Notes under the pieces: model-generated
What the model was told of the DNA's origin: nothing
What the model saw: only the letters and a program-made list of their open reading frames with translations
The model's database searches: none
UHGV virus genome: UHGV-1372970
Length of the DNA: 64,000 nt
DNA from: a virus
Direction: 5' to 3' (one strand)
Shown: piece by piece, positions 1 to 64,000 of the stretch
How positions within the stretch are numbered: the first letter of the stretch is position 1
Layout of the letters: each line of letters begins with the position of its first letter
Position numbers and translations under genes: made by a program

Positions 1-457
1 AATCCGGCATCGCTTCCTGACTGGCATAGATGGATGCCATAAACACCTCCTTCGACGAGCCGATCAGACGCTCTACCAGAGTCTGCGTCAGCGTGTCTTT
101 GCCCTTCGTCAGATCACCATCTTCACTGCGAACGATGAGGCGGTTCTTGAACTCCTTGTGAGCGCGATGGCGGATCACCGCATACGTTCGGCCCTCATCC
201 TCAATCGTCACAGCCACGCGGCAGTTCTTTGGTGTGGCGGAGTTCAGGACATCGTCACCCTTGTAGCCGGTCGCTGTCTCACCATACAGACACCACATTA
301 GCGCATTCATCAGCGTTGATTTGCCGGCGCCATTGCTGGCAGCGCTGGAGTCCGCTGAGTTGATGCCCTGCACCAGCACAAGACCGCGACTGTCGAGATC
401 AACGCTGGCGTCGGCGATGACCATGAAGTTTTCTACTTTCAGGTTCAGGAATTTCAT
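1..457 (-). CDS. sbcC: SbcC/Rad50-like ATPase, N-terminal part (gene continues beyond the window start)
   Basis: Reverse complement starts MKFLNLKVENFMVIADAS... and contains Walker A GAGKSTLMNAL. Its ATG overlaps the SbcD stop (ATGA). Confidence 0.75.
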   Translation of the reverse strand, partial: MKFLNLKVENFMVIADASVDLDSRGLVLVQGINSADSSAASNGAGKSTLMNALMWCLYGETATGYKGDDVLNSATPKNCRVAVTIEDEGRTYAVIRHRAHKEFKNRLIVRSEDGDLTKGKDTLTQTLVERLIGSSKEVFMASIYASQEAMPD

Positions 458-1539
458 TCAGAGGCCCCCGCGCTTTCCGCTTCTAAGAGAATTTCGCTAC
501 ACAGCGAGTCGAGTTTTGAGAGATCGAAACCGCCGTCAGTGTCGTGAACGACCTTGCAATAGGCGCTAATGGACTCAGACAGGCTGTCAATTTTGCTGGT
601 GGACTCAGTGCTGGCAGTGCCGGCCATCATTGATGCTTTTTTGATGAGGTTCGTCACAACGCCGGCAGCACCCAGCGTCGCCAATTGCTCTTTGATCTGG
701 ATGCCTTCGTTTTCATCCTCTATCACAGCGCGATAGCGAATGTAGTTGCCGCGGATCTCATCTTCAGTGACATCACCTTCGAGAGAGACGAACTTCGGTG
801 CTTTCGTTTCGTGATGAGTGAAAGAGGCATCCTCATTGACCAGCATGTAACCAGCCAACGTCCCTACGTCGCCCCAATTCTGGTGCATCAGAGCGCCAAC
901 GGATACAACACCAGGGATGATTTCTTTGTGGTTGTGGTAGTGACCAGACAGCACCAGACGGTAGCCCAGCTCTTTCAGGTCGTTAGCCTCAATTCCCACA
1001 TCAGGCATCGTCGGGATCGCCTTGTTAATTCCGGTGTGGATCACGATGTCGTGGATACCGTCGCCAGATTTTTCACGCAACGCTTTCATGTCGGCCAGAA
1101 GCTCAGCATGGCTGTTACGCCAGCTGATAAAGTGGACGGTCACGTCATCGATTTTGAGGCTTTGGGCAGGCCCACAAACAATATTGACGCCGATAGACTG
1201 CAATGACGCCGCAGCATTTGCGGAGAATACTGAGTCGTTTGTTTCCAGATCATGATTACCGGCCAGCATCCAGACTTCCAGGCCAATTTCGTTGATGATC
1301 TCTTTGTATGCTTCAGTGACAAAGTGAAGGACTGTCGGGGTGATAGAGCCGCGAGTGTGGAACGTGTCGCCAGCCACCAGCATGTATTTCGCGCCAGATG
1401 TTTTAATCGCTTTCGCCGCTTCGATGGTAGCTTCGAGCTGGATTTTGAGACGTGAATTTAAACCATTTACGCTGATCGTCGAAAAGGCTGACCAGCTATG
1501 ATAGTGCGGATCGGAGATCACACCGTATATCGTTTTCAT
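454..1539 (-). CDS. sbcD: SbcD/Mre11-like metallophosphoesterase nuclease
   Basis: Calcineurin-like phosphoesterase motifs (GDTFH, GNHD, HxH). Start follows CATGTGTTTTCC RBS context. Paired with the upstream SbcC-like gene. Confidence 0.8.
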   Translation of the reverse strand: MKTIYGVISDPHYHSWSAFSTISVNGLNSRLKIQLEATIEAAKAIKTSGAKYMLVAGDTFHTRGSITPTVLHFVTEAYKEIINEIGLEVWMLAGNHDLETNDSVFSANAAASLQSIGVNIVCGPAQSLKIDDVTVHFISWRNSHAELLADMKALREKSGDGIHDIVIHTGINKAIPTMPDVGIEANDLKELGYRLVLSGHYHNHKEIIPGVVSVGALMHQNWGDVGTLAGYMLVNEDASFTHHETKAPKFVSLEGDVTEDEIRGNYIRYRAVIEDENEGIQIKEQLATLGAAGVVTNLIKKASMMAGTASTESTSKIDSLSESISAYCKVVHDTDGGFDLSKLDSLCSEILLEAESAGASE

Positions 1540-1742
1540 GTGTTTTCCTGTTGTTGTTTTATTCGATGATAGAGTGGGTTAACAGGCCACCAAGCAGCTT
1601 CACAAGGCACATATTAAACACCAAATAATAAGTAATTACTTATTTAATTTTGATTATGCTGAAACACAAGAGGGTGTCAGACGCTTTCTAAGAGGCTGGT
1701 GGGCTAGATTTGAGTGAATGTGTGGCATATGGCTGAAAACCC

Positions 1743-1775
1743 CTCTGCGTCGCTCTGAGGGGCTTAAATTGGCGT
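1743..1775 (-). terminator. Rho-independent terminator after the 1775..2452 gene
   Basis: Minus-strand hairpin CCCCTCAGAGCGACGCAGAGGGG followed by TTTTCAG. Confidence 0.45.
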
Positions 1776-2452
1776 TATATCTTTGATTCGAAGCGACGTC
1801 TCAGTTCGTCGAGGCTAACAACGTTATCTGGCGGGGTAATGTCTTCCATCATCATGAACTCTTCATCAGTGTGATACTCCCAATCGTATTCGTATTTCAG
1901 ACTTTTGAGATAGATGGCCGTCAGCGTGCTGTCTTCCTTCAAAAAATGACCGTATGACTTTTTAATCACTGTTCTGACATCTTCTTGCTTTTTTCCGCCG
2001 ACGCACAGATGGTTGAACCTGGCGTGCTTCCTCAGCATATCCTCGACGGGACCTGAAAAGACTTTGGCGACACGAGCAAAACGGATTATCTCACCGTCTT
2101 CTGCACCAACCAGACAGACAATTGAGTTTTCACTGACGCGATTTACCCATGTCACACCGCTTCGCAACGTGTTGAAGTAGGCATCTTTCAATCCCAGGTA
2201 AGGCTTTCTAAACGAGATTAGCGGAACGTATCGAGCACAGGTGTTAATTTCGAACGAGGTGCCTTGCTTCAGTAGTGATGATCGGGTTTTGTAAATTGGG
2301 CAGGCTGTCTTTATGCCGCAAACGTCACACATGTCCTTTGATGCGACCAGTTTTGAATCAGGCTTGATGGTGTAAGCCCCATCCTCTAGCCTTCTGATGT
2401 AGCGTGACTGTTTGATATCCATTGTTATTGTGGCCTTGTACTTTTTTATCAC
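1775..2452 (-). CDS. hypothetical protein
   Basis: 225-aa ORF, no recognised motif. Confidence 0.5.
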   Translation of the reverse strand: MIKKYKATITMDIKQSRYIRRLEDGAYTIKPDSKLVASKDMCDVCGIKTACPIYKTRSSLLKQGTSFEINTCARYVPLISFRKPYLGLKDAYFNTLRSGVTWVNRVSENSIVCLVGAEDGEIIRFARVAKVFSGPVEDMLRKHARFNHLCVGGKKQEDVRTVIKKSYGHFLKEDSTLTAIYLKSLKYEYDWEYHTDEEFMMMEDITPPDNVVSLDELRRRFESKI

Positions 2453-2497
2453 ATTAAACCAAATTTCAGGCTGAAATAGAAAATCGCCTGAAAAAAG

Positions 2498-2578
2498 TTA
2501 TCCACATATCAACCGGATAGATCCCAATAAGTAAGATCATAATGAGATCATAACTAGATCCTAAACAGATCCCTGATC
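2498..2578. promoter_or_regulatory. origin-like region: consensus DnaA box TTATCCACA followed by six GATC sites in repeated AGATC(C/A) heptamers at ~11-bp spacing
   Basis: Read directly from sequence. This is the arrangement of P1-type oriR. A second near-consensus DnaA box (GTATCCACA) overlaps the repA ATG at 2733..2741. Confidence 0.6.
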
Positions 2579-2618
2579 GCTGAGAGCCGCGCCATTATTG
2601 GCCTGAGAGTATGTTCAC

Positions 2619-2721
2619 GTATGCTGTCGACGGTTTACTATATGCTGCGAGCGGTTTACTGTATGCTGTCACCAGCAAAGAACATGCTGTCAGCGGTAAG
2701 CCGTGTATGCTGTCAGCGGTA
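2619..2721. repeat. 5 iterons (ATGCTGTCAGCGG-like) with ~21-bp periodicity upstream of repA
   Basis: Copies at about 2621, 2642, 2663, 2684 and 2707. Confidence 0.8.
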
Positions 2722-2740
2722 GATCTGAAAAGGTATCCAC

Positions 2741-3874
2741 ATGTCCACAGCCAAGAAAAAAGGCAGCAAAAACATAGCGAAAGATTCCGAAATTGAGATC
2801 CTTGATGAAGATGCTCTGGACTCATCCACAGACCCAGATGACCTTGATGAAGGTTCTCTAAACCTTTACACAGGTGACCTGACCCCCAATAACAACAACA
2901 CTGTTCAGCCTATCGCGCTAATGCGGCTTGGTTTGTTTGTCCCGACACTGAAAGGCACAAGGAATAGTAAACGAAACAAGTCGAATGAGATAGACGCGTC
3001 GAAAGAGCTGGTTCAGCTGGAAGTCGCCCGCTCTGAGGGTTACGCCGACATCAAAATCACCGGCCCCAGACTGGATATGGATCACGACTTCAAAACATGG
3101 GTTGGGGTGGTTCGTTCTTTGGCCGAATATGGCGAGACCAGCGGACGCGTAGAGCTGAGCATTACGAAGTTTGCAAAGTTCTGTGGCTATCCTTCCTCTC
3201 AGATCCGCAAAACATTACGTGACAGGCTCACAAATAGCCTTCTTAAAATAATGCGGACGACGCTTTCCTTCCAGCGCACGTATGAAGAGAAGAACGTCGA
3301 CGGCTCGAATAAGATCTCGCTCCTGATGATGCACCTCATAAACAGCGTTGATTACAACGAGAAGAAAGACACCATCATTTTCCAGGCCGAGCCTAAGCTG
3401 TCAGAGCTGTATAGGTTCGACCACAAGGTTCTCCTGCAGTTAAAGGTCATCAACAAGCTTCCACGCAAGGAGACGGCCCAGGCGCTGTATACGTTCATAG
3501 AAAGCCTTCCAACAAAGCCAGCACCCATCTCTCTCGCGAGGCTTAGAGCAAGATTGAATCTGAGCACAAATAACGTGAGTTCCCAGAATCAGACTATCAG
3601 GAATGGCCTCAAGTCACTTCAGGAGCTTGGCTATCTCGACTATAGCGAAATAAAGCGCGGGCGCTCTGTCTATATCCAAATCCACAACCGAAATCCAAAA
3701 CTGAAAGTCACTGAAAGCAAGCCAGAGAAACTCCCCAAAGATAAGCCGCCAATCGAAGGTAATTCGGATACTAAGCAGAATCTTATCAATAAGATAGTTG
3801 AGCTTTCCAAAGACCTTACACCCGAGAATATTAAGCTTATCGAGATCCTAAACAACAGCCTGAAGCTTGTTTGA
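2741..3874 (+). CDS. repA: plasmid-type replication initiator (RepA-like), flanked by iterons
   Basis: 377-aa ORF sits exactly between the two iteron arrays. A DnaA box overlaps its start. Acidic N-terminus. Confidence 0.65.
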   Translation: MSTAKKKGSKNIAKDSEIEILDEDALDSSTDPDDLDEGSLNLYTGDLTPNNNNTVQPIALMRLGLFVPTLKGTRNSKRNKSNEIDASKELVQLEVARSEGYADIKITGPRLDMDHDFKTWVGVVRSLAEYGETSGRVELSITKFAKFCGYPSSQIRKTLRDRLTNSLLKIMRTTLSFQRTYEEKNVDGSNKISLLMMHLINSVDYNEKKDTIIFQAEPKLSELYRFDHKVLLQLKVINKLPRKETAQALYTFIESLPTKPAPISLARLRARLNLSTNNVSSQNQTIRNGLKSLQELGYLDYSEIKRGRSVYIQIHNRNPKLKVTESKPEKLPKDKPPIEGNSDTKQNLINKIVELSKDLTPENIKLIEILNNSLKLV

Positions 3875-3875
3875 T

Positions 3876-4136
3876 ATGCTGTCAGCGGCGTTGAGTATGC
3901 TGTCAGCGGCAAATTTGCTTTTAGGTATGCTATCAACGGTGGTATGTATGCTGTCAGCGGTACTCGTAATAATTTTATCGGTGAAGAGGGGAGGGGCTTT
4001 TGTCAGTTACCGGATTAAACGTATGCTGTCAGCGGTAGTTTTCTTTGAACATATGCTGCGAACGGTATTTGATATGCTGCCAGCGGCATCTGTATATGCT
4101 GGCAGCGGTGCTACAAGGCAAGTATGCTATGAGCGG
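3876..4136. repeat. 9 iterons (same 13-mer family) downstream of repA, an incA-like array
   Basis: Copies at about 3876, 3897, 3927, 3948, 4023, 4053, 4074, 4096 and 4124. Confidence 0.8.
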
Positions 4137-4139
4137 TAA

Positions 4140-4370
4140 TTAGGTGAATGATGCCAGCAGAGTATAAAGACTTTTTGACTTATGGCTTGGCTTGGTCTCC
4201 CCGTTCTCGATCATCTGCCATGAGTTGTATCTGTAGACAACTCGACAATCATCGCGGTCAAGGCGGACAGAATAATCAGCCGGACGGGTGAAGCCCTTCG
4301 AGCGCCAGTAGCCTCGGCTCTTTTCCATTTCCATGCTATTTGCTAAGTTCATGCCGTCACCTTTACACAT
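4140..4370 (-). CDS. hypothetical small protein
   Basis: ORF only. Confidence 0.35.
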   Translation of the reverse strand: MCKGDGMNLANSMEMEKSRGYWRSKGFTRPADYSVRLDRDDCRVVYRYNSWQMIENGETKPSHKSKSLYTLLASFT

Positions 4371-4696
4371 TCGTCAAACACATATCCAAAGTCATCATAC
4401 ATAACGCCGTAGCTGGTTTTTCTTATGAAATAAGCGGCGCCAGCATGGTATCCGGCCATGTCGCCTTTATGCTCAAATAAGACCGGTGAGCTGATCACTC
4501 TCTCCCCGATAACCGCGTAAAATTGCTGGCTATCGGCTGTCAGTATGGCTTCCGCCATCTGGCGAGGCTCACCAATCATCTGACCGTCTTTGAACTTTAA
4601 AATGCTCATCTGGCACTTCATGACCGCTTCCTCGCTACTAAATGCGTATGAGGAAAATAACGCCAGACCAGCGGCAACGAGTTTATTTACAGTCAA
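4349..4696 (-). CDS. hypothetical secreted protein (N-terminal signal peptide)
   Basis: MTVNKLVAAGLALFSSYAFS signal-like N-terminus. Confidence 0.45.
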   Translation of the reverse strand: MTVNKLVAAGLALFSSYAFSSEEAVMKCQMSILKFKDGQMIGEPRQMAEAILTADSQQFYAVIGERVISSPVLFEHKGDMAGYHAGAAYFIRKTSYGVMYDDFGYVFDECVKVTA

Positions 4697-4879
4697 AGCA
4701 GCTTCCCCATCGTGAGTGCGATGAATGCGCCTACAATGATGTCGACGATTCGTCCGTTAACAGGTTTCAGTGATTGTCGAAAACTGCCGATAAAGATGCT
4801 GTCAAAAAGTAAAAAAATTGATGTAGCTAAATACAGGAGCGGAATAATACACCTCATTAGATAAATGTCTACTTATTAT

Positions 4880-5152
4880 TTAGAGCGTGCAAATGCCCAG
4901 AATACGGGTCAAGTGCTCTGCGTCTTCTTCGCTAATGAAGTGCAAGCCCTCGATATACCAGCATTCACCATTGTTCCAGCAAACCCCGTCCTTATCGACT
5001 GTTACGGTATCTTCGCTACCATAGATAGATGGCAAAAGCTGATCTGCGATAACCCGCAACTCATCATCCCCCGTGCCTTCTGGCACGTCCAGAATCGAAT
5101 AAGGTGAGTATGACGTGTTAAGTGAGGCACATACGTGCAGCAAAGCTTTCAT
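4880..5152 (-). CDS. hypothetical protein
   Basis: Preceded by the conserved CATGTGTTTTCC context and the AAACAAGTTGTT motif. Confidence 0.5.
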   Translation of the reverse strand: MKALLHVCASLNTSYSPYSILDVPEGTGDDELRVIADQLLPSIYGSEDTVTVDKDGVCWNNGECWYIEGLHFISEEDAEHLTRILGICTL

Positions 5153-5226
5153 GTGTTTTCCTTTATTGTAATAAACAAGTTGTTATCTTATGTGTTTAAT
5201 TAAGGTCAATCAAAAACGTTACACGG

Positions 5227-5481
5227 TCACATACCGCAGTTAGCGAATGCTTCTGCCATCACGGCGTTTCTCTGGCGAACTACTGGCGACTCAATGGATT
5301 GGCTCTTGATCTCGCGGAACGTTCCGTGAAGAGAGGCGTTGATAAACACAAACGCATCGCGACCGAGATCGTCTTTCGTGTGTATAGCCTGTCCATCAGC
5401 GTCGGAGTAGCCAGAGTATGTTTTCCCCGGAGTAAACCAGTTGATACCTGGGCGTGTGCTGGTGCATTCGATAGTGATCAT
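5227..5481 (-). CDS. hypothetical protein
   Basis: ORF only. Confidence 0.4.
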   Translation of the reverse strand: MITIECTSTRPGINWFTPGKTYSGYSDADGQAIHTKDDLGRDAFVFINASLHGTFREIKSQSIESPVVRQRNAVMAEAFANCGM

Positions 5482-5585
5482 TTTATTTACCTTGTATAGT
5501 TACAACATACTTTTGATGGGAGCTGTATTACGCTGCGGCTTTGACTTCAAACATTGTCTTCAGACACTCGAGTATTTGTCCGTAA

Positions 5586-6349
5586 TCAGGCGTCATCTCG
5601 ACTTTCCAGCAGCATTCTGATTGACTCGTTAAGGTTGATGTCTGGCGATGAAGTTATTTGGCCTATCCCAAGACGCATCGCGGCGCCAGCCACATACGCC
5701 TCAACCTCTGCTTTGCCAGCTGAGACGATGTTATCGACAGCTTCCTGCGTGAGTTCCGCGCCGAACGCCATATTGCCTGGAAGGTTGATTACCGCGCTGG
5801 ACAGTGATTCGTAAATGGCGCGGAGATCGCGCTTGCCAGTCTTGCCGGTGGCAATCAGCGCACCGAGCTGGTCGACGAGGTTCTCGATGCCGGCAACGTC
5901 TTTCCGAACCCGTGCAGCAATATCTTTAGAGAACCGCTCGTGCATCGTCTCAGCCTTCTCTATTTCGGGAAGGTGAACCAGCTTTCCGTCGCGGATCGAT
6001 GAAAGAGTACATGGGACGCCCTCACCAACGCCGAAACTGGACACCATCGCCGCCCACTGTGCTGCGCTGAGTTGAACCACCATAAGAGCGCTACGGTCTT
6101 CTGACTTTGTGACTCGATAGCTGTAGCCATCCCGCTCGATAGCCGCTCGATAGCCGCTCGATGGAACGTTAATTCAATCAGCTCACTATGATCGATGTCT
6201 GAGTCGAACAGGTTTGTGCCGGACGAACTGACGCGGCCAACACGCACCAGGCCAAACGCTGGGTGCGTCACCATATTCCGACCTTTGAACGCTTCGCCGC
6301 TTCTCTCTTCAGGCTTCTGTTTAATTCTCGCCATTGTTTTCTCCTTCAC
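5586..6349 (-). pseudogene. gene split into two overlapping ORFs (5960..6349 and 5586..6083) by an 11-bp tandem repeat triplication at 6132..6164
   Basis: CCGCTCGATAG occurs 2.9 times. Removing one copy fuses the upstream ORF into the downstream frame to give about 250 aa. Confidence 0.6.
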
Positions 6350-6469
6350 ACATTACGGGGTTTGAATCAGGCTCTGAGTAGTCGTAAGTTTCAGAGTCTG
6401 CATTGGGGAAGTGGATGACTCTCTGGTAGCCGTCACCCTCCATGCTTTCGCCGCAGTTCTTGCAGACCA

Positions 6470-6733
6470 TCAAAACCTCTGCTCGACGTAAGCAATCGAG
6501 ATATTGACCGCTGAAAAGCCGTGGTCGCGGATCGCTTCCTCATAAATCTTGTCGACGATTCGACGGTCTTTGTTGCACTGGAAGGCATTGCTGTACTTCG
6601 TTTTGAAGACTTGGCCATCTTTCACGAGCCACCAGTAATCGACGCGAGCCACGCGGCCGGTTTTGGGTGTGGAGACTTCTTCAATCGGTACGGCAATCAG
6701 GTTTTTGTCGATCCACGATTTATTCATAGCCAC
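6470..6733 (-). CDS. hypothetical protein
   Basis: Start preceded by AAACAAGTTGTTT and AAGGAG. Confidence 0.5.
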   Translation of the reverse strand: MAMNKSWIDKNLIAVPIEEVSTPKTGRVARVDYWWLVKDGQVFKTKYSNAFQCNKDRRIVDKIYEEAIRDHGFSAVNISIAYVEQRF

Positions 6734-6816
6734 TCCTTAAACAAGTTGTTTTCTAATGGCTGATATTTTACGGAGAAAGAAAAGGCGCCAGAAATGACGC
6801 CTTTTGGTTTGTTCGA

Positions 6817-7644
6817 TTACTTAACGGTAATGAACGGGGTGCTGGATCCTGCGGTCATATACTGCGGCAGGGCGCCGTTCCACTTATTGATGGCTTCTAG
6901 CTGCATGACGCCAGGGTTTTCCCGAAGGGCATCGCCACGAAGTTTAATGGCATCAGACTCTGCCTCAGCTCGTGTGCGGATAGCATCTGCTTCACCAGCT
7001 GCTTCGGCGCGAACCATGTTCGCTTCAGCCTCTTTCTGCTTCACTTCCTGTTCGCGTTGCAGAGTTCGCTGGTTAGCCGTCACTTTGGCGTTAATGGAGT
7101 CCTTCACGCTGTCTGGGTAGTCAGGTTTACCCATCCATGAAAGGCTCATAACCTGAATACCAACCGGCCCCATTTCACCCTGAATGGTTTTCAGCGCTGA
7201 AGCCAGCAGCTCAGTCTTGCCGCCGTCAATGAATTTGTCGGTGGTCATGTGGCTCGCCTGGTTGATCAGCACATCGGAGATCTTCTGCTTCAGGTCGGTG
7301 TCGGTGATGTCATCAACGCCTTTGCGATAGGTCTGGAAGACGGTGGAGATCTTGGTCGGGTCAACCTTGTACGAGACGCCAATGTGATAACTGATTGCTG
7401 TGCCGTCGCTCATTTGGAAGTTGAAGGCATCCTCATAGGATTTCATCTGCTTGAAGGTTGGAAAGGTGTACAGAGTAGTGTTCCAGCCAATCCACTGACG
7501 ACCAACGCCAACGACTTCACCAACACCCTTGTCGTCACCTAATTTGTTGACCTTGATACCCACTTCACCCGGCTTAACGTACTCGCAGCCGGTCAGTGCG
7601 GTCATAGCTGCAACGATAGCCAGCGCGAAAATTCCCTTTTTCAT
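6817..7644 (-). CDS. SPFH/band-7 (stomatin/prohibitin-like) lipoprotein
   Basis: Real start MKKGIFALAIVAAMTALTGCEY, signal peptide plus LTGC lipobox. Band-7-like body with coiled-coil C-terminus. The longer N-terminal extension in the ORF track overlaps the upstream gene. Confidence 0.6.
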   Translation of the reverse strand: MKKGIFALAIVAAMTALTGCEYVKPGEVGIKVNKLGDDKGVGEVVGVGRQWIGWNTTLYTFPTFKQMKSYEDAFNFQMSDGTAISYHIGVSYKVDPTKISTVFQTYRKGVDDITDTDLKQKISDVLINQASHMTTDKFIDGGKTELLASALKTIQGEMGPVGIQVMSLSWMGKPDYPDSVKDSINAKVTANQRTLQREQEVKQKEAEANMVRAEAAGEADAIRTRAEAESDAIKLRGDALRENPGVMQLEAINKWNGALPQYMTAGSSTPFITVK

Positions 7645-7844
7645 TTTTTGGTTCCTTTGATAACTTGTTGAATAATATGTTTCGCCGCTTTGTAAGAGAC
7701 GAAGGGGGTTGCGAACATCAGAGCGAAGCCAATCAGGACAGCGACATCGCTCTTCTGAGACACGAAGTAGGGGATGACCAGACCGACCATCGCCATGGCT
7801 ACAGCGCCAAGCAGACAGATTTTGAAATACAGTTTTGAGGACAT
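7641..7844 (-). CDS. small two-TM membrane protein (NfeD-like partner of the SPFH protein?)
   Basis: 67 aa and hydrophobic. ATGA overlap with the SPFH gene. Conserved RBS context. Confidence 0.5.
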   Translation of the reverse strand: MSSKLYFKICLLGAVAMAMVGLVIPYFVSQKSDVAVLIGFALMFATPFVSYKAAKHIIQQVIKGTKK

Positions 7845-7928
7845 GTGTTTTCTCTTGTTTTAACAAACTTATGCATGATAGATAAGTGCTTACTTATCAT
7901 CAAGCTTTTTGTGAAAAGGAACTATCAA

Positions 7929-8647
7929 TGCAACAAAGTTTTAGACTTATGATCTTACTGTCCGAGTTGCGCTCAGCATTGCGGATTATGGAAGAGTTAG
8001 CTGAACAAGCTGAAAATAACATAGCTGACTTAATCGAAAAGGCCGAATTGCCTGGCGCCTTAGAGATTTCAGAATATGAAGATGAAGTAGAAGATGAAGA
8101 TGGGCAGGTTTATTGTACTAAAACAGAAGTTTACTCGTATGGGCCTTGTAGTAGCGTCTTTGAGGATGAGGTAGTGTTGGAGTATAAGCATCTGATTTCC
8201 AATTTAAATAGAAGATCAGTTTTTCTTACTATTTACGGGTTGTTTGAGCATCATATAAATAAACTCCTCCCTGATTTAATCAGTATTTCAGGTTATGCCG
8301 CTGCCGACAGAGATGCGATTTTAAAAAAAATAAATGATGCCTTTTTGTTCAGAGGGTTTGAGTTTTTACAGGGTGATATATATCACCTTTCTGGTTTGAG
8401 GAACTCTCTTGCTCACAATAATGGGGAGTTTGCCCATGTTGTAAGTGAACTTCAAAAAGGTATGGTCTTAGAACGAAAACAACAAAGGTCATGGGATTCT
8501 GTAAATTATTTATTGTCCAAGGATTCTGGTGTGACCTTAAATTGTTTTAATGAGGTTTCTTTGAGTGAGGGCTTTCTTAAATACACGATTAATGAGATAA
8601 ATCTTTACTTTGAACAAATGGATAAAGGTTTTAATTCACTCTGTTAA
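7929..8647 (+). CDS. HEPN-like (Rx4H, LRNSLAHNNG) accessory protein; candidate abortive-infection or exclusion factor
   Basis: AT-rich plus-strand gene inside a minus-strand block. Start MQQSF.. at 7929 has AAAGGAA 8 nt upstream. RNxxAH motif in the C-terminal half. Confidence 0.5.
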
Positions 8648-8655
8648 TTATTATT

Positions 8656-8690
8656 GACGGTGGGTAAATTATTTACCCACCGTCTTTATT
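8656..8690. terminator. bidirectional intrinsic terminator
   Basis: GACGGTGGGTAAATTATTTACCCACCGTC followed by TTTATT. Confidence 0.6.
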
Positions 8691-8700
8691 AAACGGCCTC

Positions 8701-9744
8701 TTATTCTGAGCTAACGTTTTTAGTCTTGTTTTGGATAGACTTAATGGCCTTCACTATTTCGGCTAAATCCTTCTCGCGGTACATATCGACAATCTGCGAC
8801 TTGGTGTACTTCTTATCGCCAATCTCAATGCGCCCGGTTGACGTCTTCGGAATGTAGCCCTTGTCGAGCATGTACTCTACGAGCGACTCAATGACATCCA
8901 GACCACGCGCAGGGTCAAAGTAGAAGTTCCACTCGCATTTCTGGAACGGTGGCGCTACCTTGTTCTTGACGCACTCTGCCTTGACCAGCTGGCCGACGCG
9001 TTCAGATCCTTCCTTCAGCTGGCCACCTCCTAACTTAATGCGGACGGAAGCGTAGAACTTTGGAGAATCGCCGCCTGGCGAAGTCGTCGGATCACCAAAC
9101 ATAACGCCCATTTTTGTCCTGACTTGGTTCAGGAAGATAAGGCAGGCGTTGTACTTCTGCGCCCACTTAGCCAACGTCGGCAGATTCGCAGAAGTAGCAC
9201 GCGCCAGCGCCGTGTTGTCGTTCATGTTCAGCTCGTCTTTATCCTTAGCTGTGCCGTCAGCCATCTTCTCGAACTTCTCGAACTTCTGGCGCGGAACCAT
9301 GGATGCCAGCGAGTCATAAACAATGACGATAGGCGCGTCTTCGGGGACAAGGCTATTATTGCGAACGGTCGACAAAATTCGTCCAGTTATCTCAATTGCA
9401 TCCTCAAAGGTATCTGGCTGTTTATAAACCCAACCATCGTCAGATTGCAGACCGTTAATTTCAGCCAGGCCAACGTCGAAACTGTTCTCGTGATCAAGAA
9501 ACACAGCGAGACCGCCTTTCTTTTGTGCCGCGACCATTGCACGAGTAGCCAAAAAGGTTTTTCCCGCCGAAGGAGGCCCGAAGATTTCTACGATGCGACC
9601 GCATGGAAGACCTCCTTCCAAATCACCAGAAACCGCCTCATTCAGTGGCGGGTATCCAGTGTCTAGCCATTGCTCAACCTTTTGAATTTCATCATTTCCG
9701 CCGATGCTTTTAATCAGTGCTGCTGTTAGTGGTGACTTTTTCAT
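8701..9744 (-). CDS. RecA/UvsX-like recombinase
   Basis: GLPCGRIVEIFGPPSAGKTFLA closely mirrors the RecA Walker A region. Confidence 0.7.
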   Translation of the reverse strand: MKKSPLTAALIKSIGGNDEIQKVEQWLDTGYPPLNEAVSGDLEGGLPCGRIVEIFGPPSAGKTFLATRAMVAAQKKGGLAVFLDHENSFDVGLAEINGLQSDDGWVYKQPDTFEDAIEITGRILSTVRNNSLVPEDAPIVIVYDSLASMVPRQKFEKFEKMADGTAKDKDELNMNDNTALARATSANLPTLAKWAQKYNACLIFLNQVRTKMGVMFGDPTTSPGGDSPKFYASVRIKLGGGQLKEGSERVGQLVKAECVKNKVAPPFQKCEWNFYFDPARGLDVIESLVEYMLDKGYIPKTSTGRIEIGDKKYTKSQIVDMYREKDLAEIVKAIKSIQNKTKNVSSE

Positions 9745-9761
9745 GTGTTTTCCTTTGTTTA

Positions 9762-10022
9762 TTATTTGGTTAAGCCAATTTCTTTTTCGGCCAGTTCGCG
9801 ATTAAAAGTGACGGTGTCACAATTCATCATCTTGGCCGAACGCTCGATAATGGTGACAACGTGGTTTTTCACGATGTCCACTTCACGAGCGGTCAGTGCG
9901 ATTTTGTGGCCGGAGATGCAGGCTTTAAAATCAGATAAGGCGTACTCGCCATACGTGAACACCAGTTCCTTCGCCAGTGCGGTCGGGGTGGTCGATTTCC
10001 CGTTAACGATTGACGTAATCAT
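9762..10022 (-). CDS. hypothetical protein
   Basis: 86-aa ORF, 4-nt overlap with the FEN gene. Confidence 0.4.
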   Translation of the reverse strand: MITSIVNGKSTTPTALAKELVFTYGEYALSDFKACISGHKIALTAREVDIVKNHVVTIIERSAKMMNCDTVTFNRELAEKEIGLTK

Positions 10023-10996
10023 TCAGGCACCAGACCACAGCGCTTAACGAACGGCACGATGAATACCTCAAGGTCGCCAGTGATTGACTGGAAGCTCAAT
10101 TGCATACAGATCTGCTTAAAGGTTTCCAGACTTTGCTCGCCGCGGATTACTTCCAGCTTCTGAGGCGGGAACTTCGTGTCAATCAGGTCCATCAGTTTGA
10201 TATTCCGCATGAACGCCTCAAGCATCCGACAACCGGTTTTTTCATTGAACGCATTCTTGGCTAGGTTGTTAACTGCCGTCTTGTTACGCCCCTTGTCTAT
10301 GACGATAGAGCCATCGCAAATGCCCTTAACGAGCGTGACCATCGAGCCATACTCATTAATCAGATCCATCGCGCCTTTCTCGCCAATGCCACCGACTTGC
10401 TGAATGTTGTCTGACTTATCGCCCTGCAGCGCTTTACCTTCCAAAAAGCCGCGCTGGTGTGGGTAGCCGGTAAGCTCTGAGAACGCTTCAATGGTGATAC
10501 GCTTGTGCTTCGCATCTTCCCGCAGACTGACCCACGTAACCTTTTCGTCAACAAGCTGAATCCAGTCAGAGTCAGCTGTTAGCAGGTAAACGTGCTCAAC
10601 CTCTTTATTTGCCATATAGCGCTTTTTCAGAATGCCGGCCAAATCATCAGCCTCACCATCTAACGCTGTAATTTGGTCGACACCCAGCGAAGTGATCGCT
10701 TTTTTGATGAATGGCTTCTGAGTGGCGAAGCCTTCTTTCATTTTCGTCATCTCTGGGTTGTCGTCGCGATTCGCTTTATATTCCGGGTAGTAGCTGCGAC
10801 GTGCATCGCTAAACCCGTCCCACAGCACGACTGGACGTGCTTTTAACAGGGACGCATAGCGACGCATGTTGGTAATGAAACCGAAGACTGCTTGAGTCTC
10901 CATGTCACCGCTATGCAGCTTTTTAGGCTGCTGCTGGTGGTAGTAACCGAGGCTGTTTCCGTCGATTATTAAGATGTTCACGGCATTATTCTCCAC
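10019..10996 (-). CDS. flap endonuclease / 5'-3' exonuclease (FEN, RNase H-like)
   Basis: N-terminal IIDGNSL.. PIN-like domain plus helix-hairpin-helix region. Confidence 0.75.
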   Translation of the reverse strand: MENNAVNILIIDGNSLGYYHQQQPKKLHSGDMETQAVFGFITNMRRYASLLKARPVVLWDGFSDARRSYYPEYKANRDDNPEMTKMKEGFATQKPFIKKAITSLGVDQITALDGEADDLAGILKKRYMANKEVEHVYLLTADSDWIQLVDEKVTWVSLREDAKHKRITIEAFSELTGYPHQRGFLEGKALQGDKSDNIQQVGGIGEKGAMDLINEYGSMVTLVKGICDGSIVIDKGRNKTAVNNLAKNAFNEKTGCRMLEAFMRNIKLMDLIDTKFPPQKLEVIRGEQSLETFKQICMQLSFQSITGDLEVFIVPFVKRCGLVPE

Positions 10997-11041
10997 GAAT
11001 AAATAAGGCGTCCGAAGACGCCTCTTGAATCAACGGCTGGG

Positions 11042-12022
11042 TTACATAGCGAGCGCGGAAAGCTGCGCGTAGATGTCGTCCAGGTCTTCGTCTGCTGGCG
11101 GGGTGGCTGCTGGTTCTTCAGCCGCTGGGGTAACTGCTTTCTCTTCAGCGGTTGGCTCGAATACCGCGTCTTTCGCGTACTCCACTTCCTTATCCAACAG
11201 TGAAGCCTCTGGGGTTGAGTCATCCACGCCGGTAATCGACGCACTTCCCATGCCTGGGAGAAGTGCGGCTGTACCAGCTGCTGCTGGCAGAGCACCCGCA
11301 GTAGACCCCATGGAAGCTGGCAGAGCTACACCGGTTGCACGAGCGATCATTTTCGAGGTCGCCATCAGTTTTGTCGGATCGGACTGATTGGCGAAGTTTT
11401 CCAGTGAAGGCTGGTTGTCCCAGAACTTAGACGGAACCGCCATTTTGTTTTTACGCATTGGCTTAACTTTGTAATCAGTATCCATACCGGAACCAGTTCG
11501 CAGGATCTGATATGCGTAACCTTTCTCGCGATCAAGCGGCTCACCAATTTCGTCGTTCATGTCCTGCATGATGGCATCCATCAGGTCATCAAAGACGGAA
11601 ATAGGCATGTCGATAAGAGACGTTTTTTCAGTGTCGCTGAAGTCTTCTTTCTGGGAGTACATGCCGACAACAGCCATACGCGGAGAGGCGCGCATGTCGT
11701 CGATGACTTTCTCCATGGCTTTGTTGCCTTTGTACTTCGCTTTGGCTTCCATGACCATTTCACACATTTCACACGGCTTGTCGTGAGTATGCTGGAAGCA
11801 CAGGTGTGCGCTGTACACGTCCTTTCCGTCTTCGCCTTTGGTCTTGGCGTAGTGGATACCGTATTTATGGGAGAATGGCGCGTTTTCCGGGTCATCTTTG
11901 TTCAGGATGATGCGCACGTAGTTTTCGCCTGTCTGCATCTTTTGCAGATCGCTGCCGCGGTTGTTGCGAGCACTTTTCGCAACGTCTTGGCTTTTCTTCA
12001 GGAGCTTCATTAAGGCGGACAT
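11042..12022 (-). CDS. ssDNA-binding protein, T4 gp32-like
   Basis: H/C zinc cluster (HLCFQHTHDKPCEMCEM) and acidic C-terminal tail DEDLDDIY. Confidence 0.55.
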   Translation of the reverse strand: MSALMKLLKKSQDVAKSARNNRGSDLQKMQTGENYVRIILNKDDPENAPFSHKYGIHYAKTKGEDGKDVYSAHLCFQHTHDKPCEMCEMVMEAKAKYKGNKAMEKVIDDMRASPRMAVVGMYSQKEDFSDTEKTSLIDMPISVFDDLMDAIMQDMNDEIGEPLDREKGYAYQILRTGSGMDTDYKVKPMRKNKMAVPSKFWDNQPSLENFANQSDPTKLMATSKMIARATGVALPASMGSTAGALPAAAGTAALLPGMGSASITGVDDSTPEASLLDKEVEYAKDAVFEPTAEEKAVTPAAEEPAATPPADEDLDDIYAQLSALAM

Positions 12023-12088
12023 GTGATTTCCTTTGTTGTTAATAGCTTTATTAATTTTTGGTTATGATAGATAAGCAATCACTTATTA

Positions 12089-12541
12089 TCAAGATACATT
12101 TTTAGGGGCGTGAAACCGATCGACGCCTGTTTTCTCGTACTCTGAAATTGCCTTTTTTGAGGCCTGGACAATCATGTCTCGACGATGGCCGAGGGCGTTT
12201 ACAACGTGCTTGTAAAAATCTGCTTTGTACTTCGCATCGTCGTGTTTTTGACGGGCTGCAAGATACGCAGGATTCGACTTAACCTTGGATTCAATGGTCG
12301 ATTCACTGAGACGAACGCCGTCAAAACTAAGACCTGCTCGCGTCGTCGAATAGAGTCGCGCCTCGACTGATTCCAAATCACGCTTTGCAGTATTGGCGTC
12401 GCTTTCAGCCTCAGCTTGCTTGAATCCATAAATGGCAACAAGTTCAGGTTGACGACGCCAGACGGTATCGAGATCGTTCGTATCAAGCCTGATGTCGGCC
12501 ATCACTTCTTTGATGATTGCCTTATCCATTACCAGCTCCAA
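12089..12541 (-). CDS. hypothetical protein (true start may be MDKAII at 12529)
   Basis: ORF. Sits next to the SSB gene. Confidence 0.45.
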   Translation of the reverse strand: MELVMDKAIIKEVMADIRLDTNDLDTVWRRQPELVAIYGFKQAEAESDANTAKRDLESVEARLYSTTRAGLSFDGVRLSESTIESKVKSNPAYLAARQKHDDAKYKADFYKHVVNALGHRRDMIVQASKKAISEYEKTGVDRFHAPKNVS

Positions 12542-12693
12542 AACGCACTAATGAACAGCCCGACCGGCCAGAAGATGCAGCAGGTAATCTTCATTTCCAC
12601 CTCGTCGCTATTCGCTGCTTCAGACCACATTTTAGCAAAACCAATTCCGGCGATTAGGTACAGGAGAAGTGCTAGAATTACAAATAAATTCAT
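12532..12693 (-). CDS. small membrane protein (~53 aa)
   Basis: MNLFVILALLLYLIAGIGF... Stop overlaps the next ATG. Below the ORF-track size cutoff. Confidence 0.3.
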
Positions 12694-12828
12694 AGTAAAC
12701 CATTACTTATCATTTGGTATTTGATAATAGCACGAAAAAGCAGGGTGTTGATGCAAATATGGTTATCTGTAGATGTTTGATATAGGGTGTACAATAATCC
12801 AACATTACAGTCGCTTAAGGACGGTACG

Positions 12829-13224
12829 ATGGCTAATAGAATCCCTCTCGACCCAAAATTGCCTGTTAATTTCCATAACACTCCCAACGGAAATCGCTCA
12901 AAGAAACAGCTTGATGAGTGGTGGGATCACCCTTATGGGTTGATTCAGGAGGATGGTTCTATCATGGTTTTGTGTTTGAATGGTGGTTCCTGGGATCGTC
13001 CTTCTTTACTCGGTGTTGCGGAAAATCATGATGAGGCGTGCGAGTTGGCAGAGAAGGAGCAACGTAATTGGGTGAAAACTCGTGAGCAGCCTATCTTTAG
13101 GTACTCCACCAATCCGCCTTTTGAACTGATAAGAGACTCGCAACGACCAGATGAAGAACAGGTGATTGTTGCCTCCTTTGATACACTCGAAGAACTGCAT
13201 CAATACTTATCACAAGGAGATTAG
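12829..13224 (+). CDS. hypothetical protein (start MANRIPL)
   Basis: Plus-strand accessory gene. No recognised motif. Confidence 0.4.
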   Translation: MANRIPLDPKLPVNFHNTPNGNRSKKQLDEWWDHPYGLIQEDGSIMVLCLNGGSWDRPSLLGVAENHDEACELAEKEQRNWVKTREQPIFRYSTNPPFELIRDSQRPDEEQVIVASFDTLEELHQYLSQGD

Positions 13225-13301
13225 TAGCCGTCTATAAATGTTAGGTATATCTGATTGCCTGCTTTAAAACTCATACTCGTGTCACTTACGGCTATATATA
13301 G

Positions 13302-14591
13302 TTGTTTAATATAAGGAGTTGGTGCTTGTCATCTTGGGCTGAAATAAAAATTGACGGGTTTGTGATTGACGAATTTACTCATCATGGCTGTCATTATTGG
13401 TACTTCAAAAACTCTGAGCGGGTTAGAGACGTCACTGAAACAGCGTCTGAAGAGGATTCGGATGAGGTGAGCTGTTTTATAGGATACAGGACTAACGCAA
13501 AATCAATACGAAAACGCTTGGAACTGAGCGGCTTTAGCCGTCAGACGTTGGAGCAGGATTTTGAAACCAGTCTTGAAAACTTTATCGATGAGCTTGAGAG
13601 AGGACTCGGCGCATTACACGATAATCTTTCTGATGGCCGTAGTGCTTCCATGTATCTTGAAATAATTGATACCCAGAATCATATAATTCAAGCCATTCGG
13701 GGTACATCGCTTGACGAATGGCTTGAATTATTGCCGGTGGCGCGAAAGGAATATGTGAGACGACAGGGCGATTTGGCTTTTTCTAATGGCGCCCCTAAAT
13801 GGGTTATATGCGACAGCGCCCCAGCATTACTTAATGCAATGCTAAGTACGCCGATGATTTATTCAGATAACTATTTAAGTGCTGACTTTAATTTCCCGGC
13901 GTCAAACCCTGATTTCTTTTCTCTGGCGCTGCTAATGACGGTGCAGGATGATGCCGTTTGCGAGCTTAACCTGACAGAGCTTGTTCGTGCAGGTTATCTA
14001 GATGATTTTACGGATCTTGCTGAAATAGCCTTATCTGAAACTTCACCTTGTAAAGCTTGTCGCGAATCGCTTGCAGAGTTGGAACTGTTGGCAGGGGTAG
14101 ATCTATCAAACCCAACTCTCCAGAGGATGTGCTATGCCAGCATGATTACCTCAATGGAAACCTATATTGGTGACATTATTAAACGTGAAATCATGACGCG
14201 ACCTGCTTTGAAGGAGCGTTTTGTTGCGAGCTACGAAGAATATAGTGAAATGAAATTTCCACTTAGTCAGATTCACGTTCAGCTTCGTAAATTAGAAAAC
14301 CGGGTTCGTGATACTCTAGATGGCATTGCATTCCACAATTTGGGTAAAGCTAAGGAAATATTCCGTAATGTATTACTCGTAGAGTTTGATATAAACATAT
14401 TTGGAAAACTTTGCAAGGCAGTTGGTACTAGAAATGATATTGTTCATCGAAATGGGAAGGACAAAAAGGGAAATGCTGTCAGTGTTAATATTAATGATAT
14501 TCAGGCGCTTAGAGAGATGATTGTTGTGTTTATCAGCAACATTGATATGCAAGTGTTGGATGGCCTGGCCGCAGCTTGCTTAGAAGATTAG
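13302..14591 (+). CDS. large accessory protein with C-terminal HEPN-like Rx4H motif (GTRNDIVHRNG)
   Basis: Strong SD TAAGGAG at 13311. The likely start is TTG at 13326. Plus-strand gene inside a minus-strand block. Confidence 0.45.
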   Translation: MFNIRSWCLSSWAEIKIDGFVIDEFTHHGCHYWYFKNSERVRDVTETASEEDSDEVSCFIGYRTNAKSIRKRLELSGFSRQTLEQDFETSLENFIDELERGLGALHDNLSDGRSASMYLEIIDTQNHIIQAIRGTSLDEWLELLPVARKEYVRRQGDLAFSNGAPKWVICDSAPALLNAMLSTPMIYSDNYLSADFNFPASNPDFFSLALLMTVQDDAVCELNLTELVRAGYLDDFTDLAEIALSETSPCKACRESLAELELLAGVDLSNPTLQRMCYASMITSMETYIGDIIKREIMTRPALKERFVASYEEYSEMKFPLSQIHVQLRKLENRVRDTLDGIAFHNLGKAKEIFRNVLLVEFDINIFGKLCKAVGTRNDIVHRNGKDKKGNAVSVNINDIQALREMIVVFISNIDMQVLDGLAAACLED

Positions 14592-14770
14592 CCTTGAAAA
14601 ACATATCTGGCTTTATATCTTGGCTATAGGGAATTGATTCATGTGTGCTACTAATATCTGTTTTTTAAAACATTCTGATGTAACCGTATTGACTTCTGGC
14701 ACAGAGTCGTCTGTTAGACTTTACTCTGTGCCATAGGTGAGTTAACTCAGAACTGAGCTAATGTATTTTG

Positions 14771-15193
14771 TTACTGAAGGAGTGCGCCGATCAGTGTTTT
14801 TTTGCCGACAGTCCGACCAGTAATCGCTATACGCTGTGCTCTACGCTCGCGATAGTCGCTCACGCTGCTGGACTTTTCGACTTCCATAAACTCTCTGGCC
14901 ACCTTCATGATTAGAGAATCCCTGAATGCTTCGAACTCAGTCAGTTCCTTCTCGACATCCGTTGCTTTTGCCAGTTTGACTAGACGCCCGCGCACCTCGG
15001 AGTTATTTACCCGTTTCAACATCACTCTGGCGCAACTACGTGCCGCCTTATTCGCGCGTTCGCCGCCAAGAACGGCAACTTTCATCGCGAGGCGAACAGT
15101 GACAGGGCTATCGGCTATCTCCCAGAAAGCAGATTTGTTTACAGCAACGCTGGCCTTGTCGATAAACTCTTGTGACACGGTAACTTCTGTCAT
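14771..15193 (-). CDS. hypothetical protein
   Basis: ATGA overlap with the DnaE C-piece end. Confidence 0.45.
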   Translation of the reverse strand: MTEVTVSQEFIDKASVAVNKSAFWEIADSPVTVRLAMKVAVLGGERANKAARSCARVMLKRVNNSEVRGRLVKLAKATDVEKELTEFEAFRDSLIMKVAREFMEVEKSSSVSDYRERRAQRIAITGRTVGKKTLIGALLQ

Positions 15194-16350
15194 GCTAATG
15201 CCTCTTTGATGTCTTCCATAATCAGCCCCAGCTTTTCACCTTCCTCTGGGCGGAAGTGAAGAATGCCCGGATTAAACCCGTAGAAGACGGTCAAATCCAT
15301 TGCTGAGAAATACTCTTTACGCCCGACCAGATCCGTCGGTTTCGTTTTGTCGTTAAAAAGCGCTGACGAGATTCGGCCACACGTCAGGACGTAGGTTGGC
15401 TTGATCAGCTCCAACTCTTTCTTCATGAACTCGATATAGGTGTTTTCTGCATCGCGGGACAGCGGTAGCTTTTTGTCCTGCTTGATGACGCCGGTGACAT
15501 ACACCTCGCTCATACGCAGATCACCGTTAACAAGCATCTTGGCCTTCAGGTCGTCGTAGCCGTTCTCCATGAAGATCCCCGTCCTGATATCGTTGCCATT
15601 GGCCGTATCGAGGATAATCATCAATTTAGGAGAGACGCCGATGTGCGGAGTCACTAGATCTTCACCTATACCAACCTCTCTGCGAAGCTCTTCCATCAGC
15701 ATAGAAACTTCCGCCTGGCGCTTCGGGTTCATCTCGAACGGACGGTCAATTTTCACAGCGTCGATAATAAGACTACCCATCAGCTCAGATTGAGTCTTGC
15801 GTCGTGACTCAGCCAGCGCTGGCTCGCTCCCCGGTTCAATACTGGCAAATGCGCCAACGGCGTCCAGCGCTTCCTGTACACGGATATTGCACAGCCTAGC
15901 TTCGATCGCCTCTTTGAATTGCGCTCTGGACTCGAAAGCTCCGCCGACACGTTCGCGAGCACGAACGATGGCGAAACAGCCTTTCTCAGAACAACCTTTA
16001 ACAGCGGAGAAGGGGGCATAAAGAGCAGTACGGCCGTCTGACAGCTCCTTTATCTCGATACGCTCAGTTGAGATGTTAATGTCGGGCGGCATGACGATGA
16101 CCCCACGCGCCAGCGCATCTTTAACCACTGCGCGATGCTTCTCATCGTCTTGAATGGTCAATGCGGCCGCAAAGAACGCCGCTGGGTGATGTGTCTTCAG
16201 ATACATCGACTGATAGCTGATCGCGGTGTACGCCACTGCGTGGGATTTGTTAAAACCATACGATCCGAACTTCTCGAAGGCGTCCCATACTTCTTTAGCT
16301 TTCAGCTCACCGAGTCCTGGGCGCTCTGAAACGATTTTAGTGATCTTCAT
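15190..16350 (-). CDS. dnaE: DNA polymerase III alpha (DnaE), C-terminal piece (fingers end, beta-binding, OB)
   Basis: FNKSHAVAYTAISYQSMYLKTHHPAAF matches the E. coli DnaE region around aa 760-790. Own RBS. Confidence 0.8.
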   Translation of the reverse strand: MKITKIVSERPGLGELKAKEVWDAFEKFGSYGFNKSHAVAYTAISYQSMYLKTHHPAAFFAAALTIQDDEKHRAVVKDALARGVIVMPPDINISTERIEIKELSDGRTALYAPFSAVKGCSEKGCFAIVRARERVGGAFESRAQFKEAIEARLCNIRVQEALDAVGAFASIEPGSEPALAESRRKTQSELMGSLIIDAVKIDRPFEMNPKRQAEVSMLMEELRREVGIGEDLVTPHIGVSPKLMIILDTANGNDIRTGIFMENGYDDLKAKMLVNGDLRMSEVYVTGVIKQDKKLPLSRDAENTYIEFMKKELELIKPTYVLTCGRISSALFNDKTKPTDLVGRKEYFSAMDLTVFYGFNPGILHFRPEEGEKLGLIMEDIKEALA

Positions 16351-16420
16351 GTGTTTTCCTTTGTTAGAAAAACAAGCTGTTTACGTGTTTAGAAAACAAC
16401 TTGTTTTCACATGTTACTTA

Positions 16421-18793
16421 TTATTTTGAGGTGTCAAATTCAATAATGTCGGCATCGTCTTCCATCGCCTGGATGGCAGTTCGCTTTTTGCCGTCAGTGC
16501 ATTGGTGAAGCGCTGCGCGGTGAACAATGACAGTCTGGCCATCATCAGTTTGAACCTCCAGCCAACCCAGCTGCGCACGTTCTGAGAAGTCAGCACCGAT
16601 CTTTTTCATCTTCTCGATGTCTTTTTTACCGATCGCTTTCCTGACCATGTCAGCCTCGGCAAGTGAGAATCCAGCCAGAATCTGCGATGCCTTCATGATC
16701 TGTTCCTGATAGACCAATACGCCGTTTGTTTCTCTTGTCAGATCGTCAAGACTTGGGTGAAGCGATGAGGCATCTTCGTAACCACGCGCAACACTGACGT
16801 AGGTATCCATCATGCCTGACTGCATCGGGCCAGGTCGGTAGAGCGCTGTCGTGGCAACGGCCATCTCAAACGACATTGGCTTTATGCCGCTTCCCAAATT
16901 TTTAAGCAGGTTTCTCATGCCGCCAGACTCGAACTGAAATACGCCGGTTGTTTCGCCCAGCGCCATGCCGTCGAGTACGCGCTTGTCGTCCAGTGGGATC
17001 GCATCGAGGTTGACGTCTATACCCTCGTTCTCTTTGATGTAGCGCTTAGCCAGCGCCAGCAAATCGAGAGTAGCCAGCCCTAACACGTCCAGTTTGATAA
17101 GCCCCATGGATTCACAGAAACGCTTGTCAAACGCGATACAGCGCACACCGTTGCGTAATTCCACTGGTGTACGTTCTGTTAACGGAACGCCAGACACAAT
17201 TACCCCTGCAGCGTGTTTGCTGTAGCTGCGCATCAGTGACTGGAGTTTACAAGCCGCCTCGAACGCTTCTGGATTGGCTTTGGCGTATTTGTCCAGCGCC
17301 CCCAACTGCTCGCGTGTTTCTTCGAGAGATAAGCCCTCGTCATCGAATGGCTTCAGCTGCTTTGATACGGCCATATCTTCAGACGACACGCCATAAATTC
17401 GCGCCGTGTCACGCAGTGCCGAAGCCATGCCCAGATATGAGAAGTTTGGAATGCCGGCGACATAGTCTTCACCGTAATGCTCTTCAAGATATTCAAGAAC
17501 ACGCTGGCGCAGAGCCTGGCTGAAGTCCAGATCCGCATCGGGTAAGTCGAGACGCTCCGGGTTGATGAAACGCTCAAACAGCAATCCATGACGTAGAGGG
17601 TCAATATTGGTGATCCCAATAGCCCACGCAACCAATGAGCCTGCAGATGAGCCACGACCAGGGCCAACGGGAATATCTTCTTCTCGCGCCCACGTAAGTA
17701 AGTTCTCCACCATCAGGAAGTAACCGCAGAAACCCAGGCGCTTCAGCACAGATAACTCATAGCGGAGACGGTTGATATACATTGGGTACTGTTCGGTCGG
17801 TGGCTTCCATCCAAACTCAAGCGTCGTTAAGCGTCGTTTCAGGCCTTCAGCTGCCATGCGAGTTAGCTGTTCGCCTTCGTCTTCTGCCATTACTGGAAGA
17901 CTCACCGGCATTTCATGCCATCGCCAGCTGCACGCCGAGATGATCTCATCCTGAGTGTCGTTAACCATGGCGGAACTGACGCCCTCGACGTTCATGCGCT
18001 TGGCGAACTCCATCAGACGAACCAGCAAATGCTTGCGGTCCTGAATTGAGTTATCGCGTTGGTGAGGGATATGGAAGCGATAAGGCTGATCTGTTTTGAT
18101 GTTATTGATAACCATGTGCGCAATGTCGCGCAGGTCAGCATCCTCTTCCTTTTCGTAATATGCAGGATAGAACGCCACAGGAGCGATTTTAAGAGCCTGG
18201 GCGACGCTCATTGCCTTCTTGTTCAGCTGATCATACAAAGGCGTGGAAATGGGGTACACGACGCTATAGAAGTTGTCGCGACCACCCGCAGAAAGTAGGG
18301 CGGATAAAATACTGACGAAATCAGGCCGGTGGAAGATGCTGTCACGGTCAGAAGTCAGAAGTAAGATGTTACCTTTGGCATATGTCTCAACCAGCTGCCT
18401 CAGTGAGATCCGCGGTATAAAGTAAAACTGCTCGCGGCGGTTGCCCAGCGTCATCAGCTCGCAAAGGTCTTTATACCCTTCGTTGTTTTTGATCAGCGCA
18501 GTAAAGCTGTACTGGCGACCCATTTTGTAAACGGGTACTTCCTCACCTGACTCTTTTGCTTTTTTCACCAGTCCTTCATGGAATGGGTTATCACTAACGA
18601 TAAGACGAACGCCGCAGACGACGGCCATGTCGTCGCCGGCTGATTGCTGCAGCGGGATGATTGATGCCAGGTTCATTGTGTCAGCGCTAATGACGGCTGA
18701 GTAACCTAGCTCTTTTGCCACTTGCACGACACGACCGGCTTTTAACGCCGACTCCCCGAGGGAAAAGTCAGTGCGTACCATTAATGCTTTCAT
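16421..18793 (-). CDS. dnaE: DNA polymerase III alpha (DnaE), N-terminal piece (PHP, palm, thumb, most of fingers)
   Basis: PHP domain at the N-terminus. GSxxG, YQEQ and GKK motifs present. Confidence 0.85.
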   Translation of the reverse strand: MKALMVRTDFSLGESALKAGRVVQVAKELGYSAVISADTMNLASIIPLQQSAGDDMAVVCGVRLIVSDNPFHEGLVKKAKESGEEVPVYKMGRQYSFTALIKNNEGYKDLCELMTLGNRREQFYFIPRISLRQLVETYAKGNILLLTSDRDSIFHRPDFVSILSALLSAGGRDNFYSVVYPISTPLYDQLNKKAMSVAQALKIAPVAFYPAYYEKEEDADLRDIAHMVINNIKTDQPYRFHIPHQRDNSIQDRKHLLVRLMEFAKRMNVEGVSSAMVNDTQDEIISACSWRWHEMPVSLPVMAEDEGEQLTRMAAEGLKRRLTTLEFGWKPPTEQYPMYINRLRYELSVLKRLGFCGYFLMVENLLTWAREEDIPVGPGRGSSAGSLVAWAIGITNIDPLRHGLLFERFINPERLDLPDADLDFSQALRQRVLEYLEEHYGEDYVAGIPNFSYLGMASALRDTARIYGVSSEDMAVSKQLKPFDDEGLSLEETREQLGALDKYAKANPEAFEAACKLQSLMRSYSKHAAGVIVSGVPLTERTPVELRNGVRCIAFDKRFCESMGLIKLDVLGLATLDLLALAKRYIKENEGIDVNLDAIPLDDKRVLDGMALGETTGVFQFESGGMRNLLKNLGSGIKPMSFEMAVATTALYRPGPMQSGMMDTYVSVARGYEDASSLHPSLDDLTRETNGVLVYQEQIMKASQILAGFSLAEADMVRKAIGKKDIEKMKKIGADFSERAQLGWLEVQTDDGQTVIVHRAALHQCTDGKKRTAIQAMEDDADIIEFDTSK

Positions 18794-18975
18794 GTGCTTT
18801 CCTTCTTTGTTTTCTTTTTATTTTTGATGCTGTCGACCGGGAAACCAGCGAACTTTCCAAACATGGACTCAATGTTTTTACGAGCTTCATCATGACAGCG
18901 AGGCCTGTCACCACAACGGGCGCAGACCTCGCTTTTTTCTGACGCTGTTAGCGCCGAACCAAAACAACCTTTATC
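18790..18975 (-). CDS. small Cys-rich (CxxC...C..H) protein, translationally coupled between cobS and dnaE
   Basis: ATG overlaps the cobS stop and its stop overlaps the dnaE ATG. This is the C-terminal part of track ORF 18790..19182. Confidence 0.35.
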   Translation of the reverse strand, partial: DKGCFGSALTASEKSEVCARCGDRPRCHDEARKNIESMFGKFAGFPVDSIKNKKKTKKEST

Positions 18976-20209
18976 CATCACCGAATACACGCTGAGCCAT
19001 TTCTGTCGCCGCGAGAGCGCTGGTGGATGGCAGTTTGTTAATGAATGACTTGGTAACGCCTTTCCTGAAGTTGTGATGAGCCATGCCGAGCATCGCTGCA
19101 TTGCGCAGTTCACGAGGTCCGATTGGCTGGCTAATACTCCCCGCTTCATAGCCGTTACGAATACGAGTGGCAAAATCGACAAGCATAGTCGCGTGAGCTT
19201 TTGGTAGGCCCATCTGCTCCAGCATCAACCGCTCCTGCTCTACGCTCATGTACTTAACATGGGAGACGATGCCGAAGCGTGAGAAGTTCGCCGCATTCTG
19301 AATGTTGGTGCCTTGATACAGACCAGTCTCGTCACCAGAGCCGTTAGTGTTACCAGTTCCGATAAAGGCGAATCGTTTGTGAGGCTCAACGTAACGCCAT
19401 TCCGGTGTCGCTTCTTTGATGATCAGTGGCTCACCTTCCAGCACTGGCTGGTACACGCCGAGGATTTGCGGATAGGCAAAGTCGTACTCATCAGCCAGAT
19501 ATACCCAGCCGTTACGCATAGCGCTTGCCAGTAATCCCGGCTCGAAGTAAGTCGCCCCGTTCTTAACCAGAATCTGACCGCAAATATGCGACTCTTCAGT
19601 CGAGGCGGTGTGCTGGGAGCGAATGATGGGGCGATTCAGACGTGCGCAAATCTGAGTTGGAAGCGTACTCTTACCGGTTCCAGCGTGACCCCATAAATAG
19701 CCAGGCATACCCATTTCGATCATCATCAGGACATCTTTCAGCAGATCGATGTCACCGAATACATAGTCTGGTTTCGCCTTTGGCACGAACTCCGGGAATG
19801 GCTTGTTGATGTTGACGGTAATGCGAAGAGGTTCGCCAGACGCTGACACAAGCAGTTCCGGGTCAAGACCCATAACCTCATGCACAGCTACCTTTTCGAC
19901 CATGTAATCCTCGAAACCGGCATAACCCACAACCGCCGCTTCTTTTACACTCTTCTTCTCTGCCTCTTTCTCTTTCAGTTTTTTAGCTGCGGCAGCTGAC
20001 ATCGTTGGGGCTTCGGGGAACTGCGCCACATAAGCGCGGATCAGCTCTTCCGGTGTTTTCCCCTTATGCTCAGTCGGAATGGCGCTGCACTTCTTACGAA
20101 TGAAGTGAGAGCCTACATGATGCGTGTCACCCTCACACCACTTGCACAAAATTGGCTTTTCATCCGGCGAGTCTGGCGCTGACTCTTGGTTTTGCGATTT
20201 GACCGTCAT
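18971..20209 (-). CDS. cobS: MoxR/CobS-like AAA+ ATPase
   Basis: GHAGTGKSTL Walker A plus AAA+ body. Paired with the downstream vWA protein. Confidence 0.7.
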   Translation of the reverse strand: MTVKSQNQESAPDSPDEKPILCKWCEGDTHHVGSHFIRKKCSAIPTEHKGKTPEELIRAYVAQFPEAPTMSAAAAKKLKEKEAEKKSVKEAAVVGYAGFEDYMVEKVAVHEVMGLDPELLVSASGEPLRITVNINKPFPEFVPKAKPDYVFGDIDLLKDVLMMIEMGMPGYLWGHAGTGKSTLPTQICARLNRPIIRSQHTASTEESHICGQILVKNGATYFEPGLLASAMRNGWVYLADEYDFAYPQILGVYQPVLEGEPLIIKEATPEWRYVEPHKRFAFIGTGNTNGSGDETGLYQGTNIQNAANFSRFGIVSHVKYMSVEQERLMLEQMGLPKAHATMLVDFATRIRNGYEAGSISQPIGPRELRNAAMLGMAHHNFRKGVTKSFINKLPSTSALAATEMAQRVFGDG

Positions 20210-20305
20210 GTGTTTTCCTTTTGAATTGTTTTGGTGTGCTAATAATACTTATATGTAATAGGCAATGAAATAAGTATTTACTTATCTTTTTTGACCAAAG
20301 AAATG

Positions 20306-22270
20306 CTACGAAAGCAGGCGTTGCATTTGCTTAATCAGCGTCTCAGACAGCTCACCTACACTGCTCAGGCAGATGTTGTCACGATAGTAGTGGCGTGGCG
20401 CAGACGTCATTATGCCTATCCCCATTAGGTGAATATCCGACTCTTCCTCTATCTGCTTGGTAACTTGCTTCAGGTGCTCAGACAATCCGCGACCCTGTGC
20501 TTGTGGCATTCCGTCACTGAGTACGAGCATGATTTTCCGATCCTCCTGACGGCCAGAGAAGTGCTGCAATAAGGCTAAAATACTTTCACCATCGATATTC
20601 TCGGCCAGAACCATTGTTTTGGCGGTTGCGCCCATATTAATCATGGTTTGCTTACCTGACACTGGTGCTTCCCACGTCTTGATAATCGGCAGGAAAAGAG
20701 CCTCGGAGCGGTTAAACTCTCCTTTGCCTGGAACTGGTCGTGTGGAAGTGGTGAAGCCTGTAATCATTGTCTTAACGTTGATACGTGACAGAGCGTCAGC
20801 TAGTGTGTAAGCGGCAGCGCACGCTGTTTTTATCTTTGTGCCATTCATTGAGCCTGACATATCAATCACAATCTGGACACACGAGTTAACCGCGCGGCGA
20901 ATGTCCTTTTTACGGAAAACCCGGTCATCGTTAAGTGTGAGGCGATGAAGACTCGGCCCATGTAGTCTGCCTTTCCTCTGCCCAGGGATAAACTGAGTAC
21001 GGTTCTGACTGGCTATCGCTCGCTCAAGATCCTTAGCCAGCGTCGCGACAATATCGCCGGCTATCAAAGGCTTTATATGTTTCTCAAACATCGATTCGTG
21101 CGCAGGTAAAACGCGATAATTGCCTGGGTAGCCGTACATATCGAACTCTTTCACGCCACTGGATATTATGTTTTCGAAAAAACCGAAAGCATCTTCCATT
21201 TTACCCATGAAATCATAGGTTCTTTCATACGGGCGATAACCGGTCAAAAACTCGGACTCACTGGCTATTACGCTTTTCATCGCGCCTTCCATTGACATGT
21301 CATCGGAGCCTTCAGGCAGCTCCATCGACCCCAGACGGTCTAAATCTTCTTTGGATGGCTTTGGTATATCACCGGTTCCAGTCGACCCACCGCCACCGCC
21401 GCTCTCCGATTCGTCGTCTTCCGACTCGCCGTCGCTCTCAGACTCGCCATCACCACCTTCAGCTTTATCGTCTTCACTCGGCTCACACTCTCCGTCATCA
21501 GGCCTCGGGGCATCGTCTTCACCGTCACATTCGTCTTCGCTTGGCTCTGGAGTCGGCGTCGAGCTGTCAGGTTTTTTCTTTTCAGGTGGGGTTTCTTCGC
21601 TTTCTGACGGGTCGCTCTTATCCTCCATTGGCTTATCGACCAGCAGCTGAACGATTTTAGCGGCCACGGCCAAGCTGTCGTTGGTGGACTGGATATTGGG
21701 TATCATTTTATCAACGCCGTGTTTCAGCAAGAGAGAAACAGGCTCTTTGACGTGCTCCCAGCGGTCGGCCATATAGTCAGAAAACGGCAACTGGCCACTC
21801 CACGCACGAAGCACTGGAACAAGGTAAAACTCAAGAAACATGCGCGTAGGATCGCCTGATTTGTCGGCGATCGCTTCGCTTTCTTTAGGGGTGAATACCG
21901 TGTCGATGACATGGCGCTGAGTGTTAAGAAGGTTCGCTTTTGAGCCTTTAAACATCTCGCCCATTTTGCGTTCGATGAAGGTGTCTTCTACAGCATTCCA
22001 TACATAACCCTTCCCAACGACGCCATCGGTAAACAGCACGTGTGCAACCTCATGGTCGATAAATCCACGTATTGCCATGAGAAATTTATCGCTGGCGTCA
22101 TCGGGAATGGATGGTATGCAGATTAGAACTGGTTCGCCTTTGACGTTGTACTCGACATACGCTTTGGCGCCTCGCTCGATGACAGGGATGTCTCGGTCGA
22201 CCAGCATTGATACAATGTTCTTTATTGCCTCGCGGAACTTAATGACGTCTTTAACAGATGTTTTTTCCAT
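20306..22270 (-). CDS. cobT: CobT-like von Willebrand factor A protein with poly-acidic linker
   Basis: C-terminal vWA region and a long D/E/S-rich segment. Confidence 0.65.
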   Translation of the reverse strand: MEKTSVKDVIKFREAIKNIVSMLVDRDIPVIERGAKAYVEYNVKGEPVLICIPSIPDDASDKFLMAIRGFIDHEVAHVLFTDGVVGKGYVWNAVEDTFIERKMGEMFKGSKANLLNTQRHVIDTVFTPKESEAIADKSGDPTRMFLEFYLVPVLRAWSGQLPFSDYMADRWEHVKEPVSLLLKHGVDKMIPNIQSTNDSLAVAAKIVQLLVDKPMEDKSDPSESEETPPEKKKPDSSTPTPEPSEDECDGEDDAPRPDDGECEPSEDDKAEGGDGESESDGESEDDESESGGGGGSTGTGDIPKPSKEDLDRLGSMELPEGSDDMSMEGAMKSVIASESEFLTGYRPYERTYDFMGKMEDAFGFFENIISSGVKEFDMYGYPGNYRVLPAHESMFEKHIKPLIAGDIVATLAKDLERAIASQNRTQFIPGQRKGRLHGPSLHRLTLNDDRVFRKKDIRRAVNSCVQIVIDMSGSMNGTKIKTACAAAYTLADALSRINVKTMITGFTTSTRPVPGKGEFNRSEALFLPIIKTWEAPVSGKQTMINMGATAKTMVLAENIDGESILALLQHFSGRQEDRKIMLVLSDGMPQAQGRGLSEHLKQVTKQIEEESDIHLMGIGIMTSAPRHYYRDNICLSSVGELSETLIKQMQRLLS

Positions 22271-22865
22271 ACCTAGCCCATAAATGGTTACTTACTTTTA
22301 TGGGCATAATAAACATAATCAATGTAAATAAAAAGACAAAAAAGAAGGGGCGAAATCTTACTTAATTCGGGAACAAATGAGGATGAAACATGACATGCTT
22401 TGCATTAAAATAAACTCCTTATGCAAGTGATTAATATGAAAAAAAACATCATTCATCCCCGAAATTTGATGGTCTTCAGCACCCAGCTCGCAAATCAAGT
22501 CTGCACCAATCTGATCTGTTACAGTGGTTGCAGATTGTTCACATGCCGAGTACATCCAATTCAAAACTGTATTCATATTGATACCATCTAATAGGTTATT
22601 GTTTACTAATGTGTCCTAATTTTGACGCGGATCAAAATTACTATTATTTCCTTAGAATTACAACAATTTTGCACAAAAACTACGTTGTTAGCCTATTGAC
22701 ATGTTAGGTTTTGTAGTGTAGGAAAGCAGCTAAGTACCAAAAATTACGGCTTGTATTTACATTTTTCATCTGGTGGTTTAGTCTTGAGCAATACATAAAT
22801 ATGTAATTACTTACTGTTCACGGTAAGTATGTAAATACTAATATATAATTTAAATACAAGGCGGA

Positions 22866-23180
22866 GTGAATTTCATGCAAGAGTCAAAAGGTCGTTATCG
22901 TCCATTTATGACCGCAGCTATGCTGACCTGTGGCAAGACACAAGTCCAGGTGGCCAAAGAGATTGGTTTTGAAAATGCCAATAACATCTCTCTTATCAAA
23001 TCTGGCCGCGCTCATCTTTCTATCGATAAGGTCATTCCTTTTGCTAAATCGGTTGGCGCACCACCTGACGAGTTTATGATGATGTACCTTGCTGAACGTC
23101 AGCCAGAGGTTTACCAATTCATCCAAAAACTGAAGCAAGAGAATGATGAGATGAAGAAAAAACTAGGCATTACTGATTGA
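22866..23180 (+). CDS. HTH (XRE-like) transcriptional regulator
   Basis: QVAKEIGFENANNISLIKSG helix-turn-helix. TATAAT box about 20 bp upstream. Confidence 0.6.
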   Translation: MNFMQESKGRYRPFMTAAMLTCGKTQVQVAKEIGFENANNISLIKSGRAHLSIDKVIPFAKSVGAPPDEFMMMYLAERQPEVYQFIQKLKQENDEMKKKLGITD

Positions 23181-24204
23181 TTTTACATTTTTCCATCAAA
23201 AAATCAGAGTAAGCTAACATTGCCTCGATCATCCTATCCATATAGTCGTGTCGGTTGTAGACGCGATCTATCCCCTCAAGGCTGTGGTTCATTATCTTAC
23301 GGGCCACATCCTGATCTACGTTAAGTCTGGACAGCGAGCTTCTTGCTGTCCTTCTTAAATCCCTGATTTCAAACGGTTCCGGTAGAGCGTCTGATAGATA
23401 TTTCTTCGCCATTATCCGTCGCGAGGCTTGTGCGACCATCACCTTTGACGCTGGCTTCGCGGCAGTCTTTGGGGACGGTACGAGCCACTCACTGTCACCA
23501 GCGGCGTCTATCATTTTGTCGATGCAGATCCTCATTATTGGACTGATAGGAAGAGAGTGATCGCGGCCAGATTTGTTGCGCTCACCTTGATTCCATACAT
23601 CTCTATGAAGGTCGAACTCGTCTCGCCTGGCCCGGAGGACTTCATCAGGTCTTCTGGCTGAGCAAAGAATAAAGCGAGCCGCCCAGCGCGTACTTTCTGA
23701 CACTTCAGCAAAATCCCACATATGCCAAAACTTCTCCAGCTCATCGTCGGTAAGCACTCGTTCCCGCGGTTTTGGTTTTGCTCCGCCAGCCACTTTGTTT
23801 AGAGACATCGTGGCGAGTGGCGACGACTCGATAATGCCCTGGAACTCACACCAACCAAGAAACTGTTTAATAACAGAAAATACACGGCGGCTCTGGACTA
23901 GCTTACCATCCAGAACGAGTGCGTTGATCAGACGATTGATTGCAAGGCGGTTCATGTCTTCAACTTTCATTTCGCCAATCACCGGCATAGCGTGGATCAG
24001 TATGCAGTGAACGCCAAGCTCCGGGCGGCGGCGAGTTACCAGCAACGACAGCCGTGTAAAAAGCATAAATGCCTCATCGAACGACGAATCGCCTCTGAGT
24101 GAGACAATCTGTTTCCCGGTCAACGTCTGGCATTGTTTCAAATACTCAACAGTTTCGGCGGAGCAATTTTCTGATGCACGGTCAATATCAAAAGAATTAT
24201 ACAC
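23170..24204 (-). CDS. tyrosine recombinase (integrase or resolvase family, Cre-sized)
   Basis: C-terminal RDLRRTA...MNHS...YNRHDY boxes. Confidence 0.8.
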   Translation of the reverse strand: MYNSFDIDRASENCSAETVEYLKQCQTLTGKQIVSLRGDSSFDEAFMLFTRLSLLVTRRRPELGVHCILIHAMPVIGEMKVEDMNRLAINRLINALVLDGKLVQSRRVFSVIKQFLGWCEFQGIIESSPLATMSLNKVAGGAKPKPRERVLTDDELEKFWHMWDFAEVSESTRWAARFILCSARRPDEVLRARRDEFDLHRDVWNQGERNKSGRDHSLPISPIMRICIDKMIDAAGDSEWLVPSPKTAAKPASKVMVAQASRRIMAKKYLSDALPEPFEIRDLRRTARSSLSRLNVDQDVARKIMNHSLEGIDRVYNRHDYMDRMIEAMLAYSDFLMEKCKINQ

Positions 24205-24289
24205 TTGCGCCTCCGTAATACTGTATGAATAAACAGTATTTAACTGTATTTAACTGTATCGGTCAACGGCAATGTACCCTCTTTTTCAC

Positions 24290-24322
24290 TGTGATTCCAT
24301 ACTTATATAGTATGGAATCACA
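24290..24322. promoter_or_regulatory. 33-bp perfect palindrome (14-bp arms, 5-bp centre); candidate recombinase target or operator
   Basis: TGTGATTCCATACT-TATAT-AGTATGGAATCACA, preceded by direct repeats TTAACTGTAT x2 and an ATACTGT/ACAGTAT inverted repeat. Confidence 0.5.
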
Positions 24323-24476
24323 AAAGGGCGTTTTAATGGAAACTAGATTTTTTTGCGTATATCTTTATTGATTTGCAAAACTGTGCGGAACTACTCCCAT
24401 CCCTTTAATTTTGCTGTAGAATGACTACAACTTTTCCACCCTCTCGGCAATTAGTCTTAATCTTAGAGAGAAAGAT

Positions 24477-24968
24477 ATGAAGCATTTTCACGAAATCTTG
24501 CACGATGAATTGCAAGGTTTTGAGGTTTTTAAGTATACGGATGTTTGCTTCACTTTTTCAGGCGATGAAACCAGGCAGATTACATTCAGGTTAGTTTTCT
24601 GTGCCGAAGACCAATCTGAAAATGGCACCTTGAATCAACTTTTTGGCGCAGAACTTGCTACACTATCGATAAGTGTAGTGAGTTTTTACAACATCGAGGC
24701 CGAAAGCAATGAAGCTTGTGATTCAATGTTTGAGAAACCACCTGGTGCGCCAGATCTGAACCCTTCGGAGATGCAGTACCTTTACAGAACACTAATTGAC
24801 ATTATTCTTCGAATATCCGAAACTGAACGCATCCAAGTTTTGACATTTGAAGCATACTCAGCAGAACTGAACCGAGTCTATAACCGACTGGTTAGGAAGT
24901 ATGCACAGGACAAGAACCTGATAGTACACATTGAGGGGGCTTGCTATGTTATACGGACGAGTAACTGA
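24477..24968 (+). CDS. hypothetical protein
   Basis: ORF only. Confidence 0.4.
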   Translation: MKHFHEILHDELQGFEVFKYTDVCFTFSGDETRQITFRLVFCAEDQSENGTLNQLFGAELATLSISVVSFYNIEAESNEACDSMFEKPPGAPDLNPSEMQYLYRTLIDIILRISETERIQVLTFEAYSAELNRVYNRLVRKYAQDKNLIVHIEGACYVIRTSN

Positions 24969-25098
24969 GAAAATGAACAAGAACATCAATTACGACGCAA
25001 TCCGCGCTCAGAAGAACGATATGATCCAGCGTTTCCTGCAGGCTAAGAAGAAAGCTGAGCAGAACGGGCAGGTTGTGACTAAGCCGATTGCTGTCTGA
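24946..25098 (+). CDS. small hypothetical protein (50 aa)
   Basis: GAGGGGG SD. Followed by a strong terminator. Below the ORF-track size cutoff. Confidence 0.3.
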   Translation: MLYGRVTEKMNKNINYDAIRAQKNDMIQRFLQAKKKAEQNGQVVTKPIAV

Positions 25099-25114
25099 TT
25101 CAATCAGCTAAACG

Positions 25115-25144
25115 AAAAGGGCTCCCAATGGGAGCCTTTTGTTT
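25115..25144 (+). terminator. Rho-independent terminator
   Basis: AAAAGGGCTCCCAATGGGAGCCTTTTGTTT. Confidence 0.7.
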
Positions 25145-25247
25145 ACCATTTATCAAGACCAAGCGCATGCTTCTTCCGAAGCAATGATTCTCTGCGGAAA
25201 TGGTATCCCTTCCTGCACATGTTTCATAAGACTTATAAGCAATCATT

Positions 25248-25745
25248 ATGCATATGTTCAGCAAGTTGCAGGCCTTAATGCCTGACGGTCGGCATCGCAT
25301 GTTGTATACCGTAGGTACTCCACCTGAAGTATATGAAGTACACTTCAACGAAATTGTTGATTATGATGACTCTCTTTTAGAGATCCCGGACGGCATTCTC
25401 ACTGGAGTCCGGCCGACACTCCTGAATCAAATGGGTGGATGTTACGAAATCGCCTTCGACCTCGTCAGCAACATCAAAAAAGGCACCTCGTTCGAACCAC
25501 CGAAGTCTTACGACCCGAACAAGCTTGGTACAATAATTGACCGTGCTATCATCTACCACTACAATAGGCATAGGCCATATTGTTATACGTTTTTGGCGTA
25601 CTCGCCAGCTCTGTCACGGCTTTACATGCGAACGCTAATGAAGTTAAGACATGAATTTAGCGACAGAATCGATAAGATCCACACTCATTTAGAACCAGGA
25701 GGAAGAGGGTATGTCATTGAATTTAAAACCAAAGAAAACTCGTAA
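25248..25745 (+). CDS. hypothetical protein
   Basis: ORF only. Confidence 0.4.
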   Translation: MHMFSKLQALMPDGRHRMLYTVGTPPEVYEVHFNEIVDYDDSLLEIPDGILTGVRPTLLNQMGGCYEIAFDLVSNIKKGTSFEPPKSYDPNKLGTIIDRAIIYHYNRHRPYCYTFLAYSPALSRLYMRTLMKLRHEFSDRIDKIHTHLEPGGRGYVIEFKTKENS

Positions 25746-25853
25746 AGAACCTCTGACACTGGAAGAGGCTCTTCGGTTGAAAGCGGCTCGTATGAAAGAA
25801 ACTCATGACTTTTTCCAGAGAAAAGGTAAAGAAAAGCTTCTGTCTGAAGCCTA
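25710..25853 (+). CDS. small hypothetical protein (47 aa) with strong SD GGAGGAAGAGGG
   Basis: Overlaps the end of the previous gene in another frame. Confidence 0.25.
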
Positions 25854-25984
25854 AATTAAATGTATTAGCTCAGATTTGACATGACACAGCTATGGCACAG
25901 AGCTAAACCTAACCCAACAGGCAATTCTGTGCCAACAGTAGACTTTAATTACAGATGTTATGGTAAATGTTGTGATTTTATTTT

Positions 25985-26401
25985 TTGGAATGGAGCGGGG
26001 GTATGTTTGGTTTTTGGCGAAAAAAAAATGGTTTGGAAAAAGCTAAAGAAAATTTTAAAAAAGACTTTGGCTTCTCAATATCAAATGCCCCTGATGAAGG
26101 GGTAATGTTGAAAACATTCTCTAATATGATTTCTCTAGCGGGAGGCGGGTTGAGTAATGATGCGCAAACTGCCTTGCTATACCGCCTTTATTGCATGAAT
26201 TTTTTGGCTGCGGCAACCATAATGCGTGAGGGGGGCGGAAAAATTGACATTAATAATTTAATATGGATTCCTGATTTTTTAAATAGATCTATTAATTATT
26301 CTGAAAGAGCTAAAGACCATATATTGCTAGAGAGCATTTCTGGTAATTTAAATAGGAGTATTGAAATTTATTTAGCTTCATTCAATATTAATCGAGGGTG
26401 A
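25985..26401 (+). CDS. hypothetical protein (AT-rich accessory gene)
   Basis: ORF only. Confidence 0.35.
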   Translation: MEWSGGMFGFWRKKNGLEKAKENFKKDFGFSISNAPDEGVMLKTFSNMISLAGGGLSNDAQTALLYRLYCMNFLAAATIMREGGGKIDINNLIWIPDFLNRSINYSERAKDHILLESISGNLNRSIEIYLASFNINRG

Positions 26402-26607
26402 TTTTCAAGATTTTTAGATAGAAGATAAACGATCGTCTTGTGATTCTGTCGCCAGACGTCGTAATCTCATGCCCTGTGAATAAAAAAACACCGTTATTTT
26501 TTAACTTAATCTTGTAGCAATTGTGCTGAAGTGAGAGCCTATTTTTCGTGATTAATCTCTTTTTATATCCGTGGCTACAGAATAAATAAAAAGAAGAGGA
26601 TTAGTCG

Positions 26608-26636
26608 GAAAGAGGCTCGATATTGTCGAGCCTCTT
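26608..26636. terminator. 12-bp perfect-stem hairpin; terminator-like, orientation ambiguous
   Basis: AAAGAGGCTCGA-tattg-TCGAGCCTCTTT. Confidence 0.4.
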
Positions 26637-26640
26637 TGGT

Positions 26641-26886
26641 TTAGATGATTGAGGTGAAAGCCGCCAACTCAGTGTATCCGCCAATCGGCTCACCGTCGAC
26701 GAAGATTTGCGGGACTGTTCGCACTGGCTTTCCTACAAGCTCTCCCAGCGCTGTTGCATCGATACCAGAAGCAACAATGTCGATATACTCATAATCGCCA
26801 TGTCCCTGTGATTTCAACTGCTTAGAAAGCTCAACAGCACGTTTGCAGAAAGAACAATTATCCTTTCCATAGATGGTAATTTTCAC
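26641..26886 (-). CDS. glutaredoxin / NrdH-like redoxin
   Basis: MKITIYGKDNCSFCKRA, CxxC in a thioredoxin fold. 81 aa. Confidence 0.75.
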   Translation of the reverse strand: MKITIYGKDNCSFCKRAVELSKQLKSQGHGDYEYIDIVASGIDATALGELVGKPVRTVPQIFVDGEPIGGYTELAAFTSII

Positions 26887-26895
26887 TTTAATCCC

Positions 26896-27237
26896 TTAAA
26901 AAGTGGTTGGTTTCGCGATGCTGCGGATCACGGCCATAAAGCCTTTCTGCAGGTCGGTTTTGCCGATGGCCAGCCAACGCTTGTCCGGCACCTGGAGATT
27001 GGATTGGGCAAACTCAGCGGCTCCCAGCTTCGCGACAAACTCGCCCACTTTCTGCGACAGCTCCTTGCCCTCGTTCATTAGCGCGATCTCTCCGGCCGAC
27101 AGATCGCGATAGCCTTTGATTTTGGTGTGCTGGTCTTTCACTGGCGTGTCTCCTGAGAGACTTTTCGATGTGACATCAGTGATACTTTCATTTTGATTCC
27201 CTTCAAAATTAGTGATTGAATGCAAAAGATACCCCAT
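26896..27237 (-). CDS. hypothetical protein
   Basis: ORF only. Confidence 0.45.
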   Translation of the reverse strand: MGYLLHSITNFEGNQNESITDVTSKSLSGDTPVKDQHTKIKGYRDLSAGEIALMNEGKELSQKVGEFVAKLGAAEFAQSNLQVPDKRWLAIGKTDLQKGFMAVIRSIAKPTTF

Positions 27238-27307
27238 ATAAATAAGTAAATCACTACTTATTTTAATTTCAATGCTATCTGTTATCTTTGTAAGATTTAT
27301 ATTTTAA

Positions 27308-27360
27308 AAGCAGCACAAAAAAATATAATTACCCCCGTTAGAATATACTCTAACGGGGGA
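27308..27360 (-). terminator. Rho-independent terminator after the HNH gene
   Basis: Stem CCCCCGTTA/TAACGGGGG, then on the minus strand TAATTATATTTTTTTG. A G8-9 homopolymer abuts it. Confidence 0.6.
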
Positions 27361-27368
27361 GGGGGGGG

Positions 27369-28181
27369 TTAAGAGCGTGATCTTATTTCAAGAAGTGACA
27401 TCGCTGATTTTTTGACATTAAGTGCAAGCATTCTTGTTTGCTCAATTACGTCATAGAAGTGATCCACGCGCTCTGGGGATCTTATTCTTATCGCATTGAT
27501 ATCTATATAATCGTAAAACACTTCACCTCCAGCTGATTGCTGGCCGAAGTGCCTCCAAAACTTTTCAATATCAACAATGAGTTGCAATCTCAATCCTTCC
27601 AGCGTTACATCGTTGAAAGAGTATGCTGGATCACCGTGCCTGCTATACAAAGCATCTAGGGGCGCAAGAACACTATTACGCACTCGTGCTCTGAAAAGTT
27701 CGTTTTCTAAAGCCTGCAAAGCCTGATAGTTGAAAATGTCGGTTATATATTCAAGCAATTTTTTGTCACGTTCAGAGTAAGTCTGAATGCCGCTTTGAGA
27801 AAGTTTTTGTAATTCAGATTGGTAGCTTTCCGCAAGCCCCTTCCAAACTTTCAATTGCTCAGTAGTGTATGTTGAGCTATCAGCATCAATTAGACGACCA
27901 TGATATTGGCAACACCAAATACCATTATCAATAGAACTCCTTTCATCAGCCGTCAGGTTTTTGTCATACCTAGGCCCGCCTGGTGCGGCAGCTGTGATAT
28001 GTGCTGCGACCCCGGTATTCACTCTTCTCGATGAATCGCTGAGATCAGGGCCTGTAGTTACCTGGTTGCATCCAGGATATGAGCATCTTGAACCAACTCT
28101 ATCAGCTAAACGCTGTTTTATTTTAGATGAGAAATCATCTCTAGTTGTCATAACATCCTCGATTATTTTGTTAATTAACAA
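27369..28181 (-). CDS. HNH-family endonuclease-like protein
   Basis: CSYPGC...AHI...N...WCCQYH pattern. Confidence 0.5.
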   Translation of the reverse strand: MLINKIIEDVMTTRDDFSSKIKQRLADRVGSRCSYPGCNQVTTGPDLSDSSRRVNTGVAAHITAAAPGGPRYDKNLTADERSSIDNGIWCCQYHGRLIDADSSTYTTEQLKVWKGLAESYQSELQKLSQSGIQTYSERDKKLLEYITDIFNYQALQALENELFRARVRNSVLAPLDALYSRHGDPAYSFNDVTLEGLRLQLIVDIEKFWRHFGQQSAGGEVFYDYIDINAIRIRSPERVDHFYDVIEQTRMLALNVKKSAMSLLEIRSRS

Positions 28182-28266
28182 GCAGATTCTATACGTTTCT
28201 CTTACTAGGCAAAATAAAAAAAGGAGCCTTATGGCTCCTTTTGATATGGTATTGCGGTGATAATGC

Positions 28267-28878
28267 TTAGTTCTTACCGGCGTTTACCACGACGCCCTGA
28301 CGGCCAGCATCAGCACGGGCAATTTCCAGACGGGTATTGCGCTCTGCGGTAATCTGGTCACGCAGCTCAGTAACCTGTGCTTCAAGGTCGCTGATACGTT
28401 GGTTTTTAGCGGTTGCCTGGGCTTTATGCTCTGCCAGTTCAACCTTGTGCTGGGACAGCAGATCGCGGTTTTCAGCGCTGTACTTAGAAGCCGCAGCCTG
28501 GTAGCCAGCTTCACGTGCTTCGGATACTGCGAAGTCGTTGTCAGTCTTGGCCGCAACCAGGTCAGAGTTCAATGCATCCAGCTCAACGTGAGTGATAACC
28601 GCATAACCGCGAGAACGCATCAGCTCAGCAAGCACCTTATCTTCATTTTCGATAACGCGCAAACGCAGCTGGGCCTTTTCTTCACGCTCGGTTGCTGCGA
28701 TCTGGTTATTGATATCAGCCAGCTGACCCTGCTTAAATTCGATTTCTTCAGTCAGTAAAACAGTGGACTGAGACAGAGACGCCAGTTCAGAAAACAGCTT
28801 CTGGCCGTCAGCTACAACTTTAACAAGCGCTTTAGTGGAACGTTCGGCTACGGTAATTACTTTTTTGACTTCAGACAT
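28267..28878 (-). CDS. coiled-coil protein (PspA/IM30-like?)
   Basis: Heptad-rich sequence of 203 aa. Confidence 0.4.
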   Translation of the reverse strand: MSEVKKVITVAERSTKALVKVVADGQKLFSELASLSQSTVLLTEEIEFKQGQLADINNQIAATEREEKAQLRLRVIENEDKVLAELMRSRGYAVITHVELDALNSDLVAAKTDNDFAVSEAREAGYQAAASKYSAENRDLLSQHKVELAEHKAQATAKNQRISDLEAQVTELRDQITAERNTRLEIARADAGRQGVVVNAGKN

Positions 28879-29078
28879 GTGTTTTCTCTTTGTAGTTTAT
28901 TTGTATGGTTCGCAGCGTTACTTTTCTGGCCGCACAGCCTGAATTTCACGCCACTTGCACTTTACGTTAGTGCCAGACGAGGCTTGTGGCTCGGGCCTAA
29001 TGGCTGTTTATGCGGTTGATGGCCGCACCATTTTGACCTCGACACTAAGAGATGTATGGAATCACACTTTCTTAGATT

Positions 29079-29147
29079 TGGCGCCCGTCACAGGATTCGA
29101 ACCTATGATTAACAGCTGGCTTCAACGCGTCTCCACCAACTGCGAGC
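29079..29147 (-). ncRNA. tRNA-like remnant: T arm (GGTTCGAATCC), acceptor and CCA, and a CUGUUAA Asn-like anticodon loop, but the 3' anticodon stem and variable loop are missing (66 nt)
   Basis: Manual cloverleaf folding fails at the anticodon arm. Two mismatches at the base of the acceptor stem. Confidence 0.35.
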
Positions 29148-29244
29148 AAACTAAGGGAAAACCTCCCAAAGACGGTCCTTTGCGCTAAGGTGTCTTCTCT
29201 GCTCACGGGCCAATCTGAAAGACTCTCACAAAAGCCCTTTAGAT

Positions 29245-29326
29245 TGGCGCGAACAAGTGGACTCGAACCACTCTCTACCGACTCAGGCGCCTTCCTCGGT
29301 CGCAGTCACCTAACTGCTTTGTTCGC
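29245..29326 (-). ncRNA. tRNA-like element: perfect 7-bp acceptor, D arm with GG, T arm AGTGG-TTCGAGT-CCACT, encoded CCA; the anticodon arm has a 5-bp stem and a 14-nt loop
   Basis: Folded by hand. U8 and A14 are not conserved. It lies in a 1.1-kb region with no confident CDS. Confidence 0.4.
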
Positions 29327-30026
29327 TTGCACCTCTTTTATCGTAAAGAGGAAACGGATTGAGCCTGTCATCAAACAGCGGAGGCATGTCTGATGGTCTG
29401 GAGGTGAGATCGGAGGCTCCCATGTATGAAACCTCTTTCCTTAGACAAACATCTCAATCTGCCGGTGTTATCACGCCACCTCCGGCTGGGCTTATGGTCA
29501 ACATATCAAGTCGTTGAAGAAGACTGTCAATGGCAGAAGAAAGTCCGATCGTAAGCACGCACTTTCTCAAAGTCCTCTGCTCAACTTTGAGAAAGGCGCT
29601 GCGTCGCAATTTCAAATTAACCCAAGTTGAAATGAGACATAAAGTAATCACACACGACGCAGCTGTTTGGGCGGTCAGTCACGGACTGAAACCGGGACAT
29701 GGTTGGTGGAATGTGTCTAACCACCCAAACAGCTAAAACGTGCGCAGAGACTCACCGTCTGACTCTATCGATGGTTACGGGCTAGTGGGTCAGTATCGCC
29801 GGTTCACCAGTAAGTCTCTGCTATCCATTCGTAATCACACCGGATCAGTGCGCCGAATTTGATAATGAGGAATCGGAAGACCTCACTGATTTATAGGCTG
29901 TTAAGCCGCCATCAGAACTACATTGTCGTTTGCATTTACTTTTATGGTCAGTTTCTTAAAGGCCGCAAAATCGCTTAACGTCGAAAACGAGTTAATCTTA
30001 TTGATTCCTTATAGATAAGTAAACAC

Positions 30027-30278
30027 TTATTTATCTTTATCCGTATTTTTTTTAACAATGATAACGTAACCATTTGTTTTTACAGTATAGTTTCTATTAT
30101 CTTCAATGCTGCCCCAGCGCAGCGCAGTTAAGCTGATCAAGCTCGATACCGTTTTCTCCAGCTTCGCATCAGTGGCAACGAACTTCGCAACAAAGACATC
30201 GATGCTATACCCAACAATCTTCGTGACGGTGTAGAAGATGCAGACCAGCGAGATGATGGCAACTATGTAGTCGGTCAT
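30027..30278 (-). CDS. small membrane protein
   Basis: Hydrophobic N-terminus. Confidence 0.4.
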   Translation of the reverse strand: MTDYIVAIISLVCIFYTVTKIVGYSIDVFVAKFVATDAKLEKTVSSLISLTALRWGSIEDNRNYTVKTNGYVIIVKKNTDKDK

Positions 30279-30432
30279 TTTTTTACGTTCCTTACATCCG
30301 TTGAGTGAACTACCCGGTATACACGTCGACCGAGTCGGACAACGCCTGTTTTGATTTCCTGCTTAATCAAGTCATGGGCTATGGTAGCGCCGGCAATGAA
30401 GCCGGCGATAGCACCCATCAAAATGTATGGGA

Positions 30433-30648
30433 TCAATTAAAAGCCCCTGCAATGATAAGTTCAGATAGAACAGTTTTTCCCTTGTCCGTCAGTTTAAAAT
30501 TCTTTTGCTGACCTTCATCAGCTACGTTTTCAACGAACCCCATTCGCTCCAGCTTTGCGCGAGTCATCGGGCGCCAGTGTTCGTAGAACGCCTCCCACTG
30601 GTTTATTTCGCGCAGCGTGTCACGCTCTCGCTTGGTCAACTTGATCAT
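30433..30648 (-). CDS. hypothetical protein
   Basis: ORF. 4-nt overlap with the ligase gene. Confidence 0.45.
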   Translation of the reverse strand: MIKLTKRERDTLREINQWEAFYEHWRPMTRAKLERMGFVENVADEGQQKNFKLTDKGKTVLSELIIAGAFN

Positions 30649-31973
30649 TCCTTGTCTCCAATTCGGCTTTCCGTATCACGAAGACAAGACGGCCATTTCA
30701 GACGAGGGTGGCGCAGACTGCCGTCTGGCGTGTATTCGTGGAAGTTAACCTTCACAATACGCCCCATATATTTGTCCTGATTCAGCCAGATCTCATCGAG
30801 ATACCGGTGCTTTAGACCTGACGCACGAACCTCAGTCCCATCCTCCAGACGAACAACGATTTTGCCAAGAGTATGTGCGAAGCCAGCATCCGGGTCGCCA
30901 GGCAAGAATCCGACGATCTCACCATCAGCCTCATTCTCATCCTTCATCTTCCACCAGCTTTTGGTTCGCTTAAATTCATAGACAGAGAACGGGTCTTTGC
31001 CCATGAAGCCCTCTTCGTTGTCGTCCAGAGCTTGCATGAAGAGGTCGATGAACTCTTTATGACTATGCACCAGCTGAAACGGATGCAGACGCACGTCGTT
31101 TTTATACTCGTTGTCCGGGCGGCACTTCCAGTTAGTCCAGCTGCACAAATCGATATGGCGATCTTTGAGCTTGCGACCAGTCTTTTTGTAATCCTTCGTT
31201 TTAGCGATCGCCTTCCATTCTGGCAGGAAGTAATCGAAGATATGGAACACCGCGCCGACTGCCTTCACGTTCTTCTTGCGCAGCGCTGACACAGAAGCAT
31301 TAAACGAGCCTGCAGTCGCTTCACCGTCGAAGAAGATGTGCTTGTGAGGTGTTCGACGCGCGAGATCCAATACTGCTGGCTTCAGGTGGTCAAGCGACGT
31401 TATAGGGTTGCCGGTTCTGGACAGGAAGTTAACCTCTTCCTCGTCGACAATCACTTCCGCAATGACGCGCATACCGTCCAGCTTGAGACTGGCAATCATC
31501 GGGAACTTGGCTTTCGGGTTTTCCTTGAACGGGTACTTGTCGCCTTTCTCTTTGTACGACGTCGCCAGCTGCACCTCGAACACCGGTATCGGGTTTTCGA
31601 AAATTTTATTACACAGGCTGATTCCGATGCCGGCTTTCGGATCTTTAAGCAGGAAGCGGCGGAATACGTCTTGCCCCTCTTCCGTCATATCTGAAATTGC
31701 TTGCTCTACCACCGCAATCGCGCTGCCACCGGTAAGCTGACGACAGGCCAAAGAGTTCAGGATCTGAATAGCGTCTTCGTCAGCAATTTTGTTCTCAAGC
31801 GCTGGCTCTACGACGCTGTATTTCTTCACCCCGAATCGGATGAATGGGTTAAGCATCATTGACACCATGCTTTGCTCGAACGAGTCCAGCTCAGCAAGGG
31901 CTGCTTTCTTGGCGTTGGTTCCCATCTCTTTGATGGCGTCCAGTTTTCCACGCAGGGCAATCAGCTTCTCCAT
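30645..31973 (-). CDS. ATP-dependent DNA ligase
   Basis: KLDGMR (motif I), FFDGEAT (III), EGFMGKD (V), WWKMK (VI). Confidence 0.8.
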   Translation of the reverse strand: MEKLIALRGKLDAIKEMGTNAKKAALAELDSFEQSMVSMMLNPFIRFGVKKYSVVEPALENKIADEDAIQILNSLACRQLTGGSAIAVVEQAISDMTEEGQDVFRRFLLKDPKAGIGISLCNKIFENPIPVFEVQLATSYKEKGDKYPFKENPKAKFPMIASLKLDGMRVIAEVIVDEEEVNFLSRTGNPITSLDHLKPAVLDLARRTPHKHIFFDGEATAGSFNASVSALRKKNVKAVGAVFHIFDYFLPEWKAIAKTKDYKKTGRKLKDRHIDLCSWTNWKCRPDNEYKNDVRLHPFQLVHSHKEFIDLFMQALDDNEEGFMGKDPFSVYEFKRTKSWWKMKDENEADGEIVGFLPGDPDAGFAHTLGKIVVRLEDGTEVRASGLKHRYLDEIWLNQDKYMGRIVKVNFHEYTPDGSLRHPRLKWPSCLRDTESRIGDKE

Positions 31974-32437
31974 TATCGAACACCCTCAGAAACAACTACC
32001 GGCGCGTGCTGGGAGTCGAGGATCTCATCAGACTCAGGCGCAATTGGCATCGGGTCGGAAACCGGAATGAATTTCTGGATGAACTCTTCGACAGGTCGAG
32101 CAAATACTTCACCAGTCTCTGAGTTGCGATAGACCACAACACGCTCAAACCCCTTTTTGGTAGTGCGCTCATTGGCTACACAGATCATGTCGTAGCGTAT
32201 GCCGGTGTGATGCTGCCAGTTGATAGTGAAGTCAATCACCGGACGGAACACGAGGTCCACTTCAGCTTGATAGCGGTCAAACCAAATCGTTTTATGACCT
32301 TCTTCAATGACATCCACACCCATCGCTACGCCTTCGTCTGAGATAGCCTTAATGGAGCAATTCACCCACTGAGGGTTGTCAGACGCATTGTGAATAAACT
32401 GGCAGCGCATACCTGCGTGTAGCTCTAAATAGTTCAT
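31973..32437 (-). CDS. hypothetical protein
   Basis: ORF. Conserved RBS context. Confidence 0.5.
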   Translation of the reverse strand: MNYLELHAGMRCQFIHNASDNPQWVNCSIKAISDEGVAMGVDVIEEGHKTIWFDRYQAEVDLVFRPVIDFTINWQHHTGIRYDMICVANERTTKKGFERVVVYRNSETGEVFARPVEEFIQKFIPVSDPMPIAPESDEILDSQHAPVVVSEGVR

Positions 32438-32889
32438 GTGTTTTCCTTTGTTTTGTTTACTTCTGCATTAACCGCTTCGGCGTAAATGTCGACGAGGACG
32501 GTGGGTTTCTTCGTTTCAGTTTTTGGCAAGAGTCTGGTTCCAAAAGAGGCGTTACGTTGATGACGCTCTGCGCTTTTCGAAGAAAATCTCTCGATCTCAT
32601 CTCTCACTTTACGCATCTCTTCGAGGCCATTGATGTAGTAAATCCGCTCCCCTGACTTCACTTCTTCAAGCATCATTTTGACTGCCTGGCATTTGCCAGC
32701 ACGGATGGCCGCGGCACAGTCTGCGAATGAGCCTGGCGGCAGTCGTTTCTCTTTAAACGCCAGAACAGTGTGCTGGCATACTGAGTAAGAGACGCGAGCC
32801 GCGCTCTTACTAACGCGCACTTCTTCGCATGACATTGAATAGCTGTTACTGCCGCCGATAGACGGGAATTTACTGAAATCAGTTTTCAT
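32434..32889 (-). CDS. hypothetical protein
   Basis: ORF. Confidence 0.5.
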   Translation of the reverse strand: MKTDFSKFPSIGGSNSYSMSCEEVRVSKSAARVSYSVCQHTVLAFKEKRLPPGSFADCAAAIRAGKCQAVKMMLEEVKSGERIYYINGLEEMRKVRDEIERFSSKSAERHQRNASFGTRLLPKTETKKPTVLVDIYAEAVNAEVNKTKENT

Positions 32890-32975
32890 GGCGTTTCTTA
32901 TAGTAAATGTTTACTTATTATTGCGCCAGTTTAAAGCTCTGGCGCAGGCATGAAAGTTTTTTTTAGCGGGAGTTG

Positions 32976-33885
32976 TTACCAGGAACCCCAGAGAGGGTTT
33001 TTTGCGATGAGGGCGTTGACCTCTGCGTTTCTAATGGCTTCACGGACGTGAGCAAGGGCATAGCTCTTACCTTCCGCAATCGCAGAAGATTTATTGTAAC
33101 CTTGGCGTGTGATGATATTGCTCGGCTTCGTAAAAAGACCACCGAAGCTCTTGGACACTGCCTTAACAGCTTCCAGCTCGACCATGTCGCCATCGACTTC
33201 CCACAGTAGCTGCCGGTCGATGCTTTCGTTGAAACGCGTCTTCGCTGAAGCACTATTATTGGCGAATATCAAATCGACAATCCCAGGTGGCGAATTGAGA
33301 CTGAATGACCGTGAGTAAGTTGGGGCCTCGAACACGCTCATTGTCGATGCGGTTGTGGCTTTTAATTCTTCGTCACTAACGACAGGCGGTATTTCAGGCA
33401 TCACAGCCACGACTCTCGTCAGCGACATTTCCACCGACCGAAGAATCTCTGCATGGTCTGGTGATGACAGCGCACTAGATACGCTCATGAATTTTGCGAA
33501 GTTCTTTACCGCGTTGCTGCCCACGTATTGCTCATAATCTTCTGCCTTAATCATCACTGATCGCTCATAGACAGAGATTGCTGGTCGTGGTCTGCTCATC
33601 AGAAATACGCCCTGATACACCTTCGCCTTGAGATAGTCCTCGGACACGTCGGACAAATCGACGATCACATAAATCTCAAAATTGCGGTCGATAGTAACGG
33701 TCGATGAAACGTAAATCCACGGCTCGTCTTTCGTCGCGATGGTTACGGGCATTTTGAGGTCGATGCGCTTTGCACCTTCCTCACACGCCTTTTGGATTAT
33801 CTTCTCGATGTCCTGACCGTTAAATACATCCCCCGCATCAGCTACCGCCTTTCTGACAGCATCATCAATGCTCTTGATTAACATG
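32976..33885 (-). CDS. hypothetical protein (start MLIKSID at 33885 after CATGTGCTCTCC)
   Basis: The longer N-terminus in the ORF track lacks an RBS. Confidence 0.5.
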
Positions 33886-33949
33886 TGCTCTCCTTTGTTT
33901 TTTGTGGATCTTATACAAAATAATAAGTAAATGCTTATCTTTTTGTCGG

Positions 33950-35065
33950 TCAAAGCAGTGCTTTAATCCCGTGGAGTTTCGCCATCATTTCGAGCATTTT
34001 GGTGTATGGCTTCGCTCGATAGTACGCTTTGAGAACCTGCTCAACCGTTGCGTCGCCTGGGTCCAGTCCTTCCTCCCCAAGACACGCGATCTTCACCCGC
34101 AATCCGATACCAACCAATCGCCTGGCTGCTCCGAATGTGTTGTGTATTGCCTGCTTCTCGGAGTCCCACATCATGACGACGGTTTCAAGCCCCTGCTGCT
34201 TCAGCTTGAGGAATGCACCCAGCTGATCGTCAGCATCCCCATCGAGCGTGCCGGATAAGTGCATACCGAACGTTCCTACCGGCTCTACAAACTCTCTCAG
34301 CGTCTCTTCCTCAAAAAGCGCACGCTTGATACCCATAACGTCGAAAGCCCCCTCAGAAACGATTACAGTGCGTTTCCCGATGGCGTTGTGTCCGTTGTAG
34401 AGGAACTTGCCCGATGCTGGTAGCGATATTGGGAAGAGATAGCGTCGATCTGACTCGCCAGTGATGTCACGTCCCTGGTACGTGCGCATCTTCCCGTCCA
34501 GATCATAAATTGGTATCAGGATACGCATATCGAAGGATTGAATGTGCGGCCGGCCATTACGTTCATCGAGATAGACGTGTGTGCCTTCCACGCAGTATCG
34601 CAGGTCAAAATAGCTGGCCAACTCCGGGGAAATGACACGCTCAACGAGGTATGTGGGTAACTGGCCTTCGATTGGCAGCTGGTAATGCGGCGGAAGGATT
34701 ACTTCAGAAGTCAGTTCGACATCGGACTTCAGCTCGACCTCTTCCTCTTTCGGGCGCCAGCCCTGCTGCATCAGCTCGTTCCGAATGTAACGCTCAACGC
34801 CGCGCCACGTTTCGCCGGTGTGGTATTTGATAAAGCTCAGCTTGTTAAACTGGACTTCCTCGGGATGATCACCCGCGAAGCACTTTCCCAGACCGGTTGT
34901 CAGATTGAAGTAAACCTTCCACTTACTGCTTTTACAGCATGGGCATTCACGGATGTTAACTTCCCGGCCTTTGGCTGTCCTTGAGCCACGTCGATATGAG
35001 ATGCCTTCAGTATCAAGCCACTGCTCAAAGTCGAACTCTTCTAATAGCTCTTTTAAATCTGACAT
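33950..35065 (-). CDS. dnaG: DNA primase (zinc ribbon, RNA-polymerase domain, TOPRIM)
   Basis: CPCCKS...C..GDH zinc finger. TOPRIM VIVSEGAFDVMG. Confidence 0.75.
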   Translation of the reverse strand: MSDLKELLEEFDFEQWLDTEGISYRRGSRTAKGREVNIRECPCCKSSKWKVYFNLTTGLGKCFAGDHPEEVQFNKLSFIKYHTGETWRGVERYIRNELMQQGWRPKEEEVELKSDVELTSEVILPPHYQLPIEGQLPTYLVERVISPELASYFDLRYCVEGTHVYLDERNGRPHIQSFDMRILIPIYDLDGKMRTYQGRDITGESDRRYLFPISLPASGKFLYNGHNAIGKRTVIVSEGAFDVMGIKRALFEEETLREFVEPVGTFGMHLSGTLDGDADDQLGAFLKLKQQGLETVVMMWDSEKQAIHNTFGAARRLVGIGLRVKIACLGEEGLDPGDATVEQVLKAYYRAKPYTKMLEMMAKLHGIKALL

Positions 35066-35200
35066 GTGATAAACCTTGCATTTGACCGGCCATCAATTAA
35101 TATGGCCGTACATGTGTTTTCTTTTGTTGTTTTAACAACAAAGAAAACTTGAATTTCTGATTTGAAATTAAGGCGGTCCGTTTTGGAACGCCTTTATTTT

Positions 35201-36562
35201 TTAAAGCACGTCAATAATCCGCTTGATAAACCGCATCTGCTCCAGATCCTGAAGAACCCGTAGACTTATCCCGCCTTTCTGGTTACGTGAACCAGCAAAG
35301 AACAAACGAGCTTCGCCTTTAGCCTCTTCCTCTTCGGTTTTGTTGATAGAGATAATCAGGTCACAGATACGCACTTTCTCGATGTTATCCGCGGCGTGCA
35401 TCATCGTTGCTACTTCCGCCGCACCACCTTCGCGGTTGGTCTGGGATGCTGTCATACCGGCTACATCGTGCTTATCCATAACAGCACGCAAATCGGTATA
35501 GATGTCCTTCACATCAGTCCGAGGGTCTTTAGTCGGTGTAGTGGCTCGCATCAGGTCGGCGTAATCGACGATGACCATGTCTGGTATCATGCCGTTTGCT
35601 TTCATGTTGTTTAACAGGCGATCCAGGTCTGCAGGTGAGAATGTGTTGGCGCGACGCTCAACAATCCACATATCACCAATTTTTCCATCAGCACCAACGG
35701 CACGCAGCTTTTCCGCAATGTCATCACGACGCTCGATCAGCTTTGACATTTCCGTTTCAGAGATACGGGCGTCCCAGCGATCTGAAAGGATGTCTTTATG
35801 TACCTCCAGTGAGACATACAGGACGTTATGACCTTTCAGCGTGGCATTGATGCCGAACTCACCCATGGCCGTCGATTTACCAGACTTCGCGAAGCCCATA
35901 AACAGCACCAGCTCTTTACGCCCCCAGCCTTTCTGGTGGAGCATTTTATCCAGCAATGGGATGCCGGTTGTGATGCTATTCGGGATGTAGTCGTCTGACG
36001 CTTCATACTCACGACGCTCGTGACGTTCACCTGAGCGCTCATAGAAGCTGTAAACATCATCCATATCGGACGCGCCAACCAGATCCACCTTCTGCATGAC
36101 CTGCATCGCTCGTTCGAACTCGCCTTTCTCCTTCAGCTCTGCTGCCTTGATAAACGCATCATCGAAAGCAACCGAACGCGCGAATGTCACAACACGGTCA
36201 ATCATATAGCCTGTGTCTTCCAGCTTTTCGCCAAGGATTCGCTTTATCGCATCGACGATTTCAGGCACGAACTCTTCCCGGATTTTCCCGCGCTTTTTCG
36301 CTTCCTTAATCATGTCGATGATGTACTCCTTCGACGGCGAACTTTTGTACGAACGGAAATAGCCGGCGACGACGTTAACCAGATACCCGTTTGCTTTGTT
36401 GGAGAATTGCTCAGGCAGGACGAGATCCCCGGCACGCATCAGGAACTCTCTGTCGCGGCAGTAGTACGCAGCCAGGCGGTCTTCAAACCCAGCGTCGAAC
36501 TCTTCAGAAAGCGCTCGACCTGTGTGGACAGGAGTTTCAAGCGCTGAAGAGGTAGTGGTCAT
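35201..36562 (-). CDS. dnaB: DnaB-like replicative helicase
   Basis: GFAKSGKST Walker A. IVDYADLM Walker B. RecA-like C-terminal domain. Confidence 0.8.
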   Translation of the reverse strand: MTTTSSALETPVHTGRALSEEFDAGFEDRLAAYYCRDREFLMRAGDLVLPEQFSNKANGYLVNVVAGYFRSYKSSPSKEYIIDMIKEAKKRGKIREEFVPEIVDAIKRILGEKLEDTGYMIDRVVTFARSVAFDDAFIKAAELKEKGEFERAMQVMQKVDLVGASDMDDVYSFYERSGERHERREYEASDDYIPNSITTGIPLLDKMLHQKGWGRKELVLFMGFAKSGKSTAMGEFGINATLKGHNVLYVSLEVHKDILSDRWDARISETEMSKLIERRDDIAEKLRAVGADGKIGDMWIVERRANTFSPADLDRLLNNMKANGMIPDMVIVDYADLMRATTPTKDPRTDVKDIYTDLRAVMDKHDVAGMTASQTNREGGAAEVATMMHAADNIEKVRICDLIISINKTEEEEAKGEARLFFAGSRNQKGGISLRVLQDLEQMRFIKRIIDVL

Positions 36563-36600
36563 GTGCTTTCCTTATTGTTTTAAACAACTTGTTTTCTAAA

Positions 36601-37347
36601 TTATGATTCGTCTTCGTAGGCGCTCAAATACAGATCTCTCGCGTCTTCAATCAGGCTGGGATAGCGTTTCGCGGCCACTACTTCAGGTATCAGCTTTCGT
36701 AGGTATACGGCTGACAGGAGGCCATTCACGCGAGAGGATGGTTTCATCGCATCGATGTGCCGGATAACCCACATGCAGTAATCTTTCTGCATTTCCGGGG
36801 CCACCAGCTGCGGCATGTTGTGATAGCTGAAGATACTATCGTCGATGCGGATCTGTGAGCGACGGGCCAGTTTCTGCTCGAATATCTCGACAAGGTCGTC
36901 TTGCCAAAGATGCTGGGGTCGTGGGAGATTCGCCCATAGACGCTGCGCCGCGATGCTGAGTACCGTTGAGATGTAATAGTCATACGAACAGCAATACTTA
37001 TCCGCAAACTGACGAGCACGCCAAAGGGACGTCTTAACGCCCATTCCGTGATCCTGATACGCAACACGCTTCAGACCAATGCGGTATGGTGCTCGCTGGA
37101 AGTCTTCGCGGCCGTGCGTGAGCATGATGCGTGCGTACTCGACCTTATAGATTTCAGAGAACAGGCAGGTAGCGACCAGTGGGTGCATGTTGCGGTAGTC
37201 GAACCACTTCGTCGCAAACAGTTCAGTCTCACCGGCGCAGCGGGACAGTCCAATGTTCTCGGATACCCACCTGTCCATGTCGGAGGTCGACATCTCTCGC
37301 ATGAACTTGTACTTCTCGCCGTCTGGTGTGTTTAATAATCGCTCCAT
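36601..37347 (-). CDS. hypothetical protein
   Basis: ORF only. Confidence 0.45.
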   Translation of the reverse strand: MERLLNTPDGEKYKFMREMSTSDMDRWVSENIGLSRCAGETELFATKWFDYRNMHPLVATCLFSEIYKVEYARIMLTHGREDFQRAPYRIGLKRVAYQDHGMGVKTSLWRARQFADKYCCSYDYYISTVLSIAAQRLWANLPRPQHLWQDDLVEIFEQKLARRSQIRIDDSIFSYHNMPQLVAPEMQKDYCMWVIRHIDAMKPSSRVNGLLSAVYLRKLIPEVVAAKRYPSLIEDARDLYLSAYEDES

Positions 37348-37675
37348 GTCTAAATAAGCTCTTACTTACTACTTGACACAGATGATAAACGCTGGCGTGG
37401 GGTTTTGAAAGCGGAAAAGACAGGTTGTTTAGGGGGTTGGGTGAGGCTTGAACCGGAACCTTATAGAGATTCCTTCGTACCCCATAATATTTAAAAACAA
37501 AAGAGAGATATATAATAACTACCAGAGCAAGGTCTTTTAATAACACCCCAGACACAAAGAATAAGGCGCCAAAAGCGCCTTATTCTGTTGGTATTCTGGT
37601 GCTTTAATTAACCTGGCTCCAGATAGTATTTAAAGCTCTTTTTAAAATCTTTTAATTAAGGGGTACAAGCCGATG

Positions 37676-38050
37676 TTACTGCTCCAGCTCACGGCGAATT
37701 TGTTCGCCGCGCATCTCAGCTTCAGAGGCTGGTGTTTCGCGAAGTACGGCGATGGTTTCCGCGATCTGCTTAGGTGACTCGCTTGCCAGATTCATGATGG
37801 CGGCGCGAATGACGTCAGAGCGAGTAAAGCGGTTCCAGCGGTCGACGTTCTCCATGACAGAGATAAGGCTGATGAACTCGTCTTCGATGCTCATTGTGCG
37901 GCTTTTGATGCTGGACTTCCCGCGGGTAGGCCGACCCTGCGGGCGTACAGGTGAACGCATTGGCGAATTAGAGGCTTTTGCTTCAGTATCCTGAACTGGT
38001 TGCTCTTCAACAGTACGCTTGGCGAGATCGCCCATTTTTCCCATTTTCAT
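37676..38050 (-). CDS. small DNA-binding partner of ParA (ParG/ParB-like; basic disordered N-terminus, helical C-terminus)
   Basis: Directly downstream of parA. 124 aa. Confidence 0.45.
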   Translation of the reverse strand: MKMGKMGDLAKRTVEEQPVQDTEAKASNSPMRSPVRPQGRPTRGKSSIKSRTMSIEDEFISLISVMENVDRWNRFTRSDVIRAAIMNLASESPKQIAETIAVLRETPASEAEMRGEQIRRELEQ

Positions 38051-38054
38051 GACA

Positions 38055-38756
38055 CTAACCCTCTAAACTAATAAGATAATCAACTAACTCTTCAATTTCG
38101 TCTTCAGCTTTCTTGTCTCGTTCTTTGCCTTTCATTTCAAAAACAGAGCGACCAGCCTCTTCCGCATCGTCGTAGATATTTCGGTTGTAGATGTTAACTG
38201 GCACTGGCTCGATACCAAACGACTCGATAATTTCTTTTGATGCGAGTATGCGAGACACCTGGGATGGAAGCGATGGACATTGGTTCATCACTACGCGGAT
38301 CTGAACCTCTGGGTTCTCGGCTTTAACGCTCTCAAGGACCGGGTCGATGTCGCGCAAGGACTTCAGGTCCCTGCGTTTAGGCCGAAGAGGTATCAGTATG
38401 GCGTCAGCTATCAGCATGGCCTCACGCTGTATTTCAGAATCGAAACCGCCGGCGTCAACTACGATGTATTCATAACGACCGTTGAGCGATTGAAGGTGTT
38501 TGATTATTTCGTTGCCGACGAAGGCAAAAGGGAGCAGTTCGAGTTTCTTGTTGCCGCGACGATCCTCACACCAGGTTGTCGTAGTACGCTGGATGTCGAT
38601 ATCGGTGACGTGAACCTTCTTCTTCTTTTTGAGCTGCAAACAGGCTGCTACCTGCTGGGCGATGGTGGACTTACCCGGTCCGCCCTTCGTCCCACCAACT
38701 ATGATGAGTCTGGTATCCATTGTTTCGCCTTGTACTGTTTGTAGTTTTGAAAACAA
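38055..38756 (-). CDS. parA: ParA-family partition ATPase
   Basis: IIVGGTKGGPGKST deviant Walker A. Start may be MDTRL at 38721. Confidence 0.8.
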   Translation of the reverse strand: MFSKLQTVQGETMDTRLIIVGGTKGGPGKSTIAQQVAACLQLKKKKKVHVTDIDIQRTTTTWCEDRRGNKKLELLPFAFVGNEIIKHLQSLNGRYEYIVVDAGGFDSEIQREAMLIADAILIPLRPKRRDLKSLRDIDPVLESVKAENPEVQIRVVMNQCPSLPSQVSRILASKEIIESFGIEPVPVNIYNRNIYDDAEEAGRSVFEMKGKERDKKAEDEIEELVDYLISLEG

Positions 38757-38870
38757 AATGTTTTCTTATATGCCTTATAGCCTAAAGCTCACCGCTCAAA
38801 TATTCAACCAAATGTTGAGTTTTAGTGGTGGCAAGTATATAGTAAGATTTGTACGGAGAACTCCCGTACA
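38749..38870. promoter_or_regulatory. inverted repeats upstream of parA: GAAAACA-AAA-TGTTTTC and TGTACGG-N7-CCGTACA; candidate operator or centromere
   Basis: Read from sequence. Confidence 0.35.
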
Positions 38871-39027
38871 ATTTACTAGTGCAAACCGTAGAGTTTGCTA
38901 AAAAAGGAGTTTATCCAGTCGGCGCTTGTCGACTTGGTAAGATTCTGTTTTTTTAGGTATTCCCTAACCAGAACATTATCCACTCGTTAGCCAAGATGCA
39001 TTAGAAGCGGCGAGTAACGAGGTTGTT

Positions 39028-39300
39028 ATGCCCACTTTGAAAAAAGAACGTATCGATATACGACTGACCGATGAAGCTAAGTCAGTCATTGAGGAAGCGG
39101 CGATCTTGTCCAATCTAAGCGTGAGCCAGTTTGTGATAAGTAGCGCAGCAGAAAGAGCCACAGAGGTGATTGAGCAGCATCGCAGAATCGTTTTGTGCGA
39201 AGATTCCTGGAAATTGGTGATGGATGCCATCAACAACCCAGATCAACCGAATGACAGAATGAAACGAGCTGCTGAGCGCCTTAAAAATTTAAGGACCTGA
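39028..39300 (+). CDS. DUF1778/TacA-like ribbon-helix-helix antitoxin
   Basis: Resembles the DUF1778 antitoxin family. 4-nt gap to the downstream GNAT gene. Confidence 0.65.
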   Translation: MPTLKKERIDIRLTDEAKSVIEEAAILSNLSVSQFVISSAAERATEVIEQHRRIVLCEDSWKLVMDAINNPDQPNDRMKRAAERLKNLRT

Positions 39301-39304
39301 TAGC

Positions 39305-39823
39305 GTGAACACGTATGATATTGAACCAATACAGAAAGATTTTCCATACGACATTAGCTCCTTCGACTGCGGTAACGAGGCGCTAAATTTATTCCTGTCA
39401 GAACATCTTCAAAGACAGGACGAAAAGCAGATTCTGCGTGGATACGTATATCTTGAGTATGGATCTGGCTTACCAAAAGTGCTTGGCTTCTTTACTTTGG
39501 CCGGTGGGTCGTTTGAGAGAAGCCGATTTCCGTCCAAAAGCCAGCAGAAGAAAATTCCTTACACTAATACCCCATGCATAATCTTAGGGCGACTGGCTGT
39601 TGACAAAACAATCCAGCGACAAGGTATCGGGGAAATGCTGGTAGTCAAGGCTGCTAAAATAGTTCTCCAATCCGCTAACGCAATAGGTCTTCACGGTATG
39701 TTTGTTGATGCGAAAAATGATGATGCCTGTAAATTTTATGAGAATTTAGGGTTTACTAGGTTGATTGGTGATAATGAAAACCTATTCTTTTACCCTACAT
39801 CCAAAATTGCACAGCTCCCATAA
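39305..39823 (+). CDS. GNAT-family acetyltransferase toxin (TacT/AtaT-like)
   Basis: GNAT acetyl-CoA motif RQGIGEMLV. Typical antitoxin-then-toxin order. Confidence 0.65.
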   Translation: MNTYDIEPIQKDFPYDISSFDCGNEALNLFLSEHLQRQDEKQILRGYVYLEYGSGLPKVLGFFTLAGGSFERSRFPSKSQQKKIPYTNTPCIILGRLAVDKTIQRQGIGEMLVVKAAKIVLQSANAIGLHGMFVDAKNDDACKFYENLGFTRLIGDNENLFFYPTSKIAQLP

Positions 39824-39953
39824 AGTCTTTTAATTTACGACGGCTCTGGTGGCTACGAGTGAACAGTTTTACAAAATAATGAATTTACATCAAATTTACG
39901 TGCATTTCTTTGAAAGTAAAATTATCTAAAAGTGTTACTGAAAGGGGGCAACT

Positions 39954-40163
39954 GTGGCAACAACGGTGTATTTTGAAGAAACTATCTTGGATCAGGGAGG
40001 CGACCTGTCAATGGAATTAGAAATTGGTCGCTCTTCATTCTACCCTGAAGACAGCATTTACATTATTGTCGATGGCAAAACCGTAATAATGGACAGAAGC
40101 ACGGCCAAGAGATTTGTTGAGTCCATTGTTTCTCTCGGCCACTATCATGGCATGATTGAGTAA
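39954..40163 (+). CDS. hypothetical small protein
   Basis: ORF. Followed by a bidirectional terminator. Confidence 0.35.
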   Translation: MATTVYFEETILDQGGDLSMELEIGRSSFYPEDSIYIIVDGKTVIMDRSTAKRFVESIVSLGHYHGMIE

Positions 40164-40193
40164 AGATTAAACTTTCTATATTAATTCAATACA

Positions 40194-40227
40194 TAAAAAA
40201 CGCCCCTAAGCGATTTTGGGGCGTTTT
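40194..40227. terminator. bidirectional Rho-independent terminator
   Basis: AAAACGCCCC-taagcgatttt-GGGGCGTTTT. Confidence 0.7.
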
Positions 40228-40231
40228 TACT

Positions 40232-40465
40232 TTAGCTGGTGCGATTACGTTGACCCCATCCACAAACACGCTCACCGATGACATCATGCGCCAGAATCTG
40301 TCGTTTACTTTCCTGAGTCAGTGAGTCCTCTCTTGAAACGTAAATAGGGCTGGCTAAATCACAAAATAGCAAACCTTCAGGTTGTCTAGTCTCGCATCCA
40401 GTGAGCGGCAAGCTCAGCGTCAACAACGCTATCACCCATGCGCCTAACCTTACTCGTCGCTTCAT
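40232..40465 (-). CDS. o-spanin (Rz1-like outer-membrane lipoprotein)
   Basis: Signal peptide plus LTGC lipobox. Begins inside the Rz gene in another frame. Confidence 0.6.
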   Translation of the reverse strand: MKRRVRLGAWVIALLTLSLPLTGCETRQPEGLLFCDLASPIYVSREDSLTQESKRQILAHDVIGERVCGWGQRNRTS

Positions 40466-40637
40466 TTTTCATCTCTACTGTCGCCTGAAGACGTTTATTT
40501 TCTTCACGCTGATTTTTAATTTCAGCCGCACGACGAGCAGAGCGACCGCCTAAAATGTATGCCCCAAGGAGTACCGCAATGACGGCCGTAGCCGTCATCA
40601 CGAACGCTTTGACATGGGCGATTAAGCCTTCAATCAT
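40386..40637 (-). CDS. i-spanin (Rz-like)
   Basis: N-terminal TM plus coiled coil. Overlaps Rz1. Confidence 0.6.
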   Translation of the reverse strand: MIEGLIAHVKAFVMTATAVIAVLLGAYILGGRSARRAAEIKNQREENKRLQATVEMKNEATSKVRRMGDSVVDAELAAHWMRD

Positions 40638-41347
40638 TGCGCCACACCTCGCTGATACTTCCGAACCTGGGAAATAGCAATGAATACCGCCACCGCAATT
40701 GTGGCAATACCGAACACAATGCGGATCGTATCGCCACTGGTCATATTCCCTTGAGCCTTATCCATCGCCGCGCTGATCTGCGGAGCGGCGTCAGCCAGCT
40801 GCGCCAGGCCAATGCCTGCCGTCATCGTTGCGCCGGCTGTTTCCTTAGTGACAGGAATTGAGCCTGTTTTCTTAACCGGCTTCACGACACCAGCGCGACG
40901 GAGGCCTTCCTCGATCACATCCAGGTTGTACCAGGTGTTCTCAGTACGTAGTGGGCCTTTGCCGTTTTCATGGCGAATAATCGCCTCCACGGTCGGTCGC
41001 ATGATTTCGTACTGATGGAGGTCGATTTCCATATCCGGGGAGACGCCTACCGCTTTAGCGACAGCTTGAACATAGGCTTCGGTGTCGTTTTCACTCGGCG
41101 GCGCCCATCGTTCAACGACCTCGCGGATCGTGTCGATGCGAGAACCGTCCTTCGCCTTCCGCTTGTCGTGGTAGGTGATGAGTGTGACGGCCAGCGCACG
41201 CACACCCCACGTTGGATCTTTGAAGGTGGCAAAGCGAGGCTCTGCCGGGTTGTTAACCAGACCTTGCCACGGATTCGTGTTATCAAGGTTGCCTGGGTTG
41301 TTGTTGCGTATTCCTCTTGGAGTCATCCTTTTCCCCTTAGTTTCCAA
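40634..41347 (-). CDS. putative peptidoglycan hydrolase/endolysin-like protein with a C-terminal TM segment
   Basis: Positioned between the holin-like gene and the spanins. N-terminal RNNNPGNL domain not firmly identified. Confidence 0.4.
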   Translation of the reverse strand: METKGKRMTPRGIRNNNPGNLDNTNPWQGLVNNPAEPRFATFKDPTWGVRALAVTLITYHDKRKAKDGSRIDTIREVVERWAPPSENDTEAYVQAVAKAVGVSPDMEIDLHQYEIMRPTVEAIIRHENGKGPLRTENTWYNLDVIEEGLRRAGVVKPVKKTGSIPVTKETAGATMTAGIGLAQLADAAPQISAAMDKAQGNMTSGDTIRIVFGIATIAVAVFIAISQVRKYQRGVAQ

Positions 41348-41651
41348 TACCGCTTTTTACGCCATACGCTGCCAGTCCCAGCAGCAAGGCGGTGATCAGG
41401 AAAGAAGTGACCTTAGACACTACCCCACCGAAAAAGCCGCTTGAAATGGCATCCATTCGGTTCAGTAATTTGTCCAGGTTGGCGTGCTGAATGCTATGCT
41501 GGGTTGCGGTCATATCACCCAGGTATGCTTTCAGCCGCTTATCCACCTCTTCCCCAACCTCGTCGCGAAGCCCCTGCAGGACTTCTCGCGCGACAATTTG
41601 AGCGATGCGTTCCACTTCCTTGTGGCTCACACCGGGCGTTTCGTTTGACAT
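41337..41651 (-). CDS. holin-like small protein (single C-terminal TM)
   Basis: 104 aa, 11-nt overlap with the next gene. Confidence 0.35.
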   Translation of the reverse strand: MSNETPGVSHKEVERIAQIVAREVLQGLRDEVGEEVDKRLKAYLGDMTATQHSIQHANLDKLLNRMDAISSGFFGGVVSKVTSFLITALLLGLAAYGVKSGIGN

Positions 41652-41733
41652 TGATAATCCTCCATGACTGTCAAACCCAAATCCACCCGGTTATACCATA
41701 TCCCTTGAATTAAAGTAAGTAAATACTTACTAA

Positions 41734-43278
41734 CTACTCAAAATGAACAAATGTGCGTAAATCTCTGTTCTCAGCTCTGAGTTCGCTAATCTCCCGCGAC
41801 AATACCTGGATAGCACTTAAGGCGTCCATCAACAAAGGATTGGAGTCCAGCACAAGTTTTTCAATTATCTCCTGATGTTCTGATTCAATTTCATTACCTT
41901 CATCATCCTTTATGGCTGGGTGGTTTACCACACCTTTACTCACCTTCACGTAGCACGGGTCAATTTTCTGAAGCTGCTGAGCAATCACACCTCGACGCTG
42001 GCGCCCGCTCTCGTCATCGTTATAGATGAAAGTAACTAGTTTCATGGCATTGATATTACTCAACGACTTCATGCCATCTGTGGGCTTAATATCATGCTTG
42101 AGGTTTTTGTCTGAAGTTGCGGCCCACGCTACATCACCTCGCTGACTATTCCAGATCATTCCGTCGCTGCGATGATGCCAGTATTGTACGGGCGCACCAT
42201 ACCCTTTGACTTGGGTAACGAGACGGTGGTTGTTTCCGACATGCTCTTCAAACCAAAAATTCCCCCCTGCCTGACCGTTCGAGTCCGCCCCTATCGTAGC
42301 AAATTGAGTGGTTAATTGCGGAGCAACCCTTATTTCCCCTAAATTCGCAGAGGGATCATTGTCGTACTGTGCTATGATGCCGGCACGACTAGCGGCACGC
42401 ACATATAAATCGGCTTTAATACCCTGCTGAGAGCGAATATTTTTGGCAACTCGAATACTGCACTCGAACCCTAATGCGACCGGGTCATCCGCAATAATTC
42501 GGTGAGTATAGTCTGCCGTGCTATTCCCATAATGGAAGTCGATAAACGGTGTTGTATAGGAAAGCTCAATGCTTCTGGCGCTAACACCTCCATCCGTGAA
42601 GTTGGCGTTTTTCTTACCATTAATATTCCCCAAAATATCAACATCGCCAGAGCTATTAACACCAAATATTTCGGTCTGGACATCTGTAGCAGATATCCGG
42701 TCATTAGCGCTTTTGACAACAGAGAATCGCGTAGATTTCCCGACCATGAGTTTTCCCCATGTTCCGTTTTTCTTAACCAGCCCTATATCAGCGTTCTTGC
42801 CGAGAATAAAACCGGCGTCGTCGCTATCCACACTCTGTGTTCCAGTAAAATTATTCCCACCGGCAATGCTGGCCATCCCTTTAATCGCTGGTACAGTGAC
42901 AGACTTACCCGTCATGGGGTCTGTTAACGTTATATTTCCACTTCCCGTCAATGCCGCTGACCAGCCCTCAACGACACTACGCCAAAGAGAGAACACGCTG
43001 GCGAGTTGATTGGCAAAAGCTGACGTGCTGGCCGTCTCTGACGTGATAATGCCATAGGACGCCCCAGAGAACGCTGTCGTGATGTTTCGGGTAAGCGTCA
43101 GTTGCGTATCACTGTCGACGGATTTAATCGCGTACAAGTCCGCGCCCCCGCTCCGATACACGACAAGAATGGAACCCTGTTGAACGCCAAGAGCTGTCTG
43201 CGACCACTTAGTCGTTACACCGGTCACTTTCGCCTGATTTGCGGCGCCGGTTACGGTGCCTACTTCATACATACTCAT
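41734..43278 (-). CDS. side tail fibre with C-terminal intramolecular chaperone (peptidase S74) domain
   Basis: C-terminus DVAWAATSDKNLKHDIKP... matches the endosialidase/T5 pb1-type auto-cleaving chaperone. Confidence 0.65.
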   Translation of the reverse strand: MSMYEVGTVTGAANQAKVTGVTTKWSQTALGVQQGSILVVYRSGGADLYAIKSVDSDTQLTLTRNITTAFSGASYGIITSETASTSAFANQLASVFSLWRSVVEGWSAALTGSGNITLTDPMTGKSVTVPAIKGMASIAGGNNFTGTQSVDSDDAGFILGKNADIGLVKKNGTWGKLMVGKSTRFSVVKSANDRISATDVQTEIFGVNSSGDVDILGNINGKKNANFTDGGVSARSIELSYTTPFIDFHYGNSTADYTHRIIADDPVALGFECSIRVAKNIRSQQGIKADLYVRAASRAGIIAQYDNDPSANLGEIRVAPQLTTQFATIGADSNGQAGGNFWFEEHVGNNHRLVTQVKGYGAPVQYWHHRSDGMIWNSQRGDVAWAATSDKNLKHDIKPTDGMKSLSNINAMKLVTFIYNDDESGRQRRGVIAQQLQKIDPCYVKVSKGVVNHPAIKDDEGNEIESEHQEIIEKLVLDSNPLLMDALSAIQVLSREISELRAENRDLRTFVHFE

Positions 43279-43325
43279 TATCTCTTCCTTGAGATGCCGC
43301 CCACTTCCTGTAGGCGGCTTTAGTT

Positions 43326-46300
43326 TTAGAAAATACCCATTCTCACTCGGAGACGGTTGTTCGAGTCGTAAACTTCAATCTTACCATTGGAGATGGTCGT
43401 TCTGGCACTTCCCGACCCGGTGCCGTTAATCTCCATCGTGCCGTTTTTACCGATCCTCCAACCAGACTGGCCGCTGGAGTAGTTGCTCGACTGAAGATCC
43501 CCTACCTTGGCGTTGGTAATAGAGCCGTCTTTGATGTAAGCCGCGTTCATATAGGTGACGCCATTATCGATAACAAACGGCGTCGTGGTGCTGCCATTCG
43601 CGGTATTGATTAAAGCGAACCTGTCAGCCTGAACTAAGAACTGGCTTTGCAGACTTTTGCCGTCGACACCGAGAGCAATGCCGGCCGCATACTTCTGTCC
43701 CGCGCTGTTCGTTTCCATCTTCACCATCCAGGTACTGTTCAGCGAGTCGTTATTTGAAACGGCTTCCTGAAGTACCTGGATAGATGCGGTCTGGTTATTC
43801 AGAGTCGCGGTCATGTCGGTCTGGCTCTTAGCAACGGCACTCAACTGAGTGGCCTGAGTGGCCTGAGTCGACTTTATGGTTGCCACACTGGTCATAGTGC
43901 TATTCAGATCAGCCTGATTTGCAATGTTGGCCGACGCCTGAGCACTGATCTGAGACTGAAGACTCGTGTTTAAAGACGCCTGTGTGCTCTGGCTGTCAGA
44001 TATGGTCTTAGACAGCTGATCAACCTTCGACGTTGCCCCATCAACCTTCGACTGCATGGAAGACAGTTGCGACGTTTGGGCTGTCACTTTTCCGTCGATG
44101 TCGCTGACCTTCGTCTGCAACGATGAGATTGCCGTTGCGTTTGCATCCGCCGTAGCCTGTGCATCCGCAGCATCAGTGATATCGGTAATGACGAAATCAT
44201 CAATGTACGCCGCGTATCCAGGTGTGTTGGAGCCATTCTGACCACGAGTAGAAACCCATACATGGCTACGGGTTACGCTCGGACCCAGCTTCAGCACGCC
44301 ACTGAACTTGACCCACTGATCGCGTGCGCCAAGGCCTGACTCGTTGAACGTAATGCCCTGCCAATCGTTCGCACCATCTTTGTTGATCGAGTGCAGACCA
44401 ACGGCCACAGACCAGCCAGACGGCGGGGCTTCACTTGCCGGCATCATAGCCCAAAACTCAACGCGATATTTCGCGCTCTGGCGCACCGCAGAATAGGAGC
44501 CGATCGTCTTGTCTGCATTCCCACCAGTATTGGCCGGACGAATAACTTTCAGACATTTGCTGCCGGTGCTCTTGAAGTCCGTCGTTACAACCGCAGTGCT
44601 GCCGCCCAACTGCTGATTGTTGTCATAGGTTTCGAAAGTACCGTCGATCCACGGGTTACTCTGGACCTTCAGCGTATTCAGGCTACTCTTCAGGTCAGTG
44701 ACACTGCCACTCGCAGAAGACAAGTCTTTACCTTGCTGAGTAACCGTGTTCTGCAGTGACTGAAGAGCCGAAGCGTCGGCCTTGCCAGAAACCTTGTTAT
44801 TCAACGAATTAAGGCTATTGCTCAGATTCGTGATACTCCCGGTGTGACTGGAAACAGTACCCTCCGCACTGGTAACTCGCGAAGTCAGACTAGCAACCGC
44901 ATTGCTCGTCGCGTCGATGTTCACTATGTCAGTGATATCGATGAAGTAAAAATCATCGAAATACTGATTACCTGATTTTAGGGACGAGTTGATAGAGACA
45001 CCAACACTGCCAGATACCGTCGCCTTCCAAGTCCCGGAAATCTCCTTCCAGGTCGAGTCAGTGGGAAGGTCTGCCGGCTTAAACTGGAAGTCAACGAGCA
45101 GAGACGAGTTGCCGATACGCAGTTTGTTATTGCCCTGATTATCGACAACGGAGCCAGACTGACAGCGAGCAAACACGCCGATTTTGTAGGTGCGATCTTT
45201 CGTCACTACGATGCTTTGGGAGACTGCCCCCGTACCGGTCCCACATGACAGGATCTTACTTCCCGAATTTGGAGACTGAGCATTAATAACCGTAATGAAT
45301 GAAGCGCCGCCACCGAAGCCTTCCAGACCGCGCTCAAACGATGAGTTGGTCAGAAGGTTTCCAATGATTTTTTTCGACGCGTCGCTGTCCGCAACCAGAT
45401 TGGCAAGTCCGGTATTCGTGGCACTCAGGCTGTTCTGCAGGTTGGTGACATTACCGCTCTGCGTGGAAATATCCTTACCTTGCTGCGTTACCGTGTTCTG
45501 CAGTGACTGAAGCGCAGTTGCGTCAGCTTTCTTGCCGATGTTGCTGTTCGCTGTTGCCAGTCCATTCTGGAGACTCGTGATTGCGCTACTGGACGAGGTA
45601 ATATCTTTACCTTGCTGCGTTACCGTGTTCTGGAGTGTGGTAATCGCCGATGCGTTTGCATCTGCTTTCATCATCACGCCACCAGCTGCCCCAAGCCCCA
45701 TCATTACGCCGTTCACGAACTCAACAGAGGTCGAGACAAATGCGCTCTGATCACTACCAGTAGGCGAACGAAGCTCCAGACCGTCACCTGCCTTCATGCC
45801 CTTACGGCCAAGCAGGATGTAGGCGCCGCGATAAGGCAGCGAGGCGAGAACCTCACTCGTTCCGCCGAGTAACTCAATAGCGGCATAAACACTTGAGCGA
45901 GATCCCGTAGGCTCATCGTATGTCATTACACACGCATAGACACCGTTGGCCAGCGCTGCAATGTCATCCGACATTGTTTTGCCGTTATTGGCAGAACCAA
46001 AAACGTCATACGTCTTGCTGGTGTCGATGGAAGTCGAACCATCGCTATTTGCTTTAAACGTTACCAGCGCATAGCTACGGCCAGGGGCAAACACTTTTAC
46101 CCCGGACTCGTCAAAAATCCCGTCCTTCGCGCTGGATCCATTCCCTCTAGAAGTAATGGTAAACACTGTGCGACGAGTCAGAGACGCCTGAAGAGATGTC
46201 ACATTGGCATTCGATGCAGTAATGTCTTTACCCTGCTGGGTTACGGTATTCTGCAGCGTTTGCAATGCGGAAGCATCCGCCTTTTTGCTTACGTTTGCGT

Positions 46301-49300
46301 TGGTCGTGTTCAGACTATTTTCGAGGCTGGTGGTCCTCGTTCCCTGCGAGGTAATATCCTTGCCTTGCTGCGTTACGGTATTTTGCAACGTCTGCAACGC
46401 GGAGGCATCAGCCTTTTTGGAAACGTTCGAGTTCGTTGTGTTCAGGCTATTTTGCAGACTGGTCAACGCCGTTCCCTGTGATGAAACAGTCCCTTCAACA
46501 TTACTCACTCGTGAAGTCACTGACTGAATCGAAGAGCTGTTTGCCGCAACAGTGGTCTGCAACGAAGACAGATCGGCAGAAGCAGCGAGGTCAGTCGGGG
46601 CCGGGGACCATTCAGTAGGCATGTTGCCTACTTCCATCTTCGGAGCGCTAACATAAACTGTCTGATCAGCCGTCGTCGATGCCTCTATACGAGCAATGAT
46701 CAGTCGTTTTGCGCCAGTGCCCGGTTTCTGCTTCCACTTGACCCAATAACGAACCCATTCAGTTGTCAGAGTGAATACAGCACGGCCATCAGTATTTGAA
46801 GCCTTAACGCCCTGGCTGGTTTCAGAGGATCCCGTCGTGTTCGGGTTATAGAAGAATGCCGTCATTGACTGTCCATCTACACCACCTTTTGCATAGAAGC
46901 TGTAGACATACTCTGCATTATCGACAGGCGCATCGATACTGACCTCCTTGAGATCTCTATATGAGCCGCCGGCTTTAATCGTCGCACCACTTACCGCATT
47001 GCCGCGGAAAGTCTCACTAATCTTACTGCCCCAACCATCCATGGTGCCAGACAGTGAAATAAGGTTTGTCCCGCCAACGGAAACATTGCTCAGCGAGTTG
47101 GAAAGATTGGTCAGACTGTCGCTTTGGGTCGACAGATCTTTCCCCTGCTGGGTTACGGTATTCTGTAACGTTTGCAATGCAGAAGCGTCAGCCTTTTTGC
47201 CGATATTGGTATTGGCGGTGCTTAACCCGTTTTCAAGAGCGGTCGCACGAGCACTAACGCTGCTAACGTCTTTACCCTGCTGCGTAACCGTTGATGTCAG
47301 CGAGTCGACGGCTTTCGATGTCGCGTCAGCGGTGCTTTGCGCTGCCGCAGCCGCAGTGATGTTGCGCATGTGCCAGTCAGTCACGTACCAGACTGTACCA
47401 AACGGGCTGGACTGGTTTATTTGCAGGAACGGACGGAGGTACCCTTTGTCCGCGGCAGACTGCGGGACAGTCACCTTCCATGTAACTCGTTTCCAGGTCG
47501 ATGTCGTCTTAGTATTCCCACCAGTGTAGAGAGGGCTTGCAATTCCACCTGTTGGCCCGTTGGCGGTACCAATGTAGAGGTTGAAGTCAGCTGAACCCGC
47601 TCCACATGCCACCAGCGCAGAAATTTCAAATACATCACCAACTGTCGCAACAATCGTGTTGAAATTCGGGTGGTGGTCGCGAGCAGCCAGTTTCGCCGCG
47701 TATTTGAATGGACATCCAGCTGGCACACCGTCAGAGTCCGTAGAAACGACAGTAAAGCCCATACTGTCATACTGAACATCAAACGTTGGGTTAGGGACCA
47801 GCTCGCCGCTTGTCGCGTTACCGGCGCGAATTGCAGCATTCAGAGATTTCACACTGCTGTTCGTCGCTGTGATATCGCTTTCGGTCTTAGTCACACGCCC
47901 TGTCAGAGAGTCGACGGCGGACTGTTCAGCTTTCTTCGCAACTTTGGCATCAGTAGAGCTGAGACTATTCTTCAGGCTTGTGATGCTATCGCCCTGGCTG
48001 GTTAGCGCGTTACCTTGTTGGGTCACTGTATTTTTCAGTGAGGTCATTGCGCTGGCCTGTGCGTCGATCGCTTTCTCGTTCGTGACATCGACAAGGAAAA
48101 CATCATCGAGATAGAGATATCCTGCACTCAGGCTCGCTCGCAGAGAAATTAGCAATGTGACATCTGCTGCAGGCGTGTACTCACTGCTGACCATCCCCCA
48201 ACCGGTACTAACGCCATTTACGGAGATAAACAGATCCTGAACCGGGCCAGAGTCAGTCCTGATGCTAATTTTGGTGTTGTTTGTATTGGAAATCGCCATA
48301 TCGCTAGATTTGCGAACCCACGCACCAAACCGGTATGTCTTTCCAGCTTTCAGAGAGATGGACTGATCGCAAGAGAGATCACCGGACGCCAACTTTGACG
48401 CCTGAATGATATAGCTCCCAGACTTCGGTGCTTGCGCGGCCAAAGTGGTCCACCCGGTGTTATTCCATCCATCAAACCAACGCTCAAAAGAGTTATTTTT
48501 GAGCATGTTACCCGGATTAACTTTCGAGGCGTCGGCATCAGCATTGGCGCTGTTCAGTGAATTATTAAGCTGAGTCAGGCTATCACTTTGGCTTAACACT
48601 TTGCCTTCAGTTGAGCTAACACGACTAGCCAGACTGCTTACTGTCGACGCATCGGCTTTCTTCGCAACATTGCTGTTTGTCGTATCGAGTGACGATTTCA
48701 GACTGGTGATATTGCTGTTGGCGGCAGTAATATCCTTGCCTTGCTGTGTAACCGTGTTTTGCAACGCCTGCAGCGCAGAGGACTCAGCCTTTTTACTCAC
48801 ATTGGCGTTGGTGGTGCTCAAGTCGTTTTGCAACTTGGTCACAGCAGCGCCCTGGGATGTGATATCAGTACCGTTCTTTTCAACGGTAGAGTTCAGTGTC
48901 TGAATCGCAGACGCGTTGGCGTCGGACAGCTCCTGAGTATTGTAGGCGTCGGTCACTTCCGTGAGCACAATGTTGTCAATCAGGAACGAATCACCGGCTT
49001 TAACCGTTGATACGTTCGGCACTGAAATTCGAGCCATAGCCTGCTTTACGCCGCTCTTGGTCAGCTTAAGATAGCCAGAGACTTTAGTCCATGATGTCGC
49101 GGAAAGGTCTTTTACTGCCTTTGTCAGCGATGGCCATTGCCAGGAGTCATCCTGATACTGAACAGACAGACCGACAGTGATTTGGGTGTTCGCGGCCATA
49201 TTCGCTTTATTCGCGTCAAGCTTCACCCAATATTCGAGATAGAAGACTGCATTATCTCTGACCTGGAAACTGCCGAAGATATGGTTGTCGCTGTTATCTG

Positions 49301-52300
49301 TAGAATTAGGGTTGTAGTCATTCGGGCGAGTAACTCGAATGCACTTGCCACCACCCTGCGCGTCATCCGTGGTGACGATTACGCGGTTGTTCGACAGATT
49401 ATAGCCATTGCTATAACTCTCAAATGTCCCATCAGGCAAAATGTTGGCGCCACGCTTTGACTGCTGATTCAGAGAGCTATTGAGAGATGTAATCGCGTCA
49501 CTATTGCTTGAGACCCCATTCTCCGTATTGGTCACGCGAGTGGTCAGCCCATTAAGCGCCGTCGTGTCCGCTTTCTTAGCAACGTCGCCTTTGACGGTAT
49601 TGACAGTATTATTCAGGGTTGTGAGTGAACTACCCTGGCTGGTCAGCGTCTTGCCCTGCTCTACGACCGTATTCTGCAACGTCTGCAACGCAGAAGCGTC
49701 TGCCTTCTTCGACACGTCGGTCTTCGTAGACGTCAGGTCGTTCTGTAGCTTAGTGATCGACGTTCCCTGAGAACTAATCGTGTCACCTTGCTTGGTCACT
49801 TTCGTGGACAGATCGCTCAACGCGCTGGCCGTCGCATCATTATTGACTGCGTCAGTAATATCGAACACTTGGAATGAATCGATCCAGATTTCCGCATTAC
49901 TTGGATGGCAGTAGATGCCAAAGGCCTGGCCATCCGCACCAGTGCTCGGGGAGAAGGGTGTATCCCATGTGATAGTCTGCCAGTCGCTCGTCAGCGTGAC
50001 GTTTTTATCTTCGTAATTACCCTCGACAGACCCGTTAAAGTTCCAGCGGCGCAGAAGCATGTTCATCGAGCCTGAAACACCCTTGGCGCGAACGATATAG
50101 CGGAATTTGCGAGAACCATTTACCGGGACAGGTTTTTTACGGTTAGCAAAAAGCCCCGGAGATGTAGAGTTCACTCTGACCATGCGGACGCCGGAGGAAT
50201 TTTCACCATAGGCGCCAAATTCTACGAGGCTTCCGGTCGGGACACTGTTCTTCTGAGTGCCAAATGCTGAGCCGTCACCGATGAGATCAGCATCCTGAAC
50301 CAGATTATCGCCCATGTTCAGCATGGCATTGACGTTGTTGTTCAGGCTAGTAATAGAATCGCCGGCTGAACTGATGTCCTTACCCTGCTGTGTAACGGTA
50401 TTTTGAAGCGATGACAGCGCGGCTGCGTCAGCCTTCTTAGCTACATTTGCGTCGGTCGTCTTGAGGCTGTTCTCAAGGCTAGTGGCACGGCTACCAACAC
50501 TGGTCAGATCCTTGCCTTGCTGGGTTACGGTATTCTGCAGCGATGATAAAGCTGTGGCATCCGCTTTCTTTGCAACGTTGGCATTGGTGGTGCTCAGGTT
50601 GTTCTGCAGGCTTGTAATGCTGCTTGAGGCTGAAGCAATGTCTTTGCCCTGCTGGGTAACCGTATTTTGCAGTGTCTGGAGAGCTGCGGCGTCCGCTTTT
50701 TTCGCGACGTTCGCGTTGGTCGTGTCCAGATTGTTTTTCAGATCCGTAATGCTGGTGGACTGCGACGCAATGTCTTTACCCTGCTGGGTTACGGTATTCT
50801 GAATAGATGACAACGCAGATGCATTGGCGTCGATATTGACGCTATCTGTCACATCGATGACATAGAAATCATCAAAGTAGCGGTTTCCTGCCGTCAGATA
50901 GTTGTTAAGCGTCACCGGCAAACTAGCCGTCTCGGTCGCCTTCCAGCGTCGGCTGAATTTAGTCCAGTCACCGGATACGCCGGTAAATGGCAACTCGAAC
51001 ACCGGATTGCCGGCGCTGCTGCCTACACGGAGTTTGTTATTTCCACTGCCATTATCCGTCGTGCCTGAAATCTGCTTAACCCATACCCCGATCTCATAAG
51101 TGCGGTCTTTGACGAAATCAATATTCTGACCCGGCGCGATGCTGCCCGGATCGATCTTCAATGCGCGAGTACCAGTATGCGGGGATTGAACCTCAACAAC
51201 CGTGCTCTTAGAGCCAACGCCGATATACCCATCAAATCCACGCTCAAAAGATGGGTTTACAATAAGGTTGTTTGGAGTCTTCGCAGAAGCATCAGAATCG
51301 GCAATTGCGTTACTCAGTGAGTTATTCAGCTGGACGATGCTGTCTGCCTGACTGGACACCTTGCCCTCGGTTGCGCTAACACGAGATGTCAGATCATTGA
51401 CCGCCGTCGCGTCGGCTTTCTTCGCAACATTGCTGTTTGTCGTATCAAGAGACGTTTTGAGGTTAGTGATACTGCTATTCGCGGCGGAAATATCTTTACC
51501 CTGTTGCGTCACTGTTCCCTGCAGTGCGGTCAGCGCTGTCTGGTCGGCCTTTTTACCAACATTGGCGTTGGTGGTGCTCAGGTCATTTTGCAGTTTGGTG
51601 ATCGACTGACCCTGGGTGGATATATTCGAACCCTGTTGATCCACTGACGTCTTCAGAGTCTGCAATGCAGAAGCGTCAGCTTTACCCTTCAGCGAAGATT
51701 TAAGACCAGTGATATCCGACGCCATCGCGCTGTCCTGAGTGTTCAGGGTGTCGAGCGACTTGTTGATGTTGGAAACGCTGTCGTTAACTTTCGTTTCAAG
51801 AGACTGACGGGCCGCTGCTTCTGCTTTATCAGCAGTCACGCGAGCCTGTTGCTCCTGGAAAATCAGACCAGAGCCGACTTTAGCCAGGTCACTCCCTTCG
51901 TAAGACCCGCGCATCTGGACAGCCAGAGTGTTTCGGCTCGCAGCTTCAGCAGCATCAGCGTCAACACGAGCGGCCTTTTCTTCCTGCAGAGCGGCCATGC
52001 CAGCGCCAGGGGTCGGGCGACCTACCGCAATCCAGTCAATCAGAAGATAGTTAGCATCATTCTGACCTTTCAAAAAATCGAGACGGAGACGGCGAATGGT
52101 CGTGGAGGAACGCCAGTCGATGTCGTGGAGAGACAGCGTGGCAATGCCATTTGCATCATACTCAGGCTCATCGAAAGAGATAGAACGCGAATCGGACCAC
52201 CCCTGCTCAGACGCACCAATCCAGTACAACTTACCAGCCCATACTGGATTACCGACCTTCTTAATACGCAGTTTGATGAAGCGATAAGCGTTAGCGTCAA

Positions 52301-55300
52301 TGGCCATGTTGTTCGGCGAACGGCACGAAGATGTGCTGTTCGCGGACTTCAGCCAGCCATCGCTGGTCACGTTCATCGGCACGCTACTGCCATCGTCTTC
52401 AGTCCAGCCTTCGTTATTGGTATCGAAATACCAGATGTTCAGACTATCAAATTGCTCACCGGTGCCGGCCGCGATCTGAGAGATCTGTTGCGCCATCGAC
52501 TCATTCGCTGTCTGCATTTGAGTGGAGAGATTACTAATCTCAGACTGGCGGTTGTTTTTCTCCTGCAACAACCCATCAGCTCGAGCGCGAGCCTCGCTTT
52601 CCATGTCCGCAATTCGACTTGATGTTTCAGCCGTGATGGCATTTGCCGTCTTCGTATCCAGAGTAGAAACGGCGGTCGCTCGGTCGCTGACTTCTTTCTC
52701 GATTTTGGCATTGAGAGAGGTAGCGGAGTCGCTAATAGCTTTAGCTCGGTTACTAGCCTCAACTGCTACAGAGTCAGAAATGGCAGAGGCGCGGGCAATG
52801 GCCTCATCAGACACCGCTTTAGCTCGCGCTGAGGCCTCGTCTGAAATTGCTTTGTTACGAGCGTCAGCCTCACCAGAGATTGCAGCAGCGCGGGCGGTTG
52901 CTTCGTCTGAAACAGCCTTAATCCTTGCAGACGTCTCATTAGAAACAGCCTGAGCACGTTTACTGGCCTCGTCCGCCACTGCACTTGCTCGATCCGTTAT
53001 CTCTTTGTTGATCGCGGAGTTCAGCGTTTTTTTCGCATCACTGATCGCATTGGCGGACTCAGTACGAGCGTCATTAACCTGGGAAGTTGCCTGGCTTTTG
53101 GCTTCGTCGATTGCGGCGTCAACCTCAACGGCAACAGCCTTGCTGTCTATGTCAGCAATCAGATCCTTGCCCAGCTCTGACTCCGTGATTTTGTTCTTCA
53201 GGAACGAAAGTACATCACGCGTCGTTGCGGTTGTTGCAAGAGACGAGTTTAGAGCGCTGAGCATCCCGCGTTTGTTGGCTGCGCGTACCCAATAATACCA
53301 GGTGGCAGAATCTTCAAGACCGTTATGGCTAAACGTCGTCCCGCTAACTTTTGCGATGACCTGAGCTTTTGCCTTATCGTTAATCTTGGACGCCAGCACC
53401 TCAATGTGGTCTAAGTCCACAGAAGACGGGTTGATCCAATTCAAAACGATTGAACGGTAGTCGCCTACAGCGGTCAAGCCAGTAGGTGCAGCTGGAGCTG
53501 ACAGTGTGCCAAGCACTTTGTAGGTGATGCTGATAGGATCAGTCTTCCTGCCCCCAACGGAAACAGCGTACACCTGAAAATCGTACTGCCCGTCTTCAGC
53601 GACATCACGGAGTTCGAATTGCTCTTCAGTGACGCGCTGGGATTGCCAGTTAGAAACGTTACCAGCGTCAGAGCGGCGCCAGCTGACATAATACTGTGCT
53701 GATTTCCCCTGCCACGCGGCAGTTAACGATACGGACAAGTTGCCCGGAGAAGACAGGTAAGTACCTTCTGTCACTGTCAGACCGGACGGCTTTGAGAAAG
53801 TCGGATCGAGGACAGTTGTATTTTGCGGGATCAGCTGTGCGCCGTTGTCGATGGCTTCGTATTTGGTCGGATTGTTCTGGATGGCCGTAATGTTAAACGA
53901 CGTCCCGTCCGTGCCTTCAGCAACGCTCACGACGCGTGCCTGAAGCGGAACCAGATCAGGTTGTGCGATTACCCATACAGCATCAGCAACGGGCGTTTCT
54001 GCCGATGTGAGGGCGGTTTTAAACGTCACAGTGGAAACATTCTTACCATTTTCCAGAATGTCACGCTCAACCATCTTACCCTCTGAACTCAGGAAGGTGA
54101 TGTGATTTCCGACGGACGTCAAATCTACAGGCGAATCCAGCTTAACGCTGTTAGCAGTATATCCAGTGATTCGGCCGCTGTTGCGTCTTCCAGCACGGAA
54201 TTTATCAGCGATAAGAACCACATCACCAGGCATCAGGAATACTGAATCCATGCCTACAGAGTAAGTGATAACATCGGACTCCATGCGGGACGTGTAAAGC
54301 GTCCAGAGACCAACACGGTGAGCCTGGCCCCGTGAAGTACAACCAAAGGCGACGGATTCGGTTTTACGGATGCCGTATCGCTTAATTGCCTCCTGGTCTT
54401 CAACGTACTCTACACTTTGCTTGTAGCCATCTTCCTTGTTGTTGTAGGTGATGAGTGCAACGGAATAGCGGTCTTTTCGGGCCGAGCCTTTGTAGACGAA
54501 AGAGCCGTTAACCACGTTGCTGTTAGAGAACAGCATCACCGGGTCAGCTGGGGAATCCTGCGTGACGTGAACCATGCCACCAGCCCAATAAACCATGCCA
54601 CGGAATGCCCCTGCGATGTCCTGCACGACGCGATAAGCATCTTGGCGACTGGTAATCTGGGTGTTGATAGCGAAACGCTTCTCTTGGCTACCGAAGCCAT
54701 CATCAACGAACGCATCACAGTAGCGGCCGATCTGATACAACTCGCCAATGTTTATCATTGACTCTTTAACGAACTCGCCTAAGCCATAACGGGTATTCGT
54801 TAACAGGTCAAAAAGGATCCATGCCGGGTTAGAAGTTGATGCCAGCTTAAACGTGCCATCCCAATTGCCGTCGTAGGTATTGGTGTCAGCGTTGTAGTTT
54901 GACGGTACGCGGATCTTCATACCTTTAATCAGGTATGAACGAGTCGGCATAGACGAGCCGAATTGCTCTGAGTTGATTTTCAGGCCAGCCAGAACAGAGT
55001 TCGGATAGTTCAGGCTGGTGTTGACGATTTCACCAATAGAATCGATGTAGGTGTCGTCGTACAAATAGCTGTCGTCTTTATGGTCTTCGGTCAGACGAAT
55101 TGCACGCAACGTGTAGGATTTGGCCGGCTTCGGCAAATCAAACACATAGCTGCGGTAATAAACGCCTGTCTTTTTGGCGGTCAAAGTAATGATCGACGCG
55201 TCTTCGCCTTCGGCTATCGCATCAACAAAACCTTTTCCATTTCCCGAATCAATCTGGAATTTGTACTGAACGGTTGTGCCGTTTGTATCTCCGTTTTTCT

Positions 55301-55760
55301 TGTCGATTTTGCGAAGTGACGGGAATTTCATAACAACGCGAACACGATCGCTGTCAGCGGAGTCCAGAGAAACGTTAACCTGGCTCGTTTGCTTCAGCTG
55401 CATCCCAACCGACTTTGGCGTCTCGATGAAGTCGAAGCCATCGATAACAGTCTGATCCTGAGAGCCGTCCCGGAACCACCAGGTCACACCGCTGAAGTTA
55501 TAGGAACCGTCAGCGTTCTGAAGCGGCGTGTCGTTCAGGAAAATGGATTTCGCACCATCAACCAGACCACCGACAACACCCTCCCCCAATAAATCCAGTA
55601 CAGAAGCCATAGCACGGCTATTTACCGTGTCATTGGCCTCTACTGGCGTTCTTGCGCTACCGCCTCCTTTACTTCCACCACGGCCTGAGATAATCAGACC
55701 ATGAGCGACGAGTTGAGAAAGACGGGATTTTTTAAAAACTGAAGCTTCCATGCATCCCAC
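43326..55760 (-). CDS. giant central tail fibre / host-specificity protein, lambda J-like ends with a ~3000-aa repeat insertion (4144 aa)
   Basis: N-terminal ~880 aa align to lambda J, including KITESELGK. The last ~230 aa match J's WAVKIE..YVAGI..SQFLVAANRIA region. Confidence 0.8.
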   Translation of the reverse strand: MGCMEASVFKKSRLSQLVAHGLIISGRGGSKGGGSARTPVEANDTVNSRAMASVLDLLGEGVVGGLVDGAKSIFLNDTPLQNADGSYNFSGVTWWFRDGSQDQTVIDGFDFIETPKSVGMQLKQTSQVNVSLDSADSDRVRVVMKFPSLRKIDKKNGDTNGTTVQYKFQIDSGNGKGFVDAIAEGEDASIITLTAKKTGVYYRSYVFDLPKPAKSYTLRAIRLTEDHKDDSYLYDDTYIDSIGEIVNTSLNYPNSVLAGLKINSEQFGSSMPTRSYLIKGMKIRVPSNYNADTNTYDGNWDGTFKLASTSNPAWILFDLLTNTRYGLGEFVKESMINIGELYQIGRYCDAFVDDGFGSQEKRFAINTQITSRQDAYRVVQDIAGAFRGMVYWAGGMVHVTQDSPADPVMLFSNSNVVNGSFVYKGSARKDRYSVALITYNNKEDGYKQSVEYVEDQEAIKRYGIRKTESVAFGCTSRGQAHRVGLWTLYTSRMESDVITYSVGMDSVFLMPGDVVLIADKFRAGRRNSGRITGYTANSVKLDSPVDLTSVGNHITFLSSEGKMVERDILENGKNVSTVTFKTALTSAETPVADAVWVIAQPDLVPLQARVVSVAEGTDGTSFNITAIQNNPTKYEAIDNGAQLIPQNTTVLDPTFSKPSGLTVTEGTYLSSPGNLSVSLTAAWQGKSAQYYVSWRRSDAGNVSNWQSQRVTEEQFELRDVAEDGQYDFQVYAVSVGGRKTDPISITYKVLGTLSAPAAPTGLTAVGDYRSIVLNWINPSSVDLDHIEVLASKINDKAKAQVIAKVSGTTFSHNGLEDSATWYYWVRAANKRGMLSALNSSLATTATTRDVLSFLKNKITESELGKDLIADIDSKAVAVEVDAAIDEAKSQATSQVNDARTESANAISDAKKTLNSAINKEITDRASAVADEASKRAQAVSNETSARIKAVSDEATARAAAISGEADARNKAISDEASARAKAVSDEAIARASAISDSVAVEASNRAKAISDSATSLNAKIEKEVSDRATAVSTLDTKTANAITAETSSRIADMESEARARADGLLQEKNNRQSEISNLSTQMQTANESMAQQISQIAAGTGEQFDSLNIWYFDTNNEGWTEDDGSSVPMNVTSDGWLKSANSTSSCRSPNNMAIDANAYRFIKLRIKKVGNPVWAGKLYWIGASEQGWSDSRSISFDEPEYDANGIATLSLHDIDWRSSTTIRRLRLDFLKGQNDANYLLIDWIAVGRPTPGAGMAALQEEKAARVDADAAEAASRNTLAVQMRGSYEGSDLAKVGSGLIFQEQQARVTADKAEAAARQSLETKVNDSVSNINKSLDTLNTQDSAMASDITGLKSSLKGKADASALQTLKTSVDQQGSNISTQGQSITKLQNDLSTTNANVGKKADQTALTALQGTVTQQGKDISAANSSITNLKTSLDTTNSNVAKKADATAVNDLTSRVSATEGKVSSQADSIVQLNNSLSNAIADSDASAKTPNNLIVNPSFERGFDGYIGVGSKSTVVEVQSPHTGTRALKIDPGSIAPGQNIDFVKDRTYEIGVWVKQISGTTDNGSGNNKLRVGSSAGNPVFELPFTGVSGDWTKFSRRWKATETASLPVTLNNYLTAGNRYFDDFYVIDVTDSVNIDANASALSSIQNTVTQQGKDIASQSTSITDLKNNLDTTNANVAKKADAAALQTLQNTVTQQGKDIASASSSITSLQNNLSTTNANVAKKADATALSSLQNTVTQQGKDLTSVGSRATSLENSLKTTDANVAKKADAAALSSLQNTVTQQGKDISSAGDSITSLNNNVNAMLNMGDNLVQDADLIGDGSAFGTQKNSVPTGSLVEFGAYGENSSGVRMVRVNSTSPGLFANRKKPVPVNGSRKFRYIVRAKGVSGSMNMLLRRWNFNGSVEGNYEDKNVTLTSDWQTITWDTPFSPSTGADGQAFGIYCHPSNAEIWIDSFQVFDITDAVNNDATASALSDLSTKVTKQGDTISSQGTSITKLQNDLTSTKTDVSKKADASALQTLQNTVVEQGKTLTSQGSSLTTLNNTVNTVKGDVAKKADTTALNGLTTRVTNTENGVSSNSDAITSLNSSLNQQSKRGANILPDGTFESYSNGYNLSNNRVIVTTDDAQGGGKCIRVTRPNDYNPNSTDNSDNHIFGSFQVRDNAVFYLEYWVKLDANKANMAANTQITVGLSVQYQDDSWQWPSLTKAVKDLSATSWTKVSGYLKLTKSGVKQAMARISVPNVSTVKAGDSFLIDNIVLTEVTDAYNTQELSDANASAIQTLNSTVEKNGTDITSQGAAVTKLQNDLSTTNANVSKKAESSALQALQNTVTQQGKDITAANSNITSLKSSLDTTNSNVAKKADASTVSSLASRVSSTEGKVLSQSDSLTQLNNSLNSANADADASKVNPGNMLKNNSFERWFDGWNNTGWTTLAAQAPKSGSYIIQASKLASGDLSCDQSISLKAGKTYRFGAWVRKSSDMAISNTNNTKISIRTDSGPVQDLFISVNGVSTGWGMVSSEYTPAADVTLLISLRASLSAGYLYLDDVFLVDVTNEKAIDAQASAMTSLKNTVTQQGNALTSQGDSITSLKNSLSSTDAKVAKKAEQSAVDSLTGRVTKTESDITATNSSVKSLNAAIRAGNATSGELVPNPTFDVQYDSMGFTVVSTDSDGVPAGCPFKYAAKLAARDHHPNFNTIVATVGDVFEISALVACGAGSADFNLYIGTANGPTGGIASPLYTGGNTKTTSTWKRVTWKVTVPQSAADKGYLRPFLQINQSSPFGTVWYVTDWHMRNITAAAAAQSTADATSKAVDSLTSTVTQQGKDVSSVSARATALENGLSTANTNIGKKADASALQTLQNTVTQQGKDLSTQSDSLTNLSNSLSNVSVGGTNLISLSGTMDGWGSKISETFRGNAVSGATIKAGGSYRDLKEVSIDAPVDNAEYVYSFYAKGGVDGQSMTAFFYNPNTTGSSETSQGVKASNTDGRAVFTLTTEWVRYWVKWKQKPGTGAKRLIIARIEASTTADQTVYVSAPKMEVGNMPTEWSPAPTDLAASADLSSLQTTVAANSSSIQSVTSRVSNVEGTVSSQGTALTSLQNSLNTTNSNVSKKADASALQTLQNTVTQQGKDITSQGTRTTSLENSLNTTNANVSKKADASALQTLQNTVTQQGKDITASNANVTSLQASLTRRTVFTITSRGNGSSAKDGIFDESGVKVFAPGRSYALVTFKANSDGSTSIDTSKTYDVFGSANNGKTMSDDIAALANGVYACVMTYDEPTGSRSSVYAAIELLGGTSEVLASLPYRGAYILLGRKGMKAGDGLELRSPTGSDQSAFVSTSVEFVNGVMMGLGAAGGVMMKADANASAITTLQNTVTQQGKDITSSSSAITSLQNGLATANSNIGKKADATALQSLQNTVTQQGKDISTQSGNVTNLQNSLSATNTGLANLVADSDASKKIIGNLLTNSSFERGLEGFGGGASFITVINAQSPNSGSKILSCGTGTGAVSQSIVVTKDRTYKIGVFARCQSGSVVDNQGNNKLRIGNSSLLVDFQFKPADLPTDSTWKEISGTWKATVSGSVGVSINSSLKSGNQYFDDFYFIDITDIVNIDATSNAVASLTSRVTSAEGTVSSHTGSITNLSNSLNSLNNKVSGKADASALQSLQNTVTQQGKDLSSASGSVTDLKSSLNTLKVQSNPWIDGTFETYDNNQQLGGSTAVVTTDFKSTGSKCLKVIRPANTGGNADKTIGSYSAVRQSAKYRVEFWAMMPASEAPPSGWSVAVGLHSINKDGANDWQGITFNESGLGARDQWVKFSGVLKLGPSVTRSHVWVSTRGQNGSNTPGYAAYIDDFVITDITDAADAQATADANATAISSLQTKVSDIDGKVTAQTSQLSSMQSKVDGATSKVDQLSKTISDSQSTQASLNTSLQSQISAQASANIANQADLNSTMTSVATIKSTQATQATQLSAVAKSQTDMTATLNNQTASIQVLQEAVSNNDSLNSTWMVKMETNSAGQKYAAGIALGVDGKSLQSQFLVQADRFALINTANGSTTTPFVIDNGVTYMNAAYIKDGSITNAKVGDLQSSNYSSGQSGWRIGKNGTMEINGTGSGSARTTISNGKIEVYDSNNRLRVRMGIF
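44000..53100. repeat. degenerate ~111-bp tandem and dispersed repeats inside J
   Basis: More than 20 copies of CTGCTGCGTTACCGTGTTCTGCAG-like units. They also generate the LPCCVTVFC artefact ORFs on the plus strand. Confidence 0.75.
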
Positions 55761-55762
55761 CG

Positions 55763-56374
55763 TTAAATCTGGTCAATCGTGATAGAGGAACTTGCGATCT
55801 GAGAACCAACGAGAATTTCTTCGCCGTAGTTCAGCTGGACCGGGTTTCCTTGGTTAGTTGTGTTTTGTGGCCCGTCGAAATAGAACGAGTCGGAGTTATC
55901 CGCCTGTCTTACTTCCGGGTTTTTGGCTTGAGGCGAGAGGATTTGGGCAAGGCCACCCATCATCAAACTCATACCGGCGCCGATTAGCGCTGTTGATGTG
56001 CCAGCAGTAATCCCCGAGGCTAATGCGCCAACGGCAACCATCACCGCGCCTACCACGACCTGCACATAGCCAAGAGCGTTCCCGCCTCGTCCTTTCGGGA
56101 TAGGTGTAATGCGGATCTTCTCAACGTCTTTACTCGCGCCGCGCATCATGTATTCGGTTTCGTCAACCGACCATGTGACGCCGCTTTTAGTGGTGATCTG
56201 AACGTGATAGCGGTCGTAGGCATTAGCGTTGCGACGAATCCAGGCGCCAAGGCCCGGCTTATTTGCGTCAATCAGATTGATGGCTTGCGCGGCATTGGAC
56301 GCGCGAAGATGCCAGTGACGGCCGAAACGCTTTGCCAGCGCTCCGCCGAGCTGAACATGAACTAATTCAGACAT
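55763..56374 (-). CDS. tail assembly protein, lambda I-like
   Basis: Gly/Ala-rich hydrophobic middle like lambda I. Overlaps the K stop. Confidence 0.7.
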   Translation of the reverse strand: MSELVHVQLGGALAKRFGRHWHLRASNAAQAINLIDANKPGLGAWIRRNANAYDRYHVQITTKSGVTWSVDETEYMMRGASKDVEKIRITPIPKGRGGNALGYVQVVVGAVMVAVGALASGITAGTSTALIGAGMSLMMGGLAQILSPQAKNPEVRQADNSDSFYFDGPQNTTNQGNPVQLNYGEEILVGSQIASSSITIDQI

Positions 56375-57195
56375 TTTTCATTCCCTGTTAATAACGCCTG
56401 ATGGCGCAAATGATGCGTCGTATTTTTCTGATACATGCCGCCGTAGGTGGCGTGGCCACTTAAACGGTCAATCTGGTGATGCAGGATCCGGTTGTCACCG
56501 ACATAAACAGCGCAGTGATCTGGCATCTTTCCGTACTGGATAAAGAAGATGTCGCCTTTCCGCGGCTCTTCCCTAGGCGCCAGGCGGACGAGATTTTCGT
56601 TGCGATAATTCAGATCGAGAATGTCTTCGTCGCCCAGATACCATGACGGAATATGCAGGTGGGCATTGGCATTAATCTCGACGTCGAACTCTCGCTTCAG
56701 GTAGTCACGACACAGCATCCAGCAATCGAAAATGCCAAAGACATAAGGGCGACCGGTGTACGGCATCTCGAAACCACCCGGCGTAATTACTTCCATCTCG
56801 CTTAAACGGAACTCGGCCTCAATGTCCGGGTTCAGGTTCTTTGTGACGGAAAGAATTAGCCATGGCAGTTCAGTCGCTTCGCAGCCGGCACGATCAGCGT
56901 CCGAGGGATTCGGGGAACGGTCAGTGTGGCTATGCCAGATTGCAACAACCTCACCTTCGTCTTCAGCAGCAATCACATCTTCGTGATGCATAACGAACTC
57001 ATTGACCGGGTCTTCAGAGACGTTTCTCGCTTCAATAAAGCGATACTTTTTCTCCGTCGTCTGGACAATGAAACCGCACGCTTCATTCGGGTAACGGGCA
57101 ATTGCGCACTGATACAGCGACTGCGTGAACAGTGAGCCGCCGATCGATTCAATATCACGAAACACGAGTGGCCCCCGGAAACCCGCCAAACGCAA
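56362..57195 (-). CDS. tail tip assembly protein, lambda K-like (JAB/MPN + NlpC/P60); probable GTG start near 57165
   Basis: YPNEACGFIVQ and WHSHTDRSPNPSDAD (JAMM) motifs. Cys/His NlpC/P60 half. Confidence 0.8.
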   Translation of the reverse strand: MRLAGFRGPLVFRDIESIGGSLFTQSLYQCAIARYPNEACGFIVQTTEKKYRFIEARNVSEDPVNEFVMHHEDVIAAEDEGEVVAIWHSHTDRSPNPSDADRAGCEATELPWLILSVTKNLNPDIEAEFRLSEMEVITPGGFEMPYTGRPYVFGIFDCWMLCRDYLKREFDVEINANAHLHIPSWYLGDEDILDLNYRNENLVRLAPREEPRKGDIFFIQYGKMPDHCAVYVGDNRILHHQIDRLSGHATYGGMYQKNTTHHLRHQALLTGNEKCLN

Positions 57196-57859
57196 TCACC
57201 CCGTTGGCAAAGAAGTTCTTCCTTGCCTTGCACGCATCCAGTCGCTTAGTGCAGTAGTCGTCGCTCAACTTAGAGGTTTGATTGTTGTCCTTGTCGAAAT
57301 ACGGACCGCTGTACCCACACTCCGCGCCACGATAATTCCACGGGCAGCTGTTTTTGATGATCTGACGCGCGGGCAGCTGAACCCCCATCAGGTCAAAAAC
57401 ACTGGATAGCTCAAATTCAACGCTCTCTTTGGTTTCTAACGTCTTCTGTTCCACGAACCATATTTCGTCCGGGAAGTGCTGAGAGGCGTCGGCGGTGGGG
57501 TTTCCAGCAGTAAAGTTAGAAGCATCAAGAAAACGCACCAGCGTGCGCCGGCGAGTGATGGTGCAACCAACCAGATCATCATTTGCGAGAACTTCGGCCG
57601 AGATTGCGCCCCCATAGTTAGAGACAACAAGCTTCGGTCGGGGCAATGTCCCGGAGCCTGTTTTATCGAAACCGCTGGCTTTAATCGGCCACGGCTTATA
57701 CTCGACCCCCTGCCAGATTACAGACGTGCCGAGTTTGTTCGTTCCTGCGTGGAAGAAGCTCTTCCCGCCTGAAGTTGTCACGGCCATATCAAGCTCAAAA
57801 AGCTCGATAACCGCGGAGGGTGACAACCCTTGAATTTCCGTGCGAATACTCATACTCAT
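57155..57859 (-). CDS. minor tail protein, lambda L-like
   Basis: Similar across its length to lambda L (WQGVEY, CPWNYRGAECGYSGP). Confidence 0.8.
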   Translation of the reverse strand: MSMSIRTEIQGLSPSAVIELFELDMAVTTSGGKSFFHAGTNKLGTSVIWQGVEYKPWPIKASGFDKTGSGTLPRPKLVVSNYGGAISAEVLANDDLVGCTITRRRTLVRFLDASNFTAGNPTADASQHFPDEIWFVEQKTLETKESVEFELSSVFDLMGVQLPARQIIKNSCPWNYRGAECGYSGPYFDKDNNQTSKLSDDYCTKRLDACKARKNFFANGVIAFGGFPGATRVS

Positions 57860-57907
57860 CCTTGAGTGCGAAACAAAACCTTATATTAATAAGTAAACAC
57901 TTACTTA

Positions 57908-58243
57908 TCAAGCCTCAAAAACTTGTCTAAGGGTACAAGTGATCTCCAAGTACCCTGGATACCGCTTAACAGTATGGGAATCACACACGCAGATAATTTT
58001 TTTATTGCGGGGTGTTGTCCAGAAGAACGACTCTACCGCCCCTCGCGCCATCAAGAAATCGTCAATGGCATTGCCGATCGCGTAAGGCTGTCGGAAGGTC
58101 AGAGACCATTCTTCTTTTATGCGGTTTAAACCCTGTGACTGGCGCTGCTCGTAGTCGTCGCCAAATTTCAGGACAGTAACTTCAGGCTTTATGGTTTTCT
58201 CAGACTCGAAGTCAGGGAACCAGGTGAATGTTTGTCTAGCCAT
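57908..58243 (-). CDS. minor tail protein, lambda M-like
   Basis: Matches lambda M (FGDGY, ESFFWTPP). Confidence 0.75.
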   Translation of the reverse strand: MARQTFTWFPDFESEKTIKPEVTVLKFGDDYEQRQSQGLNRIKEEWSLTFRQPYAIGNAIDDFLMARGAVESFFWTTPRNKKIICVCDSHTVKRYPGYLEITCTLRQVFEA

Positions 58244-58289
58244 TTCTCTTCCTTGAGAAACTGCCTACGTCCTGTAGGCAGTATTTTTG

Positions 58290-61200
58290 TTATCGGTTGC
58301 CGTTGGTGTTCTTATTGAGAGAACCACCGGGGCGCTTTTCTTGGGTGATCGTGTCGAGGACAATATTCTTAATCCTCTGAGCCGCATCATTCCAACCGCT
58401 ACTGTCGCTGTCTGAGCCAGACGTTGAGCTGGAACCATCAGAATTAACGCTGATATTGATAGCGACTGGCGCCACTGTTGAACCGCCTGTCATTCCGCCG
58501 GTCATAGTTACAGGAATAGAGCGACCGTCTGGCAGCGGAACATACGCCTCGTTCTGACGACCTTCACCAAACAGAGCGAGTTGAGGTGTGGTGGCAATAC
58601 CGCCCTTGGAGTAAGTTTTTAATGGAACCACTCCTTTTGGCCCAAAAATCCCTCCATTTGCGTGAGCCACTGCACCACCGCTGCCTCCGCTACCACCGCT
58701 GTCACTGCCACCACTATTGGCCATGCTGCCCGCCCAAACGGACGTTGCCGCCGAGACCATGGACATACCGAAGTTAAGCCAGCGCCCCTTTGTCGAGTTC
58801 GACCCTGCCCCCATCGACGCAAATACAGCGGCCAGGCCACCAGCTACCGACGACAGATTGTTCATGCTCAGGATATTTGAGCTGATCGCTTTCGTCTGAT
58901 TGCCGGTCGCAGTGCCGAGACCAAACAGTGACTTCGTTGAATCCCAGGCGCTGGAAACCATGCCAGACAATCCGCTGTTTGCGTTTTCCGTCGCCGTGCT
59001 CATTTGACTCATGCCGACGCTGGTCTCTTTCGCTGACTGACCGATCGACTTGTCGCCATTATTCACACTAGACTTGCCACCACCGGCCACAAGACTAACG
59101 CCCTGATTCAGCATTGCTCCCGCGACATTTCCGGTGCTGCCCGTACCGTTAGTCCCCATCCCCATCATGTTCATGATCGGCGCAGTAATCTGGGACTTCA
59201 CGATGATGCTTGCAATGTCTTTGACAATGGAACGAGCAAAATCACTGAAGCTAGCTTTCCCGTCCATAATGAAACTGGTGATAGTGTCCGTCATGCTGGA
59301 GAAGGCGTTACTCCAGACACCTTCGATCTGCCCTGCGACATCTTCATATTCCAGAGCCATCTTCTGTGTTTCAGTGCCAAACTGCTCAACGAATGCCCGG
59401 TTCCCGCCTTCCTGCATGGCCTTCAGGCTGCGCTGATACACGTCTTTCATTACATCAGACTGAGTTGTTGCAATGTAGCTCTGTAACGTATTGATATCGC
59501 GCTTATAGTCCTCCTGCCACTTCGCCATCGTCGCCTGGCGATTTGCGCCATCATACGAAGACATAATCCCGCTAGTGGTCGTGGTGAACTTGGACACCGT
59601 TTGCTCTGCAGAATCACGGTCAAGACGCTGAGAGTAGTCAGACGCATTGGCCTTGATGAAGTCGCGATCGCGGATCATCTGTTGCTTCTGATCAGCCGAG
59701 AACCGGGAACCTTCCGGTAACGACTTGCCGTTGATATCCTGATCTTTCAGCGCGTTGTCGATTTGAGTCAGCGTCTTTTTGACCGATTCATCAAACCCTG
59801 CGCTTGCCTTTGACGTAAGACCTAATTGCCCAGCCAATTCGTTTGCGCTAGAAACGACCTGCTGGTTCGCCTTTGCCACAATTGCATCAATACTTTGCTG
59901 CTTAGAGGCGGCGATATTGGCGCTCTGGAGACGCTTATTAGCGGCCGCTTGGTCTGCTTTAACAGCATCAGCAAGGCCTTTTTTAATCGACTTCTGCTCT
60001 GAATTACTCAGCTCTTCAAATTTCTTGCCACCAACAGCTGATAGATAACGCTGGTTAACGCTCATCTGGTTCTGGCCGGAAATAACATTCCCGAGTAGGT
60101 CGCGCAGCGCGGCGCCGGTGTCCGAGTTGACGAAGTCGCCGACTTTCTTACCTGCGTTATCAGTGATCAGCTTAATACGGTCGCCGGTTTTCGTCTGCGT
60201 GCTCAATTTTGGCGTGTCGCCAGTCATTGAACCTTTTGCACGGTCAACGTCCGCCTGTGCCATCTTGATCTGATTGTCGTTTAGATCGTTAATCTGGCGT
60301 GACAGAGCAACATTCTTAGTGTCGAGTGTTTTTTTCTGCTCGGCAGTAAGATTGCTGGCCTTTAGCTGGTCTTCGACAGACTTTTTCTGGTCTTGGAGAT
60401 TTTGCTCCAGAGTCTGATAACCCGCTAAACGCTTGTCCATTGCAGCAGCAAGCTTCTTCTGACGCTCGGCGTTCAGGTTCTCAAGTTTTGCAGCCCGCTG
60501 ATCAGCGCTTAATGACTTATCAGTCTCAATATCCTTGTAGCGATCTCGATAATCCTTGGCGGAATTGGAAAAAGACGCCGCGTCCTTGGTGAACTGATTA
60601 TCAATATCTCTCAACGACGACTGGATATTTCGGCTTATCTCTTTACTGGCTACGGCAACAACCGCTCCGCCCATCGCATTCTGAATATCCTGACGGTTCC
60701 CCTGGATATCTTTCAGCCCAGCATTGATATTGTCGATGTTGAATTTCTCACCCTTCGACATTTCTTTTTGCTGTTCTGGTGTAGCCGACATGTAAATGCT
60801 ACGACGACGCTTTAAATCGGCCTCGTCCTGATCCAGCTGATTCAGTCGAGCGTTAAGCGCAGCCTGTTCCTGCTTACCCATCGCTTCCGGGACGGCTTTG
60901 ATTTTCTCCAACGCATCCCCGGCTTTCTCTGCGACACTCTCAAACGTCGTCGCCAGAAGCGCTACAACCGCAACAACTGCAGTAATCCCGATAATGATTG
61001 GGTTGAACTGCAATGTTGCTGTGAAAGCCAGCCATGCTGTTTTTGCGCCACGAATCGCTTCAGTCACATTAATGACTGCAGCCGCAAACAATCCAATGTT
61101 ACGGATATCCTGAACAATTCGTCCAGTGACAGAAAGAAAGCCACCAACCGCTTTGGTTGCAATACCCAAGGATTTATTCAGCGAAGAGAACATCCCCAGA

Positions 61201-62813
61201 GCTGTGCCGAGAGTTCCGGTAATGACCGTGCTAAGCAGTTTAAAACCTAACCCCATCCCCACGATTGACGCGATAGTTTTTACCAGGCCAATGTTTTCCC
61301 CGAGCCATGAAGCCATATCCGTCAACGTTTTCACGATTGACGTCATACCCTGCCCGAAGTTGTAGGCAAACAACTGGCCCTCTGTCGTGTTCAGATAGGT
61401 CGACAATTGCTTGAGACTATCGGTCAGCGCATCGAGATAACCGCCTTTGGCCATGTTGTCAGAGAAGCGCATAAACGCCGTCTGCATCTGCGCCATCGCA
61501 CCCGTAAAGGTGTGAGAAAGACGATCAGCCGCACCCGCGCTATCAACCTCCATTCCGATGAAGAGCATGTCCAGTGCTGATTTCGCCTCAACGCTTCCAA
61601 GAGAAACGTCTTTAACGAGCTTCGCCATGCTGACACCCATCATATCTGCCATGGACTGCATTGCAGTTGGCACGGCTTCGCCCAACTGTTGACGCAACTC
61701 TTCCATAGAGATAACGCCCTTGCCGGACATCTGCTGGATGGCAACCGCTGCACGCTTCAGGATCTCGGAATCTCCGCCAAACTGAGCCACAGAGTTAACA
61801 AGCGCATTTAGCGAGCCGGTTGTCGGATCAATCCCACCAGCTTTCAATTTGACGAAGGCATCGGACACAGCATCTAGCGATACGTGGACCTTTTCGGAAA
61901 GCCCCATGATGTAATTCATGTCTCTTTCCGCGGCTTGTTGCGGGTTCTGCGCGTCCTTCTCCAGCCCCTGCAGCAAGATACGGGTATTCTGCATCTTGCT
62001 CATGGCCTGAATCAGCGGCTCTTGCCAGCTGAACAACACATCTTTAACTGTACGTGCCGCGTCACCAATTTCCCCTAAGAGGAAAATGTTGCCACGCAAC
62101 CCTTCGAATAGCCCTGATTCAGAGCGGCCACGGCCACCTGAATTACCTGAACCACCCCCTCCACCGGGTCCACCACCACCGCTACCGCCTACACGACCGC
62201 CGCCCAGGATCCTCCCATTAAGCGCTTTTTGACGATCGATAACTGCATCCATCTGGTCGCGAACGTTTTTAAGACCATCTGCGGCCTTGTCAGTCGTCCC
62301 TTTCCATCGATCTAACACCTTGCTGGTATTTGACAGGCGGCGGTTTAGTGACGATGTCGTGCTGCCCATCTCTGAGGCATCGGAGGAAAATCTCTTCGCG
62401 GATTTGCCAGCGTGATCCGCAAAGTCGGAAAAGTCCATGAGTTCGGACTGCGCCTTCTTCAGCGCGGAAGTGAGCGTACCAACCTTTGCACTCGTCTGTT
62501 CTACTCGTGTAGAAAAGACAGATAAGCTTCGGTTGATAGCTGCAATGTTTTCACGGATAGTGCGAAGACTTTGACCTGCCAGCTCGGTACCGGCAGCAAA
62601 GTCCTCCATTTTGTCGGCGCCTTTGCCAAGGGCGACACTTAGAACGGAAAACGAACGACCTGTCGCATTGACAGCTCGTTCGAGTGATGACATTTTTTTA
62701 GAGTTGTTAGAGGCCGTTTTACCAAATGTCTCTAACAGATTTCCCGCATTTTTAATTGACATTGAAAACTCCTTGTCATTCAACGTCAACTTAAAATCTA
62801 CAATATCGGACAT
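58290..62813 (-). CDS. tape measure protein (lambda H-like), 1507 aa
   Basis: Long coiled-coil, Gly-rich segments, TM-like stretches. Position between G/T and M. Confidence 0.85.
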   Translation of the reverse strand: MSDIVDFKLTLNDKEFSMSIKNAGNLLETFGKTASNNSKKMSSLERAVNATGRSFSVLSVALGKGADKMEDFAAGTELAGQSLRTIRENIAAINRSLSVFSTRVEQTSAKVGTLTSALKKAQSELMDFSDFADHAGKSAKRFSSDASEMGSTTSSLNRRLSNTSKVLDRWKGTTDKAADGLKNVRDQMDAVIDRQKALNGRILGGGRVGGSGGGGPGGGGGSGNSGGRGRSESGLFEGLRGNIFLLGEIGDAARTVKDVLFSWQEPLIQAMSKMQNTRILLQGLEKDAQNPQQAAERDMNYIMGLSEKVHVSLDAVSDAFVKLKAGGIDPTTGSLNALVNSVAQFGGDSEILKRAAVAIQQMSGKGVISMEELRQQLGEAVPTAMQSMADMMGVSMAKLVKDVSLGSVEAKSALDMLFIGMEVDSAGAADRLSHTFTGAMAQMQTAFMRFSDNMAKGGYLDALTDSLKQLSTYLNTTEGQLFAYNFGQGMTSIVKTLTDMASWLGENIGLVKTIASIVGMGLGFKLLSTVITGTLGTALGMFSSLNKSLGIATKAVGGFLSVTGRIVQDIRNIGLFAAAVINVTEAIRGAKTAWLAFTATLQFNPIIIGITAVVAVVALLATTFESVAEKAGDALEKIKAVPEAMGKQEQAALNARLNQLDQDEADLKRRRSIYMSATPEQQKEMSKGEKFNIDNINAGLKDIQGNRQDIQNAMGGAVVAVASKEISRNIQSSLRDIDNQFTKDAASFSNSAKDYRDRYKDIETDKSLSADQRAAKLENLNAERQKKLAAAMDKRLAGYQTLEQNLQDQKKSVEDQLKASNLTAEQKKTLDTKNVALSRQINDLNDNQIKMAQADVDRAKGSMTGDTPKLSTQTKTGDRIKLITDNAGKKVGDFVNSDTGAALRDLLGNVISGQNQMSVNQRYLSAVGGKKFEELSNSEQKSIKKGLADAVKADQAAANKRLQSANIAASKQQSIDAIVAKANQQVVSSANELAGQLGLTSKASAGFDESVKKTLTQIDNALKDQDINGKSLPEGSRFSADQKQQMIRDRDFIKANASDYSQRLDRDSAEQTVSKFTTTTSGIMSSYDGANRQATMAKWQEDYKRDINTLQSYIATTQSDVMKDVYQRSLKAMQEGGNRAFVEQFGTETQKMALEYEDVAGQIEGVWSNAFSSMTDTITSFIMDGKASFSDFARSIVKDIASIIVKSQITAPIMNMMGMGTNGTGSTGNVAGAMLNQGVSLVAGGGKSSVNNGDKSIGQSAKETSVGMSQMSTATENANSGLSGMVSSAWDSTKSLFGLGTATGNQTKAISSNILSMNNLSSVAGGLAAVFASMGAGSNSTKGRWLNFGMSMVSAATSVWAGSMANSGGSDSGGSGGSGGAVAHANGGIFGPKGVVPLKTYSKGGIATTPQLALFGEGRQNEAYVPLPDGRSIPVTMTGGMTGGSTVAPVAINISVNSDGSSSTSGSDSDSSGWNDAAQRIKNIVLDTITQEKRPGGSLNKNTNGNR

Positions 62814-62817
62814 TCCC

Positions 62818-63183
62818 TTATCCTATTCTTCCAAAGATTTCCATTAATTGCTCTTTGGCGTCAGGGTCTGCTTTCACTTTCGATGGATCGTAGACTTTAT
62901 CGGTTACGACTGGTCTTCCTACCCGGTATTGCAAACCCTCCATGAACGCCGTAGCGTCTTCCGCCCCCGCCTGTGCTACTCGTGACACCTGGAAACCTCT
63001 CAGGTCGTCTTCTGCTTTTAGACGGTCGATGTTGCGGCTTAGCATCCAGAAGGTTGCCAGTGGCAGCATCAGAACTTCTCGCGGCGAAATGGCGTAATAA
63101 GCAATAACTCGGCTGAAGTAGAATCCGAAGTCGATAGAGATCGTAACGACACCGGATTCTTCGCGGGAAATTACTTTACTTCT
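62818..63183 (-). CDS. T-segment of the tail assembly chaperone (expressed as a G-T fusion by -1 frameshift)
   Basis: Frame is open from 63183 and is -1 relative to G. No independent RBS or start. Confidence 0.5.
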   Translation of the reverse strand, partial: RSKVISREESGVVTISIDFGFYFSRVIAYYAISPREVLMLPLATFWMLSRNIDRLKAEDDLRGFQVSRVAQAGAEDATAFMEGLQYRVGRPVVTDKVYDPSKVKADPDAKEQLMEIFGRIG

Positions 63184-63488
63184 TCACCGGCAGCGGCTTC
63201 GTTCTCTTCATCTGCCTGTTCCATGGCAAAGGTGAAGATCTGCTGAAGCTGCGGAATACTCAGACGATTGATAACTTCCTGCGGAACGTCTGGCATAACC
63301 TCAGCCACCAGGCCAGCGTATGCCTCAACCTGATCCAGCATGGACATCGACTCGATGTCTTTACCTTCGAAGGCTTTGACTTTGGCAAACAAACCAACGG
63401 TCATTTCGGCAATGGCATAGGTTTTACCAGCCAGTTTGATTTCTTTTTTAGGTGGAAGGATGGAATCCAGATCCAGTAACTTAGTCAT
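63171..63488 (-). CDS. tail assembly chaperone, lambda G-like
   Basis: 105 aa with acidic C-terminus, between the major tail gene and the tape measure gene. Confidence 0.65.
   Translation of the reverse strand: MTKLLDLDSILPPKKEIKLAGKTYAIAEMTVGLFAKVKAFEGKDIESMSMLDQVEAYAGLVAEVMPDVPQEVINRLSIPQLQQIFTFAMEQADEENEAAAGEEVK
63174..63180 (-). other. putative -1 frameshift site A_AAG at the G stop codon (GTA AAG TAA), giving the G-T fusion
   Basis: tRNA-Lys can re-pair AAG to AAA. No classic X_XXY_YYZ heptamer. Confidence 0.4.
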
Positions 63489-63507
63489 TTAAAAATCCTT
63501 TTAAAAC

Positions 63508-63528
63508 AGAGGGCCGTCCTGACCCTCT
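63508..63528 (-). promoter_or_regulatory. stem-loop AGAGGGTC-AGGAC-GGCCCTCT followed by GTTTTAAAAGGA, upstream of G; an attenuator or processing element
   Basis: Same AGGA(A/C) loop as the hairpins before M and the side fibre. Confidence 0.4.
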
Positions 63529-63539
63529 AAAATCTGCAA

Positions 63540-63791
63540 TTAAGCGGTTACAGTTACGGTGACTTGCGAGGACACAATCGCACCGTCTTTCGTGGTAAAC
63601 GTAATCTTCGCAGTACCCGTTGCCACACCCTTCACAACGCCATTGGCGTCTACAGTTGCAATCGCTGGGTTACTTGAAGTCCATGTACCACCTTTTTCAT
63701 CTGCGGTTGACGGGGCAATCGTCTTAGTCAGCGTCGTTGTTGCTCCAACTCTGACTGACGCCGAAGCTGGCGACACAGTCACTCCCGTCAC
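63540..63791 (-). CDS. Ig-like (Big_2) domain appended to the major tail protein by -1 frameshift
   Basis: TVSPASASVRVGATTTLTKTIAPSTAD...TSSNPAIATVDANGVVKGVATGTAKITF fits the Big_2 pattern. No independent ATG; the track start is GTG. Confidence 0.65.
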   Translation of the reverse strand: MTGVTVSPASASVRVGATTTLTKTIAPSTADEKGGTWTSSNPAIATVDANGVVKGVATGTAKITFTTKDGAIVSSQVTVTVTA

Positions 63792-63793
63792 TT

Positions 63794-64000
63794 TTACTTT
63801 GGGGCCGAGAGAGTCCCCAACACGCCGGTGTCATCCGGGTACGCATTGAACTCAACAGAGAACACGCGAACATCATCTGACTTATAAGCCATGGTGAAGT
63901 TACCACCGGTAGCGGCATTCGGTAGAGTCAGAATGAAGTCAGTACCATCTTGCGGGGTCAGTACCAATTCCTGAGCAACATCAACGAGGTTGACGCCCTG
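63794..64000 (-). CDS. major tail tube protein (lambda V-like), 3' end only; continues beyond the window
   Basis: Open frame from the window edge to TAA at 63794..63796. Confidence 0.55.
   Translation of the reverse strand, partial: QGVNLVDVAQELVLTPQDGTDFILTLPNAATGGNFTMAYKSDDVRVFSVEFNAYPDDTGVLGTLSAPK
63797..63803 (-). other. -1 slippery heptamer C_CCA_AAG just before the V stop codon
   Basis: Zero frame reads ..GCC CCA AAG TAA. The -1 frame (CCC AAA GTA AAA GTG..) runs into the Big_2 ORF. Confidence 0.6.

Follow-up and report, generated by a model that had tools for sequence, protein, structure and literature searches.

The locus at 2498-4137 of the 64-kb stretch of viral DNA analysed here (UHGV virus genome UHGV-1372970; the whole stretch is termed the window) carries a gene, repA, flanked on both sides by short repeats, which raises the question of what such an arrangement does in a phage genome. 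Very probably it is the plasmid-prophage replicon (an oriR-repA-control locus) of an SSU5/pKPHS1-type Klebsiella phage-plasmid, and a homolog of P1 oriR and RepFIB. The replicon is real and well formed, yet ordinary in a very common, well-understood family.

An initial annotation, made from the sequence alone, had proposed a P1-type iteron replicon that maintains the prophage as a plasmid. The anatomy of the locus, the homology of its initiator and the alignment of the left half of its origin DNA with P1 oriR all support the P1-type assignment, and every element listed by that annotation was recovered in its place, small corrections to the GATC sites apart. The order on the + strand is a DnaA box, six GATC sites, five iterons, a near-consensus DnaA box, repA and nine iterons (Table 1).

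Table 1. Coordinates of the replicon features and of other genes in the window
Feature	Position	Strand	Remarks
Left DnaA box TTATCCACA	2498-2506	+	Consensus; sole perfect copy in 64 kb
Left box region, with degenerate tandem copy TATCAACC after TTATCCACA	2498..2514	+	
AT-rich GATC-heptamer stretch, six Dam sites	2515..2579	+	GATC starts 2520, 2535, 2546, 2557, 2568, 2575; spacing 15, 11, 11, 11, 7
GC-rich spacer	2580..2619	+	Between heptamers and iterons; GCCGCGCC at 2586-2593
Origin iteron array, incC-like, five direct copies of TATGCTGTCAGCGGT	2620..2720	+	Starts 2620, 2641, 2662, 2683, 2706; spacing 21/21/21/23 bp
Right DnaA box GTATCCACA (8/9), then tandem TGTCCACA	2733..2749	+	Box at 2733-2741
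repA, 377 aa, predicted iteron-binding initiator of the P1 RepA/RepFIB family	2741..3874	+	
Control iteron array, incA-like, nine direct copies	3875..4137	+	Starts 3875, 3896, 3926, 3947, 4022, 4052, 4073, 4095, 4123; spacings 21/30/21/75/30/21/22/28
SbcD-like phosphoesterase	454-1539		
Pol III alpha	16421-18793		
124-aa parA partner gene	37676..38050	-	Directly downstream of parA
ParA-type partition ATPase, small, Ib-like	38055..38756	-	Pfam AAA_31, MipZ, CbiA, ParA; phrog_164 E = 6e-48
TacA antitoxin and GNAT acetyltransferase toxin	39028..39823	+	TacA 39028-39300, GNAT 39305-39823; Pfam TacA1 E = 1.9e-25, GNAT domains

Anatomy of the origin and its iterons

The left half of the origin (DnaA box, GGATAGATCC, heptamers, CCCTGATCG and the GCCGCGCC spacer) aligns base for base with the annotated P1 oriR. 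In this alignment the left DnaA box falls on the annotated tandem DnaA binding site of P1, and the GATC stretch on the annotated P1 Dam methylation sites. The box is conserved in the plasmid pCAV1099-111, and in pKPHS1-type relatives its place is taken by two boxes in tandem. Within the spacer, GCCGCGC is invariant among the window, pCAV1099-111, pJN2-26, PhiR41_1 and P1.

The GATC cluster upstream of repA, with six sites within 60 bp, is the sole site in the window with at least four GATC per 70 bp, and the local GC minimum (0.375) falls inside it. All six sites are kept in 67 of 68 relatives, a set obtained by protein-guided retrieval from viral contigs (a stricter two-iteron pattern scan gave only 2 loci). 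The earlier description of six sites in AGATC(C/A) heptamers at ~11-bp spacing is right as to their number; the heptamer itself holds for five of the six, the sixth reading TGATCG, and the first two sites are 15 bp apart. By analogy with P1, this stretch would be the region of DNA unwinding and of SeqA sequestration. A 12-nt exact repeat, AGATCCTAAACA, occurs both in the origin heptamers and at the 3′ end of repA, with an estimated chance occurrence of ~0.1. A gene for a phage N6-adenine methyltransferase is found in pCAV1099-111, beyond the span of the window.

The upstream iterons had been taken for 13-bp units repeating every ~21 bp. Their number and period stand, but the informative part of the unit extends over ~16 bp, (R)TATGCTGTCAGCGGT, instead of 13, and the third copy is degenerate in its 3′ half. 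With up to two mismatches allowed, the 15-mer TATGCTGTCAGCGGT gives 12 matches, all within the replicon, against 0.15 expected, a count reached in none of 100 shuffles; a looser 13-mer gives 40 matches against 14.9 expected. All good copies lie in the two arrays flanking repA, and so they are not part of a larger dispersed repeat. Iteron columns are 81% invariant among four subgroup members, against 15% for spacer columns, and judged from this alignment the iterons are under selective constraint. The palindrome GCTGTCAGC within the iteron has 4-bp arms, too short for interpretation.

The frame of five slots in the origin array is conserved in the 68 viral-contig relatives, whose downstream iterons number 8-12 and are all direct. 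Of the 5-plus-9 arrangement said to mirror P1, the five is therefore exact, whereas the nine is one value in a range, and the uniform direction departs from P1 incA, where three iterons are forward and six reverse. The P1 iteron is GATGTGTGCTGGAGGGAAA, compared with TATGCTGTCAGCGGT here, and those of P1 incC are spaced 21/21/21/22. A 66-nt internal duplication in the control array (3895-3960 and 4021-4086) shows that the array has grown by duplication. A mechanically called ORF at 3867-4139 was rejected as a gene, as iteron spacings in the relatives (76, 85, 87, 176 bp and others) break the reading frame.

At the right edge of the origin, the second DnaA box is present and overlaps the repA start codon as first described: the last A of GTATCCACA is the A of the ATG. 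The right and left box regions form a 21-nt direct repeat with 86% identity. In four of four aligned subgroup members AAGGTRTCCACATGYCCACA is conserved, and so is AAGGTRTCCACATG in every subgroup member examined; the right box is fused to the Shine-Dalgarno/ATG of repA. P1 has two plus three DnaA boxes, as against one consensus box and degenerate copies here, and its leader measures 56 bp. The leader here, from the last iteron to the repA ATG, is only 20 bp, so that the repA promoter has to overlap the iterons or lie ahead of them. A scan for sigma-70 promoters found none at 9/12 or better upstream of repA, and manual candidates (7-8/12; the best, TTCACG-16-TACTAT at 2614-2641, scoring 8/12) were set aside, not being conserved in pKPHS1-type relatives. 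Rfam gave no match at E <= 1 anywhere in 1700-4800, leaving an antisense-RNA control element of known family unsupported.

Given these features, the subgroup might be a version of the P1 design with altered regulation, in which host DnaA occupancy would directly gate RepA synthesis and the all-direct array of 8-12 copies would tune copy number through duplication and deletion; we regard this as unlikely. To our knowledge, neither a DnaA box on the repA Shine-Dalgarno/ATG nor an expanding all-direct control array has been described for P1.

RepA and its relatives

The Rep_3 homology to be looked for in a P1-type initiator is present. RepA matches Pfam Rep3_N (PF01051) at 39 bits (cut-off 22.4; E = 1.3e-9) and phrog_775 at E = 5e-131, and is 46% identical to P1 RepA over nearly the full length of the latter (residues 46-325 against 20-286 of P1; pairwise E = 5e-88, tblastn E = 3e-69). 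P1 RepA is thus a true relative, but the RepFIB initiators of IncF plasmids are closer, at ~53-55% identity, and are the closest characterized initiators by sequence. Identity is 53% to SSU5 RepA, 81-86% to the proteins of the pKPHS1 type and its E. coli relatives and 94% to RepB of pCAV1099-111. Searching NCBIfam with RepA gave no family, and a PDB sequence search gave nothing even at E <= 10.

In an AF2 model the core of RepA (residues 80-320) has pLDDT of 80-93 and is predicted to adopt a WH1-WH2, two-winged-helix fold. Foldseek with this model gave as best structural match to the predicted core domains 2-3 of RctB, from Vibrio cholerae chromosome 2 (E = 7e-7), along with RepE in DNA complexes (2e-5) and a WH1 domain. 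RctB has no detectable sequence similarity to RepA and is much larger, with extra domains; its origin, ori2, is likewise built on iterons and connected with Dam methylation and SeqA (PMC6090056), but there, unlike here, GATC lies inside the iterons and control involves 39-mers. Compared with P1 RepA, the protein has a disordered N-terminal extension (~26 residues) and a C-terminal helical hairpin (52-residue tail). As these terminal extras are without P1 counterpart, regulation may differ in detail. A 42-bp tandem duplication has moreover given the RepA of the window an insert of 14 aa.

P1 oriR has the same order of elements: DnaA box, GATC heptamers, GC-rich spacer, five iterons with 21-bp phasing, DnaA box, repA and downstream array. 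In P1, however, parA-parB-parS comes immediately downstream of incA, whereas here a Cra homolog follows the control array and parA is elsewhere; P1 is moreover a myovirus, and the host phage here an SSU5-like siphovirus. RepFIB of IncF plasmids (P307/F type) resembles the window in having GATC sites clustered upstream, iterons before and after repA, and an initiator with the same C-terminal tail, in which a short helix is conserved. It differs in its ATAAACTGTAG-type iteron and in the mixed orientation of its downstream iterons, and its carriers are conjugative plasmids, not phage. The SSU5/pHCM2 type has the same neighbourhood, with an SbcCD-like nuclease and a phrog_2105 gene upstream and a Cra homolog downstream, and SSU5 shares the grammar of GATC heptamers and iterons. 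Its iteron is CCACTRTAGNGAG, its origin module is duplicated upstream of repA and its downstream iterons are in both orientations, in all of which it differs from the window.

The IncpKPHS1 or 'IncFIB(pKPHS1)' Klebsiella phage-plasmids (pKPHS1, pJN2-26, ST13-OXA48phi12.3) and E. coli relatives (PhiR41_1) have the same iteron consensus, five-slot array, six GATC, box on the ATG and all-direct control array. The TATGCTGTCAGCGGT consensus itself is found in pJN2-26 and PhiR41_1. The group differs in its inter-iteron spacers and control-array layout, and is without the 14-aa RepA insert of the window. IncpKPHS1 has been defined by repA nucleotide identity above 96% to pKPHS1 repA (Wang et al. 2019; PMC6735626); the repA of the window is ~78% identical in DNA to that of CP015755, a listed member, which is below that threshold. 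The closest repA DNA, at 90-92%, is from K. oxytoca and K. michiganensis plasmids.

Maintenance of the element and other readings of the locus

The source element is a ~110-kb Klebsiella phage-plasmid. The window is collinear, at 87-98% identity, with pCAV1099-111 from K. oxytoca, a circular 111-kb plasmid of the SSU5/pKPHS1 phage-plasmid type that encodes terminase, portal, capsid, tape-measure and tail proteins. Through this collinearity, and with a RepA 53% identical to that of SSU5, the element shows the features of the SSU5 supercommunity: a circular element of ~100-115 kb with siphovirus structural genes and plasmid rep/par genes. IncFIB is the replicon type of SSU5-supercommunity phage-plasmids (PMC7969092), and Cyrano, an SSU5-like relative, is kept at ~5.5 copies per cell (PMC9928086). 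Among 317 plasmid records with the replicon, 309 are non-mobilizable.

The proposal that the prophage is maintained as a plasmid draws support from this collinearity with a circular plasmid, and also from the partition and toxin-antitoxin genes that had been cited for it. A ParA-type ATPase and a partner are indeed present, although 34 kb from the replicon and of the small type. As in pCAV1099-111, translation of parA probably begins at the ATG near 38720. The 124-aa partner has no Pfam match and falls in phrog_5111, of unknown function; by its position it is presumed to be the centromere-binding protein. No convincing centromere-like repeats were seen near parA. The toxin-antitoxin pair, identified by Pfam as TacA/GNAT, sits in a segment (38772-40197) that is absent from pCAV1099-111. 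The recombinase that had been called Cre-sized, a 344-aa tyrosine recombinase with a Phage_integrase domain, lies ~19 kb from the replicon and is without similarity to Cre (E = 1.1), and so does not count as Cre-like.

The replicon lies among phage replication and recombination genes, SbcD-like and Pol III alpha in the window and DnaB-like helicase, primase and ligase in the collinear relative, and could on that account be a lytic (vegetative) origin at which RepA recruits the phage helicase, primase and polymerase encoded nearby. We consider this very unlikely: a large control array of iterons after repA is a copy-limiting design, and the homologous P1 RepA serves plasmid, not lytic, replication, P1 using oriL/repL for the latter (PMC6906374). 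The same replicon family moreover drives thousands of non-phage IncF plasmids. Less likely still is that the locus is a conserved but inactive relic, the element being maintained by another replicon in the ~47 kb that lie outside the window. The complete closest relative, pCAV1099-111, has no other annotated initiator gene and a single MOB-suite replicon cluster; a single repA is reported for IncpKPHS1 plasmids (PMC6735626), repA is here intact and the iterons are constrained.

That the repeats flanking repA are instead attL and attR of an integrated prophage might be taken from the pJN2-26 record (MZ779062), where 20-bp repeats flanking repB are so labelled. Those 20-mers are two of the 13-14 iteron copies, and we rejected the annotation in favour of iterons. 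The elements are circular plasmids, the recombinase is distant and the repeats flank one gene and no prophage; among the records examined, no chromosomal integrants with junctions at the repA-flanking repeats were seen. This reading is accordingly improbable in the extreme, and we retain that of a plasmid replicon.

Proposed mechanism and significance

The working of the replicon may be sketched from P1 and other Rep_3 systems, starting from what was established here: the sequence anatomy, the homology with P1 of both RepA and the origin DNA, the selective conservation of the iterons and the plasmid state of close relatives. Autonomous replication, dependence on Dam, DnaA and chaperones, autoregulation and handcuffing would all be transferred from P1. 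DnaK/DnaJ/GrpE would free RepA monomers from inactive dimers, and the monomers would bind the five helically phased origin iterons, while host DnaA would bind the boxes at both origin edges. RepA and DnaA together would then open the adjacent AT-rich GATC-heptamer stretch, leading to DnaB loading. Firing would need full Dam methylation of the heptamers, and after initiation SeqA would sequester the hemimethylated heptamers, blocking immediate re-initiation. RepA on the origin iterons would repress its own promoter, and the nine downstream iterons would titrate RepA and handcuff the origin iterons in cis and in trans, limiting the element to a few copies per chromosome.

As one more member of the P1/RepFIB family the replicon adds little conceptually, and its practical value is in annotation and typing. 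Hundreds of phage-plasmids from clinical Klebsiella and E. coli bear a replicon of this group, and some of them have resistance genes. The sole paper that we found on the iterons and RepA of this replicon recognizes no known domain in RepA and counts only four iterons (PMC6735626). In public records, iterons are mislabelled as att sites and the repA start is placed inside an iteron ("MLSAV...").

With the P1-like origin mapped in full, a candidate minimal replicon can be placed at ~2450-4150, with predicted dependence on Dam, DnaA and chaperones. Since P1, SSU5 and RepFIB have other iteron sequences, compatibility of the replicon with all three is expected; since pKPHS1-type elements have the same iteron, incompatibility with them is predicted.

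Layout of the replicon

The initial annotation described a P1-type iteron replicon, and reading of 2200–4500 together with a scan of the whole window bore out its layout, listed in the table below with the other features discussed here. One detail requires correction: only five of the six GATC sites lie in AGATC(C/A) heptamers, the sixth being TGATCG. Nowhere else in the window do four or more GATC sites fall within 70 bp, and the local GC minimum (0.375) is at the heptamer stretch. The 15-mer TATGCTGTCAGCGGT, allowing up to two mismatches, has 12 matches in the window (0.15 expected), all inside the two iteron arrays, and an information profile of the 14 iteron copies puts the core at ∼16 bp. 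Most iteron spacings approximate multiples of 10.5 bp, which places most copies on the same helical face. To judge from its 66-nt internal repeat, the downstream (control) array has been expanded by duplication.

A promoter scan yielded no assignable promoter for repA, and no Rfam family was found in the replicon region. A promoter-like site, TTGTCA-16-TATGCT (9/12), occupies the 75-bp gap of the control array, directed away from repA and with its −10 element formed by the start of an iteron; sites of this kind are no more numerous than in shuffled sequence.

Features of the replicon and of its gene context (window positions)
Feature	Position	Strand	Remarks
Left DnaA box	2498–2506		TTATCCACA; sole perfect DnaA box within 64 kb
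Six GATC sites	starts 2520, 2535, 2546, 2557, 2568, 2575		spacing 15/11/11/11/7
GC-rich spacer	between GATC heptamers and origin iterons		contains GCCGCGCC
Five origin iterons	starts 2620, 2641, 2662, 2683, 2706		direct; 21/21/21/23 bp
Right DnaA box	2733–2741		GTATCCACA; overlaps repA ATG; TGTCCACA next in tandem
repA	2741–3874		377 aa
Nine downstream iterons	starts 3875, 3896, 3926, 3947, 4022, 4052, 4073, 4095, 4123	+	
Duplication in downstream array	3895–3960 / 4021–4086		66 nt
Promoter-like site	4000–4027	+	
215-aa protein gene	1775–2422	−	phrog_2105; no Pfam match; divergent from origin
Cra homolog	4140–4370	−	76 aa; first gene past control array
Window-specific segment	12530–14828		
HEPN protein	13302–14591	+	429 aa; HEPN/Toprim N-terminal and RiboL-PSP-HEPN domains
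Three genes in a row	16421–22270	−	Pol III alpha-like (790 aa), AAA_5 ATPase (412 aa), CobT/VWA (654 aa)
Tyrosine recombinase	23170–24204	−	344 aa
ParA partner	37676–38050	−	124 aa
ParA-type ATPase	38055–38756	−	
Window-specific segment	38772–40197		
TacA antitoxin/GNAT toxin	39028–39823	+	

The initiator and its host element

RepA matches the Pfam domain Rep3_N (WH1) above its gathering score and phrog_775 at 5e-131. It is 46% identical to the P1 and P7 RepA proteins (P1 residues 20–286 aligned, nearly the whole protein), 53% to that of Salmonella phage SSU5, ∼53–55% to the RepFIB initiators of conjugative IncF plasmids (>5000 plasmid records), 81–86% to the homologs, recorded as RepB, of ∼110-kb Klebsiella and Escherichia coli phage-plasmids, and 94% to RepB of the Klebsiella oxytoca plasmid pCAV1099-111. 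An AlphaFold2 model using 43 homologs as input has a confident core at residues ∼80–320 (pLDDT 80–93) and a confident C-terminal helical hairpin (343–376), with residues 1–58 and the linker 321–341 disordered. Foldseek searches of the PDB with this model returned RctB domains 2–3 (7e-7), RepE both as a dimer on operator DNA (2e-5) and as a monomer on iteron DNA (8e-3), and a Rep WH1 domain; the predicted fold is that of a two-winged-helix iteron initiator. The C-terminal tail is family-wide in the alignment, absent only from P1. The acidic N-terminal region, predicted to be disordered, contains 14 extra residues encoded by an in-frame 42-bp tandem duplication (2800–2831 / 2842–2873), an insert that among aligned sequences only pCAV1099-111 has, minus three residues.

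The window is collinear, in reverse, with 63 kb of pCAV1099-111, a circular 111-kb plasmid, at 87–98% identity. Among the gene products of this plasmid are terminase, portal, capsid, tape-measure and tail proteins along with a DnaB-like helicase, primase, ligase and ribonucleotide reductase; it is an SSU5/pKPHS1-type phage-plasmid. The replicon region has matches in 317 plasmid records (309 non-mobilizable) and in six ‘phage’ records from Klebsiella.

The ParA with its partner and the toxin–antitoxin pair cited initially as signs of plasmid maintenance were both found. The Cre-sized recombinase is likewise present, as a tyrosine recombinase, but its similarity to Cre is undetectable (E = 1.1). 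The distance from the par genes to the replicon is 34 kb, whereas in P1 the two adjoin. The first gene past the control array encodes a homolog of Cra of phage P1 (31% identical, E = 8e-10), a protein named ‘cre-associated’ whose function is unknown; here it adjoins repA, and no Cre-like gene was found, the tyrosine recombinase in the table being the one tested.

Two window segments do not align with pCAV1099-111. One includes the TacA/GNAT-toxin pair and is matched in position by a HEPN-domain gene in the plasmid, an apparent exchange of addiction or defence cargo beside parA. The other contains the 429-aa HEPN protein, a candidate defence gene. A gene the size of that for the 215-aa protein occupies the same position in SSU5, Klebsiella phage pJN2-26, PhiR41_1 and pCAV1099-111. 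In pCAV1099-111, the counterparts of the three genes between replicon and recombinase bear no annotation beyond ‘AAA family ATPase’ or hypothetical protein. Beyond its window-matching part, this plasmid, the closest relative, carries a phage N6-adenine methyltransferase gene (7921–8532); if the enzyme acts on GATC, it could serve the origin Dam sites without the host.

Likeness to P1 and constraint among relatives

The annotated P1 record, K02380, gives the order DnaA site, Dam sites, incC (five iterons enclosing the repA promoter), repA and incA. P1 oriR and the window align nearly base for base through the DnaA box, GGATAGATCC, the heptamers, CCCTGATCG and GCCGCGC; alignment is lost from the start of the iterons, although the 21-bp frame is retained. 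The origins of SSU5 and of RepFIB from an IncF plasmid are built by the same rules, which makes the architecture a general one for the family. The iteron itself is common to the window and pKPHS1-type elements and differs from those of P1 (GATGTGTGCTGGAGGGAAA), SSU5 and RepFIB. Compared with P1, the window has fewer strong DnaA boxes, a right box fused to the start codon, and N- and C-terminal extensions of RepA. Its control array is all direct, whereas P1 incA has three forward and six reverse iterons and the downstream iterons of SSU5 and RepFIB are of mixed orientation. Upstream of its repA, SSU5 has two tandem origin-like modules (SSU5 2260–2470 and 2620–2880); the distal one retains six GATC sites, while most heptamers of the proximal one have decayed to AGAACC or AGACCC.

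In a four-way alignment (window, pCAV1099-111, pJN2-26 and PhiR41_1), 81% of iteron columns are invariant against 15% of inter-iteron spacer columns, the pattern expected of protein-binding sites. All 68 IMG/VR contigs with RepA 79–87% identical keep the five-slot 21/21/21/23 frame, some slots being degenerate, and 67 keep six clustered GATC sites. Their downstream arrays hold 8–12 variably spaced iterons, every copy in the orientation of repA. The five origin iterons are therefore a fixed property, but the nine of the proposed 5-plus-9 likeness to P1 are one value within a range.

That the replicon is a lytic origin is unlikely, because its design is a copy-limiting one and its family drives ordinary plasmids. 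Nor is it likely to be an inactive relic: the iterons are under constraint and another replicon is absent, pCAV1099-111 having a single replicon cluster and no second initiator gene. The pJN2-26 GenBank record (MZ779062) presents iterons as att sites, wrongly, its ‘attR’ and ‘attL’ (2753–2772 and 4023–4042) being iteron copies either side of repB. The repB CDS of that record (2756–3973) has its annotated start within the first iteron. The ‘MLSAV...’ with which many RepB entries in databases (403–405 aa) open is a translation of the iteron ATGCTGTCAGCGGT; RepB clusters with this start have 100–667 member sequences.

Proposed operation and typing

By analogy with P1 oriR (established knowledge and the K02380 annotation) and other Rep_3 replicons, RepA monomers would occupy the five phased iterons, with DnaA on the flanking boxes, and the Dam-methylated AT-rich heptamer stretch would open for DnaB loading. 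After firing, SeqA would sequester the hemimethylated heptamers. RepA would also repress its own promoter, and the downstream iterons may limit copy number through RepA titration and origin handcuffing. An SSU5-like relative has ∼5.5 copies per cell (PMC9928086).

Elements of the SSU5 supercommunity have been typed as IncFIB (PMC7969092), and the family link of this replicon is implicit in the literature. The paper that proposed IncpKPHS1 as an Inc group, by the criterion of repA nucleotide identity >96%, reported just four iterons downstream and no known domain in RepA (PMC6735626). Window repA, at ∼78%, is under that threshold, and by this criterion its sequence places the window in a sister lineage to IncpKPHS1, with pCAV1099-111 as type. 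The subgroup traits, a variable-number all-direct control array and a DnaA box on the ATG, are modest variations. From the shared iteron we predict incompatibility with pKPHS1-type elements, and from the different iterons compatibility with P1, SSU5 and RepFIB. The main value of these results is for annotation, typing and mini-replicon construction.

Follow-up and report, generated by a model that had tools for sequence, protein, structure and literature searches.

The stretch of DNA analysed here (the window, 64,000 nucleotides in full) is part of a ~111-kb SSU5-like Klebsiella oxytoca phage-plasmid and encodes the alpha subunit of a bacterial-type DNA polymerase III (DnaE) in two adjacent, co-oriented cistrons on the minus strand. 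The first cistron, the N-piece (790 aa, 16421..18793), comprises the PHP domain, the Pol III alpha catalytic core and most of the fingers (Pfam PHP, DNA_pol3_alpha and DNA_pol3_finger), followed by a 45-aa C-terminal tail (LEVQTDDGQTVIVHRAALHQCTDGKKRTAIQAMEDDADIIEFDTSK, 16424..16558, minus strand). The second, the C-piece (386 aa, 15190..16350), lies in a different reading frame and consists of a head beginning MKITKIV, the last finger helices with the motif GFNKSH, the HhH (Pfam HHH_6) and a uracil-DNA-glycosylase (UDG)-like domain. The two ORFs, and the extent of the N-piece from the PHP domain through the fingers, had been proposed from inspection of the letters (hereafter the sequence-only reading), and both are borne out by the ORF list and by Pfam and NCBIfam matches, which put the end of the fingers plus HhH in the C-piece. 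The PHP domain, catalytic core, fingers and HhH of bacterial Pol III alpha are thus all present, and the model of a homologue resembles 5fkv, 2hpi and 2hnh in Foldseek.

The C-terminal domain of the C-piece (15193..15639, minus strand) is similar to family-4 uracil-DNA glycosylases: it matches TIGR00758 at E=6.7e-6, a score under the cutoff of that profile, and Pfam UDG at E=0.007, and the AF2 model of the homologue P0007 resembles family-4 UDG structures (4zbx, TMt 0.79). The OB fold and tau-binding domain of cellular DnaE were not found in the C-piece, whose matches stop at position 888 of 1146 in PRK05673, and the UDG-like fold takes the place of both. A candidate second split site, in P0007/P0008 (544 aa), was rejected because a run of N in the scaffold had produced it artificially, the gene there being in one piece.

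Taken together, the N- and C-pieces cover a one-piece homologue with neither overlap nor gap, as judged from profiles and from the alignment with SSU5 and RHEph10. Their coordinates abut on PRK05673 (N-piece 9-725, C-piece 728-888), on TIGR00594 (N-piece to 723, C-piece from 726) and on phrog_405 (N-piece 47-769, C-piece 772-1171), which is at odds with the earlier proposal that the junction is duplicated in the two pieces. The similarity between FSERAQLGWL and VSERPGLGEL, which match at 6/10 positions, is reached by 1.3% of shuffles and is seen in none of eight relatives; in a plasmid that is 91.5% identical in its N core the match at the junction is just 2/10 (by eye). The resemblance therefore appears to be a lineage-specific feature and not a duplication.

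The cistrons are separated by a 70-nt spacer (16351..16420, minus strand), which carries two motif copies and a ribosome-binding site, as previously described. Translation of the N-piece ends at tandem stops, TAA TAA (16418..16423, minus strand); the stop at 16418..16420, for which a sequencing error had been contemplated, is real and is the second of the two, the first lying at 16421-16423. The Shine-Dalgarno sequence AAGGA (16357..16361, minus strand) is located 6 nt before the ATG of the C-piece (16348-16350). The two motif copies are palindromes of the same type, AAACAAGTTGTTT (16394..16406) and AAACAGCTTGTTT (16370..16382), and two copies are also present in the relative L002. The near-palindrome AAACAAGTTGTTT has 13 matches in the window, as against 2.2 expected, and is also found directly upstream of the ribosome-binding site of other minus-strand genes there. 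The palindrome AAACAASTTGTTT is absent from the fetched loci of other clades and is therefore clade-specific rather than part of an endonuclease cassette. This plasmid-specific palindrome is also written TAGAAAACAAGTTGTTT. Folding of the spacer RNA gives -19 kcal/mol (z -3.6); a search of the spacer against Rfam returned no match, and neither a sigma-70 consensus promoter nor a terminator-like site was found in it.

A gene that is normally single but is interrupted by a stop codon could owe this to faulty sequencing, be a pseudogene, or depend on read-through or frameshifting for its rescue; the stop codon is all that speaks for such an artefact or decaying gene. The arrangement at the break is not that of a programmed frameshift or read-through, since the tandem stops are followed by a 70-nt gap and a downstream ORF in another frame with its own AAGGA-N6-ATG. 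Independently assembled relatives keep the two-gene layout at nucleotide identities of 99.9%, 98%, 81% and 74%, and the same layout occurs in at least 33 independent plasmid assemblies. The N-piece stop is retained in L001, L002 and L003, and the spacers of relatives measure 56-84 nt and place the two genes in differing relative frames. Ratios of dN/dS are 0.034 for the N-piece (against L002), 0.027 for the C-piece and 0.085 for the 45-aa tail, which points to strong selection on the split DnaE. Because relatives at 81% and 74% identity keep the split and dN/dS is ~0.03 on either side of it, the break is not an error; the independent assemblies and the dN/dS values refute the artefact or decaying gene, to which we attach a negligible probability. 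Both polypeptides are predicted to be made and would be expected to assemble into an active enzyme, as indirectly suggested by the low dN/dS of the two pieces, by the separate start signals of the C-piece and by AF2, which predicts that a folded module spans the break.

The sequence-only reading had assigned no DnaE counterpart to the tail. This is correct with respect to canonical DnaE, and both the tail and the ~10-aa head of the C-piece are absent from the one-piece DnaE-UDG proteins of RHEph10, nickie, V1VFA and ANB28; however, the tail is conserved within the family, being found in all split relatives and also in the one-piece DnaE of SSU5. It accounts for most of a ~55-aa module that occupies the loop between two finger helices as an insertion. 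Amongst the relatives compared, this module is limited to genes that are either split or bear signs of re-fusion, and it is lacking in one-piece RHEph10, nickie, V1VFA and ANB28 and, at this site, in L014. AF2 models (pLDDT about 90) put the module between the two finger helices and predict the tail as three strands plus a helix (pLDDT around 87-93), with the head of the C-piece as a beta strand right behind a lower-confidence turn at the break. A head of the form MKIxxI is kept down to 33% identity. Although the N cores of L021 and L022 are 95.8% identical, their tails share just 34% identity, a mosaic pattern typical of an endonuclease-associated region. A Pfam search of the tail gave no family above threshold. 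The 45-aa tail is a conserved structural module under selection, and not junk left by a scar.

The absence of an intein at the break, also put forward in the sequence-only reading, is upheld: Hint, intein and endonuclease profiles match neither piece nor the tail plus head, for which the search returned only a sub-threshold, 15-residue SH3-like match. The assertion that only a few residues separate the break from the intein site of cyanobacteria did not survive. The cyanobacterial DnaE-C profile NF005616 aligns from residue 30 of the C-piece (profile position 35), which places the intein site at Y31/G32 of the C-piece and thus downstream of the break by 31 residues. Wu, Hu and Liu are said to have described, in 1998, the split intein of cyanobacterial DnaE-n and DnaE-c. 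As in the window, DnaE is there in two pieces, with the break in the corresponding part of the fingers; unlike the window, trans-splicing joins the halves covalently, the two genes occupy distant places in the genome and the site (..Y/CFNKSH, with the slash marking the junction) corresponds to Y/GFNKSH, downstream of the break considered here.

A split intein needs an N-intein of at least roughly 100 aa with a Cys/Ser start and TxxH, and a C-intein ending in HN that is followed by Cys/Ser/Thr. The tail and head might be a degenerate split intein, with trans-splicing still joining the pieces or with the remnant only docking them. In keeping with this, the tail opens with a strand-turn-strand vaguely like intein block A, and true split inteins, whose halves flank a free-standing ORF, are present in L014 and L018 at two other sites of DnaE, an arrangement described in 2009 for the 'fractured genes' of phage DNA synthesis, in which an endonuclease lies between intein halves (PMC2677866). 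However, the tail and head amount to ~55 aa, whereas a Hint fold takes at least 130 aa, the N-terminal junction reads W/LEV, so that intein position 1 is not Cys/Ser/Thr, and the head reads MKITKIV/SER. The TxxH of block B and the terminal HN are both missing, the Hint/Intein Pfam profiles give no match even at E<=1, re-fused or one-piece relatives retain the module in the mature protein, and the break site differs from the cyanobacterial one. We consider an intein remnant highly improbable and, since the break lacks intein blocks, the pieces in the window cannot be spliced. What the locus shares with the fractured split-intein genes is the order N-piece, endonuclease, C-piece, which is seen in its relatives.

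In these relatives, the slot that is occupied by the spacer in the window holds an HNH homing endonuclease gene. In L010, L021 (Klebsiella pneumoniae CP021945), L018 (Acinetobacter) and L019, a free-standing NUMOD4-HNH gene separates the N-piece from the C-piece at exactly this position, and the encoded proteins are ~40% identical over their full length and therefore orthologous. The protein encoded in CP021945 is WP_071961431. Using as reference set the 974 plasmids (PLSDB) in which this DnaE-C was found, the HNH gene is present in ~340, of which ~242 are from Enterobacterales and ~97 from Acinetobacter. The slot contains a different HNH type in L016 and three unrelated ORFs in L028, and so it accepts tenants once the break exists. 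At the break in the window there is no free-standing endonuclease, and tblastn of the whole window revealed no HNH remnant. In a neighbour-joining tree, the whole sister group (window/L002, L027 and L003) is without the endonuclease, implying that its absence is old. The ~20 nt at the 3' end of the spacer (CTAACAAAGGAAAACAC-ATG) match the region of L010 that extends from the endonuclease stop to the start of the C-piece (GCTAGCAACGGGAAAACAC-ATG), and the context GGAAAACAC-ATG of the C-piece recurs in L010 and upstream of other genes in the window. The Shine-Dalgarno/ATG region of the C-piece is homologous between endonuclease-bearing and endonuclease-less forms.

Comparison of one-piece with two-piece genes showed that relatives differ in state and share no single uniform two-gene layout: in close relatives dnaE is split with the endonuclease, split without it (the window clade), split with other cargo in the slot, or secondarily re-fused into one piece, as in SSU5. 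The SSU5-type one-piece genes retain the Met of the C-piece and are ~80 nt shorter than the split gene of L025, a length that corresponds to the end of the tail, the stop and the spacer, and they appear to be secondarily re-fused. The frameshift-ridden assembly L020 (CP133154) was left out of the comparison. A protein search with the last 174 aa of the N-piece gave almost only short fragments and is unfit for counting split against one-piece genes, and a scan of genome contigs with the C-piece alone gave no confirmed relative.

The sequence-only reading had interpreted the locus as the scar of a lost homing element. Two of its arguments, the duplication and the position of the intein site, were wrong, but comparison with relatives, which carry an HNH gene in the same slot, strongly supports the view that the intein-free split is such a scar. 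We think it likely that dnaE is a 'gene in pieces', the fingers of which were broken by a free-standing NUMOD4-HNH cassette that has since gone from the window clade. According to this scheme, the cassette would have entered the loop between the two finger helices and brought or created the tail of the N-piece, the stop, the endonuclease gene, the Shine-Dalgarno sequence and ATG, and the MKIxxI head of the C-piece. The endonuclease ORF would then have disappeared from the window clade, with ~50 nt carrying the two palindrome copies in its place, and the break would have outlasted it, together with the tail, the head and the translation start of the C-piece. Finally, the enzyme would be made as polypeptides of 790 and 386 aa that reassemble non-covalently, the modelled strands and helix of the tail and the single strand of the head most likely forming one small module that docks the pieces. 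From the gene arrangements we infer that the endonuclease caused the break and that the window clade once possessed it and lost it; the loss is deduced from relatives because the window has no trace of an HNH ORF. The models similarly suggest that the tail and head mediate assembly of the pieces.

Alternatively, some other event could have broken dnaE first, with the gap becoming a later landing pad for endonucleases and cargo, such that the window represents the original, never-invaded split. Free-standing homing endonuclease genes are normally intergenic, the slot has been occupied by HNH genes of two unrelated types and by an insert of three ORFs, and the entire subclade of the window lacks the endonuclease, all of which would agree with this order of events. 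We nevertheless regard it as unlikely, since orthologous HNH genes (~40% identical) are found in the slot of three deep lineages, where divergence of the C-pieces is about equal, module and break invariably go together and the start region of the C-piece is common to endonuclease-bearing and endonuclease-less forms. Moreover, the joint gain of tail, stop, ribosome-binding site and head has no other mechanism to explain it. Breakage by the NUMOD4-HNH cassette can be extended to propose that the module came with the mobile cassette and, as a docking device, holds the fingers together without splicing, and that the vacated slot was re-used as a palindrome-bearing regulatory spacer; we offer this extension tentatively, and with some doubt.

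The split DnaE joins a known kind of 'genes in pieces', of which the nrdA-a / mobE / nrdA-b arrangement of Aeromonas phage Aeh1 was reportedly described by Friedrich et al. in 2007. In both cases an essential gene of DNA metabolism is cut by a free-standing homing endonuclease gene without an intron or intein, the break bears added C- and N-terminal tails that unsplit homologues lack, and reassembly is expected. The target here, however, is the C-family (DnaE) polymerase of temperate phage-plasmids, and in the window the break persists after the endonuclease gene has gone, whilst the DnaE family also includes re-fused genes. Replicative polymerases are likewise affected in some T4-related phages, where Petrov, Ratnayaka and Karam reportedly found PolB to be split (gp43A/gp43B) in a variable surface region, with an endonuclease gene said to lie in the gap in some relatives and a short untranslated spacer in others. 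The window resembles gp43A/gp43B in having a replicative polymerase divided between two cistrons in a variable surface region, with a gap that may or may not contain an endonuclease, and differs from it in polymerase family (C versus B), phage group and endonuclease. For Aeh1 NrdA, the tails created by the mobE insertion are essential for assembly (PMC3045599; Crona et al., 2011). Our literature search found no publication describing the DnaE split of these phage-plasmids.

SSU5-like phage-plasmids (pHCM2, pMT1-related and Klebsiella ~110-kb plasmids) occur widely among clinical Enterobacterales and Acinetobacter, and within this one family the polymerase exists in four states or more: intact and lacking the module, split around a homing endonuclease, split but free of it, and re-fused. 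These states provide a natural series for understanding how the breakage of an essential enzyme by a selfish element can be tolerated in the absence of splicing, and for how long the scar outlasts the element. If the tentative extension given above is true, a selfish element has permanently made a two-subunit polymerase from a one-subunit enzyme in some of the ~974 clinically common phage-plasmids with this polymerase. The reverse step, re-fusion, is seen in the same polymerase family. If the vacated slot does serve as a regulatory spacer, the HhH-UDG piece could be expressed or regulated apart from the catalytic piece. The split also bears on annotation, since the C-piece is routinely called 'uracil-DNA glycosylase' or 'hypothetical protein' and not the second half of DnaE.

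The dnaE gene of the window is divided between two co-oriented minus-strand ORFs in different frames: an N-piece of 790 aa (16421..18793), ending ...DIIEFDTSK, and a C-piece of 386 aa (15190..16350). A 70-nt gap separates the N-piece stop from the C-piece ATG (16348-16350), which is preceded 6 nt 5' by its own AAGGA. This confirms the two-cistron anatomy proposed in the sequence-only reading, with one refinement: the N-piece stop placed at 16418..16420 is a real TAA but is the second of two tandem minus-strand TAA codons, the first being 16421-16423. According to Pfam and NCBIfam, the N-piece comprises PHP, Pol III alpha core and fingers (PRK05673 profile 9-725) and the C-piece the end of the fingers and an HhH domain (profile 728-888), followed by a weak family-4 uracil-DNA-glycosylase (UDG) signal. 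This C-terminal UDG-like fold (15193-15639, minus strand) stands where cellular DnaE has the OB fold and tau-binding domain. Since its sequence signal falls below family cutoffs and the usual motifs GE(A/G)PG and HPS read, by eye, LDTANG and NPG, the domain may be catalytically inactive. The database label for the entire C-piece is 'uracil-DNA glycosylase' or 'hypothetical protein'.

The same two genes are present in the related loci L002 (CP027615, 81% nucleotide identity) and L003 (CP037443, 74%), separated by spacers of 70 nt and 84 nt, respectively. When the window is compared with L002, at synonymous saturation (dS > 1), the N core has a dN/dS of 0.034, the 45-aa tail that ends the N-piece one of 0.085 and the C-piece one of 0.027. 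Maintenance of the split at this divergence, together with the low dN/dS, excludes a sequencing error, a pseudogene or read-through. At 99.9% identity, the stretch corresponds to Klebsiella oxytoca plasmid pCAV1752-111 (CP018360, 111 kb, non-mobilizable); it matches 32 further Klebsiella plasmids, and C-pieces of its type occur in 974 PLSDB plasmids, including those of Yersinia pestis, Salmonella and E. coli. The genes neighbouring dnaE (CobT-like VWA, CobS-like AAA, gp32-like protein, 5'-3' exonuclease and RecA) constitute the SSU5 phage-plasmid replication module. Immediately downstream of this operon, CP018360 carries two annotated transposase genes (L001 1464-2584); at roughly the matching position the window has ORFs of 145 aa and 429 aa (12787-14591), a possible IS difference between the two.

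Searching with the C-piece retrieved many C-pieces of 385-417 aa, with identity down to 33%, nearly all of which start with MKIxxI. On their contigs the order is N-piece, a free-standing NUMOD4-HNH gene (176-238 aa) and C-piece, with 0-80 nt between genes. The intercistronic slot holds HNH in L010 (Logan assembly; C-piece 63% identical to that of the window), K. pneumoniae CP021945 (L021; about 63%; annotated 'NUMOD4 motif-containing HNH endonuclease'), the metagenomic locus L019 (39%) and Acinetobacter brisouii (L018; 33%), and a different HNH type in the metagenomic locus L016 (37%). Over their full length, the HNH proteins from L010, L018 and L019 share about 40% identity and hence are orthologues that diverged about as far as the polymerase. 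By tblastn, HNH was detected in about 242 Enterobacterales plasmids (at least 90% identity) and about 97 Acinetobacter plasmids (about 42%). The last ~20 nt of the window spacer, CTAACAAAGGAAAACAC-ATG-AAG-ATC, are homologous to the L010 sequence lying between the endonuclease stop and the C-piece start, GCTAGCAACGGGAAAACAC-ATG-AAA-ATT, and the N-pieces end similarly (DIIEFDTSK in the window, DIVDFGV in L010). The window thus has the same break, with the endonuclease ORF missing and about 50 nt in its place.

The proposal that the split is the scar of a homing element therefore has strong comparative support. In a neighbour-joining tree of the C core, whose deep nodes are poorly resolved, the window, L002, L027 and L003 form one clade, all split without endonuclease, and endonuclease-bearing forms occupy the sister clade and the outgroups. 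Loss of the endonuclease from the window subclade appears probable; that this subclade, all of it devoid of the gene and with no HNH remnant found in the window, never gained it seems unlikely. The mechanism would be like that of the Aeh1 nrdA/mobE 'genes in pieces', although the endonuclease that marks such genes is absent from the window itself and present in its relatives. A literature search found no paper on the DnaE split of the window. Other contents of the locus were also observed. The slot of L028 (3113-4486) holds three unrelated ORFs of 172, 95 and 184 aa, function unassigned, the first matching phrog_3806, and no endonuclease. In L009 (6001-7176, Logan), HNH runs in frame into the final ~225 aa of the C-piece, with the finger end and HhH gone, and a C-piece without the UDG-like domain is fused to the gp32-like gene in L010 (6001-7662, Logan); these deletion derivatives may represent defective plasmids or assembly artefacts.

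Within the SSU5 clade proper, where N cores are 88-98% identical, dnaE is split with HNH in L021 and L010 and is in one piece in SSU5, ST13-OXA48phi12.3 and pJN2-26 (1172 aa) and in Cyrano and L011 (1168 aa). Further splits without endonuclease occur in L025 (73-nt spacer) and L027 (56 nt). Across the break, the sequence is ...EAGVKLP-M-AAVRVTGSQPGLSE in the SSU5-type one-piece gene and ...ADGADILGL, stop, 73 nt, MKVVRVVSDKPGISE in split L025. Relative to L025, SSU5 DNA has retained the ATG but is about 80 nt shorter, missing the tail end, the stop and the spacer, and a secondary re-fusion is the best reading of the one-piece gene. L021 and L022 share only 34% identity in the tail region, compared with 95.8% in their N cores, a local mosaic that is typical of sequence travelling with, or reshaped by, a homing element.

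The 45-aa tail, which had been noted as lacking a DnaE counterpart, is indeed absent from distant one-piece DnaE-UDG fusions, but it is part of a module common to split and re-fused relatives and not a scar. The one-piece genes of Rhizobium RHEph10 (1137 aa), Pseudomonas nickie, Rhizobium V1VFA-S and Stenotrophomonas ANB28 lie in a syntenic CobT/CobS...exo/RecA setting, lack the module and read F-x-x-G-A-x-x-x-G-[IM]-...-F-D-x-[IV]-E-x-F, as in E. coli. The module of ~55 aa has the layout GW-[strand-turn-strand-helix-strand]-stop...MKIxxI-strand; all genes that carry it are split or re-fused, and L014, unbroken at this site, also lacks it. AF2 modelling of P0007, a natural one-piece fragment (mean pLDDT 90), places the module (strands 119-124, 129-133 and 158-165, helix 148-154) between finger helices 101-115 and 170-184. 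The model of an artificial fusion of window N-piece residues 617-790 to the C-piece (pLDDT 90.5) shows three strands (128-133, 138-142 and 147-149) and a helix (157-162) in the tail, a lower-confidence coil (pLDDT 74-79) at the junction (168-174) and one long strand at M1-R10 of the C-piece; strands would pair across the break. This resembles Aeh1, in which NrdA-a/NrdA-b assembly requires the tails that arose through mobE insertion (PMC3045599).

Duplication of the junction sequence is not borne out, as the pieces abut on three independent one-piece profiles, leaving a two-position gap and zero overlap. FSERAQLGWL and VSERPGLGEL match at 6/10 positions, a score reached by 261 of 20,000 shuffles; the same regions of eight relatives give at most 5/10 in any register, and the L002 pair FSDRAQLGWL/ISEKPGLSES gives 2/10 (counted by eye). 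An 'x-x-G-hydrophobic' turn is at most what the two module boundaries have both kept. The split was rightly described as intein-free, with neither intein block nor Hint profile found in the DnaE pieces or in the tail plus the MKITKIV head of the C-piece. Its supposed proximity to the cyanobacterial split-intein site does not hold: the cyanobacterial DnaE-C profile aligns from C-piece residue 30, which puts that site (Y|GFNKSH) 31 residues downstream of the break. True split inteins also break DnaE in L014 (2634-8650) and L018 (1691-5352) at other sites, GPGRGS|S in both and FQFE|SGGM additionally in L014. Between the intein halves lies a free-standing ORF, HNH_3 in one case and in the other an uncharacterised ~310-340-aa protein (phrog_33911 in L014; a weak TnsA-like endonuclease N-terminal match in L018), a layout that corresponds to the 'fractured gene' arrangement, in which the two halves of a split intein flank a free-standing ORF (Dassa et al., PMC2677866). 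A recA-like gene contains an intein in L009 (12339-13176; Intein_splicing and LAGLIDADG_3) and L018 (10517-12046; Intein_splicing). The replication/recombination module of related phage-plasmids is a hotspot for selfish elements.

The spacer contains two palindrome copies (16370-16382 and 16394-16406; consensus TAGAAAACAAGTTGTTT), and others lie 5' of minus-strand genes at 5173-5185, 6739-6751 and 36582-36594. The palindrome, (T)AGAAAACAAGTTGTTT, precedes the AAGGAAAACAC-ATG start regions (RBS) of several minus-strand genes by 8-12 nt, with 13 matches in the window against 2.2 expected. As the spacer copies are kept in L002 and the palindrome was not found in the loci retrieved from other clades, it is a clade-specific intergenic signal, probably an operator or promoter-proximal signal and most likely a protein-binding operator. 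Rfam gave no match for the spacer, which also lacks a sigma-70 consensus. In its RNA the two copies could form a 12-bp A/U-rich hairpin with a U-rich run after it (-19 kcal/mol, z -3.6), a trivial consequence of their being palindromes.

Follow-up and report, generated by a model that had tools for sequence, protein, structure and literature searches.

A predicted J-family tail-tip fibre of 4,144 residues from a Klebsiella oxytoca phage-plasmid, with globular modules set in a long helical insertion

The window analysed here is a 64,000-nucleotide stretch of the virus genome UHGV-1372970, and the gene of interest is carried by pCAV1099-111, a phage-plasmid of Klebsiella oxytoca with a size of roughly 111 kb. 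The open reading frame at 43326..55760 on the minus strand runs uninterrupted for 4,144 codons from a GTG start; the RefSeq version of the product (WP_053003253.1) starts at Met4, giving a protein of 4,141 aa. The gene follows homologues of the tape measure protein, M, L, K and I, as identified by Pfam searches of the neighbouring ORFs (Phage_min_tail, Phage_tail_L and Prok-JAB with NLPC_P60 were found in the upstream block, 55763..62813, minus strand) and by the RefSeq annotation. The neighbouring genes are as follows.

58290-62813, minus strand: tape measure protein, 1,507 aa, with Pfam TMP_3 and Tape_meas_lam_C
57908-58243, minus strand: M, upstream lambda-type tail-tip assembly gene
57155-57859, minus strand: L, upstream lambda-type tail-tip assembly gene
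56362-57195, minus strand: K, upstream lambda-type tail-tip assembly gene
55763-56374, minus strand: I, upstream lambda-type tail-tip assembly gene
41734..43278, minus strand: S74 tail fibre gene, 514 aa, with Pfam Peptidase_S74 (PF13884) at aa 389-444 (E = 1.4e-13)

The product of the last of these genes also matches the tail fiber family phrog_1980, and its chaperone region matches PDB entry 8hqz_d, an L-shaped tail fibre (E = 3e-15). The preliminary description of this DNA placed an S74-chaperoned side fibre next to the giant gene. The Peptidase_S74 domain confirms the chaperone, but the label 'side' is an assumption: similarity to the N-terminus of lambda Stf was looked for and none was found, and homology of the neighbour to that part of Stf was rejected.

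Both ends of the giant protein align with lambda J. By BLASTP, residues 26-872 match residues 2-836 of lambda J with 33% identity over 847 aa (E = 2e-121), and residues 4005-4077 match residues 857-931 with 42% identity. The two sequence anchors proposed at the start, KITESELGK and MVKMETNSAGQKYAAGIALG, are both found in the translation. J homology resumes only at the distal anchor, so that about 3,130 aa stand where lambda gpJ (1,132 aa; 8iyk, 9e7m) has about 20 residues between hub and fibre domain. The protein was originally described as a lambda-J-like central fibre with a very large insertion between its hub and fibre parts, and this description is upheld by the alignments. It can be divided into the following regions.

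53145..55760, minus strand: J/TipJ hub, aa 1-872, from BLASTP to lambda J and Pfam domains; ends at the KITESELGK helix
52401..53144, minus strand: proximal helical stalk rich in Ala, aa 873-1120; its 11-residue repeats, read from the translation, are of the AVSDEAxARAK type
51936..52400, minus strand: globular module G0, aa 1121-1275, not CBM-like and with no Pfam match
44145..51935, minus strand: cassette array, aa 1276-3872, with nine cassettes, each of two to four 44-aa helical units followed by a 154-175-aa module (G1-G9)
43779..44144, minus strand: distal helical segment, aa 3873-3994, with one degenerate 44-aa unit and then a Ser/Thr/Gln-rich helix
43326..43778, minus strand: fibre domain of the distal tail tip, aa 3995-4144 and the stop codon, from Pfam Phage_Tail_Tip and BLASTP to lambda J 857-931

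The hub contains the Pfam domains FNIII-A_GpJ (PF24801, residues 113-247), Phage-tail_3 (PF13550, residues 370-532) and fn3 (residues 657-742), and its PDB sequence matches include the F2-pyocin fibre 25vf, 9l9p and lambda J (8iyk). At the other end, the straight-fibre domain Phage_Tail_Tip (PF09327) spans aa 3995-4124 (E = 1.7e-39). Lambda gpJ thus shares with the Klebsiella protein the hub over about 840 aa, the Phage_Tail_Tip domain and the gene order after H, M, L, K and I. The N-terminal match to lambda J was initially estimated at ~880 aa; the C-terminal match, put at ~230 aa, covers only about 130-150. Lambda gpJ ends in the LamB-binding domain Ig_GpJ_C (PF12421, residues 1001-1132 by Pfam); a Pfam scan of the whole Klebsiella protein did not find this domain, in agreement with the early claim that a lambda-type C-terminal receptor-binding domain is missing, and the protein terminates 20 aa past PF09327. 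The NCBIfam lambda_TipJ model scores 535 bits, below its cut-off of 1,950. Judged by its sequence, the giant protein is a relative within the J family and not an orthologue of lambda J itself.

The insertion is strongly periodic. A repeat HMM recovers 25 significant 44-aa units in ten blocks (E = 3e-6 to 7e-25), the least significant value being that of the degenerate unit at aa 3873-3913; TRF reports a period of 132, and the spacings found in a DNA repeat search are multiples of 132. Internal periodicity is therefore seen by all three methods, but the unit is 44 aa (132 bp) rather than the ~37 aa (~111 bp) first reported, and its significant copies number exactly 25 rather than more than 25. 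Nor are the copies nearly identical as DNA, as had been suggested: 132-bp copies compared in register are on average 48% identical (maximum 73.5%), the best 62-nt repeat cores are 61-82% identical and no exact match between copies exceeds 33 bp. Frequent intragenic recombination driven by near-identical DNA repeats is accordingly unsupported.

The repeats were modelled with AF2. In one cassette model (pLDDT 84.5) the helices are unbroken over 86, 37 and 86 residues. A second model, with an overall pLDDT of 60, contains a helix of 133 residues; the repeat helices of 86-133 residues have pLDDT values of 75-91. The hydrophobic period of the stalk is 3.64-3.68 residues (11/3), with a peak at 3.68 in the proximal part, and neither this part nor the full 1,495 stalk residues contain any proline. 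The repeats are thus predicted to be long, α-helical and coiled-coil-like. Of the two folds initially offered for the stalk, coiled coil or β-helix, the former agrees with the models, and the latter is rejected on the basis of the predicted helices, the 11/3 periodicity and the absence of proline. In the distal helical segment, alignment with PDB entry 9ze4_N ('J central straight fiber domain') begins at aa 3927.

Nine globular modules (154-175 aa) are located inside the array and a tenth, G0, lies upstream of it. The modules were at first counted as at least seven domains of ~150-180 aa; they are real, and the count is nine in the array plus G0. The modules of the array are listed below, with Pfam CBM_4_9 scores to be read against a cut-off of 25.9 bits.

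50829..51290, minus strand: G1, aa 1491-1644, CBM_4_9-like; Pfam 41.6 bits; PDB sequence matches to CBM16 2zex
49836..50309, minus strand: G2, aa 1818-1975, probable distant CBM-like module; no Pfam match; HHalign probability of 84% to the G1/G8 cluster
48921..49445, minus strand: G3, aa 2106-2280, CBM-like paralogue of G9; CBM_4_9 17.4 bits, below the cut-off
48063..48530, minus strand: G4, aa 2411-2566, CBM_4_9-like jelly roll; Pfam 41.8 bits; AF2 pLDDT >90
47331..47807, minus strand: G5, aa 2652-2810, β-rich with a weak CBM link; no Pfam match; HHalign probability of 57% to G1/G8
46581..47072, minus strand: G6, aa 2897-3060, putative β-sandwich module that also occurs in tail proteins of Gram-positive phages
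45660..46163, minus strand: G7, aa 3200-3367, candidate ILEI/FAM3-like module; Pfam ILEI (PF15711) 38 bits against a cut-off of 27
44904..45407, minus strand: G8, aa 3452-3619, CBM_4_9-like; Pfam 30.9 bits; 46% identity to G1 (BLASTP E = 3e-44)
44145..44657, minus strand: G9, aa 3702-3872, CBM-like paralogue of G3; CBM_4_9 24.4 bits, just below the cut-off

By sequence comparison the modules appear to comprise three CBM_4_9 domains, four with weaker links to this family, one ILEI-like module and one shared with antireceptors. G3 and G9 are 32% identical (BLASTP E = 5e-25) and are linked by HHalign with a probability of 99.6%, compared with 62% for G3 and G1/G8. The Pfam scan gave no CBM_4_9 match for G0, G2, G5, G6 or G7, and four of the ten modules have no assignment to any Pfam family. 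G0 shows a weak PDB sequence match to residues 493-619 of the 'Megatron protein' (8gtc_M; E = 8e-4) and 47% identity to the equivalent part of phiKO2 gp21. In tblastn searches, G6 is 36-43% identical to the products of Streptococcus phage PblB-type antireceptor and 'hyaluronidase' genes and of Enterococcus phage tail fibre genes; a Pfam scan and a profile search of PDB sequences found no relative of it. G7 has a weak profile match to FAM3C (5lc3; E = 0.15), and its DNA is about 75% identical to that of virulent 48-kb Klebsiella phages.

Structure prediction is most informative for G4, which can be confidently modelled as a CBM16/CBM4-type jelly roll. Its Foldseek matches include 2zew, 2zey, 1k42, 2xon and 8xmz (E = 1e-8 to 1e-6); CBM16, CBM4-2, CBM61 and CBM22 are represented among the matches, and so are C-terminal domains of Klebsiella phage tailspikes. 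The match to CBM16 2zew has an E value of 1.3e-8 and a TMt of 0.70, and the best matches to CBM16, CBM4-2 and CBM61 have E values of about 1e-8 and TM scores of 0.70-0.77. Across CBM4/9/16/22 modules, such as CBM16-1 of C. polysaccharolyticus (2zew) and CBM4-2 of R. marinus (1k42), the fold of G4 is alike (TM 0.63-0.77, target-normalised), although sequence identity to the fibre modules is only 15-24%, and these modules sit on glycoside hydrolases rather than, as here, inside a predicted phage fibre. The other models are less well defined: β-strands are predicted for G5 (pLDDT 50-68) and G6 (pLDDT 60-80), for which a fold search with the model of pLDDT 60 returned only weak matches, and the G7 model has a pLDDT of <50. 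The proposal that the modules are carbohydrate-binding β-sandwiches therefore stands for G1, G4 and G8 (by Pfam, and for G4 also by AF2 and Foldseek), while G2 and G5 have weak links and G6, G7 and G0 appear to adopt other folds.

The same gene, with 99.7-99.9% identity, is present in three other K. oxytoca plasmid records. It is of full length in two of them; in the remaining record the alignment runs to the first position and then wraps round, with 84% covered in one place. A further copy, in pCAV1335-118, is truncated by a Tn3-like transposon. Intact homologues occur in five other replicons; those in independent complete plasmids are 3,480-4,494 aa long, and the open frames of independent relatives measure 10.4-13.5 kb. 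An assembly chimera of J and a separate fibre gene was rejected in view of these full-length near-identical copies and intact homologues. Related elements of about 110 kb have been deposited as phages, e.g. vB_KpnS_p4727 and pJN2-26.

The relatives contain 6-11 cassettes in permuted order, and the repeat HMM finds 18-27 units in four plasmid homologues and 21 in phiKO2 gp21. With cassette types denoted by letters, the pCAV1099-type order is A C D K E F B H G and the RHBSTW-00636-type order A C D I F E J B H G. A single pairwise comparison gives dS values from 0.10 to more than 2 within the gene. The variable cassette number, the permuted order and the spread of dS together support cassette shuffling, so that the domain shuffling foreseen in the preliminary description is seen here as whole cassettes gained, lost and permuted among relatives. 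The hub is 91% identical to those of related plasmids with a dN/dS of 0.04, and values of 0.04-0.10, at saturated dS, were obtained for the hub and most modules. Giant ORFs with the repeat are found in genomes of Klebsiella, Acinetobacter, Pseudomonas, Pluralibacter and Superficieibacter. The same architecture is present in at least 785 protein clusters, with sizes up to about 4,800 aa, and the family is concentrated in the thick-capsule hosts Klebsiella and Acinetobacter.

The architecture is not new, contrary to what the preliminary description implied, since it is already represented by these clusters, by PHROG 2589 and by phiKO2 gp21. The phrog_2589 profile (length 3,686) matches the pCAV1099-111 protein with 3,714 bits in 14 stretches. 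The gp21 protein of the K. oxytoca linear plasmid-prophage phiKO2 (3,433 aa; annotated as 'similar to lambda J protein') has the same overall plan, with a J hub, a G0-like module, the 44-aa repeat, six modules of the same types (46-65% identity) and the tip domain. It differs in having six cassettes instead of nine, in lacking the ILEI-like and G2-type modules and in running about 150 aa past the tip domain; its hub is only 33% identical to that of pCAV1099-111, indicating a different J lineage. The giant J family has been mentioned in the literature (PMC7784688), and among the papers searched there was no structural or functional study of cassette fibres. Among phages of the BASEL collection, RBPseg classes TC3, TC4 and TC9 contain J-type central fibres with an elongated coiled coil between the hub and a β-helical end (PMC12143355). 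As described there, these fibres are far shorter, some carry a lectin-like head at the end, and no regular series of CBM-like modules is reported in the coiled coil (PMC12143355).

We consider it probable, at roughly 60%, that the protein is a gpJ/TipJ-homologous central fibre of the tail tip in which a helical stalk with modules forms an extended trimer, binds glycans multivalently and has its specificity retuned by cassette exchange. In this arrangement the N-terminal 872 aa would correspond to the conserved tail-tip hub and the last 150 aa or so to a lambda-type straight-fibre tip domain. The insertion would form a long α-helical stalk of 11- and 44-residue repeats, which is presumed to be a parallel coiled coil of three chains, given that J is trimeric, and which is broken up by ten β-sandwich modules of 145-175 aa, most of them putatively of the CBM4/9/16/22 lectin type. 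A trimer would then show about 30 lectin-like domains along a length of at most about 220 nm. Fibres of the T4 fibritin type, which are long trimeric α-helical coiled coils segmented by non-helical insertions, provide a working analogy, although the fibritin interruptions are short loops compared with domains of 160 aa in giant J, and fibritin is heptad-based whereas the giant J stalk has a period of 11/3; the two are not known to be related in sequence. The homology of the ends, the repeat anatomy, the purifying selection and the shuffling are observed, and the helices and the jelly roll are modelled. From these we infer the trimeric state, the extended geometry, the glycan binding and the role in host range.

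Multivalent glycan binding in capsulated hosts is the likely role of such a fibre. Many weak and reversible contacts between modules and surface polysaccharide (capsule or O-antigen) could capture the virion on capsulated Klebsiella, after which the distal tip, or a binding protein encoded by another gene, would be guided to the outer membrane. As whole cassettes are acquired, lost, exchanged and rearranged between phages, glycan specificity would be retuned. A more specific form of this proposal can be advanced only tentatively: a trimeric rod of ~200 nm with about 30 lectin modules may allow a depolymerase-free temperate Klebsiella phage to recognise the capsule type and to cross the capsule by reversible multivalent binding, the cassette set being a code for capsule or O-antigen specificity. 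None of the papers searched links giant J proteins to capsule specificity; a 2026 study of temperate Klebsiella phages ascribes specificity to receptor-binding enzymes (PMC13123978).

Alternatively, with hub, stalk and tip as described, the modules could be structural or decorative (Ig-like or Hoc-type) and not host-receptor lectins, which we regard as unlikely. Such modules might make the fibre more stable or adhere to mucus or environmental polymers, and recognition would be left to the distal tip and the S74 fibre, whose separate gene lies directly downstream. Glycan binding is itself a prediction from sequences and models, four modules have no Pfam family, and Foldseek also places the CBM jelly roll in non-lectin settings such as Cry toxin domains. 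Decoration would, however, sit poorly with modules that are swapped and reordered between phages and yet held by purifying selection, with the same module types in antireceptors and tailspikes of other phages, and with the concentration of the family in thick-capsule hosts.

The extended geometry has an alternative of its own, less probable again, in which the helical blocks fold back or pack along the tail tube, so that the tip is short, thick and knobbed or the protein forms a sheath-like decoration. At the same hub/fibre junction, lambda J forms a parallel trimer (structures 8iyk and 9e7m), and the 11/3 periodicity, with no proline or other breaks inside the blocks, suits long parallel bundles; elongated coiled coils also occur in J-type fibres of other phages (PMC12143355). 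These points argue for the rod. On the other side, the models are of monomers only (pTM 0.47 and 0.29) and contain a low-confidence linker of about 25 residues before each module. The helices add up to about 221 nm, not far from the tail of about 226 nm that a tape measure protein of 1,507 aa would predict, which is either a hint of packing or a coincidence.

That the gene is a relic without current function, on a plasmid no longer making phage particles, is very improbable: mitomycin C induction of the related pKpn-type plasmid p2 of Kp1604 yielded membrane vesicles but neither virions nor plaques (PMC8969562), and a transposon cuts the pCAV1335-118 copy, but the 12.4-kb frame is open here, as are those of the independent relatives, dN/dS is low (at saturated dS) and relatives are deposited as phages. 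Since p2 yielded no virions, the presence of the fibre in particles stays a prediction for this group.

Little is understood of what sets host range in temperate Klebsiella phages and phage-plasmids, elements that move resistance genes. If the rod with its lectin modules is correct, it would help to explain how temperate Klebsiella phages can be capsule-specific although prophage depolymerases are rare. If the array is a modular glycan-recognition device, cassette content could predict which capsule and O types can be reached, and the natural cassette boundaries would be ready splice points for fibre engineering. Assemblers also have practical trouble with the giant fibre family: many of the database copies are fragments on contigs of 1-3 kb.

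The gene under study is an open reading frame of 4,144 codons with a GTG start (43326..55760, minus strand), which is 99.9% identical over its whole length to a gene of the Klebsiella oxytoca CAV1099 plasmid pCAV1099-111 (NZ_CP011594.1, 111,395 bp, circular). We take this plasmid to be a pKpn/SSU5-related phage-plasmid (classification from PMC9600943 and PMC7969092). The RefSeq entry starts at Met4 and gives a 4,141-residue 'phage tail protein'. The locus has the same gene order as lambda: a tape measure protein (1,507 aa) followed by M, L, K and I homologues, with JAB and NlpC/P60 domains in the K homologue, lies upstream, and the gene downstream encodes a 514-aa fibre protein with a Peptidase_S74 chaperone domain. 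A 237-aa open reading frame at 40634-41347 (minus strand), named 'membrane protein' in RefSeq, matches PHROG families of endolysins, transglycosylases and tape-measure lytic domains (phrog_873, E 1.6e-79).

Residues 26-872 align with residues 2-836 of lambda J (33% identity, E 2e-121) and residues 4005-4077 with lambda J 857-931 (42% identity); the two stretches are separated by ~20 residues in lambda and by ~3,130 in the giant protein. Pfam identifies FNIII-A_GpJ, Phage-tail_3 and fn3 in the first J-like part, for which the F2-pyocin fibre and lambda J are among the solved structural relatives, and the distal 216 residues match a PDB chain described as 'J central straight fiber domain'. Ig_GpJ_C, the lambda receptor-binding domain (lambda J 1001-1132), is absent according to Pfam. 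The two alignments and the Pfam results therefore confirm the homology to lambda J at both ends and the missing lambda-type receptor-binding domain that the preliminary description had claimed, with a C-terminal match of ~130-150 rather than ~230 residues. The protein is best read as a J-family central fibre with its coiled-coil neck expanded into a long segmented stalk. J-type fibres in which a coiled coil of variable length leads from the hub to a β-helical end have been described (RBPseg; PMC12143355).

Parts of the giant protein
aa 1-872: N-terminal lambda-J-like hub
aa 873-1120: Ala-rich stretch with 11-residue repeats, upstream of the array
aa 1121-1275: globular module G0, upstream of the array
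aa 1359-3913: array of 44-aa repeat units and globular modules G1-G9
aa 3995-4124: Phage_Tail_Tip (Pfam), the tip domain

The repeat unit is 44 residues, not the ~37 originally stated, because Tandem Repeats Finder reports a 132-bp period in the insertion and an HMM derived from 16 KKAD-anchored units detects 25 significant 44-residue units. These fall into ten blocks (B1, B2 and so on) of 1-4 units, between which lie nine globular modules of 154-175 residues each. The higher-order repeat is thus a cassette of 2-4 units and one module, and the two cassettes B1+G1 and B4+G4 are colinear. The DNA copies of the repeat are diverged, with a mean in-register identity of 48% (maximum 73.5%), best 62-nt cores that are 61-82% identical and a longest common exact stretch of 33 bp. 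Apart from these corrections, the finding is real and the preliminary description had most of it right.

Assignment of the globular modules
G0: unassigned, weak match to part of a 'Megatron' hub protein
G1, G4 and G8: CBM_4_9, Pfam above cut-off
G2: weak CBM link, HHalign to G1/G8 84%
G3: CBM-like, weak link; Pfam 17.4 bits, below cut-off; HHalign to G1/G8 62%
G5: weak CBM link, HHalign to G1/G8 57%
G6 (46581-47072 in the window): unassigned, related to a domain of tail proteins from Gram-positive phages
G7: ILEI/FAM3-like, Pfam 38 bits
G9: CBM-like, Pfam 24.4 bits, below cut-off

An AlphaFold2 model of residues 2281-2651 (32-sequence alignment, mean pLDDT 84.5) predicts G4 to be a β-sandwich with pLDDT above 90. 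Its closest PDB matches by Foldseek are CBM16, CBM4-2, CBM61 and a porphyran-binding CBM (E 1e-8 to 1e-6, target-normalised TM 0.63-0.77), and C-terminal domains of tailspikes from Klebsiella phages are similar to it as well. G6 is 36-43% identical to a domain encoded by Streptococcus phage PblB-type antireceptor and 'hyaluronidase' genes and by Enterococcus phage tail fibre genes, and searches of Pfam and of PDB sequences returned neither a family nor a solved relative for it. In a model of the G5-G7 region (pLDDT only 60), G5 and G6 are β-rich with weak fold matches and G7 has no clear fold. The analyses show homology, repeat anatomy, predicted folds, selection and the shuffling of cassettes; from these we infer that the stalk would be an extended parallel trimer displaying ~30 lectin-like modules, which would bind the surface polysaccharide of capsulated hosts multivalently. 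The modules could instead be decorative and play no part in receptor binding.

In the model of residues 2281-2651 the repeat blocks are predicted to be continuous helices of 86, 37 and 86 residues, and long helices, one of 133 residues, recur in the G5-G7 model. The dominant hydrophobic period in the proximal stretch and blocks B1-B3 is 3.64-3.68 residues, which corresponds to 11/3 (44 being four times 11); blocks B4 and B7 show a secondary peak at ~3.65. No proline occurs in the 1,495 putatively helical residues (window 43779-53144), which, if fully extended, would sum to ~221 nm, compared with the ~226 nm tail implied by the tape measure protein (58290-62813); this near-equality may be a coincidence. 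A fibre that is compact and folded back is the alternative to an extended stalk.

Independent complete plasmids carry intact homologues. After clustering of the modules at 70% identity (clusters A-K), module order is permuted among them.

Length, cassette number and module order of the giant protein and its relatives
pCAV1099-111 (the window): 4,144 aa, 9 cassettes, A C D K E F B H G
pRHBSTW-00636_4: 4,297 aa, 10 cassettes, A C D I F E J B H G
K. oxytoca strain 45 plasmid: 3,480 aa, 7 cassettes, A F E J B H G
pMB7868_2: 4,296 aa, 10 cassettes
pRHB30-C05_4: 4,494 aa, 11 cassettes
phiKO2 gp21: 3,433 aa, 6 cassettes

The hub of phiKO2 gp21 is only 33% identical to that of the giant protein, whereas the modules are 46-65% identical; the shaft has therefore been transferred across J lineages that are not related to one another. 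Compared with the pRHBSTW-00636_4 copy, dN/dS is 0.04-0.10 in the hub and most modules, and dS is >2 or saturated in G5, G1 and G3. Outside G8 and G9 (window 44145-45407) dS is 1.2 to >2. In G8 and G9 themselves dS is 0.10 and 0.21, respectively, and dN/dS is 0.24-0.41, higher than elsewhere in the gene, which indicates that these distal cassettes were exchanged recently. Taken together, the dN/dS and dS values are those of a gene with a mosaic history that has been kept under purifying selection, and these selection data make it unlikely that the gene is a relic. In a segmented central fibre of this kind, phages could alter their specificity by swapping whole cassettes. In the sister plasmid pCAV1335-118 (NZ_CP011616.1, locus 4010-18085), a Tn3-like ISPa38 transposon interrupts the same J gene (99.9% identity) after nt 11,085 (aa 3,700), with loss of the last cassette and the tip domain; this copy is a naturally occurring truncation mutant.

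The giant fibre belongs to an existing widespread family and is not a new kind of system. PHROG family phrog_2589 (profile length 3,686) matches it with 3,714 bits, and ~4,200-aa prophage proteins homologous to phiKO2 gp21 have already been mentioned (De Sousa et al., 2020; PMC7784688). In the literature searched, we found no study in which the cassette array is taken apart or its function tested; induction of one related plasmid yielded no virions (PMC8969562). Open reading frames of 1,590-3,660 aa that contain the 44-aa repeat occur in genomes of Klebsiella, Acinetobacter, Pseudomonas, Pluralibacter and Superficieibacter. Among 1.84 billion cluster representatives searched, at least 785 match at E up to 1e-3 and 155 at E up to 1e-30; of the best 141 new representatives, 105 reach 2,000 aa or more (longest 4,797 aa). 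A J-type hub is detectable in only about half of the cassette-array representatives of at least 2,000 aa, from which it seems that the shaft is also used with other N-terminal anchors, e.g. in Acinetobacter phage tail proteins. The majority of homologues in databases are 'partial' proteins from 1-3 kb contigs. Breaks within genes of this family are routine in short-read assemblies, so that copy numbers have to be compared on long-read assemblies. Finally, the piece that holds G7 and the repeats on either side of it (window 45595-46256, gene nt 9505-10166) is ~75% identical at the nucleotide level to tail genes of the 48-kb virulent Klebsiella siphophages RCIP0100, phiKp_7-1 and Haden_MM8, which suggests that temperate phage-plasmids and lytic phages exchange modules.
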